Source of the DNA: a virus
DNA: 64,000 nt
Reading direction: 5' to 3' (one strand)
Virus record (IMG/VR): IMGVR_UViG_3300046484_000054
Coordinates: 1 to 64,000 of that record
Shown: piece by piece, positions 1 through 64,000 of the stretch
How positions within the stretch are numbered: the stretch's first letter is position 1
Layout of the letters: every line of letters starts with the position of its first letter
Made by a program: the position numbers and the translations under genes
The notes under the pieces: generated by a model
The model's database searches: none
The model's input: the letters and a program-made list of their open reading frames with translations, nothing else
Told to the model about the DNA's origin: nothing

Positions 1-10
1 TTTAGACGCG

Positions 11-202
11 TTAAGAATAGTGCAACACGGCCATGTTGTCAAGCACTTCCGCCCCTTCTGAAACCCAAGAATTCTCCTCGATGCGAAGCCACAAGTCGTC
101 GTCAGCAACCCGATTCATCGTTTCCTTGTAGCCACCATGGGGGTTGTCCTTGAAAGGAATCCACGTTTGAAAATATCGAATGATGCGTTTGATGAATTTC
201 AT
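11..202 (-). CDS. hypothetical small protein (63 aa)
   Basis: ORF track; last gene of a tightly packed minus-strand block; no recognisable motif. Confidence 0.35.
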   Translation of the reverse strand: MKFIKRIIRYFQTWIPFKDNPHGGYKETMNRVADDDLWLRIEENSWVSEGAEVLDNMAVLHYS

Positions 203-299
203 GGCTGCTTTCAGTGTAAAAATGGCTCCACGAATCCCTTGCAGCCCGCGCAGTAAATGACCACTGCGGCCAGAATGACAATCAGGATGTAAAATCTTG

Positions 300-575
300 T
301 CATGGTTGTTTTTCTCCCGTCATAACGGCCCGGTAATGCTTCACGGGATAAGAATTGCATTCAGCAGTCTTAATTCTTAAGGTGCGCCGCTCCATGCGTC
401 CTTCGGAGACTCGCTGGCAAAGAATCCTCCTTGTCTTGCTCAAGTCTTGCGGCTTTCCTTTCAACCCCCAGATGATTGACCATTCCTTTGTCGGCCTGAA
501 TCCCGGCGGAACGGTTTCGGGTATTCCGCCAAGGGCACGCTCAAGATCGGTGACGATTGAATTTAGCTTGCTCAT
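300..575 (-). CDS. hypothetical protein (91 aa; internal ATG of the 300..740 ORF)
   Basis: Start MSKLNS at 575 overlaps the stop of the upstream gene (572) in an ATGA junction; the longer 300..740 version would overlap the phosphoesterase gene. Confidence 0.4.
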   Translation of the reverse strand: MSKLNSIVTDLERALGGIPETVPPGFRPTKEWSIIWGLKGKPQDLSKTRRILCQRVSEGRMERRTLRIKTAECNSYPVKHYRAVMTGEKQP

Positions 576-1303
576 ATCGGAAACCTCCATTCTCCGTGCT
601 GCCCGTTTTCGTAAAGTTGAATCCAGCCAAGCGTGTTGTCGTGGCCTTCGCCATAGACCAGCCCTTGCGACCACGACAAAGTTTTTCGACGGCACTTGGC
701 ATAGTCTATGTTCGGGATGTCCGCCAATGTTCCGACGCATATTCCAGTCGGGTTATCATCGCGCCGCCCCTTTTGTAACATCGTCGTATGGCAATGGGCA
801 AAGACGCATGAGCCGTGCATTTCCGCTTGGTCGCGCGCCGCATTTTCAGTATAAATTGTTCCGTGCATCCATTTGATGCCGTAAGCGTAAATCCAAGAAC
901 GGATGTCCCATGTGTTCACCCAGCGTATTTTGAGCAGCTTCATTTTTTTCTCAATGCCGTTGACCAGTAGCTCGCCAAGTTCCCGAACCATTGCGTTTGG
1001 GTGTCCCTTGTAACGGTAAGGCCGCTCATCATGGTTCCCCATCGTGCAATCCGTCACGCCAAGGTCTTTCAGGAATTTCAATCCGCTGTCAATGTCGCTG
1101 TTGATCGGCTTGCCCTCGTCCGGCGTTCCTTTCGCGCCATTCCTTAACGCCGTTGTGTCGCACCAGTCTCCAAGGTGGAATATGCGCTGTGGTTTCCAAT
1201 TGTTCCGGAATCTCAATACTGCGGCACGGGCTTTGGGATCAATCAGGACTCCATGAGAGCAGCCAACTCCCATGAATCTTTCCCACCTGTGAACGACATT
1301 CAT
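572..1303 (-). CDS. calcineurin-like metallophosphoesterase (phage Ser/Thr phosphatase type)
   Basis: Motifs HLGDWCD, MGNHDE, HGT and FAHCH in the order typical of the metallophosphoesterase fold. Confidence 0.8.
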   Translation of the reverse strand: MNVVHRWERFMGVGCSHGVLIDPKARAAVLRFRNNWKPQRIFHLGDWCDTTALRNGAKGTPDEGKPINSDIDSGLKFLKDLGVTDCTMGNHDERPYRYKGHPNAMVRELGELLVNGIEKKMKLLKIRWVNTWDIRSWIYAYGIKWMHGTIYTENAARDQAEMHGSCVFAHCHTTMLQKGRRDDNPTGICVGTLADIPNIDYAKCRRKTLSWSQGLVYGEGHDNTLGWIQLYENGQHGEWRFPI

Positions 1304-1494
1304 TTTCTTTTTCTAACTTGACCCTTTTTGATTCGACGCATGACTTTGGCGGTGAAATTCGGCGGCGGCGTTACATCAACAAATCTGCAGCCAAGTTTAT
1401 GCATCATGTCATGGAAAAATGCAACTTTGTCAAATGTCGGAAGCAATTCAGATTCTCCAGTCTGTAGCGCATTGTGCTGTTTGGCTGTTTTCAT
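1300..1494 (-). CDS. hypothetical small basic protein (64 aa)
   Basis: ORF track; 4-nt overlaps with both neighbours. Confidence 0.4.
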   Translation of the reverse strand: MKTAKQHNALQTGESELLPTFDKVAFFHDMMHKLGCRFVDVTPPPNFTAKVMRRIKKGQVRKRK

Positions 1495-1859
1495 AGCGTC
1501 TTTGGCGGTTCAACCAGAGGTGATTGAACTGCCGGGACAGGAACCGTGATTGCGGATGCAGCCACCTGCGCGGCGGTGATTGGCGGCGGTTGCGTGTCAT
1601 CAAGGCCGGATTGCTGCTGCGCTTTGTGCTCGGCAAAGGTTGTTGAGAGGAACGATGACAGGGCGGACAATGATGCAACCATTGTTGAGCAGATAATGAT
1701 GATGACCGCTATTTTCGTATGCAGTGGCAGTCCGTTAAGGGCGTAAGGCGCAAGCGACCCACCAATGGTCGCAAAAAACGGGACAGAAAATGCCACGCCC
1801 GCCTTGAGCCAGATTATTCTAAATGGGTTGCTCATAGTGTGATCGTCGCGTAAAGGCAT
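1491..1859 (-). CDS. membrane protein with 2-3 predicted TM helices (holin-like is only a guess)
   Basis: Hydrophobic stretches GVAFSVPFFATIGGSLAPYAL and IAVIIIICSTMVASLSALSSFL followed by a polar Pro-rich tail. Confidence 0.5.
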   Translation of the reverse strand: MPLRDDHTMSNPFRIIWLKAGVAFSVPFFATIGGSLAPYALNGLPLHTKIAVIIIICSTMVASLSALSSFLSTTFAEHKAQQQSGLDDTQPPPITAAQVAASAITVPVPAVQSPLVEPPKTL

Positions 1860-1883
1860 CCGTCAAAGTGCCTCATAAAACCA

Positions 1884-2291
1884 TTACATCGGAATTTTGA
1901 AAAAATGGTAAACCATCATTCCTGATAGAGCCATGAGCCAGAGCGCACCCACAGCTAGGCAAACCGTTTGCCGTATATTGGACGTTTCCAAATCGTTTAT
2001 TCTCGTTTCATGGGTGTTAATCTTCACAATTTGTTCGTTGCGTAAGTTCTTAATGTCTTCCCTTAATCCTTCCATTTTAGTCCTTAACTCCACGAGCAAA
2101 TCGTGGTCTTCACTGGTTTTTGATTCTGTTATAGCAGCAGCAGCAGCAGCAGAAACTACTTTGTTGGCTATCTCTGCTGCGCTTGCAATCTTCAAGACGG
2201 CAGCATCGGCGGCTTGATTTAGAATATGAATGGCGTCCGACGCGGCGTGTTCATGTTCCAAAATTTCCCGTCCATGTTCGGTTGTTTCCAT
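1884..2291 (-). CDS. coiled-coil protein with C-terminal TM anchor
   Basis: Heptad-like E/K/L-rich centre, Ala6 run encoded by an (AGC)6 tract on the + strand, C-terminal CLAVGALWLMALSGMMVYHFF. Confidence 0.5.
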   Translation of the reverse strand: METTEHGREILEHEHAASDAIHILNQAADAAVLKIASAAEIANKVVSAAAAAAITESKTSEDHDLLVELRTKMEGLREDIKNLRNEQIVKINTHETRINDLETSNIRQTVCLAVGALWLMALSGMMVYHFFKIPM

Positions 2292-2315
2292 TTTAATTCC
2301 CTTTCACCATAATGT

Positions 2316-4127
2316 TCACCACCGCCTCAACTGCCACGGCTCCGCGCCCGGACTGGTTGTTGCCGTCACATTCGTCTGACCCATCGCCGCAAACCTCAAC
2401 TGCGCCGGTATCGCGCTCACCATCGGTGTCAAGTCGCTGCCAATCGGCGGGAACGGCACGCTGTTTGACCACCATGAAGGCTGTGCCGCCAGATAAAGCG
2501 ACGTGGGGATCGTCTGCGGCGTGTCATCCCACTTCGTCGAGTGCGTGGCATAATCATAGTTACCATCCCGCGTCAGTGTAGCTTGGGTCATCAAGTCCGT
2601 GCTATCCGTGCCGCCATAATCGCCATAATAGCCAAGTATGTAAATTGACCGGAGGTTCGGCGCGGCCTGCCCGTTCCAGTAATTTGTCGGGAAACTCAAA
2701 GCATCCACCTGATAGTTGGTGTGATAGGTGTCCGTGCCGAGGACGTTCCCAATAAAGGTAATCCAGCGATTCGAGGACATGACGGACACCGGGAAGGTGT
2801 TGTTAAGTCCCCAAGACCCGTAATTGTTCAGGTTGGTTTCATACCCATAAAGGTAGTTCCTAAAAACCGTGTTATGACTGCTGGAACCATGAATGATGTC
2901 AAAGCTCGCCCCTGTGCCGATGTTTCCTTCGGTCAGATTCATGGAAGGGTGCGCCCCGTGCGAGTTAAAGGAGGGGGACATCCACCCCGGCGACAGCCCG
3001 TAAATCATGTTCGTGCAATAGTTGTAAGCGGACACGCAGCCTGACACGCCAGCATCCAGCAAAAGCGGCGATGTAATTTTGTAAAAGATGTTGTTCTCAA
3101 CCAGTATGTCCGACGACATGCAGGGATTGACCCCGTAAGATTCAGCCGCTCCTCCCGTGTTGGAATTGTGGATGTAGCAATCTTCCACCGCGCCGTGCGC
3201 CGAATGTATGAACTTCACCGCCGCATAAGGGACGTTTGTGAAGTCAATGTTCCTTACCCAACAATTATAGGAAAAATCAAATTCAATGACCGCGAAACTC
3301 GCCCAGCCGTTCTGCCCGTCAATCGTCATGTCCTCAATGCCAATCATCATGCTATTGTTCAGGGTGGACTGCCAAAGCGGGCCGTTCCAAATGATTTGTG
3401 GATGCAACGACGCCTGATAGTTCGTCATATACACGCCCGGATAAATGGTCAGGTTCGTGCCATTGACCAGACTCACCACCTTCACCCATTGAATTTGATT
3501 GCAGTCCTTTCCGTTGGCATCGGTGAAGATGATTTGTGGACTTGTGGTTCCGCCAATCTCGACAAGGTTAATGTCGTTCTCCTGCGTCAGCATGATGAGG
3601 TCGCCCGCCGCCAACCCATTGGCCGCTGCACCGGGGTCAACGGTGATACTCGTTGTTCCCTGCGCATAACCGGAGTTCCACAAATAAGCTCCACTGGTTG
3701 GAATCGCGCCACTCCACATGTTGTTACAAGAGACGTGAATGGGTGAATTGATGTGCATGACGGTTTTGCCCGGCCCGGCTCCGCGAAGCACCACGCCGTT
3801 GTGGCCTTCCGTCGAAAAGAAAGAGTTCCAAATGTCTCCAAAAAGCAAGCCGTTTGCGTCTATCGTATATGTCCCGGCATTCAGATACACGACTTGATTG
3901 CTGGGACACCAAAGCAAGAACTGATTGATATTCCACCAATCATTCGTGCCGCCGCGCGAGTCGGGGTTAAGCGCAACGTAAATGTTTGTGACGTTCGGGA
4001 TGCCGCCAATGACACCCACCTGATTCGACGCCCAAATGACTCCGCCGGGAAGATGGCCAGCAGGGATTATTTGCGCCGAAGCAGAAACGCCTAACGCAAT
4101 CAAAATTGAGCTTAAGAAGCGTTTCAT
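2316..4127 (-). CDS. secreted right-handed beta-helix (pectate-lyase-fold-like) protein; possible depolymerase or tailspike
   Basis: N-terminal signal-like MKRFLSSILIALGVSASAQ. Repetitive N/G/I/V-rich beta-helix-type segments such as NCWVRNIDFTNVPYAAVKFIHSAHGAVEDCYIHNSN. Confidence 0.65.
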   Translation of the reverse strand: MKRFLSSILIALGVSASAQIIPAGHLPGGVIWASNQVGVIGGIPNVTNIYVALNPDSRGGTNDWWNINQFLLWCPSNQVVYLNAGTYTIDANGLLFGDIWNSFFSTEGHNGVVLRGAGPGKTVMHINSPIHVSCNNMWSGAIPTSGAYLWNSGYAQGTTSITVDPGAAANGLAAGDLIMLTQENDINLVEIGGTTSPQIIFTDANGKDCNQIQWVKVVSLVNGTNLTIYPGVYMTNYQASLHPQIIWNGPLWQSTLNNSMMIGIEDMTIDGQNGWASFAVIEFDFSYNCWVRNIDFTNVPYAAVKFIHSAHGAVEDCYIHNSNTGGAAESYGVNPCMSSDILVENNIFYKITSPLLLDAGVSGCVSAYNYCTNMIYGLSPGWMSPSFNSHGAHPSMNLTEGNIGTGASFDIIHGSSSHNTVFRNYLYGYETNLNNYGSWGLNNTFPVSVMSSNRWITFIGNVLGTDTYHTNYQVDALSFPTNYWNGQAAPNLRSIYILGYYGDYGGTDSTDLMTQATLTRDGNYDYATHSTKWDDTPQTIPTSLYLAAQPSWWSNSVPFPPIGSDLTPMVSAIPAQLRFAAMGQTNVTATTSPGAEPWQLRRW

Positions 4128-4684
4128 TGCATTAGATTAAGGGTAAAAAATAAATCAACGCCCATTGGCGTAGAACCATAAAAACAATCATAGCCTTCTC
4201 CCGGAAGATATGTGTCGCCGTCAAAAAGTATATTATCGCCATCGTCGGCAACAACAACAAAAACCAACACATAATCAGTGTTTGGTGGAACGACCGGATT
4301 GGTTGTCCATGTAAAACTATAAAAGACATATCCCGATCCTGTGACCGTGGCAGACGGCCCTCCATATTGAGTTCCGGTTCTGTTGATACCAGACCAGACT
4401 TCACAATAATAAGAACCGTTACCACCTCTGGCAAAATTGGCCCCACAAATAGTCGCTCCGCCGGCACTGCCTTTTATTTTCTGGGAGTAATTAACAAACC
4501 CATGGGCAGCCCCAAAAGCATAGCCGGTGCTAGCCACAGTCTGACAAGTCAACGAGGGGGCCGATGGCACGGTCGTCAACTGCTGGCCGTTGGTCAGGAC
4601 TTGACCATGGAAATTATTTGTAATGTTCTGCCCCAACAGTTGGAAGCAAAACACTGACAACAACGATGAGAGAATAATCTTCAC
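4124..4684 (-). CDS. secreted hypothetical protein (GTG start)
   Basis: GTGA start/stop overlap with the upstream gene at 4681-4684; signal-like VKIILSSLLSVFCFQLLGQ. The longer 4124..5020 ORF overlaps the upstream gene. Confidence 0.5.
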   Translation of the reverse strand: MKIILSSLLSVFCFQLLGQNITNNFHGQVLTNGQQLTTVPSAPSLTCQTVASTGYAFGAAHGFVNYSQKIKGSAGGATICGANFARGGNGSYYCEVWSGINRTGTQYGGPSATVTGSGYVFYSFTWTTNPVVPPNTDYVLVFVVVADDGDNILFDGDTYLPGEGYDCFYGSTPMGVDLFFTLNLMQ

Positions 4685-6966
4685 GGATTCGCATTGGTTC
4701 CACCAGCAACCCAAATCGTCACCCCGGAATTTGTGAACTTGAGATAGCCAGTCAGGATGCTGGTAAAGTTCCCACTGACGTAACCCGCAAAATTCAGATT
4801 GGCAAAAGGCAGATTCGTCGTCGTCGCGCCATTGTCCGGTGAGCGCGAATTGATCGTCTTTGCCTGCACGTCGCCGGAGTAGCCCCTTCCGCCCAACACT
4901 TGATATTCCCATTGGCCGGTGGCGTAGTTTGTCGTGTAGCTCGACCGGGTGGCGGGATCGGCGTAGGTGTTCATTGTGCCATCCCAGTTGCTGTCCCTGA
5001 AATATGTCCCGTCCCACCAAGTGGAGACCGGAACGCCCGGCGGATAGACGAATTTGCTCACGGCCAGATTCGTGTTCAATCCGGTCAACTGGCTGCCGTC
5101 GCCTGAAATTATTCCACCAACAACATTAACCCCATTAGAAATAGTTAGTGAACCCGACACAACTGTGTTTTGAATATGCCCATTGTCGTCATCCGTGCCA
5201 CCCAAAACCAGCGTGTCGGAGGCTCCTACGGTCGCTCCATAACCTATGGCTCCAGAATTAGCAAGTGTGCCTGACCCGGTGGCCGCCTGTGCTCTGTAAC
5301 CCAAAAAGACCATTTTGTTGTCGTGCTGCTTGCTCGCCTGTCCCGAATTTCCGCCGACAGAAGTGTTCTTTTGACCATCAACATTGTAATACAACGCCGC
5401 ATCGCCGATGGCGACATTGAGCGTCCCACCAATCATATTATACATCGCCGCATGGCCAATGCCTATGTTGCTATCATTATTAGTCTGTTGAAACAAGGCT
5501 TCCCAACCAAGAGCGATGTTGTAACTACCGGAAAGAAGCGAATCAAGCGCCATATAGCCAACCGCCAGGTTTCCACTCCCGGATTTGTTGTTCTCGAGTG
5601 CCCGATATCCTATTGCTTGGCTCTCGTTCCCAGTTGAATTTTCGCTAAGGGCATGACAGCCAAACGCCTCGTTGTGACTACCTGTGGTATTCCAATAAAG
5701 CGCGCCAAAGCCAACCGCATCATTCGCTATGCCGGTTGTGTTTTGGTAAAGCGCCTCCCTACCCACTGCCACGCCCGATCCGCCACTAGTGTTGTGAATG
5801 AAAACGCCACTTCCGATTCCTACATTAAAGGAGGCTTCATTGCTGGCCGGAACCCCGACAAGGCGGTTTGTCCCGGTGTCGTTTTCCTGACCAATCAACA
5901 AGTTGTCTCCCCCAGTTCCATTTGTTCCTACTATTTGGAACATATTAGACGGGCCATAAAACAGTCCCGTCCCAAAGTTTGCCGAGAGAACATTGTTGGC
6001 ATTTGTCAGAGTCACCGGCCCGCTGACAACCTGCATCGTCGCGGAGTTCGTGGTCAATACATTGGCCGTGGTGCCGCCGCTTGAAGGAACTCCAAGCACC
6101 GTCACGCCCGATGAATTTATTCCAAGATTGCTGACAATGGTTCCTGACGGGCTGTTGGTGAACGTCAACCCACCGCCGTTGCCGAAGATTGTTCCGCCCA
6201 GCAATCGGATTCCATTTCGAGCATAAACAGTGAATTCCTGATCTGTGCTACTGCCGGTTGGAAAACCATCCGACCATACGAAAGTATAATTGTTCGTCGC
6301 AGAAGCATTGCCGCCCCCTGACCAGGAGATGTCGCCTAGGGCAAAAGTGTTACTTCCTTGCGAGTGACTGGCATAGCCTCCCGAAATTGTCTTCGAGCCT
6401 TCCGCATGGTTTATTCCGCCGGCACTTGAGTAATTGGTCGTCATGGAACCCCCGCCTTCGGCATGGCTATAATTTGCAGCGGCGACTGTTCCACTGCCTT
6501 CAGCATGGCTGTAATCTCCACTTAATCCGTTGCCAGACTTGGTATGACTGCCTTCAGAGTGACTCCCCTCACCGTTTGCTTCCGTTTGATTGCCGCCTTC
6601 GGCGTGACTAATATCTCCGGCGGAAATTGAATCGGCGCCTTCAGCGTGGCTGCTCCACCCTGTTACAACCGGAGATTCCCCCTGGCCCACCGAACGACCG
6701 ATATAGTTTTCTCCGCTCAATGAGAGTGCCCGTGAATCATTGCTGGTTACAATGTTGCCCCCCTCAGCCGCATTCGTCGCCGTGACTGAACGAGTTGCGA
6801 GCGGCACTGCTACCGGATTGGTTGCCGCGACGGATTTGGAGAGCACAGCAACGCGGGCGTCGGCGGCGGTGGTGTTGGTCGTGTATGGACTCCTGATAAC
6901 GGCGGGTTGCGCTGACACAAAAAATGCCGTGAATAATGCCAAGAGAAAGATAATTGTGCTTTTCAT
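4681..6966 (-). CDS. fibre/adhesin-like repeat protein with signal peptide
   Basis: MKSTIIFLLALFTAFFVSAQ leader. At least 7 copies of an S-H-A/S-E/Q-G repeat (YSHAEGSGT, YSHAEGGGS, INHAEGSKT and others), then YadA-head-like A-x-G repeats (NDAVGFGALYWN, NEAFGCHALSEN, SQAIGYRALENN, NLAVGYMALDS). Confidence 0.7.
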   Translation of the reverse strand: MKSTIIFLLALFTAFFVSAQPAVIRSPYTTNTTAADARVAVLSKSVAATNPVAVPLATRSVTATNAAEGGNIVTSNDSRALSLSGENYIGRSVGQGESPVVTGWSSHAEGADSISAGDISHAEGGNQTEANGEGSHSEGSHTKSGNGLSGDYSHAEGSGTVAAANYSHAEGGGSMTTNYSSAGGINHAEGSKTISGGYASHSQGSNTFALGDISWSGGGNASATNNYTFVWSDGFPTGSSTDQEFTVYARNGIRLLGGTIFGNGGGLTFTNSPSGTIVSNLGINSSGVTVLGVPSSGGTTANVLTTNSATMQVVSGPVTLTNANNVLSANFGTGLFYGPSNMFQIVGTNGTGGDNLLIGQENDTGTNRLVGVPASNEASFNVGIGSGVFIHNTSGGSGVAVGREALYQNTTGIANDAVGFGALYWNTTGSHNEAFGCHALSENSTGNESQAIGYRALENNKSGSGNLAVGYMALDSLLSGSYNIALGWEALFQQTNNDSNIGIGHAAMYNMIGGTLNVAIGDAALYYNVDGQKNTSVGGNSGQASKQHDNKMVFLGYRAQAATGSGTLANSGAIGYGATVGASDTLVLGGTDDDNGHIQNTVVSGSLTISNGVNVVGGIISGDGSQLTGLNTNLAVSKFVYPPGVPVSTWWDGTYFRDSNWDGTMNTYADPATRSSYTTNYATGQWEYQVLGGRGYSGDVQAKTINSRSPDNGATTTNLPFANLNFAGYVSGNFTSILTGYLKFTNSGVTIWVAGGTNANP

Positions 6967-6971
6967 AATTG

Positions 6972-7337
6972 TTACGCGACGAGTTCGATCCATCCGGTTG
7001 ATCCGCTCCCGGTTTTTTTAGCCCAGAAATTTCCAGTTGAAGTATCAAGATAGGTGCTGCCCGGCGCGCCCGCCTGAACGCCTTCGGGAGAACCCGCACC
7101 CGCAAAGGTGCTGCCTGCTCCGGCGACAACCTCAACCCACCCGGTCTTAGTATTTTCCCCGCTTTGCTTCACCCAGAAATTTCCGCCACCAGTGTCAACA
7201 TAGGTTCCGCCGGGGCTTGCACTGACAATCCCCTCTGGCGAACCAAGTCCAGAACTGCCGGTGGATGACATTTGTGGCGGAAAGGGCACGTCCTGAAACG
7301 GCCCCGGTATCCAATTGCCAAGAGAATCTAGTGACAT
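6972..7337 (-). CDS. small fibre-tip-like protein with a tandem duplicated module
   Basis: Two copies of GSPEG-x-V-x-A-x-PG-x-TY-x-DT-x-x-GNFW-x-K-x-x-G-x(3-5)-TGW-x-E-x-VA; start MSLDSL chosen. Confidence 0.5.
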   Translation of the reverse strand: MSLDSLGNWIPGPFQDVPFPPQMSSTGSSGLGSPEGIVSASPGGTYVDTGGGNFWVKQSGENTKTGWVEVVAGAGSTFAGAGSPEGVQAGAPGSTYLDTSTGNFWAKKTGSGSTGWIELVA

Positions 7338-7463
7338 AATGGTTGACGGTAGTTTGAAACGGGCGGAATTGCAAGAATTTTGTTGCAAATCAGCCCAGTT
7401 TCGCAATCTGTGAACGAAATCTTAACTCGCGGCGGGTTGGCGATTTCAGTTGACAGGGTTTTT

Positions 7464-8648
7464 ATGATCCTTTATTCTTCATCTGTTGTGAGTGACAGTC
7501 AAGCAATTCAAGTTTTGCCATCCGCCTCGGCGGAAACTTCATCGGTCGAGGTGTCCTCACAACAACCGGGGCGAGATGGCGCTTTCCAAGCATTAGCGTT
7601 TAAGACTCTCGTTCCAAAAGAACACCACTTGCGCCTTGAGGCTATGGCCGCTTCCAGCAAAGAAGTTATTCGTCGAATGTTGTCTGACAGAAACAAGACC
7701 AGCACCAAATTTTACAAAGAATTACCAAGCGTTGTTGCTAAAGGTCTATCTGCAAAATATCAACGCAATCTCAAATGCAAATCAGTAAAGCGGATTGTGA
7801 TTCCAGTGTGCGGCGATAAGGGAAATAAAATCAAACTTGTCGCTGGCGGCGTTCGTATTCCTGCGATATTCAAGAAATCAATCTTGCCCATTTATTGGCC
7901 GCGCCCAGTTGTCGGCCATGTCCGCAGCGTGGAGTTTTACAAGCGCGGCGGCAGATGGTTTGCTAATTTCTGCGTCAATGTCATTGTGGATTTGCCAGTC
8001 AAAATTTCCGGCGTGATTGGCGTTGACCGCAACAGCGTCGGCAACATCGCAGTCATGTCCGACCCTCAAACCGGACATGTCCGCCACATGGGATTCAATC
8101 CCGCCAGAACAAAGTATTGCTGGCGCGGGCGAAAAAAGAATTTACAACGGCAGGGCAAACGTCGCCTCCTGTCGAAGTTGGGTAAAAACCATGCGCGACG
8201 CTCACAATACCAAAATCACGTTGTCAGCAAGACAATCGTGGACTACGCCAAGAAACATTCTCGTGCTATTGCGTTGGAAAAGCTGTCAGGTGTTCGTGGA
8301 AAAGGTTCAAAGATTCGTTCGTATTCGGAGCGGAATCAATGGGCGTTCGCACAACTCGCCAGCTTTATCCAATACAAAGCTCGGCTCGCTGGCGTAACCA
8401 TAGTGGAAGTTGATCCGGCTTACACAAGCCAGACCTGCTCTCGCTGCGGCAATATCCATAAACCGAACGGGAAGCTGTTCAGTTGCCCTGCTTGCGGACA
8501 CGAAGACCATCGAGACGCTAACGCCTCTTTCAATATCGCAAAACGAGCTTGGGAGAGTATCGGTGGATTAGCGACGGACACAGTGCGCCGCCGTTCGGGT
8601 CTTATTGATAGCCCCGCTTCTGGGACATTGGAGGAAACCAAAACATGA
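7464..8648 (+). CDS. tnpB: TnpB, IS200/IS605-family OrfB-type RNA-guided endonuclease (no TnpA nearby)
   Basis: RuvC-I GVDRN, RuvC-II IALEKL, zinc finger CSRCG...CPACG, RuvC-III HRDANASFNIAKRA in canonical order. Start uncertain (TTG 7380 or ATG 7464). Confidence 0.85.
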   Translation: MILYSSSVVSDSQAIQVLPSASAETSSVEVSSQQPGRDGAFQALAFKTLVPKEHHLRLEAMAASSKEVIRRMLSDRNKTSTKFYKELPSVVAKGLSAKYQRNLKCKSVKRIVIPVCGDKGNKIKLVAGGVRIPAIFKKSILPIYWPRPVVGHVRSVEFYKRGGRWFANFCVNVIVDLPVKISGVIGVDRNSVGNIAVMSDPQTGHVRHMGFNPARTKYCWRGRKKNLQRQGKRRLLSKLGKNHARRSQYQNHVVSKTIVDYAKKHSRAIALEKLSGVRGKGSKIRSYSERNQWAFAQLASFIQYKARLAGVTIVEVDPAYTSQTCSRCGNIHKPNGKLFSCPACGHEDHRDANASFNIAKRAWESIGGLATDTVRRRSGLIDSPASGTLEETKT

Positions 8649-8763
8649 TGCCTTCAACCAAACAGAATCCAACCGAAGGCGGTTGAGAATATCAAGCTTA
8701 TCACTAAATTGATTGTTTCCAATAAATCTTGCAAAACATGGGTTCTTAAATTAACATGCACCC

Positions 8764-8982
8764 ATGGCACAAACGGCAATCCAACGAGCAGCAGCCCGCT
8801 CCAACAGCGCGGCAATCCAACCCGCACCGGCATTTGAACTTCCGGCGTTGCCCGATAAGATTGCCAACATTGACCGGGAAGGCGCGCAGCAATGGATTGG
8901 CGAGGTGAATGCCGCAATCGCAAACTGGGTTTCACAGATCAATGCTGCCAATACCGTGAACTTGAATTCAACCACCCCTTGA
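8764..8982 (+). CDS. hypothetical protein (72 aa)
   Basis: ORF track; ends 4 nt before the next start; first gene of the + strand virion-protein block. Confidence 0.45.
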   Translation: MAQTAIQRAAARSNSAAIQPAPAFELPALPDKIANIDREGAQQWIGEVNAAIANWVSQINAANTVNLNSTTP

Positions 8983-8986
8983 TTTT

Positions 8987-10678
8987 ATGGCCTACGATCC
9001 GAATAATCTGTGGAATTACGGCACCAACTCTGGTGCAGTCCTTAACTTGGATGGCAGTTATACCTACGGCAACGGAACCGCCGCCACGAACAATGCGCGG
9101 AATTATGGCACCAACACTGGCGCAATTCCAACTTACGGCCCAAATGGTGCCATTTCGGGCTACAAATATGGCAGCAGCGGAGCCTCTGTTGCACTGGCCA
9201 ACACACAAGTTAATGTGCTCAAAAAGCCCACCTTGAACTCACAGGGTCAATGGGTATTGCCTGACACGGGGCTTCCAGCGCATGGCGCATACACCGACCC
9301 CGCGACCGGCCAAGTCGGCTATTATTCCAACGGCAAGTCGGTCACGAATCCCGGCGACATCGGAATTCAGACGCCAGTTTATACCCCCACAATCACGCCT
9401 AGACAGCCCCAAATCAATGCCGCCGCAGACGCCGCACTTGCAACGCAAACCGCCACGAGCGGAGAGGCTGCAAAATCGTTCGCTGATTATTTGGCACAGG
9501 CCAAGACCCTAAACGCACAGGGGGCAGTTCAGTTGACCAAAGACCAGGCGGCGATTGACCCGACGGCAACCATTGCGCGAGTGAATGCGGCGACTGCAAA
9601 AACAACCGCTGACTTAAACACCGCAAATCGCAATTACGCGACACAGCAACAGGGCGTTCAAGGACAGGTCGTGCAGGAAAATGTGGATTATTCCAAACAG
9701 GTTGCTGACAGGCTGGCCGCACTTGACGCGGAACAGGCTAATTACGAACAGAAGTCGCAGGCCGTCGCAGATCAGGCTTTCAATGCGGCCAAAGCTGGAA
9801 TTTCACTTTACCAGATGGGCAGTGGCACGCCGACGAGCGGCAGTGGAAATTTGTCGAACCGCTACATCCGGTCATACGATGCAATCAACGTTCCTTTGCA
9901 AGCACAGTTGTCCACCAATCGCTCGAACTTGATTAACCTTGGCCGGCAGACCGACCAACAACTTTATCAAAACAAGTTGAGCGAATTTGCCGGTCAAGCC
10001 GCGCTGAACACCGATTTGACAAACCGCGCGACCGACACAACCAAATACACCGGCAACCTCGACACAACGACCGCGCAGTATATTCAAGAGTTGATGAATC
10101 GAACAGCGGGCATGAGCCGCGCGATGGCCGCACAGTATTTGCAGCAGTTGGCAATCCCGTTTGATGTCGGCCAGCACATTTTGTCTGGCGACATCCAAAA
10201 TCTTGCGGGCATCCAAAACCTTTACAACGGGGCGAACTGGTATTCAGTGTCGCAACCTTACACCGGCGCGAATGTCCCACAACTGCCCGCATACAACGTC
10301 CAACAACCTCGCAGCAACGCGCCCGATGCGCGCAGTTATGCGCCAACGAATAGCACGGGAACCGGCGTTGATACCGGTGGGCAGGCGCAAAGCTATTATC
10401 CGTATCAGGTCGGCAGGACGTATCAAATCGGAAACTCGAATCTTCAGTATGCTGACAACGGTTTGTTCACAGACGGCGCTGGCAACTATTGGAATCAATA
10501 TGGGCAGGTTTCTTACACAAATCCGAACCGGAGTTATGCGCCGAACCCAAATCCTGGCGGTGTCAACATTCCGAGCCAAAACCCCGGCGGACAGGAAATA
10601 AGTTATTACGACAATACAGGTGTAACCGCCCCAATCTCAGACGCTCAATGGTATTTCGATCAAGCCAGCGGATCTTAA
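8987..10678 (+). CDS. low-complexity N/Q/A/T/G/Y-rich virion-type protein (563 aa)
   Basis: Long ORF, tight spacing, composition typical of internal or ejection proteins; no catalytic motif seen. Confidence 0.6.
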   Translation: MAYDPNNLWNYGTNSGAVLNLDGSYTYGNGTAATNNARNYGTNTGAIPTYGPNGAISGYKYGSSGASVALANTQVNVLKKPTLNSQGQWVLPDTGLPAHGAYTDPATGQVGYYSNGKSVTNPGDIGIQTPVYTPTITPRQPQINAAADAALATQTATSGEAAKSFADYLAQAKTLNAQGAVQLTKDQAAIDPTATIARVNAATAKTTADLNTANRNYATQQQGVQGQVVQENVDYSKQVADRLAALDAEQANYEQKSQAVADQAFNAAKAGISLYQMGSGTPTSGSGNLSNRYIRSYDAINVPLQAQLSTNRSNLINLGRQTDQQLYQNKLSEFAGQAALNTDLTNRATDTTKYTGNLDTTTAQYIQELMNRTAGMSRAMAAQYLQQLAIPFDVGQHILSGDIQNLAGIQNLYNGANWYSVSQPYTGANVPQLPAYNVQQPRSNAPDARSYAPTNSTGTGVDTGGQAQSYYPYQVGRTYQIGNSNLQYADNGLFTDGAGNYWNQYGQVSYTNPNRSYAPNPNPGGVNIPSQNPGGQEISYYDNTGVTAPISDAQWYFDQASGS

Positions 10679-10682
10679 TTTT

Positions 10683-11711
10683 ATGGCACAACTCATCTAT
10701 GGAAGCGGCCCCGACCAACTGATGCAGGCGCAACAGTTTTACGACCAATACAATCTTGGCGCGAACGAATCCAACCGCAACGCCTATATGCGGACGCAGC
10801 AGGAATCCGTTGATGCACAGAATCGGCAGAATGAGGCAGACCGTCGCGCATGGCAGGCGCAGGCAGATGCTCAAGCGAATGCGGCGGGTGCAGCTTCAAC
10901 ACGTGATTGGAATACGAGTCAAGCAGCACTTGAACGCGCTTCGCGCACCAACGACCTCATCATCGGCAAGGCGGCGCAGGATGCTGACAAATCGAACCAG
11001 ATTTTTAACGAGGCTGCGAAGTTGGCGGACAAGGGAATTTTAAGCGACGAGGCGGTGAACACCTACGCCGGATTGCTCTCACCTGAACAACTTCATCGCT
11101 TGCGGCTCATCAATGACTCGGTGAAGCAGCAGGTTGACGCCGCGACCGCAAATCAAAACGCTCCGATTATTGCCGCCAGTCAGGAGGGACAGAAAACTGC
11201 CGACATGTTGAACTCTCCCATTTACGGCAGGATGGTGGCTGATACCACAGCAACGCCACTGCCTGTCAGTTCAGCATTTACGAAGGTGTTTGCGGGAGTG
11301 AACCCCGACGCCATCATTGCTCCCTCGCAGCACGCCATTGATTTCCGCACCCGTCTTGCAAATGAAGTGACCAATGCTGGAAAGGCGAACAGTTTAATCA
11401 CCGCCGCCAATCCTATTACTGGAAGGTTTTCGCCCGCTGTTCCAATGCCCGCCACCTCTGGCACCGGCACGTCTCCGATTGTGCCAAATGTTGCCGCGCC
11501 GGTTCCTCAACCACTTCCAACCCCAATGCCGCCAGCCGCAGCCGCGCCGATTGCACCGGCTTACGATCCGAATAGAACGCCCGCATCGCCAACCCCGAAA
11601 CAAAAACCGACTCGCGCAGTTGCGGCGGCTTATGTCAAAAAATTAGGATTGCAAAAGGCCATCGCAGCAATGCAAGCTGATGGTTACGACACCACCGGAT
11701 ACGCAGACTGA
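10683..11711 (+). CDS. low-complexity Q/A-rich, Pro-rich-tail protein (342 aa)
   Basis: ORF track; coiled-coil-like Q/A/N/D N-terminal half and PxP-rich C-terminus. Confidence 0.6.
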   Translation: MAQLIYGSGPDQLMQAQQFYDQYNLGANESNRNAYMRTQQESVDAQNRQNEADRRAWQAQADAQANAAGAASTRDWNTSQAALERASRTNDLIIGKAAQDADKSNQIFNEAAKLADKGILSDEAVNTYAGLLSPEQLHRLRLINDSVKQQVDAATANQNAPIIAASQEGQKTADMLNSPIYGRMVADTTATPLPVSSAFTKVFAGVNPDAIIAPSQHAIDFRTRLANEVTNAGKANSLITAANPITGRFSPAVPMPATSGTGTSPIVPNVAAPVPQPLPTPMPPAAAAPIAPAYDPNRTPASPTPKQKPTRAVAAAYVKKLGLQKAIAAMQADGYDTTGYAD

Positions 11712-11718
11712 TGACACC

Positions 11719-14700
11719 ATGCCCAACACACTTGATGATCCGCTTGAACTTGAGGGTCAATCTGATTCCAACCCTCAAAATGATCCGCTTGGAATTGAAG
11801 CACAGTCTGACCCGTTCCAAATCCAACCCCTGATTATCCCGCGTAGGACTCCGCTGGTAAATCCGCTTGGCAAGGAACCGGCTCCAGGCGAGGGTGCGGC
11901 TCTGGTAAAGAATACTGCCCAAGAACTTTGGTCAACGCGAAATCAGGGCATCGTCTCCCCTGAAGATGTCCCCACCGGAGCCGAGATGACGACAAGCACT
12001 GGAATTCCTAAAATCGCCACCATTCCCGCGAGTGCGATTGCAAAACTTGGCGCAGGATTCGTCGGCTATGTCACTTCGCCGGAAGGCGCCGCGATGACGG
12101 TGGGAGCAGCCACACCCGCCGCCCCCGCCGTCTTTGCGAAGTGGGCTTACGATATGCTCAAAGGCGGCTACGCGAGCATGACTGACGCGGTTGACGCCGT
12201 TGGTCAGAAAATCAATGATGCTTTCAGCCGGAAGATGTTCAGCGCAAATGCGCTTGGAAAGCCGCAGGAACAACCGCACGACGAATTTGTTCAAAGGCTC
12301 GCCGAAGATGCGGTAAATGCGGCTGGTATGATTATCGGCGGTGTTGGAGCAGCCAAGCAGTCAATTTCAAAAGCGGTTGAGATTGCCAAACCAGTTTTGC
12401 AGCCAGTTCAACCAATAACCACAGGAGAAAATTATGCCAGCGACATCACAAGCCCAGAGGGGATTCCTAGCCAACAAGTTCGGCCCGGCGTGGATGAAAC
12501 TCCACCACTTCGACAACAAGGGGAAGTTACCGGAACACGTCCCCCAGTCAACACACCGCAACAACGCCCAAGTCCGCAACCGACCGCGCCAGTCAATGAA
12601 CCTGCACCACCACCCCAACAGCCGGTCGTAGCGCCGGTCGTCTATCGTGGCTTCCAACAGGGATACGGTGAGTTGCCCGGCCAGCATCTTTACAACCTGA
12701 CCGCCGACATCCCCGGCACGGCGTTCGCCAAGGGAAGCACCGTCACCCGAAACAGCCTTGAGCAAGCGGGTTTCACCATTCCGCCAGTGGAGGCCGAAAA
12801 GGAAATTGCACCATCTTCGGAACCGGCCAAAGTAGTTCCTAGTTCTGTTCAGGTTATTACGCAAACACAACAACCCGCGCCAGTCGAACCTTCCCCGGCT
12901 CCTTCGGCTGGCGCGGCTTCAACCCCCTTACTTCCAAAGGGCGCTGATGTCCTGCGCGGCGAAACGGTTTATGTGGATGGGAAACCAGTCAAAGTCGAAG
13001 GCTATGACAATTCGGGTAGGGTTTGGACGCGGAACCCAGAAACCGGAATGGACGATGTTGAAATAACCGGAAGATACACAAAACAACTTCCAACACCCCC
13101 CGCCGAAGCCAAACCCGCTGCTCCGGCGCAGGCGGGGGCGAGAGAGGCATGGCAGATGACGAGAGCGGAATACCATGACCAGTTTCCGAGAACCGAAGCC
13201 CCCAAAGTCCAGACAGAATCAGAACTGAACACCATACTCAAAGACGAGGCGAAAGCACTTGAGAAATCTGGCGACATAACGATTGAAAAAACAAAAGGTG
13301 GGCAAAATTTCAGAGCCAAAACGGACGCTGGAAGAAAGTGGATTGCTGATGCTCAAAAGAGGTCATTCGACAGACTGACGAATGCCGGGATGAGCGCAGG
13401 AATAAAAGCCAACGAAGCCGCGACAATAGCAGGCGAGGCATCCAGCCACAAAATTGCAATCCAAGAGGCGATTCGAGCGGGCGAAACAATTCCCCCCGAA
13501 GTCCTAGCCGACTATCCTGATTTACAAGCGCGTGTCGTTCAAAAAGAAAACGTAGCAGGACGCGATACTCCCGTTAAACCAGCGGGAGAAGTCGAAACGC
13601 CGGGTTCACGTCCGGCCACGCAGCCCGCTGCTCCGGCGCAGGAGGGGGTGAAGCCACTGGCAAATAAAATCACAATGGGAAGTCCCGGAAGCTCAATAAA
13701 AGTCCGGGAATTTTTAGCAAAGCATGGTTATTCAAATGATGACGCAACGCTGATGCTATCAGGGGCGAAAGCGGGCGGTGAGGGAACATTTGAACACGAC
13801 GATGGAAGTCCCGCCGCAAAAGTCATTTTGAACCGAGATGGGAAGAATTATTCAGTTGAAATTTATCCTGAACCAAGTGGAAAACCAACCCCACCCCCCT
13901 TGCCATCCGTGGTGAAGCCGGAAGGGGCGCATGATGTCTATTCAATAAAATCTGCCGGAGGCAATCAGGATGTTCGCATTTCAGTTGACCCGTCTGGAAA
14001 GGTTTCAGGTGGTGCTGGCTTAATCGGCTATGCGGCAAAAGATGGCGGAACTCTTTACGGTGAAGATTTGGTGGGTAAAAATCTCAAGGACGTTCAAAAG
14101 GATTTCCCATCATTCAAAAAACAAACCTACAAAGTTGACCCCAAAACTTTTGAAATAGTTAAGAAAGTTCCCCCCGAACCAGTGGCGAAAGAGCCAACCT
14201 CCGCCCAAGACAAAGCTTTCGAGGTGGCAGGAGCAGCCTCACGCCACGCATGGGAAGCGGACACGGTAAAGGCTCACCAGAACGCCATCAAGTTTCACGA
14301 GGCGGCAAAGGCGGCTGGAAATGATGCGGAGTATCACGATGAAATGATTGCTAACCATCGTCGTGCCATCGCCAATCTTAAAAAAGGATTTCCCGGTAGA
14401 GAACCAGCGACCGGGGAACTGCGCGGAGAGCCAACCCCCGCCGTGAAGCAGGAGGGGGCGAAGCCAAAAACGAAAGCCGTCCAAGAACGTGAAGCCAAGG
14501 CATCAAAAGCCGCGCAAAGCATCATTGATTTCGTCACTTCCAAAGAAGCTGGAACAAGCACGCTTTCTGACCGCACTTTCAAGAAGGCGATGGAGTCAAC
14601 TTACTCCACGATGGCAACGCACGCGCACAACCTGGGACTTGAAGTTCCAAAGCTCGGCACATACTTCGCAGAAGGAGAATACCGCAAATCCGCAGAGCGC

Positions 14701-15000
14701 GTTCTTCAACAACTTCGACCTGAAGCTAAACCCCCCTCTCCCGCTCCGGTGGCTGCTCCAACTGTTGCAAAACCCGCAACAGTTGCGGAACCCATCTCCG
14801 CCATCCCCAAAAAAGGTCTGCCCGGCACTTCTGAAGATTACCAAATCGCCAAAGAAATTGGCTACCGGACGGCAAAAGCGTTTGAGCGTGATTACACGAA
14901 AAATGCGGCCAGCGAGGTCAAGGAAAGTCGGTCTGAATTTGCCAAGAGAAGGTTTTGCTCGGAAACGGTTCCTGTCGGAAGGGCGGTGTTGAGTGAGTAA
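11719..15000 (+). CDS. large Pro/Ala/Glu/Lys-rich virion-type protein (about 1093 aa)
   Basis: ATG MPNTLDD 8 nt after the upstream stop; long disordered P/A/E/K-rich tracts. Confidence 0.6.
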   Translation: MPNTLDDPLELEGQSDSNPQNDPLGIEAQSDPFQIQPLIIPRRTPLVNPLGKEPAPGEGAALVKNTAQELWSTRNQGIVSPEDVPTGAEMTTSTGIPKIATIPASAIAKLGAGFVGYVTSPEGAAMTVGAATPAAPAVFAKWAYDMLKGGYASMTDAVDAVGQKINDAFSRKMFSANALGKPQEQPHDEFVQRLAEDAVNAAGMIIGGVGAAKQSISKAVEIAKPVLQPVQPITTGENYASDITSPEGIPSQQVRPGVDETPPLRQQGEVTGTRPPVNTPQQRPSPQPTAPVNEPAPPPQQPVVAPVVYRGFQQGYGELPGQHLYNLTADIPGTAFAKGSTVTRNSLEQAGFTIPPVEAEKEIAPSSEPAKVVPSSVQVITQTQQPAPVEPSPAPSAGAASTPLLPKGADVLRGETVYVDGKPVKVEGYDNSGRVWTRNPETGMDDVEITGRYTKQLPTPPAEAKPAAPAQAGAREAWQMTRAEYHDQFPRTEAPKVQTESELNTILKDEAKALEKSGDITIEKTKGGQNFRAKTDAGRKWIADAQKRSFDRLTNAGMSAGIKANEAATIAGEASSHKIAIQEAIRAGETIPPEVLADYPDLQARVVQKENVAGRDTPVKPAGEVETPGSRPATQPAAPAQEGVKPLANKITMGSPGSSIKVREFLAKHGYSNDDATLMLSGAKAGGEGTFEHDDGSPAAKVILNRDGKNYSVEIYPEPSGKPTPPPLPSVVKPEGAHDVYSIKSAGGNQDVRISVDPSGKVSGGAGLIGYAAKDGGTLYGEDLVGKNLKDVQKDFPSFKKQTYKVDPKTFEIVKKVPPEPVAKEPTSAQDKAFEVAGAASRHAWEADTVKAHQNAIKFHEAAKAAGNDAEYHDEMIANHRRAIANLKKGFPGREPATGELRGEPTPAVKQEGAKPKTKAVQEREAKASKAAQSIIDFVTSKEAGTSTLSDRTFKKAMESTYSTMATHAHNLGLEVPKLGTYFAEGEYRKSAERVLQQLRPEAKPPSPAPVAAPTVAKPATVAEPISAIPKKGLPGTSEDYQIAKEIGYRTAKAFERDYTKNAASEVKESRSEFAKRRFCSETVPVGRAVLSE

Positions 15001-15141
15001 AGACGCACCTCCTTTCCTCGTCCGCACGCCGGTCAAGGTTGACACCGCCGCCATTGCCGTCCAGCTTTCCATTCTCAAAACCGAACGCGAGAAGCAGAAA
15101 CCGAAACGAGAGCCGAAAGTTTTCAAAGCCAAATTGCCATG
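14993..15141 (+). CDS. possible small basic protein (49 aa, GTG start)
   Basis: Below the track threshold. Read by hand: VSKDAPPFLVRTPVKVDTAAIAVQLSILKTEREKQKPKREPKVFKAKLP. Overlap-coupled to both neighbours. Confidence 0.3.
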
Positions 15142-15525
15142 AGCCACATTCCTAAAATCATAATCAAGCTGATTGGCCACCCAAATCAGAGAATGCGGGG
15201 AGAGATTGGAGATTGGTTTTATGACAAAGAAGATGACACGCTCACCATCTTCGTCAGCCGGATGGATGATTGGCGATCTGAATTGGGTGTGGCCGTCCAT
15301 GAGGCGTTTGAATCGGCTGCCTGTATCGCTGCCGGAATTGACCAGACCGATGTTGACGCTTGGGACAAGCAGTTCCACGAACAGAACTCGAAGGGCGAGG
15401 CCGGGGACTGTATCGGAGCACCTTATGCCTCGCAACACAAATCTGCGACTGCTATTGAGCGAATCGTCTGCCAGCAACTCGACCTTGACTGGAGAAAACA
15501 TGAAGGAAATTGCGAAAATGCCTGA
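15139..15525 (+). CDS. hypothetical protein (128 aa)
   Basis: ORF track; acidic; contains VHEAFES, which is not a canonical HExxH. Confidence 0.45.
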   Translation: MSHIPKIIIKLIGHPNQRMRGEIGDWFYDKEDDTLTIFVSRMDDWRSELGVAVHEAFESAACIAAGIDQTDVDAWDKQFHEQNSKGEAGDCIGAPYASQHKSATAIERIVCQQLDLDWRKHEGNCENA

Positions 15526-16831
15526 AGATTTCTCAACCAAGCGCGTGCTCGTCTGGGACACCGGCAACCAGACGTTGCTCGCCCGTCGTCTTGGCGAGTT
15601 CTTCGGCGAGTGCCTTTACTTCAAATCTTGGCAGCAAGGCTCACCGACGATGCTCGATGTCGTCGTGGGCGCGGATTATGAGAACGTGACGCGAATCAAG
15701 AACGTCTGGGATTGGGTGGACAAGTGTGATCTCATAGTGTTCCCCGATTGTCTCAACGGCGACCTCCAACTTTACCTTGAATCGAAGGGCAAAAGAATTT
15801 GGGGCGCGCGGCGCGGTTCTGACTTGGAACTCGACCGCATTGGCGCGAAGAAAATCCTCAAAGATGCCGGATTGCCGGTGAATCCTTTTCGCGTCATTCA
15901 GGGCGTGGACAAGCTGCGTGAGGAAATCAAGCGGAGCGACAACCTGTTCGTGAAAATATCAACTTTCCGTGGTGACATGGAATCATTTCCGGGCATGGGC
16001 ACAATTCTCACAGAATCGCGGCTGGATGAGTTGGCCTTCCGTCTTGGCTCGGTCAAGAATGATGCGACGTTTCTCGTCGAGGACGGCATTGATACTAGCA
16101 CGGAGGTCGGCTACGACGGAATCAATGTGTTTGGCCAGTGGCCGAAAACTGGATGTATGCAAGGCTACGAGGTGAAGGATGCCGGCCTGCTCGGAGTCGT
16201 CATGGACTACAAGGATTTGCCGGAAGAAGTTCGGGTGGTGAATGACGGCGTTGCTCCGTTCTTAAAAAAGAGCCGTTACGCCGGCAACTTCTCATCTGAA
16301 ATCAGGGTCAAGGGCAAGACGCCTTACGCCATTGATTTCACCTGCCGGGTTCCTACGCCCTCTGGTGAAATCCAAATCATCAACACTAAGAATATCGCGG
16401 AGGTAATGTATCGCGGCGCGGTCGGTGAATTGGTTGACCCCGAACCGGAGTTCAAATATGGCGCGGAGGCAATGGTCTATTCTGACTGGGGCCATCGTCA
16501 TTGGCTGAACGTCGAAGTTGACCCCGCTACGGAGCAGTTCATCACCTTTTTCAACTCGCTGAATCTGGATGAAAACCATGAAGCGATTGTGCCGGTCATG
16601 CAGGAAATTGCCGTGCTGACCAATGAAGTTGGAGCGGTCGTCGGACTTGGAAACACCATCGAAGAAGCCATCAATCATTTGAAGGAGAACGCGGAGGGTA
16701 TCAAGGGCATGGGAGTTGAAATCCGCATTGACTCGCTGGCAAAAGCGATTCAGGAAATTGACCACGCGCAAAAGTTGGGGATGAAGTTCTCCGACAAGCC
16801 TTTGCCAAAACCAGAAATTGCGCTAACCTGA
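15500..16831 (+). CDS. ATP-grasp-fold enzyme (about 443 aa)
   Basis: MKEIAK start. Pre-ATP-grasp-like N-domain, then KKILKDAGLPV..., FVKISTFRGDMES..., FLVEDGI... and AIDFTCRVPTPSGE resemble the ATP-grasp lid and core motifs. Confidence 0.6.
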   Translation: MKEIAKMPEDFSTKRVLVWDTGNQTLLARRLGEFFGECLYFKSWQQGSPTMLDVVVGADYENVTRIKNVWDWVDKCDLIVFPDCLNGDLQLYLESKGKRIWGARRGSDLELDRIGAKKILKDAGLPVNPFRVIQGVDKLREEIKRSDNLFVKISTFRGDMESFPGMGTILTESRLDELAFRLGSVKNDATFLVEDGIDTSTEVGYDGINVFGQWPKTGCMQGYEVKDAGLLGVVMDYKDLPEEVRVVNDGVAPFLKKSRYAGNFSSEIRVKGKTPYAIDFTCRVPTPSGEIQIINTKNIAEVMYRGAVGELVDPEPEFKYGAEAMVYSDWGHRHWLNVEVDPATEQFITFFNSLNLDENHEAIVPVMQEIAVLTNEVGAVVGLGNTIEEAINHLKENAEGIKGMGVEIRIDSLAKAIQEIDHAQKLGMKFSDKPLPKPEIALT

Positions 16832-16835
16832 TTTT

Positions 16836-16976
16836 ATGGCCGCTCGCAAAAAAAGAAAAATTAAAGCAATGAAGCAACCTCAAACCGACAAATTCATTGT
16901 CGTTAAAGCACCTCCGCTAAAGGGTGTTATTTGTGGTTTTGGGGTTGCGCTTTGCCCAAGGTGGAATTGTAAATAA
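16836..16976 (+). CDS. possible small basic protein (46 aa)
   Basis: Hand-read ORF MAARKKRKIKAMKQPQTDKF... that fills the 148-nt gap and ends 3 nt before the giant ORF. Confidence 0.3.
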   Translation: MAARKKRKIKAMKQPQTDKFIVVKAPPLKGVICGFGVALCPRWNCK

Positions 16977-16979
16977 TTT

Positions 16980-19900
16980 ATGCCAATCCTCTGCCCACCA
17001 AAAAACGAGGCTTGGAAAAGCCTCGTGGATAGCCTTGGCGACGAGCGGCACGCATACGTTGCATTTTTCAGAAATGGCGACAAGCTTCCCGACTTGGCCA
17101 CGGCTACAAAGTTGTTGGGGCCGATTCCAGAAAAGCCCTCCTCATCGGCTATCAAGGATTTAGACACCGGAGAAGTCTGGTCAGGCGAGCCGACGCACGG
17201 ACTGTTGCACGACAAAATTCCAAACATGAATTCCCGCCGCTTGGAGGCGGGATTTATGACCAACAGGGGGAATTACTGGACGCAGGCACAAGCGGAATCC
17301 GCAACTGGATTCTCCTCCGGTGAAGAATTATTTGTAATGAGCGACAAGCAGCGCAAGGCTTGGAGAAAAACTCAAGCCGAAGTTGCTGCGGCTGACCAGC
17401 CACAACCCGTCCAGCCAAAAACTGTCCAAAGCCCAATTGAAGTCCTGTCCACCGCAAATCAGGTTCACATCAAAGCCCCACGCGGAGCCACAGCCATTCG
17501 TGCAACGCTTCCTGATGGCCGCTCAACCGTTGTCTATCTGCAAGGCGACCAAAGCATCAATAAAGGCGGCAATACGCTTAAATTTGAAGCGGGCGAGAAA
17601 TGGGCAAAAATCGAAGCTGGAACGATAGCAAGTTCTGGCACGGCCAAAGGCAGATTCAAGAAACTTGAAGGCGACTTGGCCGACCAAGTGACGGTTGAGG
17701 ATAGGAGCAAATCAAATGAAAATGACAAGAAACCGACTAATGAGGTGGCAGGCAGAACTATACAAGGTGGGGGTGACGGTCAACGTAGATTACCCGCCGC
17801 CAACCCTGCTGGAGAGGTTGGGGGATTGGTGGTGGAGCCTGCGGCAAACCTCGGCGCAGGACTCAAAACTGGCGAAGGAATGTCTGTGGGCGAGGTGCGC
17901 TCCGCCATCTCCGGCCAAAACACCGCAGGATTTGGAGTCGAAGTCATCTCAAAAGACGATGCCGTAAAATTGACTGGCAGGAATGAAGCCGCTGGCTACG
18001 GCGGATTCTTCTACAACGGCAAAATCTACTTGGTCGCAGATAACGTAGCGCCCAGACGTATCAACGAGTTACACCAACTTTTGCGCGAGGAGGTCGGCCA
18101 CGGTCTTTTGAGGACATCGGAAGGCACGCGACAGCTTCAGGCTGTATTGGATGCCGGGAAATTGAATCTGACTGACGCAGAGAAATCCGCGCTGCGTGCG
18201 AAGGGCTATCAGGAGCACCAGTTGCTCGACGAGTTCATCGCCAAATCAGCCGCCGAGAATCGTCCGTGGTGGACAAAGGCCGTTGACCAAGTTCGCGTCT
18301 GGCTCTCGAAAGTCGGATTGGCGAATCTGACCAACGACGAGGTTGCTCGGTTGCTCATCAAAAATATACGGAGGGCGACGAGTGGGGTTGAGGATTTTTC
18401 AAATGCCATTGGCCTTCCTCGAATTGCCGCGAATTACGAACAGGTTGACAGCCCCAATTTCAAGAAGTGGTTTGGCGATTCAAAGGTGGTTGACGATAAG
18501 GGCAACCCGCTCGTTGTTTTTCACGGCACGGCGGGAGATTTCTACGAGTTTAATAAAGGCATTGCGTTCTTTACCCCAAGCCGAGCAGCAGCGGCTGATT
18601 ACATGGAGCGGTCAATTTTCAGCCAGCATGATGTGGAACTTCCGCAGGACGTTAATTCGGTTGATGAACTTGGCCGAGTCGGAATTCAGCAAATCGCGGA
18701 TGAGGAAGGAATTGACCTCACCAAAGGAAAAATAGTTCCCACCTTTCTCTCAATAAAAAAACCGCTCGACCTGACTAGACTGGGGCCGAACTTTGATCCT
18801 AAATACGACTGGGACGAATTGCACAAACTTGGAATCGTTGAAGAAAAGTGGGGTAGCCTTGATGAAGATGCTAAAATGGAGGTTCAGGATGAGTTTGGGG
18901 ATAAGGCAATTTGGAATTTCCTTGATTCGGAGGGTCACGACAAAATCCAAAAATTGGGATACGACGGCGTTATTTTCGACGACGTTGACATGGCTGGAAA
19001 GACCCACACCAGTTATGCGGTTTTTGAACCGACGCAAATAAAATCTGCGACAGATAATGTTGGCGCGTTCGATGCGACAAATCCCGACATCCGCGCAGGC
19101 GAACCCATTCCACCCGAAGGTGCCGACGAGACGCCGACCAATCCCGACGACTTGCTCGTGCGCCAAATCGGGTCGAAGAAATACACCATGCCCGGCCCTG
19201 CGACATTCCCCAAGGGCGGCTTGGCCAAGGCAAATCTTGAGGTCGAGGCTTTCCTTCGCAAAATCGGCATCCCCTTCACCCCCGCAGACGCGGAAAACCA
19301 GTTAAACGTCGGCAGGCTCGATTTAAGCCAGTCATTCGGCCAAGGTGAATATGACGCCGAGGGTCGCGCGTTGCTCAAGGAACTCATTCGCACAATTGAG
19401 ACGCCCAAAGAAAATCCCGAACAAATGGCCTACGCCGGTCAACTGGCTCGGTTCGTCAATTACAATGTTGACCCCCAAGGCGGCTGGTTCAAGTTGATGA
19501 ACCGCGATACTGCCAACCAGATCATCGGCGTTTCGGCCAATGTTGGAAGTGAGGCGGGAACGATGCTCCGCGCCATCAGGGGAATCCCACACGATTTACT
19601 ATCCGTCGCCGCCAATCTCCCGGTTTTCTTGCAGAAGATTTACCAAAAGGCATTCAATGGGGACGCTGTGGATTCGTTCGTCCGCAAAGTCCTCACCGCG
19701 TTGGGTAAAGATTTCACCGACGCCGACTTGAACGAGATAGCCAATTCGCATCCGGCGCAGGAAAAGTTGGTCAAAGAAATCATGGATGCCAATGCGAAGG
19801 ACAGTGGTGGGCAGGTTTATAGGCTCGTCCAGCAGGCGCTCAAACCGAAGAATGCGAAAAAACTTTCCGAGATGGAAAGAAATGCCAAGAACCGCGAGGC

Positions 19901-22900
19901 GGCAAATGCCATTCTCGCGCAAGCCGCCGACAAAGGCATTCTTCCAAAAGAAAGGCCGGGCAAGAAAGACTTAAATCCTGTTGAAAAGCTCCTCCTTGTA
20001 ATTAAAGACAAACAAAAAGTCAATGATTTGGTCATTGCGGCTGTTCGGGAGGCGGAACTAAAGGCGGGTAAGAAATCCGCATTAAACGATTTACCGCTGC
20101 ACATGCGGGACGAACTCATCGCCCGCTTTCTCGCCGGTGAGGAGCCGGAACCGGGACAGATTGAGGTCGGATTGAATTTGCCACTATTTGCCCATTGGCG
20201 GGTCATCCGCGACAACTTGCGCGATTACATGCCCGTCACCCAAAAGCTGGCCTCAAAAGTGGTGCCCAAGATTTCCGATCTGGCGCGCAAGATTCTCGAA
20301 ACCCCGGCGTATCTTCAGTGGAAAATGCGAGACCAGTTTATCCAATCGCTGGTGGACGAACATAATTTGAGTGAGGAGCAAGGCAAACAAGTCGCCCAAG
20401 CCCTAATTGATACCTATGGCCAGAAGTTCAAGGAAGCCCGCGAAAAGGCGCAGGCGATGGCAGAGAAAAAGCTGACCCCGCAGGAGAGGACGCAACTTGG
20501 TTTTGGAACAGACGGCAAGATGTGGAAGGCCATCAATGAGTTTTTCAACGCAGGAGGATCGGACAGCGCCGAATTGCTGCGTAAAATCGCGTCCAAAAAA
20601 GGCTATTCAAGTCCGACTGACGAACAGGTGAGTCGGATGCAACTTCTGACAACCCAAATCCAGCGATGGAGCCGGCCAACTGATGCGGCAGAGGCGGCGA
20701 TCCGTGATAATCCAAATCTGTCGAATGAACAAAAAGCCGCACAGCTTCAAAAAGCCTCGGAAGATCGCAAGATTGTCAATAATGCTGACATTCGGAAGGC
20801 AATCGAGGAGATTGCGAGGATGTGGAGTGGATTTACAAAACCACTCAACATGCAACACTGGGGAAACATCGCAAATGCCGCTTACGAATACACCACGAGC
20901 AACATCTTAAGCACTCTTGGATTTCCCATCCGGTTAGGCATCCATGTCACCACCCAAGCTGGCGTCCGCAGTCTGGTTCGTCCTATTGGAGCTGCCATTC
21001 AAGAGGCAAAATATCGCGGTTCATTCGATGGCATCTGGAAAGATTTATTTTCTTCGTATCGGGACGCGCTTGAGGAGAACTTAAAGAGCCTCACGTCTGC
21101 TGGACGCGCATTTCGCGCCCAACTTAAGGGCCGTGGTGAGATTTTGAAGTATGACCGGATGATGAACGGCATCAACGCGCTTGCGCGGATGGCCAAGCAG
21201 GCCGATGAATACTGGAAGAAGGGAAACTATGTTCGCGGATCACTCCTGCATTTCATGGCCAGCATTCGGTATTCTCAACACATCGTCGCTGCATGGGACG
21301 CATTTCAAGGTGAATTTGTTGAAAATCAAGAGATGTTGAATCAAGTGAGGCTGAATTTGGCAGCACAGGGAAAAACCCGCGCTCAGATTGAGTTGATGGC
21401 TCCAGAGGTCATGCAGGTTCTTCACGGCGAACGGCTGATGGCCTTGGCAGATGCCCGCAGGCTCTTTGACGAGGCTGACGCAGACCCGACGACGCTTCCT
21501 CAAGACTTCCAAGCCGCTTCAAAATTATGGTCTTCAGGCCAGCGAGACAGGGCGATTGCCGAAGCCGCTGACCGCATACTCAAAAATCGCGCCTATTGGA
21601 AGATGCAAGAACTTGGGATACCAAAAGACGATGAGCGCGGATATATCTACCGCCAGCGAATGGCTGAAGCGTGGCAGGAGCCTACCCAATATGGTCTTGG
21701 TGGCGCGGTTACGAAGATTTTCGGCGGAGTCCGAAGGTTGGGAGTTCCAATCCTGCCCGTTCAATTCGGAAATGCGATTGGTGCGGGCATCAATTATCAT
21801 CTGCGCCTGCTTCCGTATCCGTTTTTCAAACTCGCAGACGTGGGCGCAGTTCGCGGCGGCGGGAAACCCGGCTTGAGCGCATGGGTGGAGCGTCCGGTGG
21901 ATATGACGACGCGGCAGGTTCGCTCGGTCGCCGGGCTTCTAGTTGGTGGAACGGTCGCCAGCCTCATCCTTTATCGCCATGCCAAGGTGAATCTCGCCTA
22001 CCCACAGGACAAGAAGAAGCGCGAGGAGTTCATTGCTCAAGGCCATCGTCCGATGACCATTGAATTTCCATTGGCCGACGGGTCGTTCACCTCATACAGC
22101 CTGTTGGTCGGCCCATTTTCAGTCATTGCGCCATATGCGGCTGCGGCTGGCGCTGTGGTGAACCTGCAAGACCGCCAGCAATCGGAGCAAGACCGTTTGA
22201 ACGCCGAAGCCGCAAAACTTGGCGTTACCCCAGGAAAGGCCAAACCGATTGATTTGGGCGATGTCATGGGGGTTGCGGGTGAAGCCGCGTGGACGACGCT
22301 GCTTGGTGGATCAACGGCATCTGGTTTGATTGGCGGATACACACAATTCGGCATCCCTAATGCCAATCGCGCCGCCGCCTCGTTGATTAGCCCGTTCATC
22401 CCCGGACTGCGAGCTTATCAGGAAGTCTCGCGGATGATGGGTATTTCCTTGGATAAAAACACGGCAACGGCGCTGGATTATCTCGTTCCCCTGCCGGGGT
22501 CGAAAGCACGGCTTGTTAATAGCCTTGGCGACCCTGTGGAAACACCTAATGACGTTCAGCGGGTTATCCAATCAATCACCGCTGGCACCTATCCGCTCCC
22601 AATCAAGCCCGGCGAACAAGCTCGCAACGCCGACGACTCTGCGGCATACCTCGCAATGGCCTCCAGCGGCTTCCATGCGCCCTCAATTGACCCGCGCAAG
22701 GGCTACAACATCAACGGCGAAATCAGGCCGATGACTGCATCGGAATTGGAGCAATACACCGTTTTGCGCGGCCAGTATTTGAAGGCCAATTTGAGCCAGT
22801 TGGGAGCCACGGCGACCCCACAGCAGGCCAAGGCCGCTTACCAGCAGGCCAACGCGCAGGCTTTGGCAGCGGTTGGCGTCCAGACAGCCGCCAAGACGCC

Positions 22901-23087
22901 CACAGCGGCTTCCAGAGCCTTGCCGGGCGTTCGTAGTGCCATTGGCCGGGTTTCCGCCAGCAGACGGCGCACTGCCAAAATCCGCTATCCCAAAATCGGC
23001 AGAATCAGTGGTCGTCGGATTTCCGCGTTAAGACACCGCAGGACGAGCCTCTACGCCGGTCGTAAAAAGCATAGGGTTTTTGCCTAA
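16980..23087 (+). CDS. giant (2035 aa) polyvalent-type virion protein
   Basis: Single uninterrupted ORF. The segment FKKWFGDSKVVDDKGNPLVVFHGTAGDFYEFNKGIAFFTPSRAAAADY resembles the ART-like domain of phage/plasmid polyvalent proteins (recognised from memory). C-terminal third has hydrophobic helices; Arg/Lys-rich tail. Confidence 0.75.
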   Translation: MPILCPPKNEAWKSLVDSLGDERHAYVAFFRNGDKLPDLATATKLLGPIPEKPSSSAIKDLDTGEVWSGEPTHGLLHDKIPNMNSRRLEAGFMTNRGNYWTQAQAESATGFSSGEELFVMSDKQRKAWRKTQAEVAAADQPQPVQPKTVQSPIEVLSTANQVHIKAPRGATAIRATLPDGRSTVVYLQGDQSINKGGNTLKFEAGEKWAKIEAGTIASSGTAKGRFKKLEGDLADQVTVEDRSKSNENDKKPTNEVAGRTIQGGGDGQRRLPAANPAGEVGGLVVEPAANLGAGLKTGEGMSVGEVRSAISGQNTAGFGVEVISKDDAVKLTGRNEAAGYGGFFYNGKIYLVADNVAPRRINELHQLLREEVGHGLLRTSEGTRQLQAVLDAGKLNLTDAEKSALRAKGYQEHQLLDEFIAKSAAENRPWWTKAVDQVRVWLSKVGLANLTNDEVARLLIKNIRRATSGVEDFSNAIGLPRIAANYEQVDSPNFKKWFGDSKVVDDKGNPLVVFHGTAGDFYEFNKGIAFFTPSRAAAADYMERSIFSQHDVELPQDVNSVDELGRVGIQQIADEEGIDLTKGKIVPTFLSIKKPLDLTRLGPNFDPKYDWDELHKLGIVEEKWGSLDEDAKMEVQDEFGDKAIWNFLDSEGHDKIQKLGYDGVIFDDVDMAGKTHTSYAVFEPTQIKSATDNVGAFDATNPDIRAGEPIPPEGADETPTNPDDLLVRQIGSKKYTMPGPATFPKGGLAKANLEVEAFLRKIGIPFTPADAENQLNVGRLDLSQSFGQGEYDAEGRALLKELIRTIETPKENPEQMAYAGQLARFVNYNVDPQGGWFKLMNRDTANQIIGVSANVGSEAGTMLRAIRGIPHDLLSVAANLPVFLQKIYQKAFNGDAVDSFVRKVLTALGKDFTDADLNEIANSHPAQEKLVKEIMDANAKDSGGQVYRLVQQALKPKNAKKLSEMERNAKNREAANAILAQAADKGILPKERPGKKDLNPVEKLLLVIKDKQKVNDLVIAAVREAELKAGKKSALNDLPLHMRDELIARFLAGEEPEPGQIEVGLNLPLFAHWRVIRDNLRDYMPVTQKLASKVVPKISDLARKILETPAYLQWKMRDQFIQSLVDEHNLSEEQGKQVAQALIDTYGQKFKEAREKAQAMAEKKLTPQERTQLGFGTDGKMWKAINEFFNAGGSDSAELLRKIASKKGYSSPTDEQVSRMQLLTTQIQRWSRPTDAAEAAIRDNPNLSNEQKAAQLQKASEDRKIVNNADIRKAIEEIARMWSGFTKPLNMQHWGNIANAAYEYTTSNILSTLGFPIRLGIHVTTQAGVRSLVRPIGAAIQEAKYRGSFDGIWKDLFSSYRDALEENLKSLTSAGRAFRAQLKGRGEILKYDRMMNGINALARMAKQADEYWKKGNYVRGSLLHFMASIRYSQHIVAAWDAFQGEFVENQEMLNQVRLNLAAQGKTRAQIELMAPEVMQVLHGERLMALADARRLFDEADADPTTLPQDFQAASKLWSSGQRDRAIAEAADRILKNRAYWKMQELGIPKDDERGYIYRQRMAEAWQEPTQYGLGGAVTKIFGGVRRLGVPILPVQFGNAIGAGINYHLRLLPYPFFKLADVGAVRGGGKPGLSAWVERPVDMTTRQVRSVAGLLVGGTVASLILYRHAKVNLAYPQDKKKREEFIAQGHRPMTIEFPLADGSFTSYSLLVGPFSVIAPYAAAAGAVVNLQDRQQSEQDRLNAEAAKLGVTPGKAKPIDLGDVMGVAGEAAWTTLLGGSTASGLIGGYTQFGIPNANRAAASLISPFIPGLRAYQEVSRMMGISLDKNTATALDYLVPLPGSKARLVNSLGDPVETPNDVQRVIQSITAGTYPLPIKPGEQARNADDSAAYLAMASSGFHAPSIDPRKGYNINGEIRPMTASELEQYTVLRGQYLKANLSQLGATATPQQAKAAYQQANAQALAAVGVQTAAKTPTAASRALPGVRSAIGRVSASRRRTAKIRYPKIGRISGRRISALRHRRTSLYAGRKKHRVFA

Positions 23088-23245
23088 AAGATTTTTGAAG
23101 ATTTTACTTGCGAAGTTTTCAGCAATCCGCCATATTTGGCGTAGATGAACTTTGAAAACTTCACGTTATTGTTTTGCTGCGCGATAATCTTGGCAGAACT
23201 TTGGTTAATCATCTCCTGCGCCAGCGAAACTGGATGGAGGGGCAA

Positions 23246-23701
23246 ATGAGTGACATCATCGGCGGCGACCAGACGCCAACACCGGAGCAGCTTCGCAAAT
23301 TGAAGGCGATGCTGCCTCAACTCAAAAAGCAGGCGCGCGAGAAGGCACAAAAAACAGGCGGACGCCGACGCACCCAGATTGAGCGCATGGTTGACCCGGT
23401 GCCGTGCCAAGTCTGTGGTGTAGTTTTCGACCGCTATAACCACGGCAAGCAACAGAATGATTTCTGCTCCTCTTGCACCACCAATTTGAAGTCGGGTCAG
23501 GTTGCGCTCGTGACTCTCTCCGGCAGATTCGCGTTTTTAACTACTCCGAAAGAGGGACTGCTGGCTGAAATCCTGAAAAAGTTCTCGGTTGATACGCAGG
23601 AGGTCAAGGTGGCTAAACTCGCAGAATCCATTGGCGGCAGCAAACTCCATGTGCCGGAGGATTTCATGGACAGGATTCAGGCGAAGTTAAAGGAGAATTA
23701 G
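23246..23701 (+). CDS. hypothetical protein with CxxC...CxxC cluster (151 aa)
   Basis: ATG preceded by GGAGGGG; CQVCGVVFDRYNHGKQQNDFCSSC. Confidence 0.55.
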   Translation: MSDIIGGDQTPTPEQLRKLKAMLPQLKKQAREKAQKTGGRRRTQIERMVDPVPCQVCGVVFDRYNHGKQQNDFCSSCTTNLKSGQVALVTLSGRFAFLTTPKEGLLAEILKKFSVDTQEVKVAKLAESIGGSKLHVPEDFMDRIQAKLKEN

Positions 23702-23702
23702 G

Positions 23703-23885
23703 ATGAATAAAACCAATCCAAATCAAAAACGAATAGATCAAATGCGGGATAAAATCCGGGATATTGGTATGAGAAAGAATATCAACAGGTATTCAACAAA
23801 TGCTGGCGATGCCATTCCAAAGATGCAAGAAGAAATTCGTCGTCTTGGTGGAAACCCGCACATCAACTTTCAGGCGATGGGATAA
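23703..23885 (+). CDS. hypothetical small protein (60 aa)
   Basis: ORF track; 1-nt spacing to the upstream gene. Confidence 0.45.
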   Translation: MNKTNPNQKRIDQMRDKIRDIGMRKNINRYSTNAGDAIPKMQEEIRRLGGNPHINFQAMG

Positions 23886-23888
23886 ATT

Positions 23889-24263
23889 ATGCCACAACCC
23901 ACCCGCGAAACATTGCTGGAATTCATGGCCAAGCTTCCACCGCCTTTGTGTAGAGCGATGGCAATCTCCCGCGCTGACGGCCTTAAGGCTGGCAGGGGTC
24001 GCCACAACCGGTTAAAGACGATTGACGAACTTTTAGCCGATGCCCAAGGACTTTCCCGGCGCACCATTGATCGGCTGGTATGGAAGCCAGATTGGGATGG
24101 TGTGAAGATTGGCGTGGCCAGCCGGTTCATCCAAGCCTGCGGAGTGGACATCTTTCACAAATCGTTTCGCCGTTATTTTGTGGCGAAGTATTGGGATCAA
24201 AACCTGCCGCATCTATCGGGAACTCACCGGGATCGCTTGAAGAAGGTTTTAGGATTGGAATGA
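23889..24263 (+). CDS. hypothetical protein (124 aa)
   Basis: ORF track; tight spacing. Confidence 0.5.
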   Translation: MPQPTRETLLEFMAKLPPPLCRAMAISRADGLKAGRGRHNRLKTIDELLADAQGLSRRTIDRLVWKPDWDGVKIGVASRFIQACGVDIFHKSFRRYFVAKYWDQNLPHLSGTHRDRLKKVLGLE

Positions 24264-24475
24264 GTGTCAAACCCACCATCGCCTGCGTTGCGCGCCTCGA
24301 TTTCCCATCCTTTTACTGGATTGGATTCACGCCGTTTTTGAAGCGGTTGGCGAGGCGGCAATGTGCTGGAATCCTCGTCCGTCGCATGGGGTGTTTTCAT
24401 CCGAACAGGCGTCGGATGTTGCCGTCAGACTATGCTTCAAAATCGCGGAAGAATTGGAGAAACAGACTCCCGTAA
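24260..24475 (+). CDS. possible small protein (71 aa)
   Basis: ATGA overlap with the upstream stop and ends 4 nt before the next ATG; otherwise there is a 217-nt gap. Confidence 0.3.
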   Translation: MSVKPTIACVARLDFPSFYWIGFTPFLKRLARRQCAGILVRRMGCFHPNRRRMLPSDYASKSRKNWRNRLP

Positions 24476-24479
24476 TCGC

Positions 24480-25997
24480 ATGATCTCTTGTCTCCTCATA
24501 GTTACCAAATACAGCGAATCTCTCCGTTCGTCCGTGGACTCATTTCTAAAACAGGACTTCGAGGGCGAGCGCGAACTGATAATCTTCTCGACCAATCCGC
24601 GAATCAAACTGGTGTGCGACCAGCCAAACGTCAGGGTGGCCAACGCTCTCAAGCCATGCCTTCCATCGGATGCCAAAAACACCTCCATTTCTGCCATTGC
24701 AAAAGGCGATTGGCTGGTGAATTGGAGTGAGAGCGATTACTACCTACCAAACCATCTGAAAACCATCGCCTCACGCATGGGTGGAGACTGGGCGTGGTTG
24801 AACAGTCAGTTTGAATTGAACAACGGCAAGATTTCAGCCGTCTCGCAGGCTTCGGAAATGACTCTGGCGTTCACCCGCAACGCTTGGACGAAGGTTGGAG
24901 GTTCCCAACGCGGAGTAGTCGGCGAACGCAACTTCGTCGGCAAACTTACGCAGGCTTGCAATGGTGAAAAGGTAGTGGTTTCAAACGAGAACATTACCTT
25001 CGTCCGGTGCGGCTCTGATTTGGACAAACAGCGTGCCAGACCGATGATTAGAAATGGCCAATTCGTTCTGGAGCCGAAATCGGATCGTGATTATCCAGCA
25101 CTGGTTCAGCAATTTCTCACCGGAAAGTCGGACAACAAGATTTGCGTGGTGATCCTCGGCAGGTTCGGCGACATCATAAACGTGCTGCCCTTCATAAAAC
25201 TCATCAACGACAACTATGCCAAGCCCCATGTGGGAATTGCAAAGGAGTTTCTGCCGCTTTTCGATGGAATTGGCTACGCAACGCCCCTCGTGCTGGCCGA
25301 CCAAGAGGCCAAGTTGGGGCAGGCCATCACCAGAGCCAAGCGCGATTTCCCCATAGTCTGTGTTTGTCAGATATGGGGCGAAAATTTCCAACAGGTCAAG
25401 ACCGAGGAGAGCTACAACCTCCAATCGTGGAAGTCCGCTGGCCTGCTGCACCGGGTTCACGACGAATCGTTGCGGCCAGTGTTCGACAGGCGTGATCCCG
25501 CGCGTGAGGCGGCACTGATTGCGGCCATCCCCGACACCGGCAAGCCTTGGATGCTGGTCAACCTCCACGGAGCCAAGAGCGCGCCATGCCCCGAATGCGG
25601 CTCGTTGATGCCGCTAATTGAAATGGCGTGGGGCGACCAGTTCCAAATCATTGACATTGGAAAAATCAGGGCAGAACGGCTCTACGACTTTATTGGGCTG
25701 TTCGAGAAGGCCGCATTGCTGGTGTCACTGGACACGTCCTACGTCCACCTGGCCCTTGCGACCAACATTCCGGTCGTCATGTTGACCCGGAGCGGCTGGG
25801 GAGGCACGATAATGAGGTTCCAAGAGGCTGGACGCATTATTTACGAGGACGCTGTTGCGAATCCAAAGCTAGTTCACACAGCTATTGAGAAGGCGATTCG
25901 GCAAGCAGAGCTAAATCATGCCAAAGCAATAACCGATGAAATCGAGTGTGAAACTGGAGGATTTATAGTTCTTGACACCGCGACGATTTTACCTTAA
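24480..25997 (+). CDS. two-domain glycosyltransferase (GT-A/GT2-like N-terminus, GT9 heptosyltransferase-like C-terminus)
   Basis: N-terminus ISCLLIVTKYSESLRSSVDSFLKQDFEGERELIIFS. C-terminus ICVVILGRFGDIINVLPFIKLI ... LLVSLDTSYVHLALATNIPVVML resembles ADP-heptose:LPS heptosyltransferase signatures. Confidence 0.65.
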   Translation: MISCLLIVTKYSESLRSSVDSFLKQDFEGERELIIFSTNPRIKLVCDQPNVRVANALKPCLPSDAKNTSISAIAKGDWLVNWSESDYYLPNHLKTIASRMGGDWAWLNSQFELNNGKISAVSQASEMTLAFTRNAWTKVGGSQRGVVGERNFVGKLTQACNGEKVVVSNENITFVRCGSDLDKQRARPMIRNGQFVLEPKSDRDYPALVQQFLTGKSDNKICVVILGRFGDIINVLPFIKLINDNYAKPHVGIAKEFLPLFDGIGYATPLVLADQEAKLGQAITRAKRDFPIVCVCQIWGENFQQVKTEESYNLQSWKSAGLLHRVHDESLRPVFDRRDPAREAALIAAIPDTGKPWMLVNLHGAKSAPCPECGSLMPLIEMAWGDQFQIIDIGKIRAERLYDFIGLFEKAALLVSLDTSYVHLALATNIPVVMLTRSGWGGTIMRFQEAGRIIYEDAVANPKLVHTAIEKAIRQAELNHAKAITDEIECETGGFIVLDTATILP

Positions 25998-26000
25998 CGT

Positions 26001-26282
26001 ATGGGTATGAAAATTATTAAGCGCATAAGCGATTGGTTGTATGGGTTTTTTAAGACTCATTCTGACCAGCTTGAACCCAAAGACGATATGCGTATCGTCA
26101 AATCATCCGACGGTTTTTACGCCATTGAATCATGGTCAAAGTGGGGCGGCTGGACGTTCTACAGCCTCGGTGAATACCGCTGTGAACGGTGCGCCCGCGA
26201 AGCCATGGATGCTGCAAAGAAATACCGCGCCGAGCGGATTGCGCGGGAGTCAAGATCATGGACTCCACTCAACGAATCGTGA
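26001..26282 (+). CDS. hypothetical protein (93 aa)
   Basis: ORF track. Confidence 0.4.
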   Translation: MGMKIIKRISDWLYGFFKTHSDQLEPKDDMRIVKSSDGFYAIESWSKWGGWTFYSLGEYRCERCAREAMDAAKKYRAERIARESRSWTPLNES

Positions 26283-26395
26283 AACTTCCAATCCTCAAAT
26301 GTCTGCGTTGCCTGCACGAATGGATTCCGCGCAGACCGAAACTGCCGAAAGTTTGCCCGAAGTGCAAGCACGTCAAATGGAACAAACCAAAATGA
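26258..26395 (+). CDS. small zinc-ribbon protein (45 aa)
   Basis: MDSTQRIVKLPILKCLRCLHEWIPRRPKLPKVCPKCKHVKW: CxxC...CxxC. Confidence 0.45.
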   Translation: MDSTQRIVKLPILKCLRCLHEWIPRRPKLPKVCPKCKHVKWNKPK

Positions 26396-26940
26396 AAACG
26401 TCATCAATTACAGAGTCAGAATTGGCCATAAAGCGCATCCCAATCAGAAGCTTCGTCGGCCATCGAAAGGACGGTCTGATAGTCCCGTTCGTGCTATTCC
26501 CGCGCTATACTCGCGTCAAAGAGCCGCCGTTCAATTGGTATGATAGGGGGACGGTTCGCTGTTGGATTGCTCAATTCAATGGGGTGGAAGCAAACAATCC
26601 GCAGTATCACGACGCGTATTGGAATCATTTGTTCAATTCAATCCGTTATCAAGATTACTTGACGCATGAGCAGGAGGTTGGAATTTACGAAAATCTGCCC
26701 AAATATCCAAACGGAGAATGCCGGGCAAATGTCATTGGACTGCATCGCTTGATTGAAAATGGATGCTTGGCTGATGGAGACGATGGGGAAGTGTTTTGGG
26801 TGCGGGTATCTTTCGATCCGCCGTCAAAAAACGAGTATCGAGCAATTTGGGCTGACAGCGTTGGTGCCGCAACAAGATTTTTAGCGCCATACGAGGCGGA
26901 ACTTGATCGGAAGATGAAGGAATTGGGAATTGATCCGTAA
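26392..26940 (+). CDS. hypothetical protein (182 aa)
   Basis: ATGA overlap with the upstream stop; the internal ATG of the 26041 ORF was chosen. Confidence 0.5.
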   Translation: MKTSSITESELAIKRIPIRSFVGHRKDGLIVPFVLFPRYTRVKEPPFNWYDRGTVRCWIAQFNGVEANNPQYHDAYWNHLFNSIRYQDYLTHEQEVGIYENLPKYPNGECRANVIGLHRLIENGCLADGDDGEVFWVRVSFDPPSKNEYRAIWADSVGAATRFLAPYEAELDRKMKELGIDP

Positions 26941-26953
26941 CAACCCAAGCAAA

Positions 26954-27712
26954 ATGCCTAAAATCTCTCGCATTTTCCACTGCGTTGATTTGTTTTCTGA
27001 TCCTGATAAGGCATCGGCGGCGCGGGCAGCAGCGATGCAGCGCACTTGGGACGATCTTTTGGAACGAGGAGACATTATCCCCGCGTATTTTCATCCCCCA
27101 TATCCACGAAACGCGCAGAAAACCATCGGCGACCCCCGCAAGCTGCCGTATCTTCGTGACCTGTTTGAGAAATCCATGAAGCAGATGGACGACGATGACA
27201 TGCTGCTGTTCACAAATTCGGACAACGCCCTTTCCCCGCTCCTGCCAGAATACCTCAAATTTCATGTAGGAGTTTTCGGTGCTTGCACAATCCCCCGCAC
27301 CGAGATTCGTGGTAAAATGCCATCACTAGACTTACCGCCTGAACAACTGGCCAAGTTGGGTGCGCCAAGACAAGTGGGCAGAGATGGATTTGCCATGACG
27401 AAGGCTTGGCTCACGGATCATTGGGATGAGATACCAGATTGCGTCTTAGGGGCGAGCACGTGGGATATTTTGCTGGCTGCGATGATTCGTCTCGACTACG
27501 GAATTAAGACGAACAACTCGAATCTTGGTGAGCGCATCTTTCCGGCAGACATTCCCGGCGGCTACATCCTGCATCAAGCCCATCATTCCGCATGGCACAC
27601 GCCTGACCGCGACACCGTGCCGTCGAATGCTCATAATGCTGCTCTTTTTAAGAAGTTTGCGGCGCGCAGATTGCCCGAATTGAAGGTGGGAGAGCATGGG
27701 GGGATTGGATGA
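26954..27712 (+). CDS. putative glycosyltransferase-like protein
   Basis: LLFTNSDNAL (DxD-like) in a GT-A-like context; weak call. Confidence 0.4.
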   Translation: MPKISRIFHCVDLFSDPDKASAARAAAMQRTWDDLLERGDIIPAYFHPPYPRNAQKTIGDPRKLPYLRDLFEKSMKQMDDDDMLLFTNSDNALSPLLPEYLKFHVGVFGACTIPRTEIRGKMPSLDLPPEQLAKLGAPRQVGRDGFAMTKAWLTDHWDEIPDCVLGASTWDILLAAMIRLDYGIKTNNSNLGERIFPADIPGGYILHQAHHSAWHTPDRDTVPSNAHNAALFKKFAARRLPELKVGEHGGIG

Positions 27713-28431
27713 GAGAACCGGCCTTAATTCTTGGAGACTGCCTTGAGTGGATGCTGGAAATTCCAGATAAGTCGGTTGACATGGTGCTGTGCGACTTGCC
27801 GTATGGAAACACTTGCTGTAAATGGGACGTAATAATTCCATTTGAACCACTGTGGAAGCAATATCGAAGAATATGCAAGGCAAAGTCAGCAATTGTCCTG
27901 ATGGCCTCACAGCCTTTTGCAAGCCTGCTAGTGGCATCCAACCTAAAATGGTTTCGATACGATTTAATTTGGGAGAAAACATCGGCAACGGGACATCTTA
28001 ATGCCAAAAGAATGCCAATGCGGGCGCATGAATTGATATTAGTTTTTTACAACCATCTTCCAACATATAATCCAATAAAAACGAGCGGCCATGTTCGTAA
28101 GACGGCTCGTGCTGAACGCTTCCGGTTGGGGAGCGAGTTATACGGCAAAGAAAAAGGGACTACGTTTTACGACTCCACTGAAAGGTATCCAAGAAGCGTC
28201 CTAAAGTTCGCCAGCGATAAGCAAAAACTTTGCTTACACCCATGCCAGAAGCCGGTGGCATTGATGGAGTATCTGGTGCGGACGTTCACAAGCCCAGGTG
28301 ATATTGTTTTGGATAACGCAATGGGCAGCGGAACCACTGGGGTTGCCGCCAAAAACGCTGGAAGAAACTTCATGGGAATTGAAAAGGATAAGGCGTATTT
28401 TAACACAGCAAGCAAAAGAATTTTACAATGA
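27709..28431 (+). CDS. DNA methyltransferase, beta-class (N6-adenine or N4-cytosine)
   Basis: Motif IV DLPY (VDMVLCDLPYGN) precedes motif I (VLDNAMGSGTTGVAA), the circular permutation of beta-class amino-MTases; HPCQKP also present. Confidence 0.85.
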   Translation: MREPALILGDCLEWMLEIPDKSVDMVLCDLPYGNTCCKWDVIIPFEPLWKQYRRICKAKSAIVLMASQPFASLLVASNLKWFRYDLIWEKTSATGHLNAKRMPMRAHELILVFYNHLPTYNPIKTSGHVRKTARAERFRLGSELYGKEKGTTFYDSTERYPRSVLKFASDKQKLCLHPCQKPVALMEYLVRTFTSPGDIVLDNAMGSGTTGVAAKNAGRNFMGIEKDKAYFNTASKRILQ

Positions 28432-28640
28432 GTGACCGTGAAACATTGATCGAGGCCAGAAAGCGGATTTCTGCCATTTTGAGGGCAAGCCCGGAATGGC
28501 GATACCGGATGCAGGAGCCAATTGCGCTGTATCTTGGCCGGTGGATTTATCCAGATGATATTGAGCGAAACCTTCACCAGTTTGAAATAATAACACTATC
28601 CGAAGAAGTTGTCCGGTTGAATTTTGAGGCGGGAATATGA
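28428..28640 (+). CDS. hypothetical small protein (70 aa)
   Basis: ORF track; 4-nt overlaps on both sides. Confidence 0.45.
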   Translation: MSDRETLIEARKRISAILRASPEWRYRMQEPIALYLGRWIYPDDIERNLHQFEIITLSEEVVRLNFEAGI

Positions 28641-29413
28641 GACTTGAGATTGGCACAATTTGTTTGGATGGCGAACCTTACATCGAAAGGTTCCTGCCTG
28701 TTTTCGAGAAGCTGACGGTGCCTTGGTTTTGGAGAGTGGCAGAAGGGGCCGCAGACAACACGCATTGCACCCACTGGTGCCAAAAACAGGCTCCGCGATT
28801 AAGTCGCGACGGCACCTCCGAGTATTTAACCAGAATCTCTCGCCGCCCAAATGTGCGAATTTATCGTCGGCAGCTTTGGGACGGCAAGGTTTCAATGTTC
28901 AACGCGATGCTGCGCGACATCAAAGAACCCTGTGTCCTATTGGTTCCAGACAGCGACGAACTTTTCACCACCTCCCAGATCGAGAAGATTGTAAAGCTGT
29001 TCGAGGACAGGCCGGAGGCGATGCGGGCTTCGTTCTATTGCAGATATTTCGTCGGGAAGGACATTATTTCCACTGGCGAGAACTGCTACGGCAACAGGGC
29101 TGGTATAGACTGGCTACGAGCCTTCCGCTTCCGTGTTGGTGATGTTCTAAATAGCCATGAGCCGCCCGTGCTGGCTGGAAATAAAGGATTGGCCATCACG
29201 CGCGAGGAGACGTGTGCAATGGGACTCGTTTTCGACCACTTCTCTTGGGTCGAGGAGCGCAATGTGTCGCAAAAATTAAAGTTTTATGGGTATGATGAGC
29301 GAAATCTGGACGGCTGGAAACGTCTCCAATCCCACACAACCTTCCCGACAAAACTTAAGCCCTTCATGTCGTGGGTTGACGACGGCGCGATGGCTGAAAG
29401 GGTTATGCCATGA
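28637..29413 (+). CDS. GT2-like glycosyltransferase
   Basis: VLLVPDSDELF (DxD) with an upstream Rossmann-like segment; family assignment tentative. Confidence 0.55.
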   Translation: MRLEIGTICLDGEPYIERFLPVFEKLTVPWFWRVAEGAADNTHCTHWCQKQAPRLSRDGTSEYLTRISRRPNVRIYRRQLWDGKVSMFNAMLRDIKEPCVLLVPDSDELFTTSQIEKIVKLFEDRPEAMRASFYCRYFVGKDIISTGENCYGNRAGIDWLRAFRFRVGDVLNSHEPPVLAGNKGLAITREETCAMGLVFDHFSWVEERNVSQKLKFYGYDERNLDGWKRLQSHTTFPTKLKPFMSWVDDGAMAERVMP

Positions 29414-30072
29414 ACATCAAATGCGTCCACTTATTAAGCCGACCAGACGATCAGCGTGAGAAGCGGTCGGTGGAACAGATTTCTCAACTTCCCAAGCATG
29501 GGATTGAAAGAGTTGAGATCATCAATCCCCCCTGGCGCGGCGAACTCCCGCCATGCCGGGAGGCAAATGACAGACCGTTCATTTTGACCGAGGGACATTA
29601 CGGGTGCTGGAAAGCACACAAAGATGCCATCACCGAATATCTGCATGATGTGGATGCGTTGCTGGTGTGCGAGTGCGATTGCCTTCCGGTTGGGTCAATG
29701 GATGATTTTGTTGCCAGAATACACCGCGCTGCCGAGTGTTGTGTTACTGGAAATCTTGACGCCTTTACGCTCGGCTACCGGCATGGTGGAAAAACATTGG
29801 ACACCATTGGCGACGATGTGATTGTAATAAACCAGTGGGTTGAGACGCATTGCTATGTGATTCCAATGAAGTCTCGCAAGTTGTTTTTGGATTTATTCGA
29901 CAAGCCGTGGGACACATTTGATTATTGCACCACGATTTATTTGTGCGAACAGCAACATCGCAGGATAGGCGCTTTTGCCGATCATCCGGCGGCAGTTCAG
30001 GCGGATGGAGAATCTTTGCTTAACGGAGTTGTAAAAACCACGGAAGATTACTACCGACACGCGAAACACTGA
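29410..30072 (+). CDS. GT25-like (LPS-type) glycosyltransferase
   Basis: ILTEGHYGCWKAHKDAI resembles the GT25 l-t-x-g-E-x-G-C-x-x-S-H signature. Confidence 0.5.
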   Translation: MNIKCVHLLSRPDDQREKRSVEQISQLPKHGIERVEIINPPWRGELPPCREANDRPFILTEGHYGCWKAHKDAITEYLHDVDALLVCECDCLPVGSMDDFVARIHRAAECCVTGNLDAFTLGYRHGGKTLDTIGDDVIVINQWVETHCYVIPMKSRKLFLDLFDKPWDTFDYCTTIYLCEQQHRRIGAFADHPAAVQADGESLLNGVVKTTEDYYRHAKH

Positions 30073-30077
30073 TAGTT

Positions 30078-30827
30078 ATGAAAATCATCTTCGTCTCCAC
30101 AATCAACGATGATATTTACTCCGGTTACGAGGACGCAAAGTGTCTGGCTCGTAAATTTTCAGGGTGTGATGTAATATGCCTTGATTCCTCGCACGGCGGT
30201 TCCCGCGACAAGGAATTTGTAACAGTGACAGATAAGCGTTCTGCTAAAATTAACAAACTTGCATTTTGCGGACTGCGGCGTTTTTGGATTGCGATGGATT
30301 TTATAGAGAAAGAAAAACTGAATCCTCCATTCATCTTTCCAGATTGGGATTACATGATTTTTCAGAATCTTACGCTGGCGTTTGATCCGTTCATGCAATA
30401 CGACTGGGCGACTTCAATTCACAAGGATGGGAACATGCTGGCTGCTCACTTTGTCACCAACATGGACGCGCTTCACGAGTTTTTCAGGCTGACAATGGAA
30501 CTGGCTCAAAGCGTCCCAGACAAAAATCTTATTGATGGATTTCACGACATGGCGATCTGGAAAATGATTTACGAATCCCATGTCTTTAAGGCTGGAAATA
30601 CGATGGAGGTTCATAACGGAAGCACGTTTGATTGCGGGATGCACCTTCCAAACGCAGGAACCCCCGCTTACAAGGCTGATTCCGACGGATATAAAACGCT
30701 TTCGTGGAAGGATGGCAGGCCGTATTTTGAGACGGTTGACGGCCAAGCGGTCAAGGCCAACTGGATTCACTGTTGGGGGAAATACAAAACCAAAACGCAA
30801 GACCTCCTTTCAAGGGCAAAACCATGA
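30078..30827 (+). CDS. hypothetical protein, possibly glycosyltransferase-like
   Basis: FPDWDYMIF (DxD-like) only. Confidence 0.4.
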   Translation: MKIIFVSTINDDIYSGYEDAKCLARKFSGCDVICLDSSHGGSRDKEFVTVTDKRSAKINKLAFCGLRRFWIAMDFIEKEKLNPPFIFPDWDYMIFQNLTLAFDPFMQYDWATSIHKDGNMLAAHFVTNMDALHEFFRLTMELAQSVPDKNLIDGFHDMAIWKMIYESHVFKAGNTMEVHNGSTFDCGMHLPNAGTPAYKADSDGYKTLSWKDGRPYFETVDGQAVKANWIHCWGKYKTKTQDLLSRAKP

Positions 30828-31483
30828 ACATCACCATGCCTGAAATAATCGCCGCAGCAACCGACCCTGTGACGAAACGCTGCCTTGCCGAAATCTGGTC
30901 AGCAATGCCGCCGTCTGTCGCGCTCACGCCATCGGTTGAGCAGATGGCCAATGCGTGCCTCAAGAAAGAGACTTGGGCTGACATTCATACTTGCGTTTTC
31001 GCCTGCGCCAGACACGCCAGCCGCTACCTTGAGATTGGAGTTCGGCGTGGCCATTCCATCATCCCCGCAATGGTGTCCAACCCGATGCTGTCGGCCACCG
31101 CCGTTGATGTGTGGTCTGGTGACTACAGCAAGGAGCCGAACACGGTGAAGATGTTCGAGGACACGCTTGATTATTTGGGCATCGGATTCGTCGCCATCTT
31201 CCAAGGCGACTCAAAGGTGATCCTTCCCCAGTTTGAGGTTGAGGGAAACAGATTCGACCTGATAACCGTTGACGGAGATCACGAAAGCGAACCGGCTGCG
31301 ACTGACTTGCGTAACGCCGAGAAGTTGCTTAAGCCGGGCGGTGTGCTAATCTTCGACGACATCAATCATCCCAGCTATCCCGGACTGCTCGAAGTTTGGA
31401 AACTGTTCAAAGCGGCATTTCCGACTTGGGAATTCCATGAGTTTGATTATGGGACGGGGACGGGGATTGGGATTAAACATTAA
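30824..31483 (+). CDS. class I SAM-dependent methyltransferase (small-molecule or sugar O-MTase-like)
   Basis: YLEIGVRRGHS (motif I), DLITVDGDH, GGVLIFDDI; ATGA overlap with the upstream gene. Confidence 0.65.
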   Translation: MNITMPEIIAAATDPVTKRCLAEIWSAMPPSVALTPSVEQMANACLKKETWADIHTCVFACARHASRYLEIGVRRGHSIIPAMVSNPMLSATAVDVWSGDYSKEPNTVKMFEDTLDYLGIGFVAIFQGDSKVILPQFEVEGNRFDLITVDGDHESEPAATDLRNAEKLLKPGGVLIFDDINHPSYPGLLEVWKLFKAAFPTWEFHEFDYGTGTGIGIKH

Positions 31484-31489
31484 ACACTT

Positions 31490-31723
31490 ATGAAAAACAA
31501 AAATACAATTACTCAACGCGAACATCCTGAATACGGGACTTTCAGTAAATCAAGATTAACCAAAGCAGATAGAAATAGAATCAAGGAGCCTTTTGATGAT
31601 ACCGTCGCGGATGCGGTGTTTGCGGTGTGTATAAACAGCGGAATTGTCAATCCAGACGATTTACTGCCTGAAGCTCATGGGCGAATGGTTGGGAAGGGGC
31701 TAATCACTTCTCCAACGCCTTGA
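31490..31723 (+). CDS. hypothetical small protein (77 aa)
   Basis: ORF track; its 3' end converges on and overlaps the minus-strand gene by 20 nt. Confidence 0.35.
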   Translation: MKNKNTITQREHPEYGTFSKSRLTKADRNRIKEPFDDTVADAVFAVCINSGIVNPDDLLPEAHGRMVGKGLITSPTP

Positions 31724-33575
31724 CCTCGAAACGACTGATTGAAGCACCGCCAGCCGTCGCGGGAGAGTCGTCGGGATTGGCAATGGTAATCTGATAATAA
31801 AGGAACTTTCCTTGATAAAGGAATGTCCACCTCAATGCCTTGTTTGGGTAAATCCCAAAGGCTGCATATTGCTCCGGCGTCATGTCCTCCTGACAGCCGA
31901 TGACTTTGTTTGAGAGTTTGTGCCACACCACGCCACAGCCCGCGACTGTTCGATTTGGGTCAAGGGCTTCTCCCGATACACCTATGCTCAACTGGAAAAC
32001 GGTTCCGGCATTTACCTCCGGCGCGGCATCAATCAGGAACATCTTAATTAGCTTCCGCTTGTTGAACTGGCCAAAGGGGAAGATGCCACGCAGGATCGGC
32101 GAATAGCCCGTCAAAGAGAATGTGTCGGTTGCTGGTGCGTAAATCTCACGCGCATAGTTAAGTCCGAACTGTTTGATACAATAATCTGCACCGTTTGCCC
32201 CAAGGAAAACCGACACCATGTTGTCCGGGTCTTGACCGGCGATGTCCTGTATGAAGTTAACAAGTGCGTTGCTGCCATAATCGCGGTAGTCGCACGTCTG
32301 ATATTGGGTGTTGCAGACGAGTGTGTGCCGGTTCAACCCACTGTTTAATGCCCCTGTCGGTGCATTGCACTCTTGGGAACCTGCCACTTGAATTACTTCC
32401 ACAACTGGCCATGAGAAATGGAGTTCCTTTGTGTCCGGCCAATACTCGCCAACCGGCGATTGCACGGCGTTGGCGTCAATCTGCGTCGGCAGCGCATCGT
32501 AGATGACCGCCGACGAGGGGTAAATCCAGTCAGTCCTCACCGGCTCGACCATGTAGGGGTCAAATTCATAGATGGCATCGCGCCCCATGTAATACATCTT
32601 GTTCCCGGTTGAAACGAGCGTGTTTGGATACGCCAGACATTTGCTTTTATTCTTCGGCTCGGTGTAAATCTTGAAGCAATTCAGGACTGCGGAAGGCGGA
32701 ACTCCGACCGTTGGAGGACTCACTAACAGATTTGCAGCAATTCCTGGGTCAAACGTGAAATTGCAGCGCCAGATGCTCCGGTCGGTGAAAACATACAAAA
32801 ATCCCTGACAGGGCACGGCGTTCAGGATGCGTTCGCCATAATCCAAGTCCTGATAATCGGAAATGCTTGAAGGAAAAAGTATGGTATCACCCCAATCCGT
32901 GCCATCGTTCAAACCAGACCATCGGATACGGCTGGCAAACCGAACACCGCTCTCCTTGATGTTGAGCAGCAGGATTACGCCGTTCCAAGAGATGACGCGA
33001 GCAACGTCCGTCACCGGCCCGCCATCCTCTGCTGCGGTTTGAAGCCCGGTCAGAGCCGTGAAGTGGGGGTCGGCCAGATAATGGCAAAGCACCGACCCGT
33101 AACCGTTGGTCAAAAACACCTTGTTTTGGAGTTCGGCACCGTTGAACCGCACTTGCGTCTTGTTTGGCGACCCATCAGCGCCAAAACCACTGCCAATAGT
33201 GTCCCAAATCCCCGTTGACTCGTTCAATCGCATGAACCTTGTTTTGGTGCCAAGGAATAACCTGCGCACGCCTTCGTTGTCGGTTGACGCGAAGAACATC
33301 GTCACCGGCTCGCGCTTGGCGATGTCCGCGCCGTTGAATCCCGAACCTTGATCGTGAAAATCCCAGTTCTTGTAGGCGCAATTCTGCTGTTGTAAGAGCG
33401 GGAACTGGTATGGACGGCCAAAGCCGTGAGCTTGGCGCAGTTTGCCGTCCGCACTGATCTCAAAGTTTTGTTTCCAACTGAAAATGCCACTGGGCAATAA
33501 ATCCACCGAAGTTCGGCAATCAAAAATTGCCGTCAGCGGACTCATACTAACCGATTTGAAAGCGTCACCAGCCAT
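31704..33575 (-). CDS. tail-associated structural protein (623 aa), possibly beta-propeller-like
   Basis: Last gene of the morphogenesis operon; repeated strand-rich segments. Function assigned by position only. Confidence 0.5.
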   Translation of the reverse strand: MAGDAFKSVSMSPLTAIFDCRTSVDLLPSGIFSWKQNFEISADGKLRQAHGFGRPYQFPLLQQQNCAYKNWDFHDQGSGFNGADIAKREPVTMFFASTDNEGVRRLFLGTKTRFMRLNESTGIWDTIGSGFGADGSPNKTQVRFNGAELQNKVFLTNGYGSVLCHYLADPHFTALTGLQTAAEDGGPVTDVARVISWNGVILLLNIKESGVRFASRIRWSGLNDGTDWGDTILFPSSISDYQDLDYGERILNAVPCQGFLYVFTDRSIWRCNFTFDPGIAANLLVSPPTVGVPPSAVLNCFKIYTEPKNKSKCLAYPNTLVSTGNKMYYMGRDAIYEFDPYMVEPVRTDWIYPSSAVIYDALPTQIDANAVQSPVGEYWPDTKELHFSWPVVEVIQVAGSQECNAPTGALNSGLNRHTLVCNTQYQTCDYRDYGSNALVNFIQDIAGQDPDNMVSVFLGANGADYCIKQFGLNYAREIYAPATDTFSLTGYSPILRGIFPFGQFNKRKLIKMFLIDAAPEVNAGTVFQLSIGVSGEALDPNRTVAGCGVVWHKLSNKVIGCQEDMTPEQYAAFGIYPNKALRWTFLYQGKFLYYQITIANPDDSPATAGGASISRFEVKALEK

Positions 33576-33576
33576 T

Positions 33577-36500
33577 TTAAGTGATAGTCAAATCCCAAGA
33601 GTCCAGCGTTCCTGCATTAAGTGGCGTATCGTCAATGCACCACAAACTCCATGCCCCATTTGGATTCAGACCATTGAAAACTGATAGGGTTATTCCATAA
33701 GGATAAATCGGGGCTGGGGGTGTTATCGAACTGGGCACATTGTAAGCTTTTGGTTTGAATGTTCCGCTTGCAAGTGCGTTTGTGTCGCTTAAAAAACTTC
33801 CGGCAGTGTCGTCAAACACAAGATCAATGCCAAGTGACACCGCGTGTGCGTCTCCACAATGCCCCATCAGCACACACGTTTGTCCTGTTGGCGCGAGTAG
33901 GACCATCACGACATCAGAAGGATACGTGTGAACAAATTTGTTTAGTGCAACCGTCACTTTGCTAATTGTTCCGGTAAATCCACTGACATATTTGACAGAT
34001 GGATACGGCGTGGCATTTCCAACGGAATTGATGATAATACGTTGGCCATTATTTGACCCAGTGCAATCAAGTTCGGCATTTGCCGCTGCGGTAGCGGCAG
34101 CTATAGCCTTGTCATCTGCGTCCGATTGGCTGACAAAGCTGGTTCCAGTGGCCGATTTATCCACCGCGTTGCCCAAACTTCCAACTGGACAAGTCGCATG
34201 AAACGATTTGGCCGAGGTGAAAAACGGCTTGCAGTTCAACAGCAAATGCGCGGCAGCAGTCGCGGCGACAGTTGCCTTGTTGTCAGCATCTCCCTGACTG
34301 TTGCTTATGCGGGTTGAACTGGCACAGACCGATGAATCCCCTATTAGGGGGCCGAACAGTGACAACACAAGTCCGTCGCCCAAGGAAACTGGAGGATTCT
34401 GCGCGGGTTGCGTTATGGTCATCCGATAGAATTTGTAATTGGCCAAGGTCTGCAATATAAATGACTTTGTTTCTCCCAACTTCCATAAAAGTCCGCCGTA
34501 TGTGGCGAGCGTTTGCCAATTTGTCTGGCCGTCATTTGAACCAATCAGGTAGAACGCCGTTATTGGGTTGATGCCATTGATTTGCTTTATCGAAAATCCA
34601 AGAACTAAAGTTTGGTCGTTGAATTCCGCTCGGATTGACATGGGCGGTTGTGAATTGTCATACAAATCTGGGACAAGCGGTGTTGTTGATGGCTTTAAGT
34701 TGATGGTTCCATCCGGGCAACTAACACAAACGCGCTTTGTGCTCGTGTAATTTTGGGCGATCTGTCCAGTTGTCTCGATGTCGGGCAGCGGGCTTGGGTC
34801 TTGAACCTGTGTGTCAGACGGACTGTTAGAACACTCATTATAGCAACATGAGTAGGCAACACCAGGAACAATTGTGACTGTCCCGCCGAACATCTGAATC
34901 TCGTAGATTATCACACCGTAGATTGACGGGTTTCCGCCCGATGGCGTTTCCCCTTTTACCATTGAAATGACAATCCGGTAATACGAATATGCGGTCGTGT
35001 TTGAGAAAGTGAAATTCTTGGTCAGGTCGCTTAAATCCGACCCCCACGCAACGCCGGTTCTGCTGTCAAGCGTCGTCCAATCAGCCCCATTGTTTGATCC
35101 CTGAAATTCCCAATCTCGCGGAAAATCGTTGTTTGCATACCCCTGTTGGCTTTGGTCAATCGTGTAGGCCACAACCACCACAGGATTGTCGAACTGGTAT
35201 TGCAACCAGGGCGCATCTTGTTCGCCGGCGATTACAGCCCAATTGGATGCCGCACCATCAAAGGCGTTCCATGCAAATTCAACGGGAATGGGGCCGGAGC
35301 CATAATTTATTTCAGGTTGGTATGATGAACTCGCAAGCCCGCTCGGCTCCGTGTTGCTGGTCATATTCGGAATCAACGCCGTCGCCGAGCCTATCACCGT
35401 CTCCGCGCCGCTGCCGCATCCGGGGAGTGCGAACTTGGAGTTCTCGCTATCAAAGTTGTCTGAAAACAGGTTGGTCAGAGTTGAAACCTCGTCGAATTTT
35501 ACGTTGTCCAATAGATTGCCATGCCACTCATCACCACTCAAAACCAACGATGGGCTGACTAATTGCTCAAAACTCAATTTCACGTTAGCAGAAAATGGGG
35601 CTACAAACGAAAATGAACTTGTCTGAAATGGATCGTTCCAATTCAGAGCCACCACATGCTCAAAGATGTTTGGGTCAGTTGAATTTGCCGTGGAACTCCG
35701 AACCGTTACCCTGACTGCCTGCTGCGAATTGGGCACATTAAGCCGGTTGTTTCCAGCGACATCGAACGAAATCTGGTAGGTGCGCCCGGCCACGATTTGG
35801 AACTCGTCAATGGTCTGAATTTTTGCCGCCGATTTAGCTATTGCAGTCAACCCGCCGGCAAGGTCAACGTAAAGTCCATTTCCAGGCAAAAGGTCAAGAA
35901 ATCCATTTCCAATCAGATTGACCATCCCCTGAACCACCTCCCAGTTGTGGAAGGATGAGAAATTCAGTTCTGGGTTGTTGGTTGCGCCGACAACGGGAGC
36001 GCAGCAACCCACGCAAAGGGCGTTTTTCAATTGGTTAATGCGCTCAAACACCCCAGTTGTGTTGTCAGACAGGGCATTGATGAAGAATCCGCCTGTGGAA
36101 ATCCGCTCCAAGAGGTCAAAACCGCCCCCAGACGCCCGCAAACCGATGGCCGCGATAATCCCGCCGTCCGCCTTGAAAGACGCCGCTGCGTTAATCACCG
36201 CTTGAACGTCGGTGTCTGTGGTTTGTTCTCCGTCACTTGCCAAAAAGATGATTTTCTCATCGGCGATGGCCGAATCAAGGTCAGCAATTGCGGCTTCCAA
36301 AGCCAATAATAGGCTTGTTTTGGATTGTGTTTGGGAAACTCCGTCAATTTCGCTTCCAAGTTCCGTTGCGTCATTCAACCAGCCGGTTGAAATGCCATCG
36401 GGCGTATCAGAAAAAGACCACAACTTGATGAGGTCTTTTGACTGAACTGTGTCCGCATATTGGTGCGCCGCTGCACGGGCGAAAGAAAGACGCGAGGCGT

Positions 36501-36951
36501 AAATGCCTCCGAATGCCAGACTCATCGAGAGTGAGTTATCAAACAAGATTGCCGTTTTTGCCTGAATCTGGTCACAGCAATTGCCGGTCAACACGGTGAC
36601 ATCTGCGGTCGCCGTCAATTCATCCTTGGACGCCGTTATCACCACCGATCCTTCGGTCAAGCCGCTTCCCGAACCGCTGTTGACTCCGATTGCAAAAATG
36701 CCGGGGTCGCTGCTTGAGAAGGTGATGCCAGACACAACTTCAGTTTCCACCCCATTCAGATATTCAAAAACCTTGAATTCAGTTGAGCCGGGAGCGCAGA
36801 TGAGCGCGGTTTCCGGTTTGATAACCAGATAAGAGTTGCTGCAAATGTCGGGATGCGCCGCTGCGAATGCCGAGTCAGAACAACGCAAGTCTGGCGCGGA
36901 TGGTGTCGCCTGTTTCGCAACGCAATCTTCAATTGTGAGCAGGTCAAACAT
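33577..36951 (-). CDS. multidomain tail or receptor-binding protein (1124 aa)
   Basis: Ig-like segment near the N-terminus. vWA-like MIDAS ILFDNSLSMS. Two galactose-binding/discoidin-like segments (WNAFDGAASNWAV...). Two S-x-S-x-ADx(n)C repeats. C-terminal P-domain-like end NGAWSLWCIDDTPLNAGTLDSWDLTIT. Confidence 0.7.
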   Translation of the reverse strand: MFDLLTIEDCVAKQATPSAPDLRCSDSAFAAAHPDICSNSYLVIKPETALICAPGSTEFKVFEYLNGVETEVVSGITFSSSDPGIFAIGVNSGSGSGLTEGSVVITASKDELTATADVTVLTGNCCDQIQAKTAILFDNSLSMSLAFGGIYASRLSFARAAAHQYADTVQSKDLIKLWSFSDTPDGISTGWLNDATELGSEIDGVSQTQSKTSLLLALEAAIADLDSAIADEKIIFLASDGEQTTDTDVQAVINAAASFKADGGIIAAIGLRASGGGFDLLERISTGGFFINALSDNTTGVFERINQLKNALCVGCCAPVVGATNNPELNFSSFHNWEVVQGMVNLIGNGFLDLLPGNGLYVDLAGGLTAIAKSAAKIQTIDEFQIVAGRTYQISFDVAGNNRLNVPNSQQAVRVTVRSSTANSTDPNIFEHVVALNWNDPFQTSSFSFVAPFSANVKLSFEQLVSPSLVLSGDEWHGNLLDNVKFDEVSTLTNLFSDNFDSENSKFALPGCGSGAETVIGSATALIPNMTSNTEPSGLASSSYQPEINYGSGPIPVEFAWNAFDGAASNWAVIAGEQDAPWLQYQFDNPVVVVAYTIDQSQQGYANNDFPRDWEFQGSNNGADWTTLDSRTGVAWGSDLSDLTKNFTFSNTTAYSYYRIVISMVKGETPSGGNPSIYGVIIYEIQMFGGTVTIVPGVAYSCCYNECSNSPSDTQVQDPSPLPDIETTGQIAQNYTSTKRVCVSCPDGTINLKPSTTPLVPDLYDNSQPPMSIRAEFNDQTLVLGFSIKQINGINPITAFYLIGSNDGQTNWQTLATYGGLLWKLGETKSFILQTLANYKFYRMTITQPAQNPPVSLGDGLVLSLFGPLIGDSSVCASSTRISNSQGDADNKATVAATAAAHLLLNCKPFFTSAKSFHATCPVGSLGNAVDKSATGTSFVSQSDADDKAIAAATAAANAELDCTGSNNGQRIIINSVGNATPYPSVKYVSGFTGTISKVTVALNKFVHTYPSDVVMVLLAPTGQTCVLMGHCGDAHAVSLGIDLVFDDTAGSFLSDTNALASGTFKPKAYNVPSSITPPAPIYPYGITLSVFNGLNPNGAWSLWCIDDTPLNAGTLDSWDLTIT

Positions 36952-36952
36952 A

Positions 36953-38797
36953 TTAGTGGATATTCATGCCCCCGCCCGTTCCATATGATTTTCTACAAGT
37001 ATTCCAATACCACTGTTGCAACGCGAGATATTTTGTCATGGCTTGGGAATTCGCATCTGATTGGGACTTACCATTCACCGTCAATTGGCCATTGGCTATT
37101 GCGGTGGGGTTGTTCTCCACAATAAGACTGTGTGCATTGAAGAGGATTGTGATCGTAAAATTGTAATATCCTGGTAATATGCAAGCGCCCTGTGGAAATT
37201 GACCCGAAAGATGAACTTGCGTTAAGACACTATGAACCGTCACCGTATTCGAGCAACCCACAAGTCCGGCAGCGGCATCAGCCTCGGCTTGCGCTTTGGC
37301 TAGATTGTCCGCATTGGTTTGGTCTTGCACAGGATTAAACTCGCCAACAGGGTTGGTGAAACTAAATTGTTTCGCCCCAACTGTGGCCGTGTTGGTGTTG
37401 GCATGGGCTGTCGGACAAACAGCCGTGGACTGTTGTGGCGCATTCCAGAATTTGCAAACCAACTGCGATTCGGCAAGTGCTTTTGCGTTGTCCAATGCAG
37501 CAGCATTGGCAATATCAAGTCCTCCGGGATTGACTGTGGAGAAAAATTGTCCTGCTGGAATTGAGACTTTAACCGATGTCCCCTCCGCCGCCGGAATGTC
37601 CCCGCTCTGGCCCGGACAACTTGCGATATAGTCTGGCTGCGCCTCATTGCACCATCCCCAAATCCCATTGTGCCAGCAATTACCAGTCAAGGGGTCGCCG
37701 TCGCCACCGTCGCCAGGAGGAGCGGACATACACCTTTCAAGCGCAAGTGCCTGGGCTTGGTTGGTCGCAGTGGCATTTGCGTCGGCCACTGAATTTGGAC
37801 TTGAGACCGTATTGGCTGGAGCAGTCCACGCAACGGTGTTACTTGTCGAACCGGACGGGCAATTTACAGTGCCACTCAAAAACTCGTTCCAGAACAACGA
37901 TGATGGACTTGGTGTAGGCTGGCCGGTCACGGAATCAGCCGAACCCATGCCACGCGCAGAATCGCCACGACCACCAGCCTCAACACAATCTCGGATTCGG
38001 TTTTGTTCGCGACAATCGTGAATCAATTCCCGGCGCAAATTGAAGTATTGGGTTTCAAACGCATCCCGCTTCTCCGGGTTTTCCTCAAAATACAGGTAGT
38101 GCTGCCATGAAACATAAGCGACAACCGCTTGATAAAACTTGATGCTATCCTCCACGCCATCGGCATCATTCCAGAAACTTTTCTGGCCGTTCCATTCAAT
38201 GACCAAGGCTTCATCAGACTCAATCCAAGGCGCAATGTAAATCCGACCGCGATATATCGCATACACTCCGCCACGGGATCGAAATCCAGCATCCGTTGAG
38301 GCTTGTGGATAATGAAATCCCGGCGGCAAAGCGGGGAGTGATGTCAGCCCCACATCGGTTGGTGCTGGATAACTTGTTTTACGGCGGCGATTGCCGAAGA
38401 TGCCTGAGAAAATTGACGCGGCAACAACTGCATTTTGGGATGTAGTGCGTTGACGGATATGGACAAACTTTTCGATATGGCAGTAGTCAACTTGCTCATA
38501 ATAAACCTTAGAACACCATTCCTCTTTTGCGGGCGAAGTCGCGCAATTCGATTTGCCGATTGTATAGACGCTCAAGATTTCCCCACGCGGCGCGGGCAGA
38601 ACGGTCATCCCACAGTTGAAGTAGGTCGAGCAACTTGGATGAACCGATAGGTGGTTCATTTTTAAGCAGTCCACCGACTTGCACAAATCGGCGAGCGCGC
38701 CTTGAAAATAACCATCGTGGACGGTGAGGAGATTTTCCTGTTCCCCGGCTGGGAAGCAATCGGCGCGGGCGCGTGCTTTAAGGGTGGCGAAGTCCAT
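36953..38797 (-). CDS. structural protein (614 aa) with four Cys-capped Ala-rich repeats
   Basis: Repeats SVADANATATNQAQALALERC, LDIANAAALDNAKALAESQLVC, TNADNLAKAQAEADAAAGLVGC, QSDANSQAMTKYLALQQWYWNTC. Confidence 0.6.
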   Translation of the reverse strand: MDFATLKARARADCFPAGEQENLLTVHDGYFQGALADLCKSVDCLKMNHLSVHPSCSTYFNCGMTVLPAPRGEILSVYTIGKSNCATSPAKEEWCSKVYYEQVDYCHIEKFVHIRQRTTSQNAVVAASIFSGIFGNRRRKTSYPAPTDVGLTSLPALPPGFHYPQASTDAGFRSRGGVYAIYRGRIYIAPWIESDEALVIEWNGQKSFWNDADGVEDSIKFYQAVVAYVSWQHYLYFEENPEKRDAFETQYFNLRRELIHDCREQNRIRDCVEAGGRGDSARGMGSADSVTGQPTPSPSSLFWNEFLSGTVNCPSGSTSNTVAWTAPANTVSSPNSVADANATATNQAQALALERCMSAPPGDGGDGDPLTGNCWHNGIWGWCNEAQPDYIASCPGQSGDIPAAEGTSVKVSIPAGQFFSTVNPGGLDIANAAALDNAKALAESQLVCKFWNAPQQSTAVCPTAHANTNTATVGAKQFSFTNPVGEFNPVQDQTNADNLAKAQAEADAAAGLVGCSNTVTVHSVLTQVHLSGQFPQGACILPGYYNFTITILFNAHSLIVENNPTAIANGQLTVNGKSQSDANSQAMTKYLALQQWYWNTCRKSYGTGGGMNIH

Positions 38798-38801
38798 TTA
38801 A

Positions 38802-39275
38802 TTATGGCGTCTCGAAATCTTCTATCTGAACCTGCACCTCTGATTGTTTCCGGGCGCGGGCGCGCAAAGCTGCGAATGACGGAACTTCCTGCGCTGCGGA
38901 TGCGTTCTGCGACGTGGCGGGTCTAGCGGTGTTTTCCACAAACTCCACAGCCGCCTGTTTTCCTCGGAATGGTTCCGGCGGCTTTGACGTTCGCAACTGA
39001 CCGAGGATGTCTAATCGCCGCTGCGATGGCCGTGAGCTTGTCTTTTTTTTTTCGGCTTCGTAGATTTCCGCGCTGATGCGGACAATCCCGCTTCTGCGGG
39101 CATCCGCGCAGGCATCCAATACCCCGATCACGCCAGCATCGTTTCCCTCATCAAGTTGGATAAGTCCGATTCCGGTGGCGGCGCGGGAAAATTGAATCTG
39201 CTGGCCGTTCTGGTCGAACACCATGTTTTGGCTGACCTGTTTGAAGTATTGCATGGCTTTCAGTTTTTTAATCAA
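38802..39275 (-). CDS. hypothetical structural-module protein (157 aa)
   Basis: ORF track; located between the capsid and tail genes; contains an A10 homopolymer (KKK). Confidence 0.5.
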   Translation of the reverse strand: MIKKLKAMQYFKQVSQNMVFDQNGQQIQFSRAATGIGLIQLDEGNDAGVIGVLDACADARRSGIVRISAEIYEAEKKKTSSRPSQRRLDILGQLRTSKPPEPFRGKQAAVEFVENTARPATSQNASAAQEVPSFAALRARARKQSEVQVQIEDFETP

Positions 39276-39349
39276 AAATGAGCGGCGGCACCAAATGTCC
39301 GCCGCTCATCAACATACCTTAACCCACCGAACTTTACCACACCAAAATG

Positions 39350-41101
39350 TTAAATCGCGTAAGGTGTGATGGTTGTGCCGGGAATGTAATTCGGATGCGA
39401 CCCCGCCGGCTTGGTGTTGGCCGCAAAGACTCCGGGTGTTCCGATGTCAAAGTTATCCAGAATCAAGTCGGCAGCAGCGCATTCGACCACGGCGGCAAAT
39501 GTGAGGCCGTTCAGCGTTGTATCCTTCGTCAGCGTTTCCTCAACACAATCGTAACCCAAACCCATGTTCGCCAGCACGGACAAATCGCCAGTGTGATTGG
39601 TTTTCACGCTGCTTTCGATGACCTTCATATACATCCCCGTCATGTCGAGAAAGAACATGGTATTACCGGCATTGTCCAGTCCGGCATTTACAAACTGCGA
39701 GGCTTCGTCGTCGAAAGCCCAGTCGGTGATTATGTTCCACACAACGCCATTATTTTTTCCGCCCAGAATGTAGGACGTGAAACTCAAACCCAGTTCCTCA
39801 TTAGAGCCGGTCGTCCGGTTCATAATGTATTGCTCCTTGCCTCCGAACTTCAGGTCGTTGAAGCCAATCATCATGTTCTCGACATATTCCGCAACGTCGC
39901 CGGAGCAGAACGTATCGAAACGCCGTTGTGCGGCAGAGCCGATGCCCGCGCGCACGCGATTCATCTGGTAAATCGCATCGAAGATGCTGTAAAGGTTGAG
40001 TGGTTCACCGGCAGCATCATACCAACGGTCGCACTCGCGCAGTTGCTCATACCAACCGATGGCATTGGCCTTGCGACCGTAGCATCTGCCGCCTTCAGCG
40101 CCCAATTCAATAGCAAAGTCGCTCGGCAGGAAGTTTGTGATCTCCGGCAACTGGTTGTAATCTTTAAGATTTTGCTTGTCATTGATCGCGCCCTGATAAC
40201 GCAGGACGTTGAACAGGTTGTTTTCAAACTGCTCGACCATTTGACGATTCCGTTCCACATCGGGAACGTAATACGACTCCTTATACATCGGGTTGTTGGT
40301 CAACACAAGGTTGCGCCATTCGTTGAACAACTCGGAATTGCACGATGTCCAGCGCGTGTGCTGAATCCAGAATGGAACTTTCTTGGTGTTGGCATACGCC
40401 GGTCGGTCGTCGCAATAGCGTTCCGTCTTGCCAACGTTCGGGATGCCGAGATACCCAACACCAGTTGCCGGATTCGTCAGGCTCGCGGCGGGAAAGAGCG
40501 AGCCGGAGTTCTGGTCAGTCAATTCGACGTGAACCGAAAGGCCGTCAACAGTCAACTCGGCATTTGCGATGACCCACTGGGTCTTCGTTTTCACGCCGCC
40601 CTCACCAATGCTCACAATCCAGAGATTGCTTCCGACGGGGAAAGTGCGGATGTCGGCGGGAACCCCAGACTTGCTTTGGAAATCGCCCTGCCAATCGGTG
40701 CCCTCATTGGCATCAGATTCACCATTGGAGAAATCCCAGAAAACGTTGTTGAGCGGAATTTTCTGGTCGGCAAGCACAAATGGCGCGATTCGGGAAAGTG
40801 CGCGGCCATTTTCATCAAACTTGAGTTCGCCCTTGCGCGTGATCTTGGCGTTGGCCATGAAGAAGTCGCGCATGCCGTGCTGGACAGAACCGCACGCCTT
40901 GAGCGTAAAGTGCGTCATCAACAGGTGCTCAAGGATTTTCCACTCGCCGTCCTGGGTATAATCAGTGAGGAGACTATCAATAGTCTCGACCTTGATGTTC
41001 GCGCAGGTTGTTACAGTGCCACACCGCGAGATGTCAGAACGTAAGGCGGGAGCGCACTTTTGAAAAATGTCAGTTAATTGCGTTGATGTTGCTTGTGCCA
41101 T
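39350..41101 (-). CDS. putative major capsid protein (583 aa)
   Basis: Position immediately after the scaffold-like gene; the long antisense shadow ORF is typical of a strongly biased coding region. No motif-level proof. Confidence 0.55.
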   Translation of the reverse strand: MAQATSTQLTDIFQKCAPALRSDISRCGTVTTCANIKVETIDSLLTDYTQDGEWKILEHLLMTHFTLKACGSVQHGMRDFFMANAKITRKGELKFDENGRALSRIAPFVLADQKIPLNNVFWDFSNGESDANEGTDWQGDFQSKSGVPADIRTFPVGSNLWIVSIGEGGVKTKTQWVIANAELTVDGLSVHVELTDQNSGSLFPAASLTNPATGVGYLGIPNVGKTERYCDDRPAYANTKKVPFWIQHTRWTSCNSELFNEWRNLVLTNNPMYKESYYVPDVERNRQMVEQFENNLFNVLRYQGAINDKQNLKDYNQLPEITNFLPSDFAIELGAEGGRCYGRKANAIGWYEQLRECDRWYDAAGEPLNLYSIFDAIYQMNRVRAGIGSAAQRRFDTFCSGDVAEYVENMMIGFNDLKFGGKEQYIMNRTTGSNEELGLSFTSYILGGKNNGVVWNIITDWAFDDEASQFVNAGLDNAGNTMFFLDMTGMYMKVIESSVKTNHTGDLSVLANMGLGYDCVEETLTKDTTLNGLTFAAVVECAAADLILDNFDIGTPGVFAANTKPAGSHPNYIPGTTITPYAI

Positions 41102-41147
41102 AATAATTTCAAACCGGGAGCAGATTCATTCCACTCCGTCGTTGAAA

Positions 41148-42536
41148 TTACTTTATGCCTTGCAACCTATTACTCAACGCCTTAAGTGAATTATTTTCAG
41201 TTTTTTTTGCAGCCGCCATTGGTGGCGCAACAACTCCCGCTGGTGATGGCGGTGGCGGTGGCGGAATCGTTGGCGGTTCTCCGCTTTTGTGTTCGCCATT
41301 TGGGGGATGATTTTGTTCCCCAACTTTTTGCAAACCGAGCTTTTTTGCGCGGTTTTGGAACTTTTCATCGTCATCAACTACGATTTTCTTTGCTTTTGCG
41401 GCCTGTTGCGCGGCGTAAATTGCCGAAAGATGTTCCTCCGTAAAATGCCAATGGCGCTCACGTTGAACCTTATTCATTTTTGACCAATCATAGGCAGTGG
41501 CAAAATTATTTCCACCCGCGTCCTTTTGCTGGTCACTTGGAAGCCCTTTCATTTTCGTCTCCTCGCCAGTCACAAACGCGGCAATCTCACGGTGAATCGG
41601 TTTGTTCCCGTCGTATGTCACAAGCCCATTGGCAATCTGGTAGATTTCAGACGAAACTTCCTCGGTGTGCTGTGCAATTGGAAAAACAAGCGAGTTTGAT
41701 TCATTGCTGTTGATCAACCGACCGATTTCCTCGTGGTCAATTTCTCCGGTTGGCTTCAACACCTTCTCGAAGTCCTTGCCCATGTCGTTGAAAAACAGTT
41801 TCGCCGTGGCCGCACGATGGGTCATAATGTGTGGAACAGCCGCCGCCGCGCGCTTTTCAGCATCCATCTGGTCAAAGCGCGGCTTCATGTCCTTTTCAGC
41901 CTCTGCCTTGGCCTCAGCCTTGATGAGTTGTTCACGGGCAAGTTCGTATGAATCCTCGTCCCAATTCACATCGTTGCTCCCGAAAAATTCCTCGTGTTCG
42001 GGATCGGCGGAGTCGAATTTCTTGCCCGGATTTTTAGCCAACCAGCCCTTGCGATATTCTTCCTCGGCCTTCAGAGCCAAGACAAACTTGGCCGGGATTT
42101 CAGCCAAATCAGGATTGTCCTTGGCCATGCGCTCCAAAATCTGAAGTCGGCGCGCGTTGACGATTGAAAGTTTTGGTTCGTCCTTCTTCTCTGGCGCGGG
42201 CGCTTGCGGAGCCTCCGCTGGCTTCATACCTCGCGCAATAGCCTCTCCCAACTTCTCCTCGTCAATTTGAACCGGGGCGGGTTGTTGCTTGACTGCGGAC
42301 TTTTTCTTCGACGGTGGTGTGGCTGTAACAGCGGGATTGGCAGGTGGTGTTGCTTCTGCTGGTGGAGCATCGGCTTTTGTTTTAAGCCCCAATACTGCCT
42401 TGATGTCTTTTTTTCCCTTAATGCCTTTGAGTCGGTTACTCAACGCTTCAATGTCAGGGGCGGGTTTTGGATCGGCCGGCGGAGTTGCCGTTGGCGGAGT
42501 TGTGGGTTTGGGCGGTTCGACGATTGCTGTGGCCAT
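41148..42536 (-). CDS. scaffolding-like protein (462 aa)
   Basis: Pro/Ala-rich ends and an E/K-rich helical centre; lies between the portal and capsid genes. N- and C-terminal ALSNRL(K/Q)GIK motif. Confidence 0.55.
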   Translation of the reverse strand: MATAIVEPPKPTTPPTATPPADPKPAPDIEALSNRLKGIKGKKDIKAVLGLKTKADAPPAEATPPANPAVTATPPSKKKSAVKQQPAPVQIDEEKLGEAIARGMKPAEAPQAPAPEKKDEPKLSIVNARRLQILERMAKDNPDLAEIPAKFVLALKAEEEYRKGWLAKNPGKKFDSADPEHEEFFGSNDVNWDEDSYELAREQLIKAEAKAEAEKDMKPRFDQMDAEKRAAAAVPHIMTHRAATAKLFFNDMGKDFEKVLKPTGEIDHEEIGRLINSNESNSLVFPIAQHTEEVSSEIYQIANGLVTYDGNKPIHREIAAFVTGEETKMKGLPSDQQKDAGGNNFATAYDWSKMNKVQRERHWHFTEEHLSAIYAAQQAAKAKKIVVDDDEKFQNRAKKLGLQKVGEQNHPPNGEHKSGEPPTIPPPPPPSPAGVVAPPMAAAKKTENNSLKALSNRLQGIK

Positions 42537-42542
42537 AATTTT

Positions 42543-42839
42543 TTACGGTATGTGTATTGTTGTTGGTGTTGCGGTGAGTGTCTTGAAAGGCTCTTTTCTT
42601 TCACGCAGTTCCACCAGAATCTCTATCATCTGACGAAACAACGCGGCTTTTAATTGGGAGTCCTTGGCAAGTGAATCATTGCCGCTCGTGCCCTGACTAT
42701 ACGAGTTTGCGGCGGCGGCTTCATGCTCGAACACACGACTTTCGAGGACTTCTATGAAAACACCGAACCCGTCGCCATCCAGCCATTTTCGCAGTTGGTC
42801 TTGCTTCGGTTTAGACAGGTTGATTTGTTGGACTTCCAT
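42543..42839 (-). CDS. hypothetical protein (98 aa)
   Basis: Internal ATG (MEVQQINLSKPKQ...) of the 42543..43079 ORF; the remainder would overlap the portal gene. Confidence 0.4.
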   Translation of the reverse strand: MEVQQINLSKPKQDQLRKWLDGDGFGVFIEVLESRVFEHEAAAANSYSQGTSGNDSLAKDSQLKAALFRQMIEILVELRERKEPFKTLTATPTTIHIP

Positions 42840-45216
42840 TTGGTGGTGGTGGTGCCAGCATTGGTGATGCTGGCATGGTTGCTGGTTGTGGTAATGTTGG
42901 AGGCAAATTCGGAGCGGGCGTAGGCATTGGGGCGGCGGGTGGCGGCACTCCGCCGGATGGCAATGTGGCCGGTGGCGACGTGGTCTGAACGACCAGCTTT
43001 TGGAGGTTCTGCAAAGCCTGCTGTAATCCAACAATCTTTGCATCCTGCGCGGCAATTTCTTTGGCGACCGGCGCGGCAATTTCCTTGTTCGCCTCAGCCA
43101 TAATCATCTGTTGAATCTTGGCGATGGTGTCCTGCAATTGCTTGGACATCACAGCGTCTTTGTTCAATCTGAATTTGAAATCGTCATCTGCACCCGCAAG
43201 TATCGCTGACTGCGTAACGAGGTCAAAAAGCGATTGCGGGTCGGCCAATCCAGCAAGCATCTGATTGTTTGCAACGGCGGCAATCGCCACACTCATTGCC
43301 TGACTCGCGCCCATGTCAACCTGACGACTTTCCTCGTTGCGCCGGGACATGAACTGGGTAAGCCGCATCTTGTCGAGTTTGCCGACGACAACAACTTTCT
43401 TCTGACCATCTTTCGGGGTTCCCTCTTTGAATTTGAAACCGAGCAGCTTTAGATTCTTTTCCAAGTCGGGAATGTCGGCGGCGATTTCCGCTTCAACTTC
43501 CTCGCCGCTCATGTAGCAAATCGCGGCCTCCGCAAGCTGGCGTTTCCAAGCATCAATCCCCTCGTCCACCTTCGACGCGGTATAGGCGACGCGGTTATTG
43601 GAACTTTGGGAGATGATTCCGATTTCCTTGTTACCCTGCTGGTGGGACGCCGCCGTGCCGACTTCCTGTGGGGAGATTACCAAACACCGTTCCAGCAATT
43701 CAATCACAGTGTTCAGCCCTTGAAGCATGGTCGTTGGATCGGCATAAGTGTAGTTCACCGTTTGCACAACTTTCTCCATGTTGTTTCCCGCCTTCTCCAT
43801 TTTTAGCGGGTCGAATCCGATGAAGATGTCGTTTTGATAAAGAGAGTTTGACTGCGATTTCAGGTCGGTAAGGTCGCCCTTGTTCACCACCTGATTATTG
43901 TAGAAATGCAGTCGGACGAGGTTGCGCTTGATTGTCTGAAGATGCTGGTTGAATACATTCGACGAAAGCTCCTGGAACGGCTGGATTTCTTGGGCGAGAC
44001 TCACATTTCTTCCCCGCCCACTGTCACCATCGTATCCGATATAATCAGGCGGACGATAGCTGAATGTCTGAGCAAACATGATTACGTCGTCGGCTCCGAT
44101 AGTGAACTTCATCCACACCTTGTTTGGATAATCGCCCAAGCCCCAATCCTTCGGAACCAACTCCATGAATTGATAACCCATGAAAAACGCCTTGTCGTAA
44201 TCATTACGACAATAATACTGTGACATCTTTTCTCGATTGGTCTGTTTGCCAGATACTTTGACTGGAGTCGGAAATTCCAAGGTGCAGGGATAGACCTCTG
44301 TAAAATAATTTGCCCATGACTCCTGCGGGTCAAGCCAGTTGGTGCCATAAGGCACAACGTCCTTATTCCACAACAGAGGATCAGCGTCAACAGTGCCCCA
44401 TCGCAAGACCGTCCAGTAACCCGCATAGGAACATCCGGTTCCAGTGTTCAGCGTGTGCAATGGATATGTGAGGTCGTAGTAAGTCTTGCTAACATGGGGG
44501 GTGACGTAACGGATTCCCTCTTTTTCCACAAACGAATTTCCGTCCGCATCCTCCTGCTTGTCTTGCACCCAGCTTTCCACCGGAAATTTCAATGATACTG
44601 AATACATCAGCGCGTTGAACATCCAGTCGTTTAGGGTTGACGAATAGCCAAAGTTTGTGGCAATCGCCTCAATCAGTTTGGTAAAGATTCCACATGCTGC
44701 CCGGTTCAAACCAGTTTTGTTGGTTGGTTCGTAGGTGAATAACGGACTGGTGTTCCGCTCGTTAAATAAATTGGCCAGCCGGATTGTCAGATATGCTCGA
44801 ACAAGGGGGATGGTGAAGTTGTAGAACAGCGGGTAATTCGGTTGCCAGACGGTTTTCTTGGCACCCCCCTCGCCCCTCTCCTCCGTCTTACAGAAAAGGC
44901 AATTGGGATTCAATCCCCAATTTTTCAGTGCATTAAAGATTTCCTTTTCGCCGCCGCCTTCGTCAAGAATGTGCCGTAGAATCGCATTCGTTTCCTGATT
45001 CATCGGGGTATCGAATGACATATCCACTGCCGCCCATTTCCGGTAATCGGTTAGACACCTTTCGCGCCCCTCCATCTGACGGTCGGAAATCAACCGAATG
45101 AGGTCGCCAACCTTGTCGGGGTCTTTACTTTTGGGAACCTTCCGGTCGGCAGCGAACAGCGGCTTCAATGAGTCGGAGTCGAGCTTGTATTTCTTGATGG
45201 TCGCCTGTGAGATCAT
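42811..45216 (-). CDS. putative portal protein (801 aa)
   Basis: Size and position (divergent from terL, upstream of scaffold and capsid); Pro-rich C-terminal tail. Confidence 0.6.
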   Translation of the reverse strand: MISQATIKKYKLDSDSLKPLFAADRKVPKSKDPDKVGDLIRLISDRQMEGRERCLTDYRKWAAVDMSFDTPMNQETNAILRHILDEGGGEKEIFNALKNWGLNPNCLFCKTEERGEGGAKKTVWQPNYPLFYNFTIPLVRAYLTIRLANLFNERNTSPLFTYEPTNKTGLNRAACGIFTKLIEAIATNFGYSSTLNDWMFNALMYSVSLKFPVESWVQDKQEDADGNSFVEKEGIRYVTPHVSKTYYDLTYPLHTLNTGTGCSYAGYWTVLRWGTVDADPLLWNKDVVPYGTNWLDPQESWANYFTEVYPCTLEFPTPVKVSGKQTNREKMSQYYCRNDYDKAFFMGYQFMELVPKDWGLGDYPNKVWMKFTIGADDVIMFAQTFSYRPPDYIGYDGDSGRGRNVSLAQEIQPFQELSSNVFNQHLQTIKRNLVRLHFYNNQVVNKGDLTDLKSQSNSLYQNDIFIGFDPLKMEKAGNNMEKVVQTVNYTYADPTTMLQGLNTVIELLERCLVISPQEVGTAASHQQGNKEIGIISQSSNNRVAYTASKVDEGIDAWKRQLAEAAICYMSGEEVEAEIAADIPDLEKNLKLLGFKFKEGTPKDGQKKVVVVGKLDKMRLTQFMSRRNEESRQVDMGASQAMSVAIAAVANNQMLAGLADPQSLFDLVTQSAILAGADDDFKFRLNKDAVMSKQLQDTIAKIQQMIMAEANKEIAAPVAKEIAAQDAKIVGLQQALQNLQKLVVQTTSPPATLPSGGVPPPAAPMPTPAPNLPPTLPQPATMPASPMLAPPPPNGSPTNQPV

Positions 45217-45404
45217 GGGAAAATATCTTTTTGAATTTTCCTGATTACTGAACGCCGTTTGGAGGACATAAATGGCAGCGGTAAAACAGCCACTGGAAAG
45301 GAGCCTTTGAACTTTTCCTCACGGATGACTTGAGGCTCGTTATCCAGTGAATCCGCCCAGCCAAATCGGGGGCGGGAATCAATTTTCTCGGATTGTGTGG
45401 GCAT
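45213..45404 (-). CDS. hypothetical small protein (63 aa)
   Basis: ORF track; 4-nt overlap with the portal start. Confidence 0.4.
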   Translation of the reverse strand: MPTQSEKIDSRPRFGWADSLDNEPQVIREEKFKGSFPVAVLPLPFMSSKRRSVIRKIQKDIFP

Positions 45405-45406
45405 AA

Positions 45407-45691
45407 TTATTTTCCGCTTTTGCCCGCGCCAGCGATCAGGATGGCAACACCTTTGGGCATCCCTTGATGCCTTGCGCCCATCGGAGCCTCGGTGTCGGTT
45501 TCCTCGGTTGGCGCGGCTGTTTCCTCCGGCGTCTCCGTTTCCTCGGCGCTCACAACGTCGAACGAGAAGGGCGCGGTTTGTTTGACGTGGAGGGTGATGT
45601 CATATTCCTGACCATCCTGCCAATCGGCGGCAAGGGTTTTGGCGTCAGTGTTGTTTTGATCGAGAGACAGTGTTCCAAGGCTGGTATCCAT
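45407..45691 (-). CDS. hypothetical acidic protein (94 aa)
   Basis: ORF track; first gene of the minus-strand morphogenesis operon. Confidence 0.45.
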   Translation of the reverse strand: MDTSLGTLSLDQNNTDAKTLAADWQDGQEYDITLHVKQTAPFSFDVVSAEETETPEETAAPTEETDTEAPMGARHQGMPKGVAILIAGAGKSGK

Positions 45692-45786
45692 AAAATTTTC
45701 AATCGTTGTTTTTTGCTGCTAACGGCATCATTTGCCATGAATTTGCTTGAATCTAATGCCGGTTGGATTACATTGCAAGAACAATT

Positions 45787-48700
45787 ATGCCCACGCCAAA
45801 GTTCTCCCAGCGATACCCAGATGAGACGGATGATTGGCGGTTGGAAGTCCAGAAAGCAAAAGACCGTGGAATCACCGATCACGACGAGTTGAACCGGATA
45901 ATGAGCAGGGTCAAAACCCGCGCATACATCAGGAACAGGAAGAAAACAAAACTGGAAAAGCCGACACAGTTTCCCGCCGCGTCTCCCCCAATGGAAAAAC
46001 CCATCAAGGTTCCGAAGGCCGCAGAATTCAAGTTTGATTTCAGTCCCAAACAATGGCTGGTGCTTAACACAGTGCGCGAGCGTTGCGGCCATCGGAAAAT
46101 CATCTTCGTCAATGGGCCGAAGTGGTCGGGAAAATGTATTTCGCCAGACACAATTATTTACACGGCTGATGGATTTTCAACGATGTCTGAATTGGGCAGG
46201 GCTGACATTGATTCTTTTTCACCCATAAACAAAGATGTCGTTTCAATGTCTGAAACTGGATTGGACATTGGAGTTTCAAGAGCAGACCAGTTTTACAATT
46301 CTGGATTTGGGGAAGCGGTCATAATTAAGACGGGCCTTGGCTATGAATTGACCTGCTCTCAGAACCATCCAATCTGGTGTGAACACAATGGAGAGATTGG
46401 GTATAAAACATCGGAGGAAATCGCGGGGATTGTTGGATGCGGTGGAAGTGTTTGGCTTCCGTTATCCAGAAAACATCCATCAATTCGCGGGCGCAAGAAT
46501 CTGACCTTGGAAGTTTCGTGGACAATGAAACAAGACGGCCAATCAATTGACGCATCGGAAAGAATTAAGAGGGCCGTCGCTGGCGGGGCAAAAACAATCA
46601 GTGCGATAAAAGCGTCGGCAAGGACGGCCAATGAGACCATTCACAAATGGTTGAAGAATCCAATTGAGCCAAGGCGGACGGTGGTTGAGATTGACGAAAA
46701 CATGGGATACCTCCTTGGTTTATTAACAGGTGACGGCTGCTATACTAAAAAAACTATCAAAGGTGGCCGCATCGGTTTTACGTCCGCTGATGAAGAAATT
46801 GTGAGTTTCGTGGGCAAAATGGTTTCAGGCTTCCCACACTCAAGATTTAAGAAACTTCTGAAGTATGATTATTGCATCCAGTCCGCGTTCTTTAGGGCCT
46901 TGCTGAAGGAGATTGGAATGTCTGGAAAATACGCTCAAGAAAAATCCATTCCTAACATTATTGTAAAATCACCAGTGCCGGTCATTGTGGCATTTTTGCA
47001 GGGTTTGTTCGACACGGACGGCACGGTTGAAAGGGCTGGCAGTGTTGTTTATTGCTCCGCATCGAAGGTGCTGGCGAAACAGGTTCAAGACATCCTGCTT
47101 GGTCTTGGGATTAGAAGTTCCCGGATTTTCAAGAAAAACAAATGTCTTGGAGCGTGGCTGGTCAGCACCAGGGAGGAGGATGACTTCAGGGGCAAGATTG
47201 GATTCCGGTTGGCGAGAAAACAAAACAGAAAACCAATTCGAGAAAGAAGGTGGAAGGTTTCTTGGGCGGCGTATCCGCCTTCGCTCAAGGGGGTCTTGCA
47301 GAAACTTTACGACTCGCGCAAGGAGCGTGGCGTCGGAATGTTGCTGAGAAAGATTCACAAATATGCAATCAATCCGGTCTTGCGGGGACAGCGGGCGCTT
47401 TCGATGAAGATGATCGCCCCTCTTGCTAAATTCATCAACTGTGAACAAGAACCGGAGTTCCAATCTTACTGGATGCAGGGCAAAATCTGGTGGGACAAAG
47501 TTGAGCGCTGCTCAGCCACGAAATCCGAACTGGTTGATTTATGCGTTCCATCAACCCACAACTTTATTGGGAACGGTTTCATAAATCATAACACTTGGGC
47601 AGCACTTGATTCTGTCATTGATTACGCGTGGCGTGTAAAAGATGCCACCATCTGCATCCTGTGCGAGTCCATCGGGGCGGGTGACGATTCCGGCATTTGG
47701 ACCAAGCTAATGAAGCGGATTGACACTCACATCAAGGCAAACTACGGGTTGGAGTGGTGGACGGAAAAAGGGAAAAAGGAACATCTTGGGGCGAGGCAGA
47801 AAGGGGCGAGCAAACGGATTTACGCAGAGTTGAAAAACATGCACGGTGGCAAGAGTTATTTTGAACTGAACTCGCTCAAGGATGAGCGGGAAGTTGAACA
47901 GATGTTTTTCAACCGTTATTTTTCCTTTATTTATTGGTCGGAACTTCAACACTCGCGCCGCGAAGAAACATTTACACATATCCGACAGGCACTTCGCATG
48001 GAAACCGTGGCAGAGGACGATTTAATTATTCTGGCTGACGGGAATCCAAGTGACGAGGGACAACGCAGTTGGCAATACAAATTATTTTTTGAATTCCGAA
48101 CTGCCACAGATGTAAGCGAGATTAAAAAGCCGCTCCAGAAAGACCTGCGGTTGATACAGATTTTTATCGAGGACAATCCTTACATTACACCCGAAAAAAA
48201 ATTGGAGATCGCCGCCGATTACGCCGACAATCCCGACCTTTTTGCCCGGTTCGTAAAAGGCGAATGGGTGGACGCGGTTGCCGGTGGTGTTTTTACCGAT
48301 GTTTTTCTTCCCAATGTGCATTGCATCGGTGATTTGAAGGACAAAGACCCGGACATTTTGGTTCCAACCGATGGCTGCACGGAATTGGTGACAGGATGGG
48401 ACACGGGCGGTCGAAATCCTTCAACCCACATCCTTGAACCGATAATTCTGATGGAGGACGACAAGCCATTGAGGTGCTTTCAATACATTGACGAACTTGC
48501 CTACGTTGACGAGGACATTGCACCATCGGAATTCACCATGCAGTTCATGGAAAAGATGGATTTTTGGGAGAAGGCAATCGGCCACGACATCATCTGGAGG
48601 CATTGGGCCGACAGTTCGGCGCTGGATTTCAAAGAATCAATCGCTGAACGGACTCCAGCCGACGAGATTTTTGCAACCAGTAATGGCCGGATCATCCTTC

Positions 48701-49011
48701 AGGGCGTGGACAAACCGCACGGGTCGGTCGCACAGCGCGTGTGGCTCTGGAGGCGGCTGTTGGTTCGCAAAAGAATCCTAATATCAGCAACCAAATGTCC
48801 ACGCTTGGTTGCCACGTGCAAGATGCTGAAGCACGGCAGGGTCAGATGGACTTTGCCAACCAAAAGCCCATACAAACATGCGCTTGATTCAGCCACCTAC
48901 CCGCTCCTGAAGGAACTTTGGGATGAGTTGCAAACGAGCATCTGGGCCATCAGAGCACAGAAGAAAAGCCAGATGGACGGCGAAAGCAGTCTCGTGCTGG
49001 TTCACCATTGA
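45787..49011 (+). CDS. terL: terminase large subunit precursor containing an intein
   Basis: Walker A is reconstituted as GPKWSGK|T across the intein. Downstream come ATPase and nuclease-like segments (ICILCESIGAGDDSG, LIILADGNPSDEG, GWDTGGRNPS). The N-terminal ~100 aa is basic. Confidence 0.8.
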   Translation: MPTPKFSQRYPDETDDWRLEVQKAKDRGITDHDELNRIMSRVKTRAYIRNRKKTKLEKPTQFPAASPPMEKPIKVPKAAEFKFDFSPKQWLVLNTVRERCGHRKIIFVNGPKWSGKCISPDTIIYTADGFSTMSELGRADIDSFSPINKDVVSMSETGLDIGVSRADQFYNSGFGEAVIIKTGLGYELTCSQNHPIWCEHNGEIGYKTSEEIAGIVGCGGSVWLPLSRKHPSIRGRKNLTLEVSWTMKQDGQSIDASERIKRAVAGGAKTISAIKASARTANETIHKWLKNPIEPRRTVVEIDENMGYLLGLLTGDGCYTKKTIKGGRIGFTSADEEIVSFVGKMVSGFPHSRFKKLLKYDYCIQSAFFRALLKEIGMSGKYAQEKSIPNIIVKSPVPVIVAFLQGLFDTDGTVERAGSVVYCSASKVLAKQVQDILLGLGIRSSRIFKKNKCLGAWLVSTREEDDFRGKIGFRLARKQNRKPIRERRWKVSWAAYPPSLKGVLQKLYDSRKERGVGMLLRKIHKYAINPVLRGQRALSMKMIAPLAKFINCEQEPEFQSYWMQGKIWWDKVERCSATKSELVDLCVPSTHNFIGNGFINHNTWAALDSVIDYAWRVKDATICILCESIGAGDDSGIWTKLMKRIDTHIKANYGLEWWTEKGKKEHLGARQKGASKRIYAELKNMHGGKSYFELNSLKDEREVEQMFFNRYFSFIYWSELQHSRREETFTHIRQALRMETVAEDDLIILADGNPSDEGQRSWQYKLFFEFRTATDVSEIKKPLQKDLRLIQIFIEDNPYITPEKKLEIAADYADNPDLFARFVKGEWVDAVAGGVFTDVFLPNVHCIGDLKDKDPDILVPTDGCTELVTGWDTGGRNPSTHILEPIILMEDDKPLRCFQYIDELAYVDEDIAPSEFTMQFMEKMDFWEKAIGHDIIWRHWADSSALDFKESIAERTPADEIFATSNGRIILQGVDKPHGSVAQRVWLWRRLLVRKRILISATKCPRLVATCKMLKHGRVRWTLPTKSPYKHALDSATYPLLKELWDELQTSIWAIRAQKKSQMDGESSLVLVHH
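46135..47592 (+). mobile_element. 486-aa class-1 intein with LAGLIDADG homing-endonuclease domain, inserted in the terL P-loop
   Basis: Block A CISPDTIIYTADG directly after GPKWSGK; block B LTCSQNHPIW; LAGLIDADG motifs YLLGLLTGDGCY and FLQGLFDTDGTV; C-terminal VPSTHNFIGNGFINHN followed by the +1 Thr. Confidence 0.85.
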
Positions 49012-49394
49012 AAATGCGTTTCCCCAAAACCATTCGCCGCCGCTCGCAATTCCTAACTGCCATAACCGTCGCCGCCATCTTCGGCATCAGCCGGTTCACT
49101 TTACCAGAAGTCTGGATTGCCATCAAATCAGTTTGGAGCGCGGTATGGGCTGACAAGAAAGGCAATGTTCCACGTGGAACATGGGTGCATCGAATGAAGT
49201 GCTGCATACGCTGTCCGATCTACGATCTGAAAAGGAAAACATGCGGAAGTCCTTTTAGCACACATCCAGACCTTGGTTGTTATTGCTTCGAACCTATTGC
49301 ATCCAGACAAGAATCGAAGGTGTGCTGGCTGGACGAAAACGGCGATGGCTCAACACCTTATGGATGGAAAGAGGTTGAAGCTAAAACCAACTGA
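49008..49394 (+). CDS. membrane-anchored Cys-rich protein (128 aa)
   Basis: TM-like FLTAITVAAIFGI followed by CCIRCP...C...CYC...C. Confidence 0.5.
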   Translation: MKMRFPKTIRRRSQFLTAITVAAIFGISRFTLPEVWIAIKSVWSAVWADKKGNVPRGTWVHRMKCCIRCPIYDLKRKTCGSPFSTHPDLGCYCFEPIASRQESKVCWLDENGDGSTPYGWKEVEAKTN

Positions 49395-49405
49395 AAGCAC
49401 TGATG

Positions 49406-49801
49406 TCAAGTCACTATTTTAATAAATTCTTCCATTGTTCTGACTATGTGAATCGTGTGCTCAAGTTTTTCGCCCCAGACTTTCATTGCCAGTTGTTGCG
49501 GTGATAGTTTTCCTTTGGCGGTCTTGCACTCGACAAAAAATACCCTGCCTCCATTGGCAAGAATGGTAAAATCGGGTTCTCCAATAACGCGCATTGCCCG
49601 ATGCGCCATTGAGCCGTGAAAGTAAATCCAGCCTTTTGACCGGCAGTGGGCAATGATGGCGTTGTGCAAATCACCCTCCCGGCCAACCATGCCAAACGAT
49701 GGAATTTCGTTCTCTGAACATTTCTGCACCGTTGCCACTTTTGCCTTATGCGAGTGAACGCGCGCCTGCATCCGGTCGAAGTCGTATTGGGAAATGCTCA
49801 T
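49406..49801 (-). CDS. VRR-NUC domain nuclease
   Basis: GEPDFTILANGGRVFFVECKTAKGKLSPQQ matches the PD...(E)xK VRR-NUC core; start MSISQY. Confidence 0.7.
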   Translation of the reverse strand: MSISQYDFDRMQARVHSHKAKVATVQKCSENEIPSFGMVGREGDLHNAIIAHCRSKGWIYFHGSMAHRAMRVIGEPDFTILANGGRVFFVECKTAKGKLSPQQLAMKVWGEKLEHTIHIVRTMEEFIKIVT

Positions 49802-50130
49802 GGTTCGTCCCCGGTTTCTGGTTTCAGCGCCGCTTGCGCCAATTCTTTGCACTTGTAATAGAATTCTTGCAGAACGTTTGGGTGAACATCATTCGCCGGA
49901 ATGTCCATTTCAGAAATGGCGGCACAAACTTTCCGAAGCTGGTTGCGTTCTTCAACAACTGCAATGTGTTCCTTTTGTAATCCCAAATAAAAAATCCTCG
50001 CCTCATCCCGTCCGAGTTCGAGCTTGCGGGCGAAATCAATCCATTCAGGCCACCCCGATAATTTGAGCGAAACAATTCTATCTCTTTCAGCATCCGTCTC
50101 CGGCGTTTGTGATTTCGTTGTGGTTGTCAT
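49798..50130 (-). CDS. hypothetical protein (110 aa)
   Basis: ATGA couplings at both ends (49798-49801 and 50127-50130). Confidence 0.45.
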   Translation of the reverse strand: MTTTTKSQTPETDAERDRIVSLKLSGWPEWIDFARKLELGRDEARIFYLGLQKEHIAVVEERNQLRKVCAAISEMDIPANDVHPNVLQEFYYKCKELAQAALKPETGDEP

Positions 50131-50375
50131 GGTTTCAGCCCTTCGGTGGAGATGGCGTCGGCTTTGGGTGTTCTGACCCAAACACCATCAATATGCCTGC
50201 CAGTTCGTTTATATTTTGGCTGTCGGCGGTTGTAAATTTTTTCCGCTGACTTCTTGTAGCATTCAGCGCACAAGCCATGGCGACCGCTTGACTTAAGCCC
50301 GCAACCCCAAATGCAGGTTCCCCGATCCTTCATTTTTTTGCGCCATTTCGCACAGCATTCAGCATTGGTTTTCAT
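50127..50375 (-). CDS. Cys-rich zinc-finger-like small protein (82 aa)
   Basis: CC...C-x-W-G-C...CAEC pattern; first gene of a leftward early operon. Confidence 0.5.
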   Translation of the reverse strand: MKTNAECCAKWRKKMKDRGTCIWGCGLKSSGRHGLCAECYKKSAEKIYNRRQPKYKRTGRHIDGVWVRTPKADAISTEGLKP

Positions 50376-50387
50376 GTCGTCATCAAT

Positions 50388-50435
50388 ATGTCAAACTTTT
50401 ATCCGATTGTCAAATTAAATTATTATCATTGACAA
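50388..50435. promoter_or_regulatory. divergent control region with TGTCAA / TTGACA half-sites
   Basis: TTGTCAA (50407-50413) and TTGACAA (50429-50435) form a perfect 7-bp inverted repeat with an AT-rich 15-nt spacer; a further TGTCAA lies at 50390-50395. The region sits between divergent operons. Confidence 0.4.
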
Positions 50436-50587
50436 GGGGTGGGGTGTTGTGCGATTGGTTGGTCAATGCGACACGCGGTCACAAGTTTTAAGAATATGCC
50501 GGGCATCTTTTCAGGTGCTTGGCAGAACCGTCAGTCGCATGACAACTTGGCTGGTGAGGATCAAACCTTGCCGGCCTTTTTATTTTT

Positions 50588-50995
50588 ATGAGATATTCAG
50601 AATATCTTCAATCCGATCAGTGGCAAAACCTTCGGTTGAAAAAGCAAAAGCAGGCGCACAGATGCTTTGTCTGTCGGAAAACCCCAACACGCCTTAATGT
50701 CCACCATGCTCGTTATGGAGATTTAAGCAAATCGAAGACGGCTGATTTAAGAATCGCCCGCGAAGAATGTCACCGAATGTTCCATGTCGTAAAAGCCTCA
50801 AATCCACTTTCAACCGAGGCGGGAATCTTAAAGAAAACACGAAAGATAATTTCAGCTTTGCAACATACAGACTCCGGCACGGCAATAAAGCCGGAGAAGT
50901 TAGACCGCTCGCCATGCCATTGGCAACGACCGGCACTTCAACAACAATGGATGAGGGATGCAGAATCGAATACGCTCCCGACCGCCAGATTGTAG
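50588..50995 (+). CDS. HNH-like zinc-binding protein (135 aa)
   Basis: YLQSDQWQNLRLKK...HRCFVCRK...LNVHHARY...ECHRMFH resembles a common phage HNH-type family. Confidence 0.45.
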   Translation: MRYSEYLQSDQWQNLRLKKQKQAHRCFVCRKTPTRLNVHHARYGDLSKSKTADLRIAREECHRMFHVVKASNPLSTEAGILKKTRKIISALQHTDSGTAIKPEKLDRSPCHWQRPALQQQWMRDAESNTLPTARL

Positions 50996-51740
50996 CCAGC
51001 TTGACGCCTTGACCGCCTGACCCCAAGGCAAACGCCGATAGCAAGTTGACTGCGCCGCCGCAAGGGGAGTGCCATGTCCTTAATGCAATCATAAACAATC
51101 CGACTGGCAACAGTTGGCTTTTGCCCTCGCTCGCTCCTTCAGGAAGCAACCCCCAATTCAACTCATTCCACAATACCCTCAAATCTTACCGTTAAAAGGC
51201 ATGTAGAAAGGGGGCATCTACGCTCTATTCACGCATCACCCCCCATCCCCCAAAACACCCGCACCCCGGCCTCGTCATGCTCAGAACGACCACAAGAGCA
51301 GGCACAATCAGCATTGAATTAAGGATACACAATGGCTCTTATGCTCACATTGAATCTCGCCGTTGCCTTGATTCTATTGGTGAATCTGCATTGAATGATA
51401 ACTGTCCAGAATTTTAGGAAAAACTTTGATTTGCCGCAAATTACGTTGTGCCCGCTGCTGGCTTGTCTTGTGGTGTTGCTGGCTGCTCAGGCTGATCTCG
51501 GCGATTACGACCAGGACTGGAAGTTCCAAACCCGCGCTTCGACAGACCGAGAGAGAGACGCAGACAAACCACCGCGTTCACTCTCTCCTCCTGATTCTCA
51601 AACCCTAACAGTAGCGGCCATGAAATCAATCGGTAACGATAACGTGAACGATATTCATTGGGAATTGGTGAAGAATCGGTGAAAAAGCCAATCTTTAACG
51701 TTACCGATTTGGTTGAACCTTCATGCAAGCGTCTGGCGGA

Positions 51741-52124
51741 CTAAATCGGGATAAGCTGCAAATCGCCACGTTTAACATCGTGCCACATTGCGGCTGCTGA
51801 ATTGTAGCCAAGATGCCTTGCCGCTTGTCCTTTTGAAATAAACGATTTATTCACGGATGGCACAAAGACGGCGATCCCAAGTTTACACCGGCAAAGGTAG
51901 TGGCCGATGTAAGCTGCAATGATTTGTTGCTCGATCCTGCCAGCTTCGGCCATGCGACAATGTCGAAATACATGGAGTGCATCAAATGTCTTGCCCTTTC
52001 GATGCTGCCGCTCTCGGATAAGAACGTCAACCGATTGACCAACATAAATACAGTCGGAGCCTATAAAGAGGCCGTAAATCATCGTCGTTTCGCGCTCAAA
52101 ATTCATGCTTGACACTAAACCCAT
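51741..52124 (-). CDS. GIY-YIG family nuclease-like protein
   Basis: IYGLFIGSDCIYVGQSVDVLIRERQH fits GIY-(x9-11)-YIG plus the conserved Arg; the start could be 52124, 52106 or 52082. Confidence 0.55.
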   Translation of the reverse strand: MGLVSSMNFERETTMIYGLFIGSDCIYVGQSVDVLIRERQHRKGKTFDALHVFRHCRMAEAGRIEQQIIAAYIGHYLCRCKLGIAVFVPSVNKSFISKGQAARHLGYNSAAAMWHDVKRGDLQLIPI

Positions 52125-52144
52125 CCGCTGGCATAGTCAAGGGA

Positions 52145-52294
52145 ATGAATGACACGGACACGATTAAGGCGGCAATGTCGCTTCTGGGAAAGCGGACGAG
52201 CGAAGCAAAGGCGGCAGCATCGCGGCGCAACGGAAAATTAGGCGGCAGGCCAAAGACTGTCATAAAAAGCAAGCCAGTTGCAAAGATTGGTTGA
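52145..52294 (+). CDS. small basic protein (49 aa)
   Basis: MNDTDTIKAAMSLLGKRTSEAKAAASRRNGKLGGRPK; internal ATG of the 52109 ORF. Confidence 0.4.
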   Translation: MNDTDTIKAAMSLLGKRTSEAKAAASRRNGKLGGRPKTVIKSKPVAKIG

Positions 52295-52405
52295 TATTGC
52301 TGGAAAAGATTTGGCAGAAATCACACAACTTCACACTATACAAACCTATCCGTTTGGTTTATGCTTTGGGTGTTGACAGTAAACCAAAAACAAAAAGACT
52401 CAAAA

Positions 52406-53050
52406 ATGAAAATCATCGGATACACTTACGAAGCTGGCGCGCATTGCGCGGCTTGTGCGCAAAAGCGGCACACGGCGCAACCATTCCCCAGTGCGGGAAT
52501 AAACCGCAAGGATGAACACGGCCTGCCGGAAAACGGGCAAGACAATGAGGGAAATCCAATCCATCCCATTTTCGACACTGACGAGCAAATCTTTCCGCTT
52601 CATTGCGGCGATTGCCACGCCGTCATTTCAGCGGTTTTCAGGCCGGGCAAAACAACGCTCGAATCTTTGGACGCTTTCACGCGCGGTTATATTACGGCGG
52701 CATTTTGGACGTTTGACGAAAACGCGCCTTCCGGCGAATACTCCACCAGTGGCCGGCCTGAAATCCTTTTCGACAAACTTGCGCCGGAAACACTTGAACG
52801 CATGGCCGATGAATGCGCCATTTTTCAACAGGTGAATGAATCTGATCTTGCGGCATTTTGCCCGCGCGATGAACAGAACGGCCATGACTTTTGGCTGGCG
52901 CGCAACCATCATGGCAGCGGATTTTTTGACCGCGAACAAACCAAAGAAGCCAAGTTTAGAGAAATCGGGCAGCGGCTCACGCAGGCCTCACACGCTTGCG
53001 GCGAGCGCGATTTATACACCGGCGACGATGGAAAACTTTACATATCTTGA
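52406..53050 (+). CDS. hypothetical protein (214 aa)
   Basis: MKIIGYTY start after an A-rich leader; the GHDFWLARNHHGSGFFD segment recalls a widespread phage protein of unknown function. Confidence 0.55.
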   Translation: MKIIGYTYEAGAHCAACAQKRHTAQPFPSAGINRKDEHGLPENGQDNEGNPIHPIFDTDEQIFPLHCGDCHAVISAVFRPGKTTLESLDAFTRGYITAAFWTFDENAPSGEYSTSGRPEILFDKLAPETLERMADECAIFQQVNESDLAAFCPRDEQNGHDFWLARNHHGSGFFDREQTKEAKFREIGQRLTQASHACGERDLYTGDDGKLYIS

Positions 53051-53264
53051 ACCAATCTTAAAGACTCAAAAACAAAATGAAATTTGACCCGCACGCGCTC
53101 GCAAGTCTTTGCCGCAAACTGTTTTTGCGGTTTCCAAGCGGGCGCGTCGCGGGTTCTCAACCAAAAAGACTGACAAATGAATGAAAACAACGGAGCGGCG
53201 ACCTCGTCCTAATCATTACGACCTTGCTTGTGATTCTGGTTTGCAGCAATAGGAGATTTTGATT

Positions 53265-53375
53265 ATGCCCACGCTCCTGACAGTCCTAACCGTAGAATGG
53301 CTCTTGTGCTTTGCAGTATGGTGCATTTGCGCGGCGTGGCTGGTGTGGCAAGGCAGTGAAAGCAGGGGCGCTTGA
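53265..53375 (+). CDS. possible 36-aa membrane peptide
   Basis: Hand-read MPTLLTVLTVEWLLCFAVWCICAAWLVWQGSESRGA with AGGAG 9 nt upstream. Confidence 0.3.
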   Translation: MPTLLTVLTVEWLLCFAVWCICAAWLVWQGSESRGA

Positions 53376-53424
53376 AATCAATGAATCCTGATATGACGAT
53401 TCGTTGGAATAAACCTTGACCACT

Positions 53425-53640
53425 ATGGCACAAACTGGCAAACTCTTGCCCATGAATGAAACCTTTCACGTTCGGGCGTGTCAAGACAACACGGATATGT
53501 TAAACCAGATTCATCGCCATCTCAAAAAAAAGAGTCCCGGAGACCTGCTTTTGAACTGCTCTAAAAACGAATTGGCGAACACGGCCATGATGCTTGGATT
53601 GCTGGAATTGTCGCGCCGCCACGGAATCAAATTGAAATAG
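53425..53640 (+). CDS. small DNA-binding-like protein (71 aa; ribbon-helix-helix is a guess)
   Basis: ATG MAQTGKLLPMNETFHVRACQD... Confidence 0.4.
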   Translation: MAQTGKLLPMNETFHVRACQDNTDMLNQIHRHLKKKSPGDLLLNCSKNELANTAMMLGLLELSRRHGIKLK

Positions 53641-53716
53641 CATGAAAAAAACCCTGTCTGCCGACCACAAAGCCGCCATGCTCGCTGGCCTTCGGGCTGG
53701 CTTACGCGCTTAAAAT

Positions 53717-53899
53717 ATGACAATAGACTACACCCCAGCCATCCGCGCTTTCGTTGAGGAACGGATTCGCCACCTTCGCGCCGTCACAAATTTCATTGAA
53801 GGCCGGGAAAACATGATTGACGAGTTAGAATTGATACTCAAACTCTGCGATGGACTGACCAAACAAAACGAACTTCTGACAAAGGCACTTGGAATATGA
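53717..53899 (+). CDS. hypothetical small protein (60 aa)
   Basis: ORF track. Confidence 0.45.
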   Translation: MTIDYTPAIRAFVEERIRHLRAVTNFIEGRENMIDELELILKLCDGLTKQNELLTKALGI

Positions 53900-53953
53900 A
53901 AAACGCAATAGAAAATCCGACGCTGGAAATTTGCAGTTAAACAAAATAAAATT

Positions 53954-54982
53954 ATGGAGATTAAACCAGCAACACGTCAAGGGGTGAAGCCGCTTATTGG
54001 CATTTTCTCCGAATCAGGATGCGGTAAAACCATGTCATCGCTATTGCTCGCTCGCGGATTTGTCGGCGCGGCTGGCAAGATCGTCATGGTGGACACCGAA
54101 AGCGGGCGGGGAAGCCTTTACGCCGATGTCATTCCCGGCGGTTACGATGTCATCGAAATGCGAGAGCCGTTTTCTCCAGCGCGATACATAGAGGCCGTTC
54201 AAGAGGTTGAGAAATCGGGCGCGGGGATTCTTGTTATTGATTCCGCAAGCCATGAATGGGAGGGAATCGGCGGAGTCTTGGACATGGCGAACGAAAATGA
54301 AATAAGGACGCAGAAAACCGGACTTCACAACTGGAAACAACCAAAGCAGGAACACGCGAAGTTCATGCTGAAATTGCTTCAATCGTCGCTCCCGATTATT
54401 GTTTGCCTTCGCGCAAAGTTCAAGACCCGCCAAATCAAAGGAACGCAAGAACTCGCCGATGATGGAATTATCCGGCGCGACCAGATCGGGAAAACGGTCA
54501 TTGTAAAAGACGCCGAAACCGAGCCTATTCAAGACGGTAAGTTCATTTACGAAATGATGGCTCACGGCGAAATCATGCAAGACCATTCATTGCGATTGAC
54601 GAAATGCAGCCATCCTTCGTTGCGCGACTGTTTTCCGGTGAACAAGCCAATCGAAATCTGCCACGGCGAAGCCCTTGCCGCGTGGTGCGCCAGCGCGGGG
54701 TCGCCAGCGGGCGTTTCCAGCCCGGTGGCTACCACGACACCCCCTAAATCGTCTGGGGGCACGCTAGGCGAGAAGCAAAAGCTGGAATTGGAGCTTTGGA
54801 CAGTTTTGAAATCAATCAGAACGCCCGGCAAAAAGGGATTTTCGGAAGTAAATTCGTGGCTGTGGCGCGAGGAAATTCTTGATGCCGGAAAAGACCCGGC
54901 TGAAAACGTGGAAAGTCTGACGGCTGAAAAAATGCGCGAAGTTATCAAGGCCGCAAAAGCAAAACTTGGCCAGCTTGTATGA
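53954..54982 (+). CDS. Sak4-like (AAA_24/RecA-like) recombination ATPase
   Basis: Walker A GIFSESGCGKTMSS, Walker B ILVIDSASHEW; the size and neighbouring nuclease fit a phage recombination module. Confidence 0.7.
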   Translation: MEIKPATRQGVKPLIGIFSESGCGKTMSSLLLARGFVGAAGKIVMVDTESGRGSLYADVIPGGYDVIEMREPFSPARYIEAVQEVEKSGAGILVIDSASHEWEGIGGVLDMANENEIRTQKTGLHNWKQPKQEHAKFMLKLLQSSLPIIVCLRAKFKTRQIKGTQELADDGIIRRDQIGKTVIVKDAETEPIQDGKFIYEMMAHGEIMQDHSLRLTKCSHPSLRDCFPVNKPIEICHGEALAAWCASAGSPAGVSSPVATTTPPKSSGGTLGEKQKLELELWTVLKSIRTPGKKGFSEVNSWLWREEILDAGKDPAENVESLTAEKMREVIKAAKAKLGQLV

Positions 54983-55962
54983 TTGATTTTTCAAACTGCA
55001 AAATAGTTGGCGATGGCATTGACCATGACGCTTACGCCAAACAGCCGGACGGCGTGAAGCGCGGCGATGTTGCGTGGGTCATGTCCAGAGGCGAACTGAT
55101 GACATTTGCCAAGTGCCCGGCCAAGTGGATTGCTGGCGTTGAGGATGAGGACACGAAGGCTACGGCATGGGGCGACCTTGTTGATTCTCTTTTGCTGTCT
55201 CCCGCGAAGGCTGAAATTAAGTTCGCCGTCGCGCCAGCCGAATACGAGCCGGGCAAGCCGTGGAATTACAACGCCAAAGTTTGCAAGGCGTGGAAAGAGG
55301 AAAAAGCTTCCGCCGGAATGACGGTGACAACGGAAGCGGAAATGAAGAAGGCTTCAACCGCGCTCCAAGCCCTTCAAAAAAACAAGGACATCATGGAGCT
55401 TGTCGAGTGTTCCAAAACGCAAGTGATGGCGACCGGCGAATACCGCGACAAAGCGACCGGACTCAAAATCCCGCTGAAAATCCTTCTGGATTTAGTGCCG
55501 GATGTTGGAAATGCGCGCTTCGGAAAGTCTTTGGCCGATTTCAAGACGACCAAAAACGCGGCTATGTTTGAATTCGGACGCGACATTAACAATCATCACT
55601 ACGACGCGCAGGGCTGGCTATACAGCGCGATTTACAAGGCGGCGACGAAAGAGGATAAGGTTGACTGGCAAATCGCCGTCCAAGAGTCTGCCGAGCCATA
55701 CCACAGCGAGATTTACACGCTTTCCGATTCTGGTTTCATGTCCCAGACGGGCGAAACCAAAGTCTTGAAGGCGTTGCAACTTTACTGCTGGTGTTTGAAA
55801 AATAAAACGTGGCCGGGATATGCAATGACAGCGCGGGATCGTTACAATGGAATTGCCATCATCCAGCCGGAAGATTGGATGATAACCCGCTTGTCTGAAT
55901 TTTGCCCAATTCCACAAACCGAACAGCCCTTCACCGCCGACGCGAGCGACGTGCCAAGTTGA
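54979..55962 (+). CDS. PD-(D/E)xK (RecB/Cas4-like) exonuclease
   Basis: ILLDLVPD ... LADFKTTK ... HHYDAQGWLY (D, ExK-like and QxxxY motifs); ATGA overlap with the ATPase gene. Confidence 0.65.
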   Translation: MIDFSNCKIVGDGIDHDAYAKQPDGVKRGDVAWVMSRGELMTFAKCPAKWIAGVEDEDTKATAWGDLVDSLLLSPAKAEIKFAVAPAEYEPGKPWNYNAKVCKAWKEEKASAGMTVTTEAEMKKASTALQALQKNKDIMELVECSKTQVMATGEYRDKATGLKIPLKILLDLVPDVGNARFGKSLADFKTTKNAAMFEFGRDINNHHYDAQGWLYSAIYKAATKEDKVDWQIAVQESAEPYHSEIYTLSDSGFMSQTGETKVLKALQLYCWCLKNKTWPGYAMTARDRYNGIAIIQPEDWMITRLSEFCPIPQTEQPFTADASDVPS

Positions 55963-56069
55963 TCTACCGGAGCTATGCCGCGCCGGCGATAAACCAAAAA
56001 CGTAATATGCGGACTCAACCAAACCCAAGCGTGGCCGTTCCCGGCGTCGCGGATCAGCGACTGGTTCGG
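55962..56069 (+). repeat. attC-like element A1 (terminal; left core degenerate)
   Basis: Left ATCTACC; imperfect inner stem ATGCCGCG.. / CGTCGCGGAT; right CAGCGACTG-GTTCGGC. The loop and right arm are about 90 percent identical to A10. Confidence 0.5.
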
Positions 56070-56279
56070 CGAATTCGTCCGCATCGGAACACCATTCGAT
56101 TTAATTGCAGCGGCTATTTTCGAGACAGGATAACCAGACCGGACAACTGCTATAACTGCCTGCGTCGGGACGGCTATCCTCAAAACCTCGGCGGCGACGA
56201 GGCGTGTAAAAACTATTCGCCGAACGAATCAAGCTCAGCGACCCGGAAACGAGACGCTGGGCAAACCAAAGACTTATGA
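56007..56279 (+). CDS. cassette ORF, small Cys-containing protein (90 aa)
   Basis: ATG lies in the loop of A1 ([20 protein letters not shown]...) and the ORF reads through the A2 left arm. Weak protein-likeness. Confidence 0.4.
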   Translation: MRTQPNPSVAVPGVADQRLVRRIRPHRNTIRFNCSGYFRDRITRPDNCYNCLRRDGYPQNLGGDEACKNYSPNESSSATRKRDAGQTKDL

Positions 56280-56327
56280 AAAAAACAGAGACCGACAATC
56301 CGGGTTCGCTAAAGCGCGTTGTTATGC
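56219..56327 (+). repeat. attC-like element A2
   Basis: GCCGAAC ... AGCGA-CCCGG / CCGGG-T-TCGCT ... AAAGCGCGTT-GTTATGC. Confidence 0.8.
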
Positions 56328-56455
56328 TGCGGTGGTTGCGTTCGCGGCGAAAAAGGCTTTTGAAAATGCACGCCGCCGAAAAAGACCGGGGCGTAAAATT
56401 ATACATCGTCGGTCAAACAGACCTGATTGACATTCTAGTTGCAAAATATGAGTGA
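56276..56455 (+). CDS. cassette ORF (59 aa, below the track threshold)
   Basis: Hand-translated MKKTETDNPGSLKRVVMLRWLRSRRKRLLKMHAAEKDRGVKLYIVGQTDLIDILVAKYE. ATG in the A2 loop, ATGA-coupled to the upstream ORF. Confidence 0.45.
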   Translation: MKKTETDNPGSLKRVVMLRWLRSRRKRLLKMHAAEKDRGVKLYIVGQTDLIDILVAKYE

Positions 56456-56636
56456 ACCATCAGAAGCCAGAAAAGTGCTTGGCCCGTTCTTCTACATGAT
56501 GCGTAAGAGGGAAGAAAAATATCGGCTGGATGCGAGGCTGGCGAAAATAAAAGCCGACACAATTCGAGACGTGTATCTCGACCTTGACCAACGGCTCGCA
56601 CAGGAAGAAAATAAGCAGCATAACGTGCCGAACTGA
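56448..56636 (+). CDS. cassette ORF (62 aa)
   Basis: MSEPSEARKV...; 8-nt overlap with the previous ORF; stops in the A3 left arm (..HNVPN*). Confidence 0.5.
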   Translation: MSEPSEARKVLGPFFYMMRKREEKYRLDARLAKIKADTIRDVYLDLDQRLAQEENKQHNVPN

Positions 56637-56728
56637 GGCACGCCGAACCGATGACATCCGAACTCCTAAAACTCGAAGCGAATGACGGCAAGCGCCAATC
56701 GGCGTTGCCTCCAGTGAGTTTGTTCGGC
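56618..56728 (+). repeat. attC-like element A3
   Basis: GCATAAC ... GAGGCA-CGCCGA / TCGGCG-T-TGCCTC ... CAGTGAGTTT-GTTCGGC. Confidence 0.8.
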
Positions 56729-56752
56729 TGGCGCGACTGAAAATATACGAAT

Positions 56753-56983
56753 ATGACAAACATCGAAGAACGAATCGCAGAACTCACAGCACACCGCGCT
56801 TGTGGAAACCAAGAGCAAGACACGCAGAACGGAAAACTCGCCGGATATTGTGTCGTGTGCCAAGTGCCGTGGCCGTGCGAAATCGCAAAACCTCGTAGCT
56901 TCTGGGAGCAGAACGCGAGCGAAAGTCGAGCCATCGCGGAACTTGCAAAACCGTCCACCGCGCAGCCGAACGTGCGGAGCTAA
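56753..56983 (+). CDS. cassette ORF, Cys-rich (76 aa)
   Basis: Starts 25 nt after the A3 right core; CGNQ...CVVCQVPWPC; stops in the A4 left arm (..PNVRS*). Confidence 0.55.
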   Translation: MTNIEERIAELTAHRACGNQEQDTQNGKLAGYCVVCQVPWPCEIAKPRSFWEQNASESRAIAELAKPSTAQPNVRS

Positions 56984-57074
56984 GACGCTCCGCGATTAAA
57001 TTTATGCAAACAAAATCGAAACCAACACTCAAGCGGGAAAACAGCCGGAGTCGTTCTTCAGCGACTTGTTCGGC
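56965..57074 (+). repeat. attC-like element A4
   Basis: GCCGAAC ... AAGA-CG-CTCCG / CGGAG-T-CG-T-TCTT ... CAGCGACTT-GTTCGGC. Confidence 0.7.
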
Positions 57075-57231
57075 GCAAATCGAGGCGCTGTATAAAGCAG
57101 TCCAGAAATACGTCGAAAGCGGCGGCGGCAAACTTGTCGTCATCGGCGGAATAGCAATCCAAGAATGGCCGACAGACAATCCGATGGTGTTCCATGCGGT
57201 TGTTAGGCGCACGGCTACGAAACCAAAATGA
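57004..57231 (+). CDS. cassette ORF (75 aa)
   Basis: ATG in the A4 loop; reads across the A4 right arm and the partial A5. Confidence 0.5.
   Translation: MQTKSKPTLKRENSRSRSSATCSAQIEALYKAVQKYVESGGGKLVVIGGIAIQEWPTDNPMVFHAVVRRTATKPK
57181..57208 (+). repeat. attC-like element A5 (right half only)
   Basis: ..GGTGTTCC-ATGCGGTT-GTTAGGC with no convincing left arm. Its right core plus flank still matches the left core of A6 over 11 nt. Confidence 0.4.
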
Positions 57232-57407
57232 AAGACATCCAAATAGCACTCGACAACCTCGAACAACTGCCCGCGTCCGAACGGGCTAAAACGCTGATGA
57301 CCATCGTTCGCAACCTCGTGACCCAAGCTGATGATAACTACATCGTCACTTGGGAAGAACTCGAATCAACCATCGAAAGCGCCTGCCGTGATGTCAAGTG
57401 CGCCTAA
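57228..57407 (+). CDS. cassette ORF (59 aa, below the track threshold)
   Basis: Hand-translated MKDIQIALDNLEQLPASERAKTLMTIVRNLVTQADDNYIVTWEELESTIESACRDVKCA. The TAA stop lies inside the A6 left core GCC-TAA-C. Confidence 0.45.
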   Translation: MKDIQIALDNLEQLPASERAKTLMTIVRNLVTQADDNYIVTWEELESTIESACRDVKCA

Positions 57408-57535
57408 CAGTGAGGTCAGCAATGGAGACGCCAATGAGAAATAAACGCGCAAATAAATGTAAGCACAGATTTTCAAGAATCTACTGCCCGATTTGTAAGG
57501 GCAAGTCTCCATTGGCTGCACCGGCTTTGTTAGCA
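57402..57535 (+). repeat. attC-like element A6
   Basis: GCCTAAC ... CAGC-AATGGAGAC / GTCTCCATT-G-GCTG ... CACCGGCTTT-GTTAGCA (the bulged base is G). Confidence 0.75.
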
Positions 57536-57730
57536 GTCGTGGAGGGGGCGCTTACAATAATCAACGAGGCTGAGGGATGCTTCATACTTGGGAAAATCTG
57601 CAATGGAAAGGCTCTTCTCGGAGAGGGGAAGGCCATGCTCGAAAAATTAGTGGAGGGGTATGAGTCCACGCCTGCTAACGCCGTGCGTGAGCCATCCCGG
57701 ACTCGCGACGTAAAACAACCAGAAACCTGA
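57422..57730 (+). CDS. cassette ORF (102 aa) with CxH...CxxC knuckle
   Basis: ATG in the A6 loop; CKHRFSRIYCPIC; ends in the A7 loop. Confidence 0.5.
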   Translation: METPMRNKRANKCKHRFSRIYCPICKGKSPLAAPALLAVVEGALTIINEAEGCFILGKICNGKALLGEGKAMLEKLVEGYESTPANAVREPSRTRDVKQPET

Positions 57731-57781
57731 AAGAATAAAGTGCAGCGGCCAACCGGGATTGGTTCGACGCACTTGTTAGGC
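57673..57781 (+). repeat. attC-like element A7
   Basis: TGCTAAC ... GAGCCA-TCCCGG / CCGGGA-T-TGGTTC ... GACGCACTT-GTTAGGC. Confidence 0.8.
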
Positions 57782-57789
57782 GACGACTT

Positions 57790-57987
57790 ATGGACAAAAA
57801 CAAATATCCGTGGAATGAGGCTTGGGATTCTCTCAAGCGAACAATCGAAGAAGACTGCGATGCGCTAAAGGCACTCGTGGACAATGAGGACTCTGCCTGC
57901 AATGCGAGAAACCTGCGCCGCGAAAGAATGATGGCGATGGAATACACGCTACACCTGATGAGTGAACTTGAAAGGTGGGAGTGGTGA
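57790..57987 (+). CDS. cassette ORF (65 aa)
   Basis: ATG 9 nt after the A7 right core; helical acidic protein. Confidence 0.5.
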   Translation: MDKNKYPWNEAWDSLKRTIEEDCDALKALVDNEDSACNARNLRRERMMAMEYTLHLMSELERWEW

Positions 57988-57991
57988 AGTC

Positions 57992-58102
57992 GCCTAACGT
58001 AGAAAGCTGAGCCACCGCCGATTATGAATACTCAAACTCCAGAAACCCGAAGCGAACTCGCCTGCAGGCGTAACGGCGGTTGGCTCCGGCGACTTGTTAG
58101 GT
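57992..58102 (+). repeat. attC-like element A8
   Basis: GCCTAAC-GTAGAAAGCT-GAGCCA-CCGCCG / CGGCGG-T-TGGCTC-CGGCGACTT-GTTAGGT. Confidence 0.85.
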
Positions 58103-58158
58103 GTCTGCTTTTCTACACGAAATGCGCTTCGCTTCGGTTTCAAATTGGTGTTGCTAAA

Positions 58159-58353
58159 TTAGTTAATGCGAGACTTAAAATCACGATTCTCTGCCTCCAA
58201 TTTCGCAACTCTTACTTTCAATCCCCCGGACAATTTCTTTTCTTCGGTGAGAAGGTGCTTGAGTTGCATGACCTCTCTCTCACGTTCCTCGTCGGGGTTG
58301 GAAATCGTGTTCGACCATTTTTTCAATTGTTTCAATTTTTGTTCGTTGTTCAT
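58159..58353 (-). CDS. cassette ORF, coiled-coil protein (64 aa); strand uncertain
   Basis: The minus-strand product MNNEQKLKQLKKW...LEAENRDFKSRIN looks like a real coiled coil. The overlapping + ORF 58024..58410 is L/F-rich like an antisense shadow, although it starts in the A8 loop. Confidence 0.4.
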   Translation of the reverse strand: MNNEQKLKQLKKWSNTISNPDEEREREVMQLKHLLTEEKKLSGGLKVRVAKLEAENRDFKSRIN

Positions 58354-58358
58354 AAGAC

Positions 58359-58485
58359 ACCTAACGAATCAAGCTCAGGCGCGGCGTCTGAGCGAAAGGA
58401 CAATCAATGAAAAGCAAATCTGGAAAATCACAGCGAGCGCGAAATGGCAACGGCAGAAGCCGTTTCCTGAAGCGCGTTGTTAGCA
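58359..58485 (+). repeat. attC-like element A9
   Basis: ACCTAAC-GAATCAAGCT-CAGG-CG-CGGC / GCCG-TTT-CCTG-AAGCGCGTT-GTTAGCA. Confidence 0.7.
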
Positions 58486-58739
58486 GGCTGCAACGAACTA
58501 ACCAGGCCATCGAAGCACTCATCGCGCTGGCCCTTCGTGTTTCCTCGCAGCCGATCAGTGAATCGGAAATGGAATACTTCTGCAAGAAATACTCCGCCGA
58601 CGGAAGTGCGCTTTCAAAAGCTGATGCGGCTGCGCTAAAAAAAGCCCGGCCAGCACTCGTCCAAAAAATCAAAGACATCATGGCGGGAAAGCCTGCTAAC
58701 GGGGAGCTATCCCGCGACGGCGATGAACCCAAAACGTAA
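58407..58739 (+). CDS. cassette ORF (110 aa)
   Basis: ATG in the A9 loop; protein-like helical sequence; ends in the A10 loop. Confidence 0.55.
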
Positions 58740-58804
58740 TATGCGGACTCAACCAAACTCAAGTGGAGGCGTTCCCGGCGTCGCGGATCAGCGACTTGTT
58801 GGGC
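58694..58804 (+). repeat. attC-like element A10
   Basis: TGCTAAC ... ATCC-C-GCGACG / CGTCGC-GGAT ... CAGCGACTT-GTTGGGC (bulge on the 5' arm). Confidence 0.7.
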
Positions 58805-59214
58805 CGCACGGTCCTAAAAAGAGATACTGGGTGACTCCACCGGAAATGATGGCCAGATTAAATGCAGAGTTCCGATTCGATTTTGACCCATGCCCACACC
58901 CACGCCCAGAAGGGTTTGATGGCATCGCCGTCGAATGGGGAAAGCGCAACTGGGTGAATCCACCGTGGACCGGCGGAGTGGGATTATGGAGAACGAAGGC
59001 ACTCGAAGAACGCGAACGAGGAAAAATGAGTGTGCTTCTGCTTCCTCTCTATCAGGTTCGAGTGATTGCAACACTAGGCGAGGCCGGCGCGGAGATACGC
59101 TATGCGGGCGCTCCCGTGTGGCTGGCCATCGAGGACGGAACGCCCAACCCAGTGCCGCCATCGAGTAGGCAACCGTGCCTCCTCCTGATATTGCGGCCCA
59201 ACGAGACGAGATAA
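58741..59214 (+). CDS. phage Dam-type DNA N6-adenine methyltransferase (157 aa)
   Basis: [23 protein letters not shown] ... [10 protein letters not shown] ... resembles the phage N6A MTase family with an NPPW catalytic motif. ATG in the A10 loop. Confidence 0.7.
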
Positions 59215-59377
59215 GCGACCCCGAAAGGACAAGAATTATGCGATGTGATAAATGTAAACAAGAACTGATTGGGCAAGATTGGCATTGGTCGCCCCAAGAT
59301 GGCTACCGGCATAATTCTTGTCCTGTAGGGGCGACCGAAGGGAGACCCGCAGGGTTCGCTTCATCGGCTGGTTCGCC
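59196..59377 (+). repeat. attC-like element A11 (long loop)
   Basis: GCCCAAC ... AGCGA-CCC / GGG-T-TCGCT ... TCATCGGCTG-GTTCGCC; loop of about 130 nt. Confidence 0.65.
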
Positions 59378-59738
59378 TTCCGGCGCGCCGAATACGGATA
59401 AAAGCAAATGCGGCGGGGGTGCGTCCGATGTCTCCAAAACGTCGCACGTCAATGCGGAAGGTGAAACAGACGATTTATCTCGTCTCGTTCGCCTTCCGGT
59501 AAGCGAACTGGCTGCGCTCGTAGAAAAATGGCGGAACGAAAGCTTGGAGCAATTTGAATCCTCTAGGCATTGTCACGAACGACAAGAGTATGCGAGCGAG
59601 CAGTGGTTTATAGGTGCTTCAAACACCAAATCTTTTTGTGCGCTTGAATTGCTTGAAACCTTAGCAGCCAGCGCCCCCCAGCGCAGCGGGGGCGAGCGGC
59701 TGGAGGCGAACGCCGCGCATAAGCCGTGCGGCGATTAA
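59238..59738 (+). CDS. cassette ORF (166 aa), N-terminal CxxC...C
   Basis: MRCDKCKQELIG...; AAGGA upstream; ATG inside the long A11 loop. Confidence 0.55.
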   Translation: MRCDKCKQELIGQDWHWSPQDGYRHNSCPVGATEGRPAGFASSAGSPSGAPNTDKSKCGGGASDVSKTSHVNAEGETDDLSRLVRLPVSELAALVEKWRNESLEQFESSRHCHERQEYASEQWFIGASNTKSFCALELLETLAASAPQRSGGERLEANAAHKPCGD

Positions 59739-59813
59739 GAATATGGAAACTATTTTGCAACCAACTTCTGAGCGTGGGAATACCCCGCATCGGTCTTCAT
59801 GCGCTTGTTCGGC
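59705..59813 (+). repeat. attC-like element A12
   Basis: GGCGAAC ... AAG-CCG-TGCGG / CCGCA-T-CGG-T-CTT ... CATGCGCTT-GTTCGGC. Confidence 0.7.
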
Positions 59814-60303
59814 TTCTGTGCTGGACGTGTGCTGCGGGAGTCGAATGTTCTGGTTCGATAAAGCTGACCCTCGCGCCCTATTCGTGGATAAACGCCGCGA
59901 AACCCTGATAGACAACACCGGCCCGAAACCCGCCAGCATCGTCGTGAATCCTGATGTGCTCGCAAATTTCAAATCTCTGCCGTTTCCAGACTGCACTTTT
60001 CCGCTGGTCGTGTTCGACCCGCCGCATACTTGGTGCGGGCCGAATGGTAGGACGATAAAGAAATACGGAAGCCTGCCGCTCGACTGGCGGAATGAAATAT
60101 CGGACGGCTTCCGCGAATGCTTCCGCGTGCTGTGTCCGCTTGGGACTCTCGTTTTCAAATGGAATGAACATCGGGTGAAGCTGACAACTGTTTTGTCACT
60201 CACCGACCATAAGCCGCTGTTTGGGCAGAGGGTCGGAAACACTCGAACTCACTGGATCGTGTATCAGAAGCCGAACGATCAAGCTGACCTACCGCCGCGA
60301 TGA
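59743..60303 (+). CDS. SAM-dependent methyltransferase, probably DNA N6-A/N4-C
   Basis: Motif I VLDVCCGS, then motif IV-like VVFDPPH; ATG in the A12 loop. Confidence 0.6.
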   Translation: METILQPTSERGNTPHRSSCACSASVLDVCCGSRMFWFDKADPRALFVDKRRETLIDNTGPKPASIVVNPDVLANFKSLPFPDCTFPLVVFDPPHTWCGPNGRTIKKYGSLPLDWRNEISDGFRECFRVLCPLGTLVFKWNEHRVKLTTVLSLTDHKPLFGQRVGNTRTHWIVYQKPNDQADLPPR

Positions 60304-60377
60304 ACTCGACGCTTGATATTGTGACCGACGCCCAACCTGTGGGAACTCCGGCGGTTAGGTCCGGCGCGTTGTTAGCA
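60270..60377 (+). repeat. attC-like element A13
   Basis: GCCGAAC-GATCAAGCTG-ACCTA-CCGCC / GGCGG-T-TAGGT-CCGGCGCGTT-GTTAGCA. Confidence 0.8.
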
Positions 60378-60387
60378 CCCAAGACCA

Positions 60388-60642
60388 ATGACTATGAAAA
60401 ATAAATTCTGCATAAACTGCAAATGGCAAGACGGCATCTACTGCCGGTCGCCAAAGATTCCAACTGAATCAAATCCCGTCACCGGCGAATCAAAGCCGTG
60501 GCTGCAATGCTGCGAGTCGCACCGAACCGGATGCTTCACAAGCTGGATCGGATGCCGACTGAATGGGCTGTGTGGCAAGGAAGGGCGCTGGTTCGAGGCT
60601 AAAACCCAAAGCGCCGCCTTGGGTGCTAACGTGCGGAGCTGA
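60388..60642 (+). CDS. cassette ORF, Cys-rich (84 aa)
   Basis: FCINCKWQDGIYC...CCESH...C...C...C; starts 11 nt after the A13 right core; ends ..ANVRS* in A14. Confidence 0.5.
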   Translation: MTMKNKFCINCKWQDGIYCRSPKIPTESNPVTGESKPWLQCCESHRTGCFTSWIGCRLNGLCGKEGRWFEAKTQSAALGANVRS

Positions 60643-60732
60643 ACCACCGCGAAATTATGACAAACGAAAACCAGAAACCTTCTCGGCCAACCTGCGGCGA
60701 CAATCGCGGTTGGTTCCGGCGACTGGTTAGGC
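60624..60732 (+). repeat. attC-like element A14
   Basis: TGCTAAC-GTGCGGAGCT-GAACCA-CCGCGA / TCGCGG-T-TGGTTC-CGGCGACTG-GTTAGGC. GAACCA/TGGTTC is a compensatory change relative to GAGCCA/TGGCTC. Confidence 0.85.
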
Positions 60733-60995
60733 CACACGGCTTCATCGCGCCAAGAGGCTACGCAGAACCGGACGACGAATATCGCAGCCGCTTTAATTTT
60801 GTCTGGTGGTTCTGGCTGCCAAGAATCCACACGCAACGACCCGACACGCAGAACCCGCGAGTAATCCGAATCATCTGGCTGTGCTTTGCAGCAGGACTGG
60901 ACATCTGGGGCGATGAGTCTCGCAAGGTGTGGCCTAACGAATCAAGCTCACCGATGCTGCGCCGAAAAACCAAAAGCCATGAACAAAGCCTCTGA
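60657..60995 (+). CDS. cassette ORF (112 aa), Trp-rich hydrophobic segment
   Basis: ATG in the A14 loop; FNFVWWFWLPRIH...IIWLCFAAGLDIWG. Confidence 0.45.
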   Translation: MTNENQKPSRPTCGDNRGWFRRLVRPHGFIAPRGYAEPDDEYRSRFNFVWWFWLPRIHTQRPDTQNPRVIRIIWLCFAAGLDIWGDESRKVWPNESSSPMLRRKTKSHEQSL

Positions 60996-61063
60996 CAATC
61001 GAAAAACGCTGGACGCCGAAAACTGCGGGAGTAAGCAGCATTCGGTGCAGCGATTTGTTAGAC
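60932..61063 (+). repeat. attC-like element A15
   Basis: GCCTAAC-GAATCAAGCT-CACCGA-TGCTGC / GCAGCA-T-TCGGTG-CAGCGATTT-GTTAGAC. The stem sequence is entirely different but the architecture is identical. Confidence 0.85.
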
Positions 61064-61281
61064 GGCTTTGTGTGATATGTGGAGCAAAAGTCCGCAATCA
61101 AAATCCGAAGACAAACACATGCGACCCGATCTGCACGCGAGCCAAGCACGCCAACCGGACGCGGCAGGAACAAATCGAGCATGAAATGGCCGTGGATGAA
61201 TACAATGACTGCATGGCCGGTCACGCTCACCTGTGGTATGAAACCGACGAACCGCGAGTAAAACGAAAGATACGAATATGA
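60979..61281 (+). CDS. cassette ORF, zinc-ribbon-like (100 aa)
   Basis: ATG in the A15 loop; CVICGAKV...NTCDPIC. Confidence 0.5.
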   Translation: MNKASDNRKTLDAENCGSKQHSVQRFVRRLCVICGAKVRNQNPKTNTCDPICTRAKHANRTRQEQIEHEMAVDEYNDCMAGHAHLWYETDEPRVKRKIRI

Positions 61282-61541
61282 GCCAATGCACTAAATGCGA
61301 GACAAACTTTGTCGGCACGCCGGAAAATCCTCCGGTGCCGGGACTTTGCAAGTATTGCGAGATCGAAATCTTGCGAAAGGGGATTGATGCGGTCTGCCAA
61401 CTGATGGCACAGAGCCAAGGAGTAACCGGACTGCATCTGAACGGAGACGTTGCAACGTGGGATGATTTGAGGACGGGCGGCAAGATGGAAGAATGGCTTG
61501 TCGAGTTTGACGATGCGGTAAAAATACTACCACCAATATGA
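61278..61541 (+). CDS. cassette ORF (87 aa), CxxC...CxxC
   Basis: ATGA-coupled; CTKCETNF...CKYCE. Confidence 0.5.
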   Translation: MSQCTKCETNFVGTPENPPVPGLCKYCEIEILRKGIDAVCQLMAQSQGVTGLHLNGDVATWDDLRTGGKMEEWLVEFDDAVKILPPI

Positions 61542-61723
61542 GCAACATCAATCTTCACACCTGCGAGAAAGCCGCACCCGGCTGGCAAAATAAGTGCAAA
61601 CCTTGCGCCGAATGTGAGAGCGAAATAAGACGCCGGAAAATGGCGGATGACTTTTGCCGCTCAGAAACCGTGGCAGACTTTGAAAAGCGCACGAACTTGA
61701 AGCCGTCTAACGTAGAAAGCTGA
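61538..61723 (+). CDS. cassette ORF (61 aa), Cys-rich
   Basis: ATGA-coupled; ends ..PSNVES* in A16. Confidence 0.5.
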   Translation: MSNINLHTCEKAAPGWQNKCKPCAECESEIRRRKMADDFCRSETVADFEKRTNLKPSNVES

Positions 61724-61814
61724 GCCACCACGAACTATGGACACCCAACAACCAGCGACCCTCGCGGAGTCACGGAAAGCGCCAATCGTGGTTGGCTCCG
61801 GCGACTTGTTAGGC
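61705..61814 (+). repeat. attC-like element A16
   Basis: GTCTAAC-GTAGAAAGCT-GAGCCA-CCACGA / TCGTGG-T-TGGCTC-CGGCGACTT-GTTAGGC. Confidence 0.85.
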
Positions 61815-62042
61815 ATCGTCAAAAGCAAAAAGACTCTGCCTCCATACCACATTCCGACGTATAAAAAAATACTGCCTCATGTTCATAATCGCGGAAATTT
61901 CGAGTGGAAGTGTCCAAAATGCGGGGCGGTAGTAATACGGCACCACAAGCGGAAGCCCAAAGGATGTCCTAAATGTATGGATCGCCGAAACATGATTCGC
62001 GTGGGATGGAATGGCGGCAAGATGCCTAACGACCGGAGCTGA
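61737..62042 (+). CDS. cassette ORF, zinc-ribbon (101 aa)
   Basis: ATG in the A16 loop; CPKCGAVV...CPKC; ends ..PNDRS* in A17. Confidence 0.5.
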   Translation: MDTQQPATLAESRKAPIVVGSGDLLGIVKSKKTLPPYHIPTYKKILPHVHNRGNFEWKCPKCGAVVIRHHKRKPKGCPKCMDRRNMIRVGWNGGKMPNDRS

Positions 62043-62122
62043 GCCATGACGGAACTAAATCTCACACCCGCGAAGCGGAACTGCGACGGCCAACCGTCAT
62101 TGGCTCCGGCGACTTGTTGGGC
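62024..62122 (+). repeat. attC-like element A17
   Basis: GCCTAAC-GACCGGAGCT-GAGCCA-TGACGG / CCGTCA-T-TGGCTC-CGGCGACTT-GTTGGGC. Confidence 0.85.
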
Positions 62123-62909
62123 GGAAATTTCGTGGATCATCGAAAATATAACGAAAGAATCCAGCCTGCTCGAACTCGCCGAAGCTGTGAAGAAAGCAGG
62201 TAGCCAACTCTTTGAAATCAATGGTGACTACACCGCGCAGACAATCAAAGAACTGCGGCGATATGCCGCTGGCAAAACCGTAATCTTCGACGGCTCAATC
62301 AACATGGCCGAACTCGTGACGCGAGACGTGCCAACCATCCGCGTCATCGGAACGTCAGAAAACTATCTGTGCAGCCGCTACTATCCGAAATGTGATGGAC
62401 TGATGTTCAATGATAAATACTTGCTGCTGCCGATGCGAGAGATTGAAGCGGCGGCAACGCTGGCTGTGGACGGATGCGTGTTCGTGCGTCCTGATGGCGG
62501 TCAGAAACAATTCCAAGCCGCGCTCGTGGAGGTCGGAGAACTCGCCGCGTTGAAAAGACATGGCGAAATGATGGTGCTGGTGTCACCGCCGAAGAACATA
62601 ACGGGCGAATGGCGATGCGTGTGTGACGCCTGCGGAATCGTGGCGGTGTCGAGCTACCGAATCAAAGGTCAACCAATTCGTGAACCCTCTGCGCCAAGTG
62701 GTGCGCTCCAAATGTGCGAGAATGTCGCCACGAGATACCTGCCTGACCCGCTGTTCGTTGTAGATGTGTGTGCCGACACTGACGGGAACTTATGGCTGAT
62801 GGAACTGAACCAATTTACGGGGGCTGGACTGTATGCCTGCGACAAGGCCGCTATCGTGCGCGCCGTGGAACGTGTGGCGTCCGCCTTTCCGCCCAACGTA
62901 GAAAGCTGA
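62046..62909 (+). CDS. ATP-grasp (DUF4343-like) protein (287 aa)
   Basis: FVRPDGGQKQFQAALV ... GEWRCVC ... VVDVCADTDGNLWLMELNQFTGAGLY resembles the phage ATP-grasp family. The only in-frame start is the ATG in the A17 loop. Confidence 0.6.
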   Translation: MTELNLTPAKRNCDGQPSLAPATCWAEISWIIENITKESSLLELAEAVKKAGSQLFEINGDYTAQTIKELRRYAAGKTVIFDGSINMAELVTRDVPTIRVIGTSENYLCSRYYPKCDGLMFNDKYLLLPMREIEAAATLAVDGCVFVRPDGGQKQFQAALVEVGELAALKRHGEMMVLVSPPKNITGEWRCVCDACGIVAVSSYRIKGQPIREPSAPSGALQMCENVATRYLPDPLFVVDVCADTDGNLWLMELNQFTGAGLYACDKAAIVRAVERVASAFPPNVES

Positions 62910-62989
62910 GCCACCGCCGACCTGCGACGCGAACCGCGATAGCGGAACGGACAGCGCCAACGGCGGTTGGCTCCGGCGACTGGTTAGGC
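62891..62989 (+). repeat. attC-like element A18
   Basis: GCCCAAC-GTAGAAAGCT-GAGCCA-CCGCCG / CGGCGG-T-TGGCTC-CGGCGACTG-GTTAGGC. Confidence 0.85.
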
Positions 62990-63015
62990 TGCATTTCGTG
63001 AACTGACATAAAAAT

Positions 63016-63222
63016 ATGACGACTCAAAATAATATCGGCACCAACACGCTGCTGGCTCGGCGAATCCGAGAAATCATGCCGCCAAAAGTTGCCGACGACT
63101 TTATGAACTCGCCGCGATACGGCGAACTCCAAGCGGCGGCTGACTCCGGCTTGCCGTTCTGGATCGGAAAAACTGAAACTGGATCATGGGACTTTGCCAT
63201 AAATGACCGCCATGCAGCCTAA
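63016..63222 (+). CDS. cassette ORF (68 aa)
   Basis: Starts 27 nt after the A18 right core; the TAA stop lies inside the A19 left core. Confidence 0.5.
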   Translation: MTTQNNIGTNTLLARRIREIMPPKVADDFMNSPRYGELQAAADSGLPFWIGKTETGSWDFAINDRHAA

Positions 63223-63316
63223 CATTCGGAGCTGAGCCATGCGCGACAAAACGACATCCAACCGCGAAGCGGAACTGACGTGGCCATCGCGCATTGGCTC
63301 CGGCGACTGGTTAGGA
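63217..63316 (+). repeat. attC-like element A19
   Basis: GCCTAAC-ATTCGGAGCT-GAGCCA-TGCGCGA / TCGCGCA-T-TGGCTC-CGGCGACTG-GTTAGGA. Confidence 0.85.
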
Positions 63317-63340
63317 CACTGGTCGAACTGAACTAAATCT

Positions 63341-63571
63341 ATGAAAAAACTCAAATGCAAATGTGAACTCTGCACGAAATGGTCGCCGCTCCATCGGCGC
63401 ATCATGGCAAAGCTGCGTGGCAAAGATAAAAAACTCTTCGATGAATTTTTGATGATGGTCTGGAATGACAGCGACGACCTCGGCGCGGCAAATGCAAAGC
63501 TGGCCGGTGAATGGCCGGGCTGGGAATGGATGCCTGAAGTCATAAAACAAAAAATGGGCGAAGTGGCCTAA
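63341..63571 (+). CDS. cassette ORF (76 aa)
   Basis: MKKLKCKCELC...; the TAA stop lies inside the A20 left core. Confidence 0.5.
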   Translation: MKKLKCKCELCTKWSPLHRRIMAKLRGKDKKLFDEFLMMVWNDSDDLGAANAKLAGEWPGWEWMPEVIKQKMGEVA

Positions 63572-63664
63572 CGCCTCGAACTCAGCCACCGGCGACCGAG
63601 GCGCGTCGCCCGCGAAGGCGGACGGCAAGGCGTAACGCCGGTTGGCTGAAGTGAGTTGTTAGCA
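63566..63664 (+). repeat. attC-like element A20
   Basis: GCCTAAC-GCCTCGAACT-CAGCCA-CCGGCG / CGCCGG-T-TGGCTG-AAGTGAGTT-GTTAGCA. CAGCCA/TGGCTG is compensatory. Confidence 0.8.
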
Positions 63665-63678
63665 GGCGAATTTTAGAT

Positions 63679-63945
63679 ATGAAAACACGACAACAAAACA
63701 TCACGGAACTGAAAGCCGCCATCGTAAAAACCGAGGCTGCTATCACAACGACAAAGACGGCTCTGATGGCAACGGAGGCGCGACTGGAACGCCAGCGGGC
63801 GCATCTGAACACCCAACTCATGCTGAATAAGTTCGACCAGATAGACCAACTGCGCCAGCAAATCAGCGACATCATCGCCGCGAACAAATGGACAGTCACA
63901 ACAGATGGACACATCAACGAACTCGAACAACAGGACAAACAATGA
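63679..63945 (+). CDS. cassette ORF, coiled-coil (88 aa)
   Basis: Starts 15 nt after the A20 right core. Confidence 0.5.
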   Translation: MKTRQQNITELKAAIVKTEAAITTTKTALMATEARLERQRAHLNTQLMLNKFDQIDQLRQQISDIIAANKWTVTTDGHINELEQQDKQ

Positions 63946-64000
63946 TAACCGACCTATCACGCGGAAAGCCTCTGCCGGAAGGCAAGAGCAAAACCTTCAA
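63942..64000 (+). CDS. partial ORF running off the window
   Basis: ATGA-coupled start MITDLSRGKPLPEGKSKTF... Confidence 0.3.
   Translation, partial: MITDLSRGKPLPEGKSKTF

Follow-up and report, generated by a model that had tools for sequence, protein, structure and literature searches.

A probable integron-type gene-cassette array of attC sites in the accessory-gene region of a phage genome

Among sedentary chromosomal integron arrays, the model case is the superintegron of Vibrio cholerae with its VCR repeats, and the unpaired spacer of well-studied attC sites is roughly 5-6 nt long, which is shorter than the 9-10 nt in the sites described here. Integrons and CALINs have already been described in phages: a survey of 10,705 isolate genomes, in which two or more attC sites sufficed to call a CALIN, yielded 17 CALINs and 3 complete integrons, the latter being captured bacterial ones, and cassette exchange between phages and bacteria was proposed (Qi et al. 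2023, Front Microbiol, PMC9892861). An attC site's bottom strand can be recognized by the extrahelical base on the arm opposite 5'-AAC (Nivina et al. 2016, PMC5027507). In this study, a 64 kb stretch of phage DNA (64,000 nt, hereafter the window) was analysed, and its region from 55962 onwards is very probably a genuine integron-type gene-cassette array of the CALIN type, for which we infer the catalyst, the mode of expression and the roles of the cargo.

Profile searches identified phage genes in the window, and related contigs connect the window end to its start via 7.5 kb; a 71,632-nt contig was also found. The phage genome is circular or circularly permuted and about 71.6 kb long, and the array occupies its early accessory-gene region, where the first element directly adjoins the stop codon of a PDDEXK gene. 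An earlier note on this DNA had placed the array at 55962-63664, which holds inside the window but not for the right end, as this lies about 820 nt past position 64000 (related contig L148, 970-1059 and 1604), with one further element and cassette (A21, cassette 21) on the way. The cassette 20 block runs on to GCCTGCTAAC, A21 and cassette 21 follow, and the array terminates at TCGGAGTGCTAAC; the whole array has about 21 cassettes. The features are as follows, with scores in bits from the covariance model (CM).

53954..54982, +, AAA_24 (Sak4-like) ATPase gene, part of the phage recombination module 5' of the array (Pfam PF13479, E=6.7e-10)
54979..55962, +, PDDEXK (DUF3799) exonuclease-like gene (Pfam PF12684, E=6.3e-17)
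55962..56070, +, A1 attC, distal array end, 55.0 bits; left core degenerate (ATCTACC), right core GTTCGGC
56007..56279, +, cassette 1 ORF, 90 aa, Cys-rich (ORF list)
56219..56327, +, A2 attC, 77.9 bits
56618..56728, +, A3 attC, 84.3 bits
56965..57074, +, A4 attC, 73.3 bits
57172..57208, +, A5, right half-site only (3' arm and GTTAGGC core)
57402..57535, +, A6 attC with long loop, 52.8 bits
57673..57781, +, A7 attC, 76.9 bits
57992..58102, +, A8 attC, 90.6 bits
58159..58353, -, cassette 8 ORF, 64 aa (ORF list; gene call in L243)
58359..58485, +, A9 attC, 63.6 bits
58694..58804, +, A10 attC, 67.8 bits
58723..59214, +, cassette 10, Dam-like DNA methyltransferase, 163 aa (Pfam Dam, E=0.0013; phrog_111, E=2.4e-10)
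59196..59377, +, A11 attC, 182 nt, 36.7 bits
59705..59813, +, A12 attC, 48.6 bits
59743..60303, +, cassette 12, DNA methyltransferase, 186 aa (phrog_954, E=1.2e-62)
60270..60377, +, A13 attC, 72.8 bits
60624..60732, +, A14 attC, 95.8 bits
60934..61711, +, cassette 15 mobile unit (A15 attC body 60932-61063 and three genes)
60979-61281, 61278-61541 and 61538-61723, +, cassette 15 genes
61705..61814, +, A16 attC, 96.6 bits
62024..62122, +, A17 attC, 99 nt, host-like, 96.4 bits
62046..62909, +, cassette 17, ATP-grasp (R2K) protein, 287 aa (Pfam R2K_2, R2K_3; phrog_7313, E=1.9e-36)
62891..62989, +, A18 attC, 83.9 bits
63016..63222, +, cassette 18 gene, 68 aa
63217..63316, +, A19 attC, 76.5 bits
63310..63572, +, cassette 19 gene block (76-aa ORF at 63341-63571)
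63566..63664, +, A20 attC, last element in the window, 74.7 bits
63659..64000, +, start of cassette 20 (88-aa gene 63679-63945, then a 98-aa gene running off the window)

The region 55962-63664 contains 19 full elements and two half-sites, every one on the + strand. One half-site is the right half A5, with a core complementary to the left core of A6; the other is a second right core of A11 at 59487-59493, for which repeat finding gave a perfect 15 nt pairing with the left arm. From 5' to 3', an element consists of a RYYYAAC-type left core, a spacer of 8-10 nt with a conserved AGCT, a stem of about 12 bp, a variable loop, the complementary arm of the stem, interrupted by a single extra T after 6 bp, a spacer of about 9 nt (CGGCGACTT and variants) and a GTTRRRY-type right core, with 99-182 nt from core to core. 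The architecture described in the earlier note was thus reproduced by sequence reading, repeat finding and the per-element table. Its count of 19 complete elements was also recovered, since a CM trained on 18 window elements, with A11 left out of training, gave 19 matches, A11 included, all on the + strand and within this region, and zero further matches at E<=1 in the rest of the 64 kb window. No Rfam family matches the elements. As had been claimed, the inner stem is kept by compensatory change: both sides change in 11 of 12 pairs, and 83% of the stem cells are paired, compared with 67% after shuffling (0/500) and 24-50% once the partner is shifted along. R box, L box and T bulge all appear in the minimum-free-energy DNA fold of A8.

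The elements are attC sites, because the same family is arrayed beside bona fide integron integrases in Verrucomicrobiae. Each is a single-strand hairpin, conserved in structure and made up of an R box (RYYYAAC/GTTRRRY), a spacer that stays unpaired, an L-box stem with one extrahelical T, and a variable loop. Matches to a 20-nt element motif were found in at least 120 genome stretches, and among the 80 listed, 60 carry a Verrucomicrobia-type label. The CM gave 265 and 158 matches in the motif-bearing loci, where 8 kb of array holds 15-20 elements. Full-length IntI adjoins arrays of this family in 16 bacterial loci, with 464.7 bits on TIGR02249 (cutoff 265) for the integrase of L095, and a divergent IntI clade is encoded beside the same family in related phage contigs; these neighbours support both the attC-type nature of the sites and the integron-type recombinase that had been suggested. 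When set side by side, A18 and the 99-nt attC consensus from chromosomal arrays of Verrucomicrobiae are near-identical, and A17-A20 resemble this consensus. The host of the phage is probably a soil Verrucomicrobia; judged from attC identity and shared cassettes only, the hosts are likely Verrucomicrobiae of the Limisphaerales/Pedosphaera group. A search for IntI in this phage genome found none encoded, and the array has no intI, recognisable attI or Pc. The array is therefore a CALIN, an attC cluster without an integrase in the same genome, and catalysis would be provided in trans, by an IntI-family tyrosine recombinase from a chromosomal integron of the host or from co-infecting IntI-bearing phages.

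The cores also follow a rule between neighbours. Perfect complementarity between right core n and left core n+1 extends over 11, 10, 9, 3, 8, 10, 11, 11, 11, 8, 12, 13, 12, 12, 10, 12, 12 and 6 nt in the window, with a mean of 10.06 nt versus 4.44 nt within an element and 4.20 nt for 306 non-cognate pairs, and the observed sum was reached in 0 of 100000 permutations. At 16 of 18 window junctions, perfect complementarity of the cognate cores extends over 8-13 nt, a recount that agrees with the earlier claim for 17 of 19 junctions; A4/A5 again failed and A19/A20 again had a mismatch. Beyond the window, at least 9 nt were found at 52 of 78 junctions across loci, versus about 2.7% of random pairs.

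Cassette 15, which terminates in AAGCCGTCTAAC, recurs in L233-L241 at 96-99.6% identity in surroundings that differ, with 6 contexts upstream and 5 downstream, and the identity breaks exactly at the AAC cores at both ends. This confirms that the units are mobile. It also holds that the variable portion of each core moves along with the adjacent unit. The cassette 19 block (GTTAGGACACTGG ... GTGGCCTAAC) has zero mismatches against L246 and L247, where it is flanked by host-consensus attC bodies and '-' strand cassettes; for the cassette 20 block, the same attC body is found downstream in L148 and upstream in L151. The cassette 18 gene recurs in other arrays, in at least 5 contexts that are mostly bacterial-type, and a homolog of cassette 12 is the integrase-proximal cassette of the IntI-bearing phage locus L162. 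In the comparisons of cassettes 15, 19 and 20, the sequence outside the breakpoint is unrelated on one or both sides, and only CTAAC or GTTAG is common at the junctions. Cassettes are common to different phages and to bacterial-type arrays; the unit is an attC body followed by its gene or genes and then RYYYAA, and units are exchanged by crossover in the left-core AAC and, less often, in the right-core GTT. Related contigs, which the earlier note had suggested comparing, show cassettes in differing contexts with breaks at cores. As a point against the integron-type reading, the JGI metagenome contigs gave no excised-circle junction, tandem junction or empty site for cassette 15.

Breakpoints at right cores were found in some comparisons, and these are not predicted by the canonical mechanism, in which only the bottom strand recombines. 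They may reflect recombination of the other (top) strand, which a single extrahelical base would facilitate. Genes could also be shuffled among related phages without any site-specific recombinase, if the elements were homology patches used by homologous recombination (e.g., phage exonuclease/annealase). Arrays are always preceded by a recombination module (AAA_24 and PDDEXK here, YqaJ and ERF in L235 and L236), and some common blocks (A16 versus L233; cassette 18 blocks) end in conserved arms, where the breakpoint is inseparable from the homology edge. However, homologous recombination does not create a gene-specific inverted repeat of 8-13 nt around every gene block, the bases common at the cassette 15, 19 and 20 junctions are below the length it requires, and the same sites adjoin integron integrases in bacteria and phages, and we consider this explanation very unlikely.

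The extra T of the window elements sits on the arm opposite 5'-AAC, and in integrase-bearing loci intI is always located on the 3' side of the array, pointing away from it. The + (coding) strand of the phage is the bottom (recombinogenic) strand of attC, and gene polarity is therefore inverted relative to bacterial arrays, in which 84 of 96 cassettes have their longest ORF on the '-' strand, starting 5-15 nt from the core, whereas 130 of 136 called genes in phage loci are on the '+' strand. All window genes with Pfam or PHROG support are on the '+' strand, and the cassette 8 ORF is the sole - strand cassette gene of the window array. This opposite polarity argues against an inert relic, in which a piece of a host chromosomal integron was acquired once by illegitimate recombination and is now passively carried. 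A relic would be consistent with a phage genome without an integrase, with the host-like A17-A20, and with the degenerate left core of A1 and the half-site A5, but it is still less probable than homology patches, since the genes carried are phage-like, DNA methyltransferases that match PHROGs among them, the cognate cores have perfect complementarity at most junctions, and near-identical cassettes in many phage contexts imply recent, repeated exchange.

Of 84 viral elements, 44 have a through-reading ATG, and stop codons are concentrated at +12 and inside the core; attC loops often provide start codons and left arms stop codons. The cassette 10 gene, which is supported by homolog alignment, has its start codon in the A10 loop and its stop in the A11 left spacer. 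The A1 loop is homologous to that of A10 and contains an ATG, and the cassette 1 ORF, which begins there, has an N-terminal peptide (MRTQPN...) in common with cassette 10. In cassette 17, the ATG falls within the 5' stem arm of A17, and the phrog_7313 match covers residues 28-278, beginning just past the right core. Start codons in loop or stem and stops at fixed positions could mean that the elements are primarily RNA-level stem-loops for termination, processing or translational control, and that their likeness to attC is secondary. Nevertheless, neither T-runs nor an enrichment of terminator-like or promoter-like sites was found at the elements, and composite cores, cassette-level mobility and the IntI association would be left unexplained, which makes this the least probable reading of all; an RNA role could be an added layer, not the origin. 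For the integron-type array, we propose that the whole array is transcribed by read-through from the upstream early operon, with the attC loop often giving the start codon and the left arm of the next attC the stop codons, and that its two DNA methyltransferases, ATP-grasp enzyme and small Zn-ribbon-like proteins may serve host takeover or anti-defence.

Like sedentary chromosomal integrons, this locus has many cassettes separated by mutually similar attC sites, RYYYAAC/GTTRRRY cores, n/n+1 composite cores and a structure kept by compensatory change, and its attC family is that of Verrucomicrobiae chromosomes, where it adjoins TIGR02249 integrases. Unlike them, it is phage-borne without intI, recognisable attI or Pc, its genes occupy the attC bottom strand rather than the top one, its loops are longer and often carry a start codon, and crossovers occur at right cores too. 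The CALINs of virulent and temperate phages reported by Qi et al. are likewise attC clusters without an integrase and share DNA methyltransferase cargo with the present array (PMC9892861), but our case is set apart by about 21 homogeneous attC sites in one array and by a family-wide pattern that extends over dozens of contigs from uncultivated phages. Further differences are an IntI clade specific to phages and a systematic inversion of polarity, for neither of which a literature search found a description. Individual sites resemble attCaadA7 and VCR2 in their R box, unpaired central spacer, L box, extrahelical base(s) and variable terminal structure, with the extrahelical base opposite the AAC arm and the crossover in AAC, and have one extrahelical T instead of 2-3 bases (Nivina et al. 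2016, PMC5027507). They further differ from canonical mobile-integron attC sites in the longer spacer, the cognate R-box complementarity of 8-13 nt and the natural evidence for crossovers at both cores.

The elements lying between positions 55962 and 63664 of the window (A1 to A21 in + strand order, of which A5 is a right half-site and A21 lies past the window end) have the anatomy of integron attC sites. The architecture described in the earlier note was present in every element, and AAC of the left core and GTT of the right core were invariant in 18 of 18 aligned elements, bar the degenerate left core of A1. A covariance model trained on 18 elements, with A11 left out of training, gave 19 matches in the 64 kb window, all on the + strand and all inside 55962-63664, and A11 was recovered. 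The claim that structure rather than sequence is conserved was borne out, as 11 of 12 inner-stem (L-box) pairs change on both sides (0/500 shuffles), and inner-stem pairing reached 83%, compared with 67% for shuffles (0/500) and no more than 50% when the partner was slid. Folding of A8, A17, and A18 as single-stranded DNA gave the attC structure of R box, spacer, L box, and loop, and a thermodynamic test of bottom/top strand asymmetry revealed no clear difference. The extrahelical base is a single bulged T per element, and the unpaired spacer measures 9-10 nt, which is longer than usual for attC sites. Intrinsic terminators (hairpin plus T-run) or REP-like repeats (palindromes without cassette-specific flanks) were considered as an alternative and rejected, since terminator-like sites numbered 14 vs 12.3 expected and none coincided systematically with the elements.

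The complementarity between the right core of one element and the left core of the next, which had been noticed by eye, also withstood a recount. It averaged 10.06 nt for cognate cores vs 4.44 nt within elements and 4.20 nt for non-cognate cores, and the observed sum was reached by 0 of 100000 permutations. Complementarity was perfect over at least 8 nt at 16/18 window junctions, and the rule was also upheld across 78 junctions of other loci. The 7.7 kb array holds 15 cognate GTT.../...AAC pairs of at least 9 nt, compared with 6 chance pairs in the rest of the window (56 kb).

The window is phage DNA, as can be seen from its gene content, which includes beta-helix and galactose-binding tail-fibre-like proteins and the following features:

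7380-8648, + strand: TnpB / Cas12f1-like ORF within the structural region (TNB domain, E=4.9e-25)
16980-23087, + strand: 2035-aa polyvalent protein with an ART-PolyVal ADP-ribosyltransferase domain
45763-49011, + strand: large terminase gene interrupted by an intein with a LAGLIDADG homing-endonuclease domain
53954-54982: AAA_24 gene of the recombination module
54979-55962: PDDEXK/DUF3799 gene of the recombination module

No tRNA gene was found in the window, and a scan with Rfam 15 gave no family at the gathering threshold. Megablast of window positions 40000-64000 against 50,697 deposited phage genomes gave no match, and the window PDDEXK protein retrieved just one distant locus from IMG/VR. 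An exact-protein look-up retrieved a 66.3 kb Logan contig (SRR35913720_150) in which 7505 extra bases connect the end of the window (63218-64000) with its start, and the longest contig with the cassette proteins has 71,632 nt; the phage genome is thus circular or circularly permuted, with a size of about 71.6 kb. The ends of the Logan contig fall inside A8 (57992-58102) and A19 (63217-63316), and the intervening 5.2 kb is missing. Since attC repeats fragment short-read assemblies in this way, collections of viral contigs probably contain too few phage arrays or truncated versions of them.

The array is flanked by phage genes, PDDEXK upstream and the DNA polymerase III beta-clamp a few kb downstream. 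It starts with A1 (55962), continues through A2-A20, including the half-site A5 and A11 with its duplicated right core, and extends past the window with A21; its right end, about 820 nt beyond position 64000, is TCGGAGTGCTAAC followed by non-attC DNA. In unrelated phages, too, the array is invariably found immediately after a recombination module, consisting of AAA_24 and PDDEXK in the window (53954-55962) and of YqaJ alone or ERF and YqaJ elsewhere (viral loci L235, 1-163, and L236, 1-1627). This location could reflect a mere accessory-gene hot spot, or it could reflect a functional link via single-stranded DNA production. Some further arrangements were observed in viral contigs. The loci L015 and L016 are parts of one 32.4 kb contig (IMGVR_UViG_3300048821_000195) with two arrays on opposite strands, one near each end, which would converge on the contig junction if the contig were circular. 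Three near-identical phages (L148, 1604-3000; L149; L150) differ in small genes just beyond the integrase-side array end: L149 has a 63-aa gene, and L150 has both this gene and one of 93 aa, a presence/absence pattern without detectable attC. A staircase of BLAST matches offset by 15 nt between L013 (510-837) and L017 (9470-9865) indicates a 15-nt tandem repeat region common to two viral contigs, with 5-residue periodicity if coding.

An integrase is absent from this phage. No tyrosine recombinase was detected by Pfam among the 74 window ORFs, and when seven IntI (integron integrase) sequences were searched by tblastn in the window and the other 7.5 kb of the genome, the best E value was 0.085. 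A complete integron would have intI adjoining the array in the same replicon, and this was not found; with no intI in the genome of about 71.6 kb, and with 19 full window sites and A21 all on the + strand, the array is by definition a CALIN, a cluster of attC sites without integrase. The TnpB-like ORF, which is the sole mobile-element protein and has no TnpA nearby, was also considered as the catalyst and was rejected because the sites match IntI-associated attC sites.

This match was found through bacterial genomes. A 20-nt right-arm motif occurs in 26 IMG/VR stretches and, in slightly degenerate form, in at least 120 stretches of GTDB genomes. Among the matches listed, 60/80 are labelled Verrucomicrobiae, Limisphaerales, Pedosphaera, and similar; many Verrucomicrobia-labelled matches lie on contigs of 0.3-1.4 Mb. 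The covariance model gave 92 matches in viral loci and 265 + 158 in genome loci and look-up loci. Bacterial arrays contain 15-20 elements per 8 kb, invariably on one strand per array, and in 16 bacterial loci full-length IntI homologs lie beside such arrays (44-54% identity to an IntI1 sequence, which served as tblastn probe and one alignment row solely to locate ORFs that were then tested independently with NCBIfam). One such protein (locus L095) scored 464.7 bits on NCBIfam TIGR02249 'integron integrase' (cutoff 265), and it contains the IntI-specific insertion, whose motif LP..L..KY..A....W was seen in an alignment. A18 equals the 99-nt consensus attC of the bacterial arrays almost base for base. 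Taken together, the IntI genes and the match of A18 indicate that the bacterial arrays are sedentary chromosomal integrons with homogeneous attC and that their attC family includes the phage elements. The integron-type recombinase invoked by the earlier note is therefore associated with these sites in relatives.

Chromosomal integrons with very homogeneous 99-nt attC and 15-20 cassettes per 8 kb were seen in GTDB Verrucomicrobiae MAG contigs (L028, L055 and L036, L072, L076, L081, L131), and L036 and L055, which lie on one 392 kb contig, have more than 25 detected cassettes in total. Homogeneous attC and many cassettes amount to a VCR-like superintegron situation in Verrucomicrobia. Verrucomicrobia-type attC arrays and IntI also occur in 'Bifidobacteriaceae' MAG contigs from binchicken co-assemblies (L029, L043, L045, L073, L083, L090, L095, L096), and these labels are likely due to mis-binning. 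Judging from attC identity and shared cassettes, the host of the window phage would be a member of Verrucomicrobia.

Other phages encode an integrase of their own. The viral contigs L010/L152, L023/L166, and L007 encode IntI-like proteins with the IntI insertion, and such proteins scored 263.8 and 225.9 bits on TIGR02249, which was the best family over the full length. A single-protein scan with the L010 IntI returned itself and one distant match only, and an alignment-based scan of IMG/VR was needed to reveal a phage IntI clade (L154-L167) at 46-63% identity to the L010 protein. In this clade (L152, L154, L156-L167), the integrase lies at about 10001-10980 in most loci, the IntI-specific insertion is present and is followed by a 6-residue deletion, and in most loci the integrase is immediately preceded, on its own strand, by elements of the phage attC family. 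In L155, genes for a Mu-like protease and a Mu-like major head protein are situated 2-5 kb from the integrase, indicating that carriers of the clade are real phages; no element of the phage attC family was detected in L155.

The orientation of genes relative to their sites differs between the two kinds of array. The bottom strand of attC carries its extrahelical bases on the arm opposite 5'-AAC-3' and is cleaved between A and C of this triplet (Nivina et al. 2016, PMC5027507). The window + strand is accordingly the bottom strand, having AAC in the 5' arm and the additional T in the 3' arm. With the elements set in the + orientation of the window, every integrase-bearing locus, bacterial or phage, has intI on the right-hand side and reading to the right, which is the mirror of the textbook map and agrees independently with this assignment. 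In bacterial arrays, the longest ORF is on the '-' strand in 84/96 cassettes and starts 5-15 nt from the core, which is the canonical arrangement. In the phage arrays L233-L242, 130/136 gene calls are on '+', and the '+' genes of the window backed by Pfam/PHROG include both DNA methyltransferases and the ATP-grasp protein; cassette 8 (a cassette being the gene unit after the element of the same number) is the only window cassette with a reversed gene. Phage cassette ORFs thus do not follow the canonical pattern of lying on the attC top strand and reading away from intI/attI; the gene-to-attC polarity is systematically inverted, with attC 5' of its own gene on the coding strand. Some of the minority of 'inverted' cassettes in bacterial arrays (12/96) may be of phage origin.

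Coding signals lie in the phage elements themselves. An ATG reads at least 40 codons past the right core in 44/84 viral elements. In cassette 17, a PHROG profile begins at residue 28, just beyond the core, and there is no in-frame start codon from the loop ATG to residue ~50; in cassette 10, the loop ATGs are the only starts upstream of the conserved methyltransferase N-terminus. The window ORFs stop at T(G/A)A of the conserved AGCTGA, 12 nt past AAC, in 8/18 cases and at TAA inside CTAAC in 3/18. A1 (55962-56070) and A10 (58694-58804) have a homologous loop that encodes the same N-terminal peptide, which is joined to a Cys-rich 90-aa protein in one case and to an unrelated protein, a Dam-like methyltransferase, in the other. 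Scanning revealed no enrichment of promoter-like or terminator-like sites, which fits the presumed expression of the array by read-through from the upstream operon. We speculate that inverted polarity makes the recombinogenic strand the non-template strand and attC a 5' translation module; where genes and replication have the same direction, the recombinogenic strand might serve as the lagging-strand template as well.

The earlier note had suggested that the units are mobile cassettes and that the crossover falls next to AAC, and both points were supported by natural breakpoints. The identical 87-aa protein of cassette 15 (60934-61711) is indexed in 72 blocks of the collection, and seven fetched loci have the window segment 60934-61711 in common at 96-99.6% identity, which runs from the A15 body through three genes to the next AAC. 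Six unrelated contexts lie upstream of the left AAC, and five lie past the right AAC, namely four different attC bodies and one non-attC sequence; c18, c19, and c20 were likewise found in other arrays. The post-AAC spacer GACC is common to three different upstream contexts and therefore belongs to the downstream unit, so the crossover took place within CTAAC, as expected for cleavage between AA and C. A search of metagenome contigs for circle/tandem junctions of cassette 15 gave 0 matches, as did a search for its precise empty site.

Besides the left core, which is the canonical bottom-strand site, the right core was also a place of crossover. Between the window and L016/L233, the common block takes in the A16 body up to GTTAG, giving a right-core breakpoint. 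L148 and L151 have one block in common, precisely GTTAGCAGGC...two genes...GCCTGCTAAC, which is followed by an attC body in L148 and preceded by that very body in L151, as expected if a circular cassette can open at either core. Right-core breakpoints beside highly conserved arms are not always separable from homologous exchange. Crossovers at both cores suggest that strand selectivity is weak in the phage attC family.

Exchange also extends to arrays of the bacterial type, where it was detected solely via exact-protein look-ups. The c19 gene block has 0 mismatches in alignments with L246 and L247, where it has host-consensus attC bodies on both sides and neighbour cassettes with '-' strand ORFs, one of which has a homolog in the bacterial array locus L137. 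Likewise, c18 occurs in at least 5 other contexts with mostly '-' strand neighbours. The phage genes c18 and c19 thus lie among cassettes of canonical bacterial polarity (L246, 748-1194; L247; L250-L257), these short contigs being assigned to bacteria from neighbour polarity, consensus attC bodies, and the one homolog. The various contexts of cassette 15, c18, c19, and c20 indicate traffic of cassettes among phages and from phage arrays to those of the bacterial type or back. The cassette proteins had no convincing homolog by tblastn in the fetched bacterial loci. An all-against-all shared-block search among the fetched loci gave too few informative blocks; it used a half-site nhmmer detector that recovered 13/19 window elements, below the sensitivity of the covariance model. 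Breakpoints in bacterial arrays are blurred because all attC bodies are alike.

As to mechanism, IntI from the host or a co-infecting phage would catalyse exchange on folded single strands, and the right-core events would represent top-strand recombination, favoured by the single extrahelical base. We give slightly less than an even chance to a joint reading in which Verrucomicrobia phages run a phage-adapted integron system. Its genes would lie on the bottom strand, with the 5' attC as translation-start module and the next attC as universal stop, and some phages would use their own divergent IntI clade and others, such as the window phage, a borrowed integrase. Both strands of the single-bulge attC would recombine, gene blocks and attC bodies would reassort independently, and cassettes would flow both ways between phage and host chromosomal integron, where they would appear as 'inverted' cassettes.

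Integrons are usually viewed as bacterial devices, with phages as targets or occasional carriers. Here, a phage lineage maintains a large, actively exchanged cassette array whose attC family is that of its presumed host's chromosomal integron, and identical gene blocks in both kinds of array are direct natural evidence of phage-host cassette traffic. They are also evidence that phages reshuffle accessory genes of their own by integron recombination, among them probably anti-restriction methyltransferases. Among 10,705 isolate phage genomes, 17 CALINs with two or more attC apiece, one In0, and 3 complete integrons of captured bacterial origin have been detected, and 5/6 phage attC sites recombined with IntI1 (Qi et al. 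2023, PMC9892861). Phage integrons and CALINs are thus already known, and full-text literature searches returned no description of large phage arrays, a phage IntI clade, Verrucomicrobia phage integrons, or inverted polarity. From mobile and chromosomal integrons, cassettes are expected only in promoter-readable orientation. The systematic inversion in phage arrays contradicts this expectation, and together with the two-core crossovers it bears on how strand choice is enforced and how genes join attC sites.

Follow-up and report, generated by a model that had tools for sequence, protein, structure and literature searches.

Start codons within attC sites in an integrase-less attC cluster of a phage, with putatively reversed cassettes

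In the aadA1 attC site of plasmid R100, the bottom strand carries a bulged T 16 nt 5' of GTT and is also the strand on which intI1 is coded. Bottom strands of attC sites show a G:T bias (1.24 vs 0.39 per site; Nivina et al., 2016, PMC5027507). The window analysed here, the whole stretch of 64,000 nt from IMG/VR virus record IMGVR_UViG_3300046484_000054, contains a cluster of 20 elements with RYYYAAC left cores and GTTRRRY right cores. The cluster spans 55.95-63.66 kb, in the early-gene region of the phage, and one more element lies just beyond the window end (Table 1).

In 17 of 18 pairs in the window, the right core of one element and the left core of the next are exactly complementary. Over 71 such pairs the match is perfect in 49, with a mean of 0.48 mismatches, while the cores of a single element have 1.54 mismatches, against 1.51 for random pairs. 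This complementarity between neighbours is the cassette signature. The stems covary (one pair is CG in 71, GC in 59 and AT in 10 of 155 unique elements) and the hairpins are strong (-27 to -66 kcal/mol). A search of the elements against Rfam gave no match at the gathering score. The first-pass annotation had described extrahelical T and G on the 3' arm of 15 of 19 elements; a bulged T 16-17 nt 5' of GTT was identified on this arm in 13 of 19, and a G in one more, but the second bulged base is mostly C, not G. The loops, which had been called variable, belong to conserved families common to several phages and are not cassette-specific. Near-identical attCs occur ahead of unrelated ORFs, as with A16 in contigs L014 and L021 and with A1 and A10, which are paralogues (89% identity over 55969-56070). 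We identify the repeated elements as genuine integron attC sites, of the same family as those in chromosomal integrons of the presumed hosts.

Table 1. Elements (A1 to A21) and ORFs of the attC cluster. Positions are those of the window except for A21; ORFs that start within an element begin at their ATG.
Feature	Position	Strand	Remarks
A1, first attC-like element	55953..56070	+	loop and right arm, no left core
ORF from A1 loop, 90 aa	56007..56279	+	
A2 attC	56219..56327	+	GCCGAAC ... GTTATGC
ORF from A2 loop, 59 aa	56276..56455	+	ATG overlaps upstream stop (ATGA)
A3 attC	56618..56728	+	left core GCATAAC, exact complement of A2 right core
mini-ORF in A3, 29 aa	56651..56740	+	ends 12 nt ahead of ATG 56753
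A4 attC	56965..57074	+	
ORF from A4 loop, 75 aa	57004..57231	+	
A5 remnant	57187..57208	+	right arm alone, no left core; core GTTAGGC complements A6 left core
A6 attC	57402..57535	+	ATG 57422 within 5' stem
ORF from A6 5' stem, 102 aa	57422..57730	+	
A7 attC	57673..57781	+	no loop ATG; type also in L012, L013, L020
A8 attC	57992..58102	+	
coiled-coil ORF, 64 aa	58159..58353	-	between A8 and A9
A9 attC	58359..58485	+	
ORF from A9 loop, 110 aa	58407..58739	+	
A10 attC	58694..58804	+	A1 paralogue
Dam-like DNA methyltransferase	58741..59214	+	28-aa leader encoded by A10; no in-frame start past core
A11 attC	59196..59377	+	long loop
ORF from A11 loop, 166 aa	59238..59738	+	
A12 attC	59705..59813	+	
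DNA methyltransferase (phrog_954) from A12 loop	59743..60303	+	homology from residue 22 onward
A13 attC	60270..60377	+	
mini-ORF in A13, 34 aa	60300..60404	+	overlaps ATG 60388
A14 attC	60624..60732	+	
ORF from A14 loop, 112 aa	60657..60995	+	
A15 attC	60932..61063	+	opens cassette common to L014 at ~99% identity
ORF from A15 loop, 100 aa	60979..61281	+	two more ORFs follow in its cassette
A16 attC	61705..61814	+	type also in L014, L021
zinc-ribbon ORF from A16 loop, 101 aa	61737..62042	+	
A17 attC	62024..62122	+	ATG 62046 within 5' stem
ATP-grasp (R2K) protein	62046..62909	+	29-aa leader encoded by A17
A18 attC	62891..62989	+	no loop ATG; type frequent in other phage contigs
A19 attC	63217..63316	+	
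mini-ORF in A19, 30 aa	63239..63331	+	ends 9 nt ahead of ATG 63341
A20 attC	63566..63664	+	
A21, further element	L146 970-1059		directly past window end

Copies of the right-arm motif were located in 24 stretches of IMG/VR and at least 120 stretches from bacterial MAG contigs; almost all of the latter belong to Verrucomicrobiota, and the densest arrays hold 14 copies in 8 kb. Arrays of this attC family adjoin IntI in Verrucomicrobiota genomes and also in contigs of related phages. Seventeen host arrays are flanked by full-length homologues of IntI (sharing 44-54% identity with IntI1); for one host IntI, the TIGR02249 'integron integrase' model gives 464.7 bits, above the cut-off of 265. The phage probably infects Verrucomicrobiota. 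A tblastn search for IntI gave no match in the window (best E 0.26), and none was found in the 7.5 kb that close the phage circle. The phage array, lacking IntI, is a CALIN (an attC cluster lacking an integrase), and the mobility of its cassettes must thus depend on an enzyme supplied in trans.

Four independent lines of evidence (bulges, G:T excess, intI position and host breakpoints) concur in identifying the + strand as the recombinogenic bottom strand, as was first proposed from the window sequence alone. The bulged T of the + strand has the same position as that of the aadA1 bottom strand. G:T mispairs number 114 on the + strand and 23 on the - strand, 88 of the 114 coming from one column. 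In all 19 integrase-holding loci, the motif strand also encodes intI, which lies downstream of the array with its 5' end toward it; the motif strand thus corresponds to the bottom strand of R100, where the bottom strand likewise matches the intI coding strand. A point against the assignment is that the + strand forms the more stable fold in just 17 of 60 viral elements. Cassettes common to different host arrays are identical from one left core to the AAC of the next left core, and for these shared cassettes conservation is higher in the upstream element than in the downstream element in 17 of 23 pairs (10 of 12 clusters).

With the + strand as bottom strand, integrase crossover is predicted at AA/C of the left core (the slash marks the crossover). 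The first-pass annotation had also favoured this point, and had named breakpoints in related genomes as the check; host arrays do break at left cores. Among phages there is one case, a block of ~99% identity between the window and L014 that extends over 60934-61711, up to and including the AAC of A16, after which the next 6 nt differ. This sole phage-to-phage cassette fits AA/C; G/TT of the right core is also compatible on that case alone, and the breakpoint requires one coincidence under either model. The AA/C assignment rests mainly on the host arrays and attC geometry.

Gene polarity differs between hosts and phages. Of the host bodies, 235 have their longer open frame on the motif-minus strand and 50 have it on the plus strand, and top-strand ORFs of 228 host cassettes begin a median of 13 nt past the core, often ending at the TAA of R''. 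In viral loci, by contrast, the longer open frame is on the plus strand in 26 and on the minus strand in 10, and AT skew and domain matches place the window genes on the + strand. With phage genes on the bottom strand, a phage cassette would consist of C + attC + ORF(s) + RYYYAA. The coiled-coil ORF between A8 and A9 is the sole cassette with the canonical polarity of host genes.

Twelve ATGs had been assigned to element loops. All lie between the left and right cores of an element (A1 itself having no left core), 10 of them in the loop and those of A6 and A17 in the 5' stem. The ORFs that they open have 59-287 codons and each reads through the right core, the G of which is in phase 0 in six elements (A1, A2, A9, A10, A14, A15), phase 1 in four (A4, A11, A12, A17) and phase 2 in two (A6, A16). 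The arm is thus translated in three frames, as had been reported, and the peptides listed for it (GWFRRLVR, VGSGDLLG, LAPATCW, SSATCSA and FLKRVVS) are all correct. Together with the covarying stems, this reading in three phases agrees with the earlier view that conservation is at the nucleic-acid level. Position 4 of the core is non-A in all four phase-1 elements, avoiding xGT TAG, because the ORF is open. For seven elements (A3, A5, A7, A13, A18, A19, A20) we confirmed that ORFs begin 9-27 nt past the right core, and the three mini-ORFs described there are present.

In 12 of 20 elements the sole plausible start codon of the gene is within the attC (A12 has an alternative, an in-frame GTG 4 nt past the core), and the right arm is translated as a leader of 20-30 aa. 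For the ORFs of 112, 100 and 101 aa, the start picked by public gene callers is the loop ATG. The ORFs mostly run 12-57 nt past AA/C, and their stop codons fall within the left arm of the attC that follows; the distance from stop to next ATG is -17 to +23 nt. Thus, of the cassette predicted by the first-pass annotation, the retention of its own start codon stands, but the stop codon usually lies outside.

Within this attC family, phage elements are enriched in loop ATGs over host elements (p = 3e-7 to 2e-14). A loop ATG joined to 40 codons or more was identified in 11 of 16 window elements vs 37 of 335 host elements (Fisher p = 3e-7), and any read-through loop ATG in 13 of 16 vs 68 of 335 (p = 7e-7). 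The trait is family-wide in phages (43 of 60 elements). The Dam-like methyltransferase and the ATP-grasp protein have no start past the core, as was claimed, whereas their free-standing homologues have one. Free-standing Dam-like methyltransferases (129-134 aa) have their own ATG 2-9 codons ahead of the YW motif; no such ATG is present in the cassette forms (window, P0087-P0109, L152, L153, L157), whose leaders cross the right arm in the same phase. ATP-grasp homologues begin M.WIIEN; their cassette forms carry no start past the core, and phase 1 is kept across diverged attCs in the three cassette forms with nucleotide data. Where proteins are 75-80% identical, divergence is far greater in the leaders and the upstream attCs than in the gene bodies, and a lasting association of an attC with its ORF is therefore no more than putative.

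We consider it probable that this is an integrase-less attC cluster with the + strand as bottom strand, in which a phage cassette is an attC followed by a reversed ORF that starts in its own attC. Rightward transcription of the whole array would yield a single polycistronic mRNA or a few of them. A ribosome finishing one gene would melt the left arm of the RNA hairpin and make the next start accessible, and translation of the right arm would then keep the hairpin open; in three further elements, a loop mini-ORF ends at or just ahead of the real start. In this way some 20 cassettes could all be expressed without polarity caused by structured, untranslated attC sites. Such a translation relay, with every mobile unit retaining its own start codon, would be possible only under the reversed polarity. 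As the phage encodes no IntI, cassettes would be exchanged via IntI of the host or of co-infecting relatives.

An array built by integrase in an ancestor and now immobile, with loop starts and read-through tails arising as secondary compaction of a fixed operon, is unlikely but carries some weight. The lack of IntI in the phage, the missing left core of A1, the remnant A5 and the fact that most ORFs take their stop codon from the attC that follows are all consistent with a fossil, but core complementarity is still perfect in 17 of 18 junctions, L014 has one cassette at ~99% identity in other surroundings, relatives have IntI, hosts have IntI and the same attC family, and loop ATGs are family-wide in phages. 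Canonical polarity would make the + strand the attC top strand, put crossover at G/TT of the right core and assign each attC to the upstream ORF, the loop ATGs being spurious or chance N-terminal extensions gained after cassettes became immobile. The ORFs do end in or just past the left core, as canonical cassette ORFs end at R'', homology of the ATP-grasp body begins exactly past the right core, and similarity of the identical attCs that precede unrelated ORF bodies (A1/A10; A16) ends there. However, homogeneous attCs before unrelated ORFs are also the rule in host arrays and are thus no sign of right-core crossover. Given the 3'-arm bulges, the G:T mispairs, the intI coding strand, the left-core breakpoints of shared host cassettes and the host ORFs on the other strand, we regard canonical polarity as very improbable.

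Two readings without integron recombination carry still less weight. The arms could be linkers for homologous recombination, with modules shuffled between phages by an AAA_24 (Sak4-like) ATPase and a PDDEXK nuclease. The array begins directly past the genes for these two proteins, 22-nt arms are identical across many phages and blocks of similarity stop at the arms, but linkers would not yield complementarity between successive elements with random mismatch within each, and leave the covarying stems, fixed bulges and IntI linkage unexplained. This is highly improbable as a full account, and homologous recombination may contribute to attC homogenisation. Mere convergence of phage RNA signals (processing sites, terminators or translational operators) on an attC-like form is the least probable reading: the elements are strong hairpins on the coding strand between genes and contain start codons, but the same family forms arrays beside host integron integrases, with genes on the opposite strand, core complementarity across cassettes has no RNA rationale, and Rfam offers no counterpart at the gathering score. 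An RNA role alongside the DNA role belongs to the favoured explanation and does not compete with it.

We found no report in the integron literature of reversed genes starting inside their own attC. In host cassettes the genes are on the top strand, with the attC 3' of the gene, whereas the phage genes are on the bottom strand, with the attC 5' of the gene; thus, most phage genes start within their own hairpin.

The window is a phage genome that encodes a large terminase subunit, large tail-like proteins, an AAA_24 ATPase and a PDDEXK nuclease. An intein with a LAGLIDADG homing-endonuclease domain splits the terminase gene. An overlapping contig (L146) bridges window positions 63218-64000 to positions 1-2440 via 7.5 kb located outside the window. 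Thus, the phage genome is circular or circularly permuted. Twenty repeated elements (A1 to A20) lie between and within small + strand ORFs, and a 21st occurs immediately beyond the window end. After the last of these, L146 encodes small ORFs and then DNA polymerase III beta (the sliding clamp). Two other contigs (L147 and L148) are nearly identical to L146; the differences, located downstream of the array, are insertions or replacements of small genes, and no attC was detected at these sites. Blastn searches of GenBank phages with the array gave no match, IMG/VR single-protein locus searches with the PDDEXK and ATP-grasp proteins identified no close phage relatives, and 17 of the 20 cassette ORFs are without a match in PHROGs.

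Coordinates of the features discussed, with bit scores against the NCBIfam integron integrase profile TIGR02249 (cut-off 265 bits)
Feature	Sequence	Coordinates	Strand	Remarks
Large terminase subunit with intein	window	45763-49011	+	Pfam: LAGLIDADG_3 E 1e-16, Intein_splicing E 2e-7, Terminase_3 weak
AAA_24 ATPase	window	53954-54982		directly precedes PDDEXK nuclease gene
PDDEXK nuclease	window	54979-55962		array begins directly after
Elements A1 to A20	window	~55950 to 63664	+
A1	window	55969-56070	+	89% identical to A10
A5	window	57187-57208	+	right-arm-only remnant
ORF containing A5	window	57004-57231
A8 left arm	window	57992-58010		19 nt
ORF overlying the coiled-coil ORF	window	58024-58410	+	ends in ATGA overlap with next start
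64-aa coiled-coil ORF	window	58159-58353	-	between A8 and A9; starts 5 nt after top-strand core GTTAGGT
A10	window	58703-58804	+
Cassette shared with L014	window	60934-61711		~99% identity
A16 left arm	window	61705-61723		19 nt
ORF with a weak homologue in L049	window	61737-62042
Weak homologue of ORF 61737-62042	host locus L049	5975-6244 (motif-strand coordinates)		starts inside attC loop
Small ORFs, then sliding clamp gene	L146	784-8288		outside window, after last attC
attC before methyltransferase homologue	L157	upstream of 2501		~150-nt loop
IntI, host example	L086			464.7 bits
IntI, phage	L153	633-3380		266.7 bits
IntI, phage	L009	5006-5983		263.8 bits, below cut-off
IntI, phage	L152	1030-2546		253.6 bits, below cut-off
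IntI, phage	L021	1836-2825 (motif-strand coordinates)		225.9 bits, below cut-off

The elements have the structure of integron attC sites. Both cores (left, RYYYAAC; right, GTTRRRY) are present at the element ends in 18 of 20 cases, the left core being absent from A1 and A5. The right-arm motif, used as a query, matched 24 stretches in IMG/VR contigs and at least 120 in bacterial genome contigs, nearly all of the latter from Verrucomicrobiota (Verrucomicrobiae, Limisphaerales, Pedosphaera and subdivision 3), where copies are often densely arrayed, with as many as 14 per 8 kb. Some motif-carrying MAGs have been assigned to Bifidobacteriaceae, delta proteobacterium, Acidobacteriaceae or Saccharimonadales, off-group names that look like the result of faulty binning. 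The stems show strong covariation in a set of 155 unique elements (2051 Watson-Crick cells versus 137 other mismatches), and several stem pairs occur as three or four pair types (e.g., CG 71, GC 59, AT 10). No match to the window was found in Rfam at the gathering score.

Between adjacent elements, the right core of the first and the left core of the second are perfectly reverse-complementary in 49 of 71 pairs (17 of 18 within the window), whereas the two cores of a single element mismatch at the level of random pairs. Complementarity of this kind, with boundaries located inside the cores, is the classical signature of integron cassettes. Judged from the sequences, it excludes both a purely RNA-level element and a linker for homologous recombination. 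Complementarity between neighbors often reaches 10 bp in host loci (e.g., L026, L033 and L049), beyond the 7-bp cores, for example GTTAGGCCAC ... GTGGCCTAAC and GTTAGGCATC ... GATGCCTAAC. A crude search for AAC...GTT pairs flanked by complementary sequence gave too much noise to be useful.

Two elements are incomplete. A1, which has no left core, adjoins the stop codon that ends the PDDEXK nuclease gene, thus a truncated site opens the array; A1 and A10 place the same 20-aa leader on two unrelated proteins. The core of A5 matches the left core of A6, which suggests that a deletion fused two cassettes.

Four independent lines of evidence all mark the + strand of the window as the recombinogenic bottom strand, the assignment suggested in the first-pass annotation. 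On the + strand, the 3' arm bears two bulges, a T at 16 nt and a C at 9-10 nt on the 5' side of GTT; an internal loop and the R box come next. For reference we used the attC of aadA1, verified as 100% identical to plasmid R100, in which aadA1 and the attC top strand are on one strand and intI1 is on the other. This site has an extra C and A on the top-strand 5' arm, and its bottom-strand bulged T is at the same distance from GTT. Minimum-free-energy folding recovers the bulged T in 13 of 19 window elements, and the second extrahelical base, previously given as G, is mostly C. G:T mispairs number 114 on the + strand and 23 on the other (88 of the 114 come from one column), and a bias toward bottom strands is reported for attC sites (1.24 vs. 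0.39 per site; PMC5027507). In 19 of 19 loci that hold IntI, the array is upstream of intI and no element lies on the far side of the gene; intI is on the strand bearing the right-arm motif (hereafter the motif strand, + in the window), its 5' end toward the array. In R100 the strand coding for intI1 is the bottom strand. Finally, where the same cassette is present in two host arrays, identity extends from the left core of its element to the AAC of the next left core. Fold stability was rejected as a strand criterion, with the + strand more stable in 223 of 333 host elements and in only 17 of 60 viral elements.

The strand assignment and the host breakpoints bear directly on where cassettes are exchanged. 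In host arrays the element upstream of a shared cassette is as conserved as the gene (0.94-1.00), compared with 0.57-0.95 for the downstream element, and the upstream element is the more conserved one in 17 of 23 informative pairs (10 of 12 clusters). With the + strand as bottom strand and host identity ending at AAC, crossover is predicted at AA|C on the motif strand, which matches the prediction from the integrase mechanism, cleavage within 5'-AAC-3' of the bottom strand (PMC5027507). Near-identical attCs are found ahead of unrelated genes (A1 and A10, and the A16 type), but this is also the rule in host arrays and thus provides no evidence for crossover at the right core.

Only one cassette is common to two phages, the window and the viral locus L014, in which it has different neighbors. 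The 6 nt after the AAC of A16 differ, which fits AA|C. Whole attCs form conserved families, so that this comparison requires one coincidence under either crossover model. Reading it as breakpoints at both cores was withdrawn, as whole attCs are conserved across unrelated cassettes.

Host cassettes have the canonical layout, with the ORF on the top strand. The longer open frame of host inter-element bodies is on the top strand in 235 cases and on the motif strand in 50; 228 top-strand ORFs have their start codon at a median distance of 13 nt past the core, and many end at the TAA of R''. In viral contigs this polarity is inverted (26 on the motif strand vs. 10 opposite). AT skew, domain matches (Dam-like methyltransferase, second DNA methyltransferase and ATP-grasp enzyme) and public gene calls place the window genes on the + strand, hence on the bottom strand of their attCs, except for the 64-aa coiled-coil ORF. 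With bottom-strand genes and crossover at AA|C, each attC would be at the 5' end of its own gene, and the phage cassette is predicted to comprise C, attC, ORF(s) and RYYYAA. The composition proposed earlier, with each gene retaining its own start, follows from strand and polarity together.

The coiled-coil cassette appears to be the one cassette of host-type polarity in an otherwise reversed array and may have been captured from a host. No homologue of its product was identified in the host loci examined or in PHROGs. The + strand ORF that overlies it resembles antisense noise. Conversely, about 17% of host cassettes (50 of 295 bodies, L026-L145) have their longer open frame on the bottom strand, as in the phage, and the weak host homologue of one window ORF, in L049, also starts inside an attC loop.

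All 12 ATGs assigned to element interiors in the first-pass annotation are present between the cores, and open ORFs of 59-287 codons that read through the right core. Ten are in the loop as described; those of A6 and A17 instead sit in the 5' stem. The right arm is indeed read in all three frames, with the core in phase 0 in six elements, phase 1 in four and phase 2 in two, and the peptides given for the conserved arm are correct, as are three mini-ORFs and seven ORFs that start 9-27 nt after the core. An ATG inside the loop is fused to at least 40 codons in 11 of 16 window elements, compared with 37 of 335 unique host elements of this family (Fisher p = 3e-7), well above chance expectation; in other viral contigs the count is 23 of 60. 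The contexts of loop ATGs (AATATG, AATTATG) are like those of starts after the core, and neither set has an obvious Shine-Dalgarno sequence.

The claim that only the in-site starts are plausible holds for the Dam-like methyltransferase and the ATP-grasp protein. In A12, a GTG in frame follows the core by 4 nt. Free-standing Dam-like methyltransferases are 129-134 aa long and have their own ATG 2-9 codons before the YW motif; those found by profile scans served as the control for the missing start codon. The cassette forms (window, P0087-P0109, L152, L153 and L157) have no ATG near this motif. Instead, they have a leader of at least 25-35 aa through the right arm, in the same phase, and most methyltransferase matches in the profile scans align to the query only from residue 26-29 onward. 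Scans of IMG/VR and JGI metagenomes with the methyltransferase profile found the cassette form only in L157, almost all others being free-standing. Distant homologues of the ATP-grasp protein begin M.WIIEN, the cassette forms lack a start codon after the core, and the three forms with nucleotide data hold phase 1 across the core despite diverged attCs. The match of the second methyltransferase to phrog_954 starts at residue 22, directly past the right arm.

Co-inheritance of attC and ORF could not be drawn from protein data, as the leaders are not recognizably homologous among homologues that are 75-80% identical; poor conservation is expected of a passenger peptide. Exact-protein look-ups of the 157-aa and 186-aa methyltransferases returned no record, presumably due to other starts having been picked by gene callers. 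The attC that precedes the methyltransferase homologue in L157 encodes a leader with two Cys-x-x-Cys motifs in its long loop, thus loops can gain coding insertions.

Most ORFs cross AA|C and end within the left arm of the attC that comes next. The stop codon is 12 nt past the C in seven of them (AGC TGA or AGC TAA), at the TAA of the core in three, and 27-57 nt further in others. Thus, methyltransferase and ATP-grasp homologues are conserved to ..PN, encoded by the left core, and then have unrelated tails. A mobile cassette would keep its start codon and usually borrow its stop from the conserved left arm of the attC that follows. Reversed polarity is the only arrangement that puts the start codon inside the site and yet in the same mobile unit as the gene. 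The left arms of A8 and A16, G[CT]CTAACGTAGAAAGCTGA, have stops in all three frames (TAA, TAG and TGA), so that an ORF continuing in from the cassette before is always terminated; in the host variant seen most often (GAAAAAAGCTGA), only two frames have stops.

Stops are -17 to +23 nt from the next ATG, with the exception of A1 (44 nt), and the mini-ORFs finish at or just before the real starts. We propose that the array is transcribed rightwards and that ribosomes terminating in a left arm would block formation of the RNA hairpin, making the next ATG accessible. Translation of the right arm could then keep the hairpin open, with the result that all cassettes would be expressed. Such a relay fits published effects, as given in PMC11511950, in which attC structure and cassette translation shape downstream expression and small ORFs in attC can help (citing Jacquier et al., 2009).

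With about 21 attC sites and no IntI homologue detected by tblastn in the window or the rest of the phage circle, the array is a CALIN (a cluster of attC sites without integrase). It is not a complete integron, given that intI is absent from this phage genome. Thus, cassette exchange must rely on IntI in trans, and hosts and related phages do encode it. Using IntI1 as the tblastn query, we identified full-length homologues with 44-54% identity beside 17 host arrays, and homologues with 35-38% identity in viral loci L009 and L021. Against TIGR02249, only one of the four phage integrases scores above the cut-off, but for all four, as for the host example, no other family comes close to integron integrase. 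The intI genes of L152 and L153 come directly after the array and share a strand with its cassette genes. The L152 intI start codon lies in an ATGA overlap with the stop of the final cassette ORF, and only ~35 nt separate this intI from the last AA|C junction. We predict that IntI of the host or of a related phage, acting in trans, would exchange the cassettes.

One possible reading of these observations, which we put forward tentatively and at somewhat less than even odds, is that phages of Verrucomicrobiota run a mirror-image integron. It would combine the attC family and IntI chemistry of the host with genes on the recombinogenic strand, start codons in attC, a translation relay and insulated gene pools; in some relatives a divergent IntI of their own is encoded at the array end. 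In integrons as known from bacteria, each promoterless gene is followed by its attC, and good expression is confined to the first few cassettes. The phage lineage pairs the same sites with the opposite gene order, and its array of about 20 cassettes is predicted to be fully translated. If the mirror-image reading is correct, each cassette brings a start codon in its own attC and a relay could express the whole array. Phage and host gene pools would be functionally insulated though shuffled by the same machinery, as a cassette captured across the phage/host divide would land antisense to local transcription and be silent. The attC would be selected at once as recombination substrate, mRNA element and coding sequence in any of three frames.

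An active array would let phages use integron recombination on their own accessory genes, shuffling them. The cargo (two DNA methyltransferases, an ATP-grasp enzyme and many ORFans) may include counter-defense genes. Host and phage provide a concrete pair of attC families and integrases with which strand choice, cassette genesis and expression become testable. Annotation tools that assume the order ORF then attC will mis-assign such cassettes. Our literature search found reports of phage CALINs, attC strand selectivity and effects on translation, and no arrays of bottom-strand genes with starts in attC.

The system shares with sedentary chromosomal integrons (e.g., the VCRs of Vibrio cholerae) the RYYYAAC and GTTRRRY cores with boundaries within them, an imperfect hairpin with canonically spaced extrahelical bases, an unpaired central spacer and a variable loop, attC homogeneity within a lineage and, in hosts, IntI beside the arrays. 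Unlike these integrons, the phage attC precedes its gene, holds the start codon and is nearly entirely translated, since the phage genes are on the bottom strand, and the integrase is absent from this phage genome. In Treponema-type integrons, intI precedes the array and has the same direction as the cassettes, with canonical attC-gene polarity. The related phage contigs likewise have co-directional intI and cassette genes, but their array precedes intI, with the intI 5' end facing it as in classical integrons, and it is the genes, relative to attC, that are flipped. Reverse-orientation cassettes are known from chromosomal integrons (e.g., toxin-antitoxin cassettes with their own promoters; see also PMC13108822), where they are isolated within canonical arrays. 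The phage cassettes share with them a gene on the bottom strand, yet nearly the whole phage array is reversed and apparently co-transcribed, and in relatives it is co-directional with intI.

Small ORFs inside recombination sites also have precedents. ORF-11 of attI1 is one that aids translation of the next cassette. Those in attC are thought to open the hairpin for the next gene (Jacquier et al., 2009, as cited in PMC11511950). The three mini-ORFs that end at or just before a start resemble them in layout, but the in-site ORFs of that source are occasional and on the top strand, whereas here they are systematic, on the bottom strand and, in 12 elements, fused to the gene. Finally, attC sites in a phage are not new in themselves: the available text of Qi et al. 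(2023; PMC9892861) reports 17 CALINs, defined by two or more attC sites, from both virulent and temperate phages, with polarity as in bacteria and sites that bacterial IntI can recombine. Integrase-less attC clusters and DNA methyltransferase cargo are common to those CALINs and to ours, which differs from them as described there in its ~21 sites, its attC family shared with the host, its reversed polarity and its start codons within the sites.
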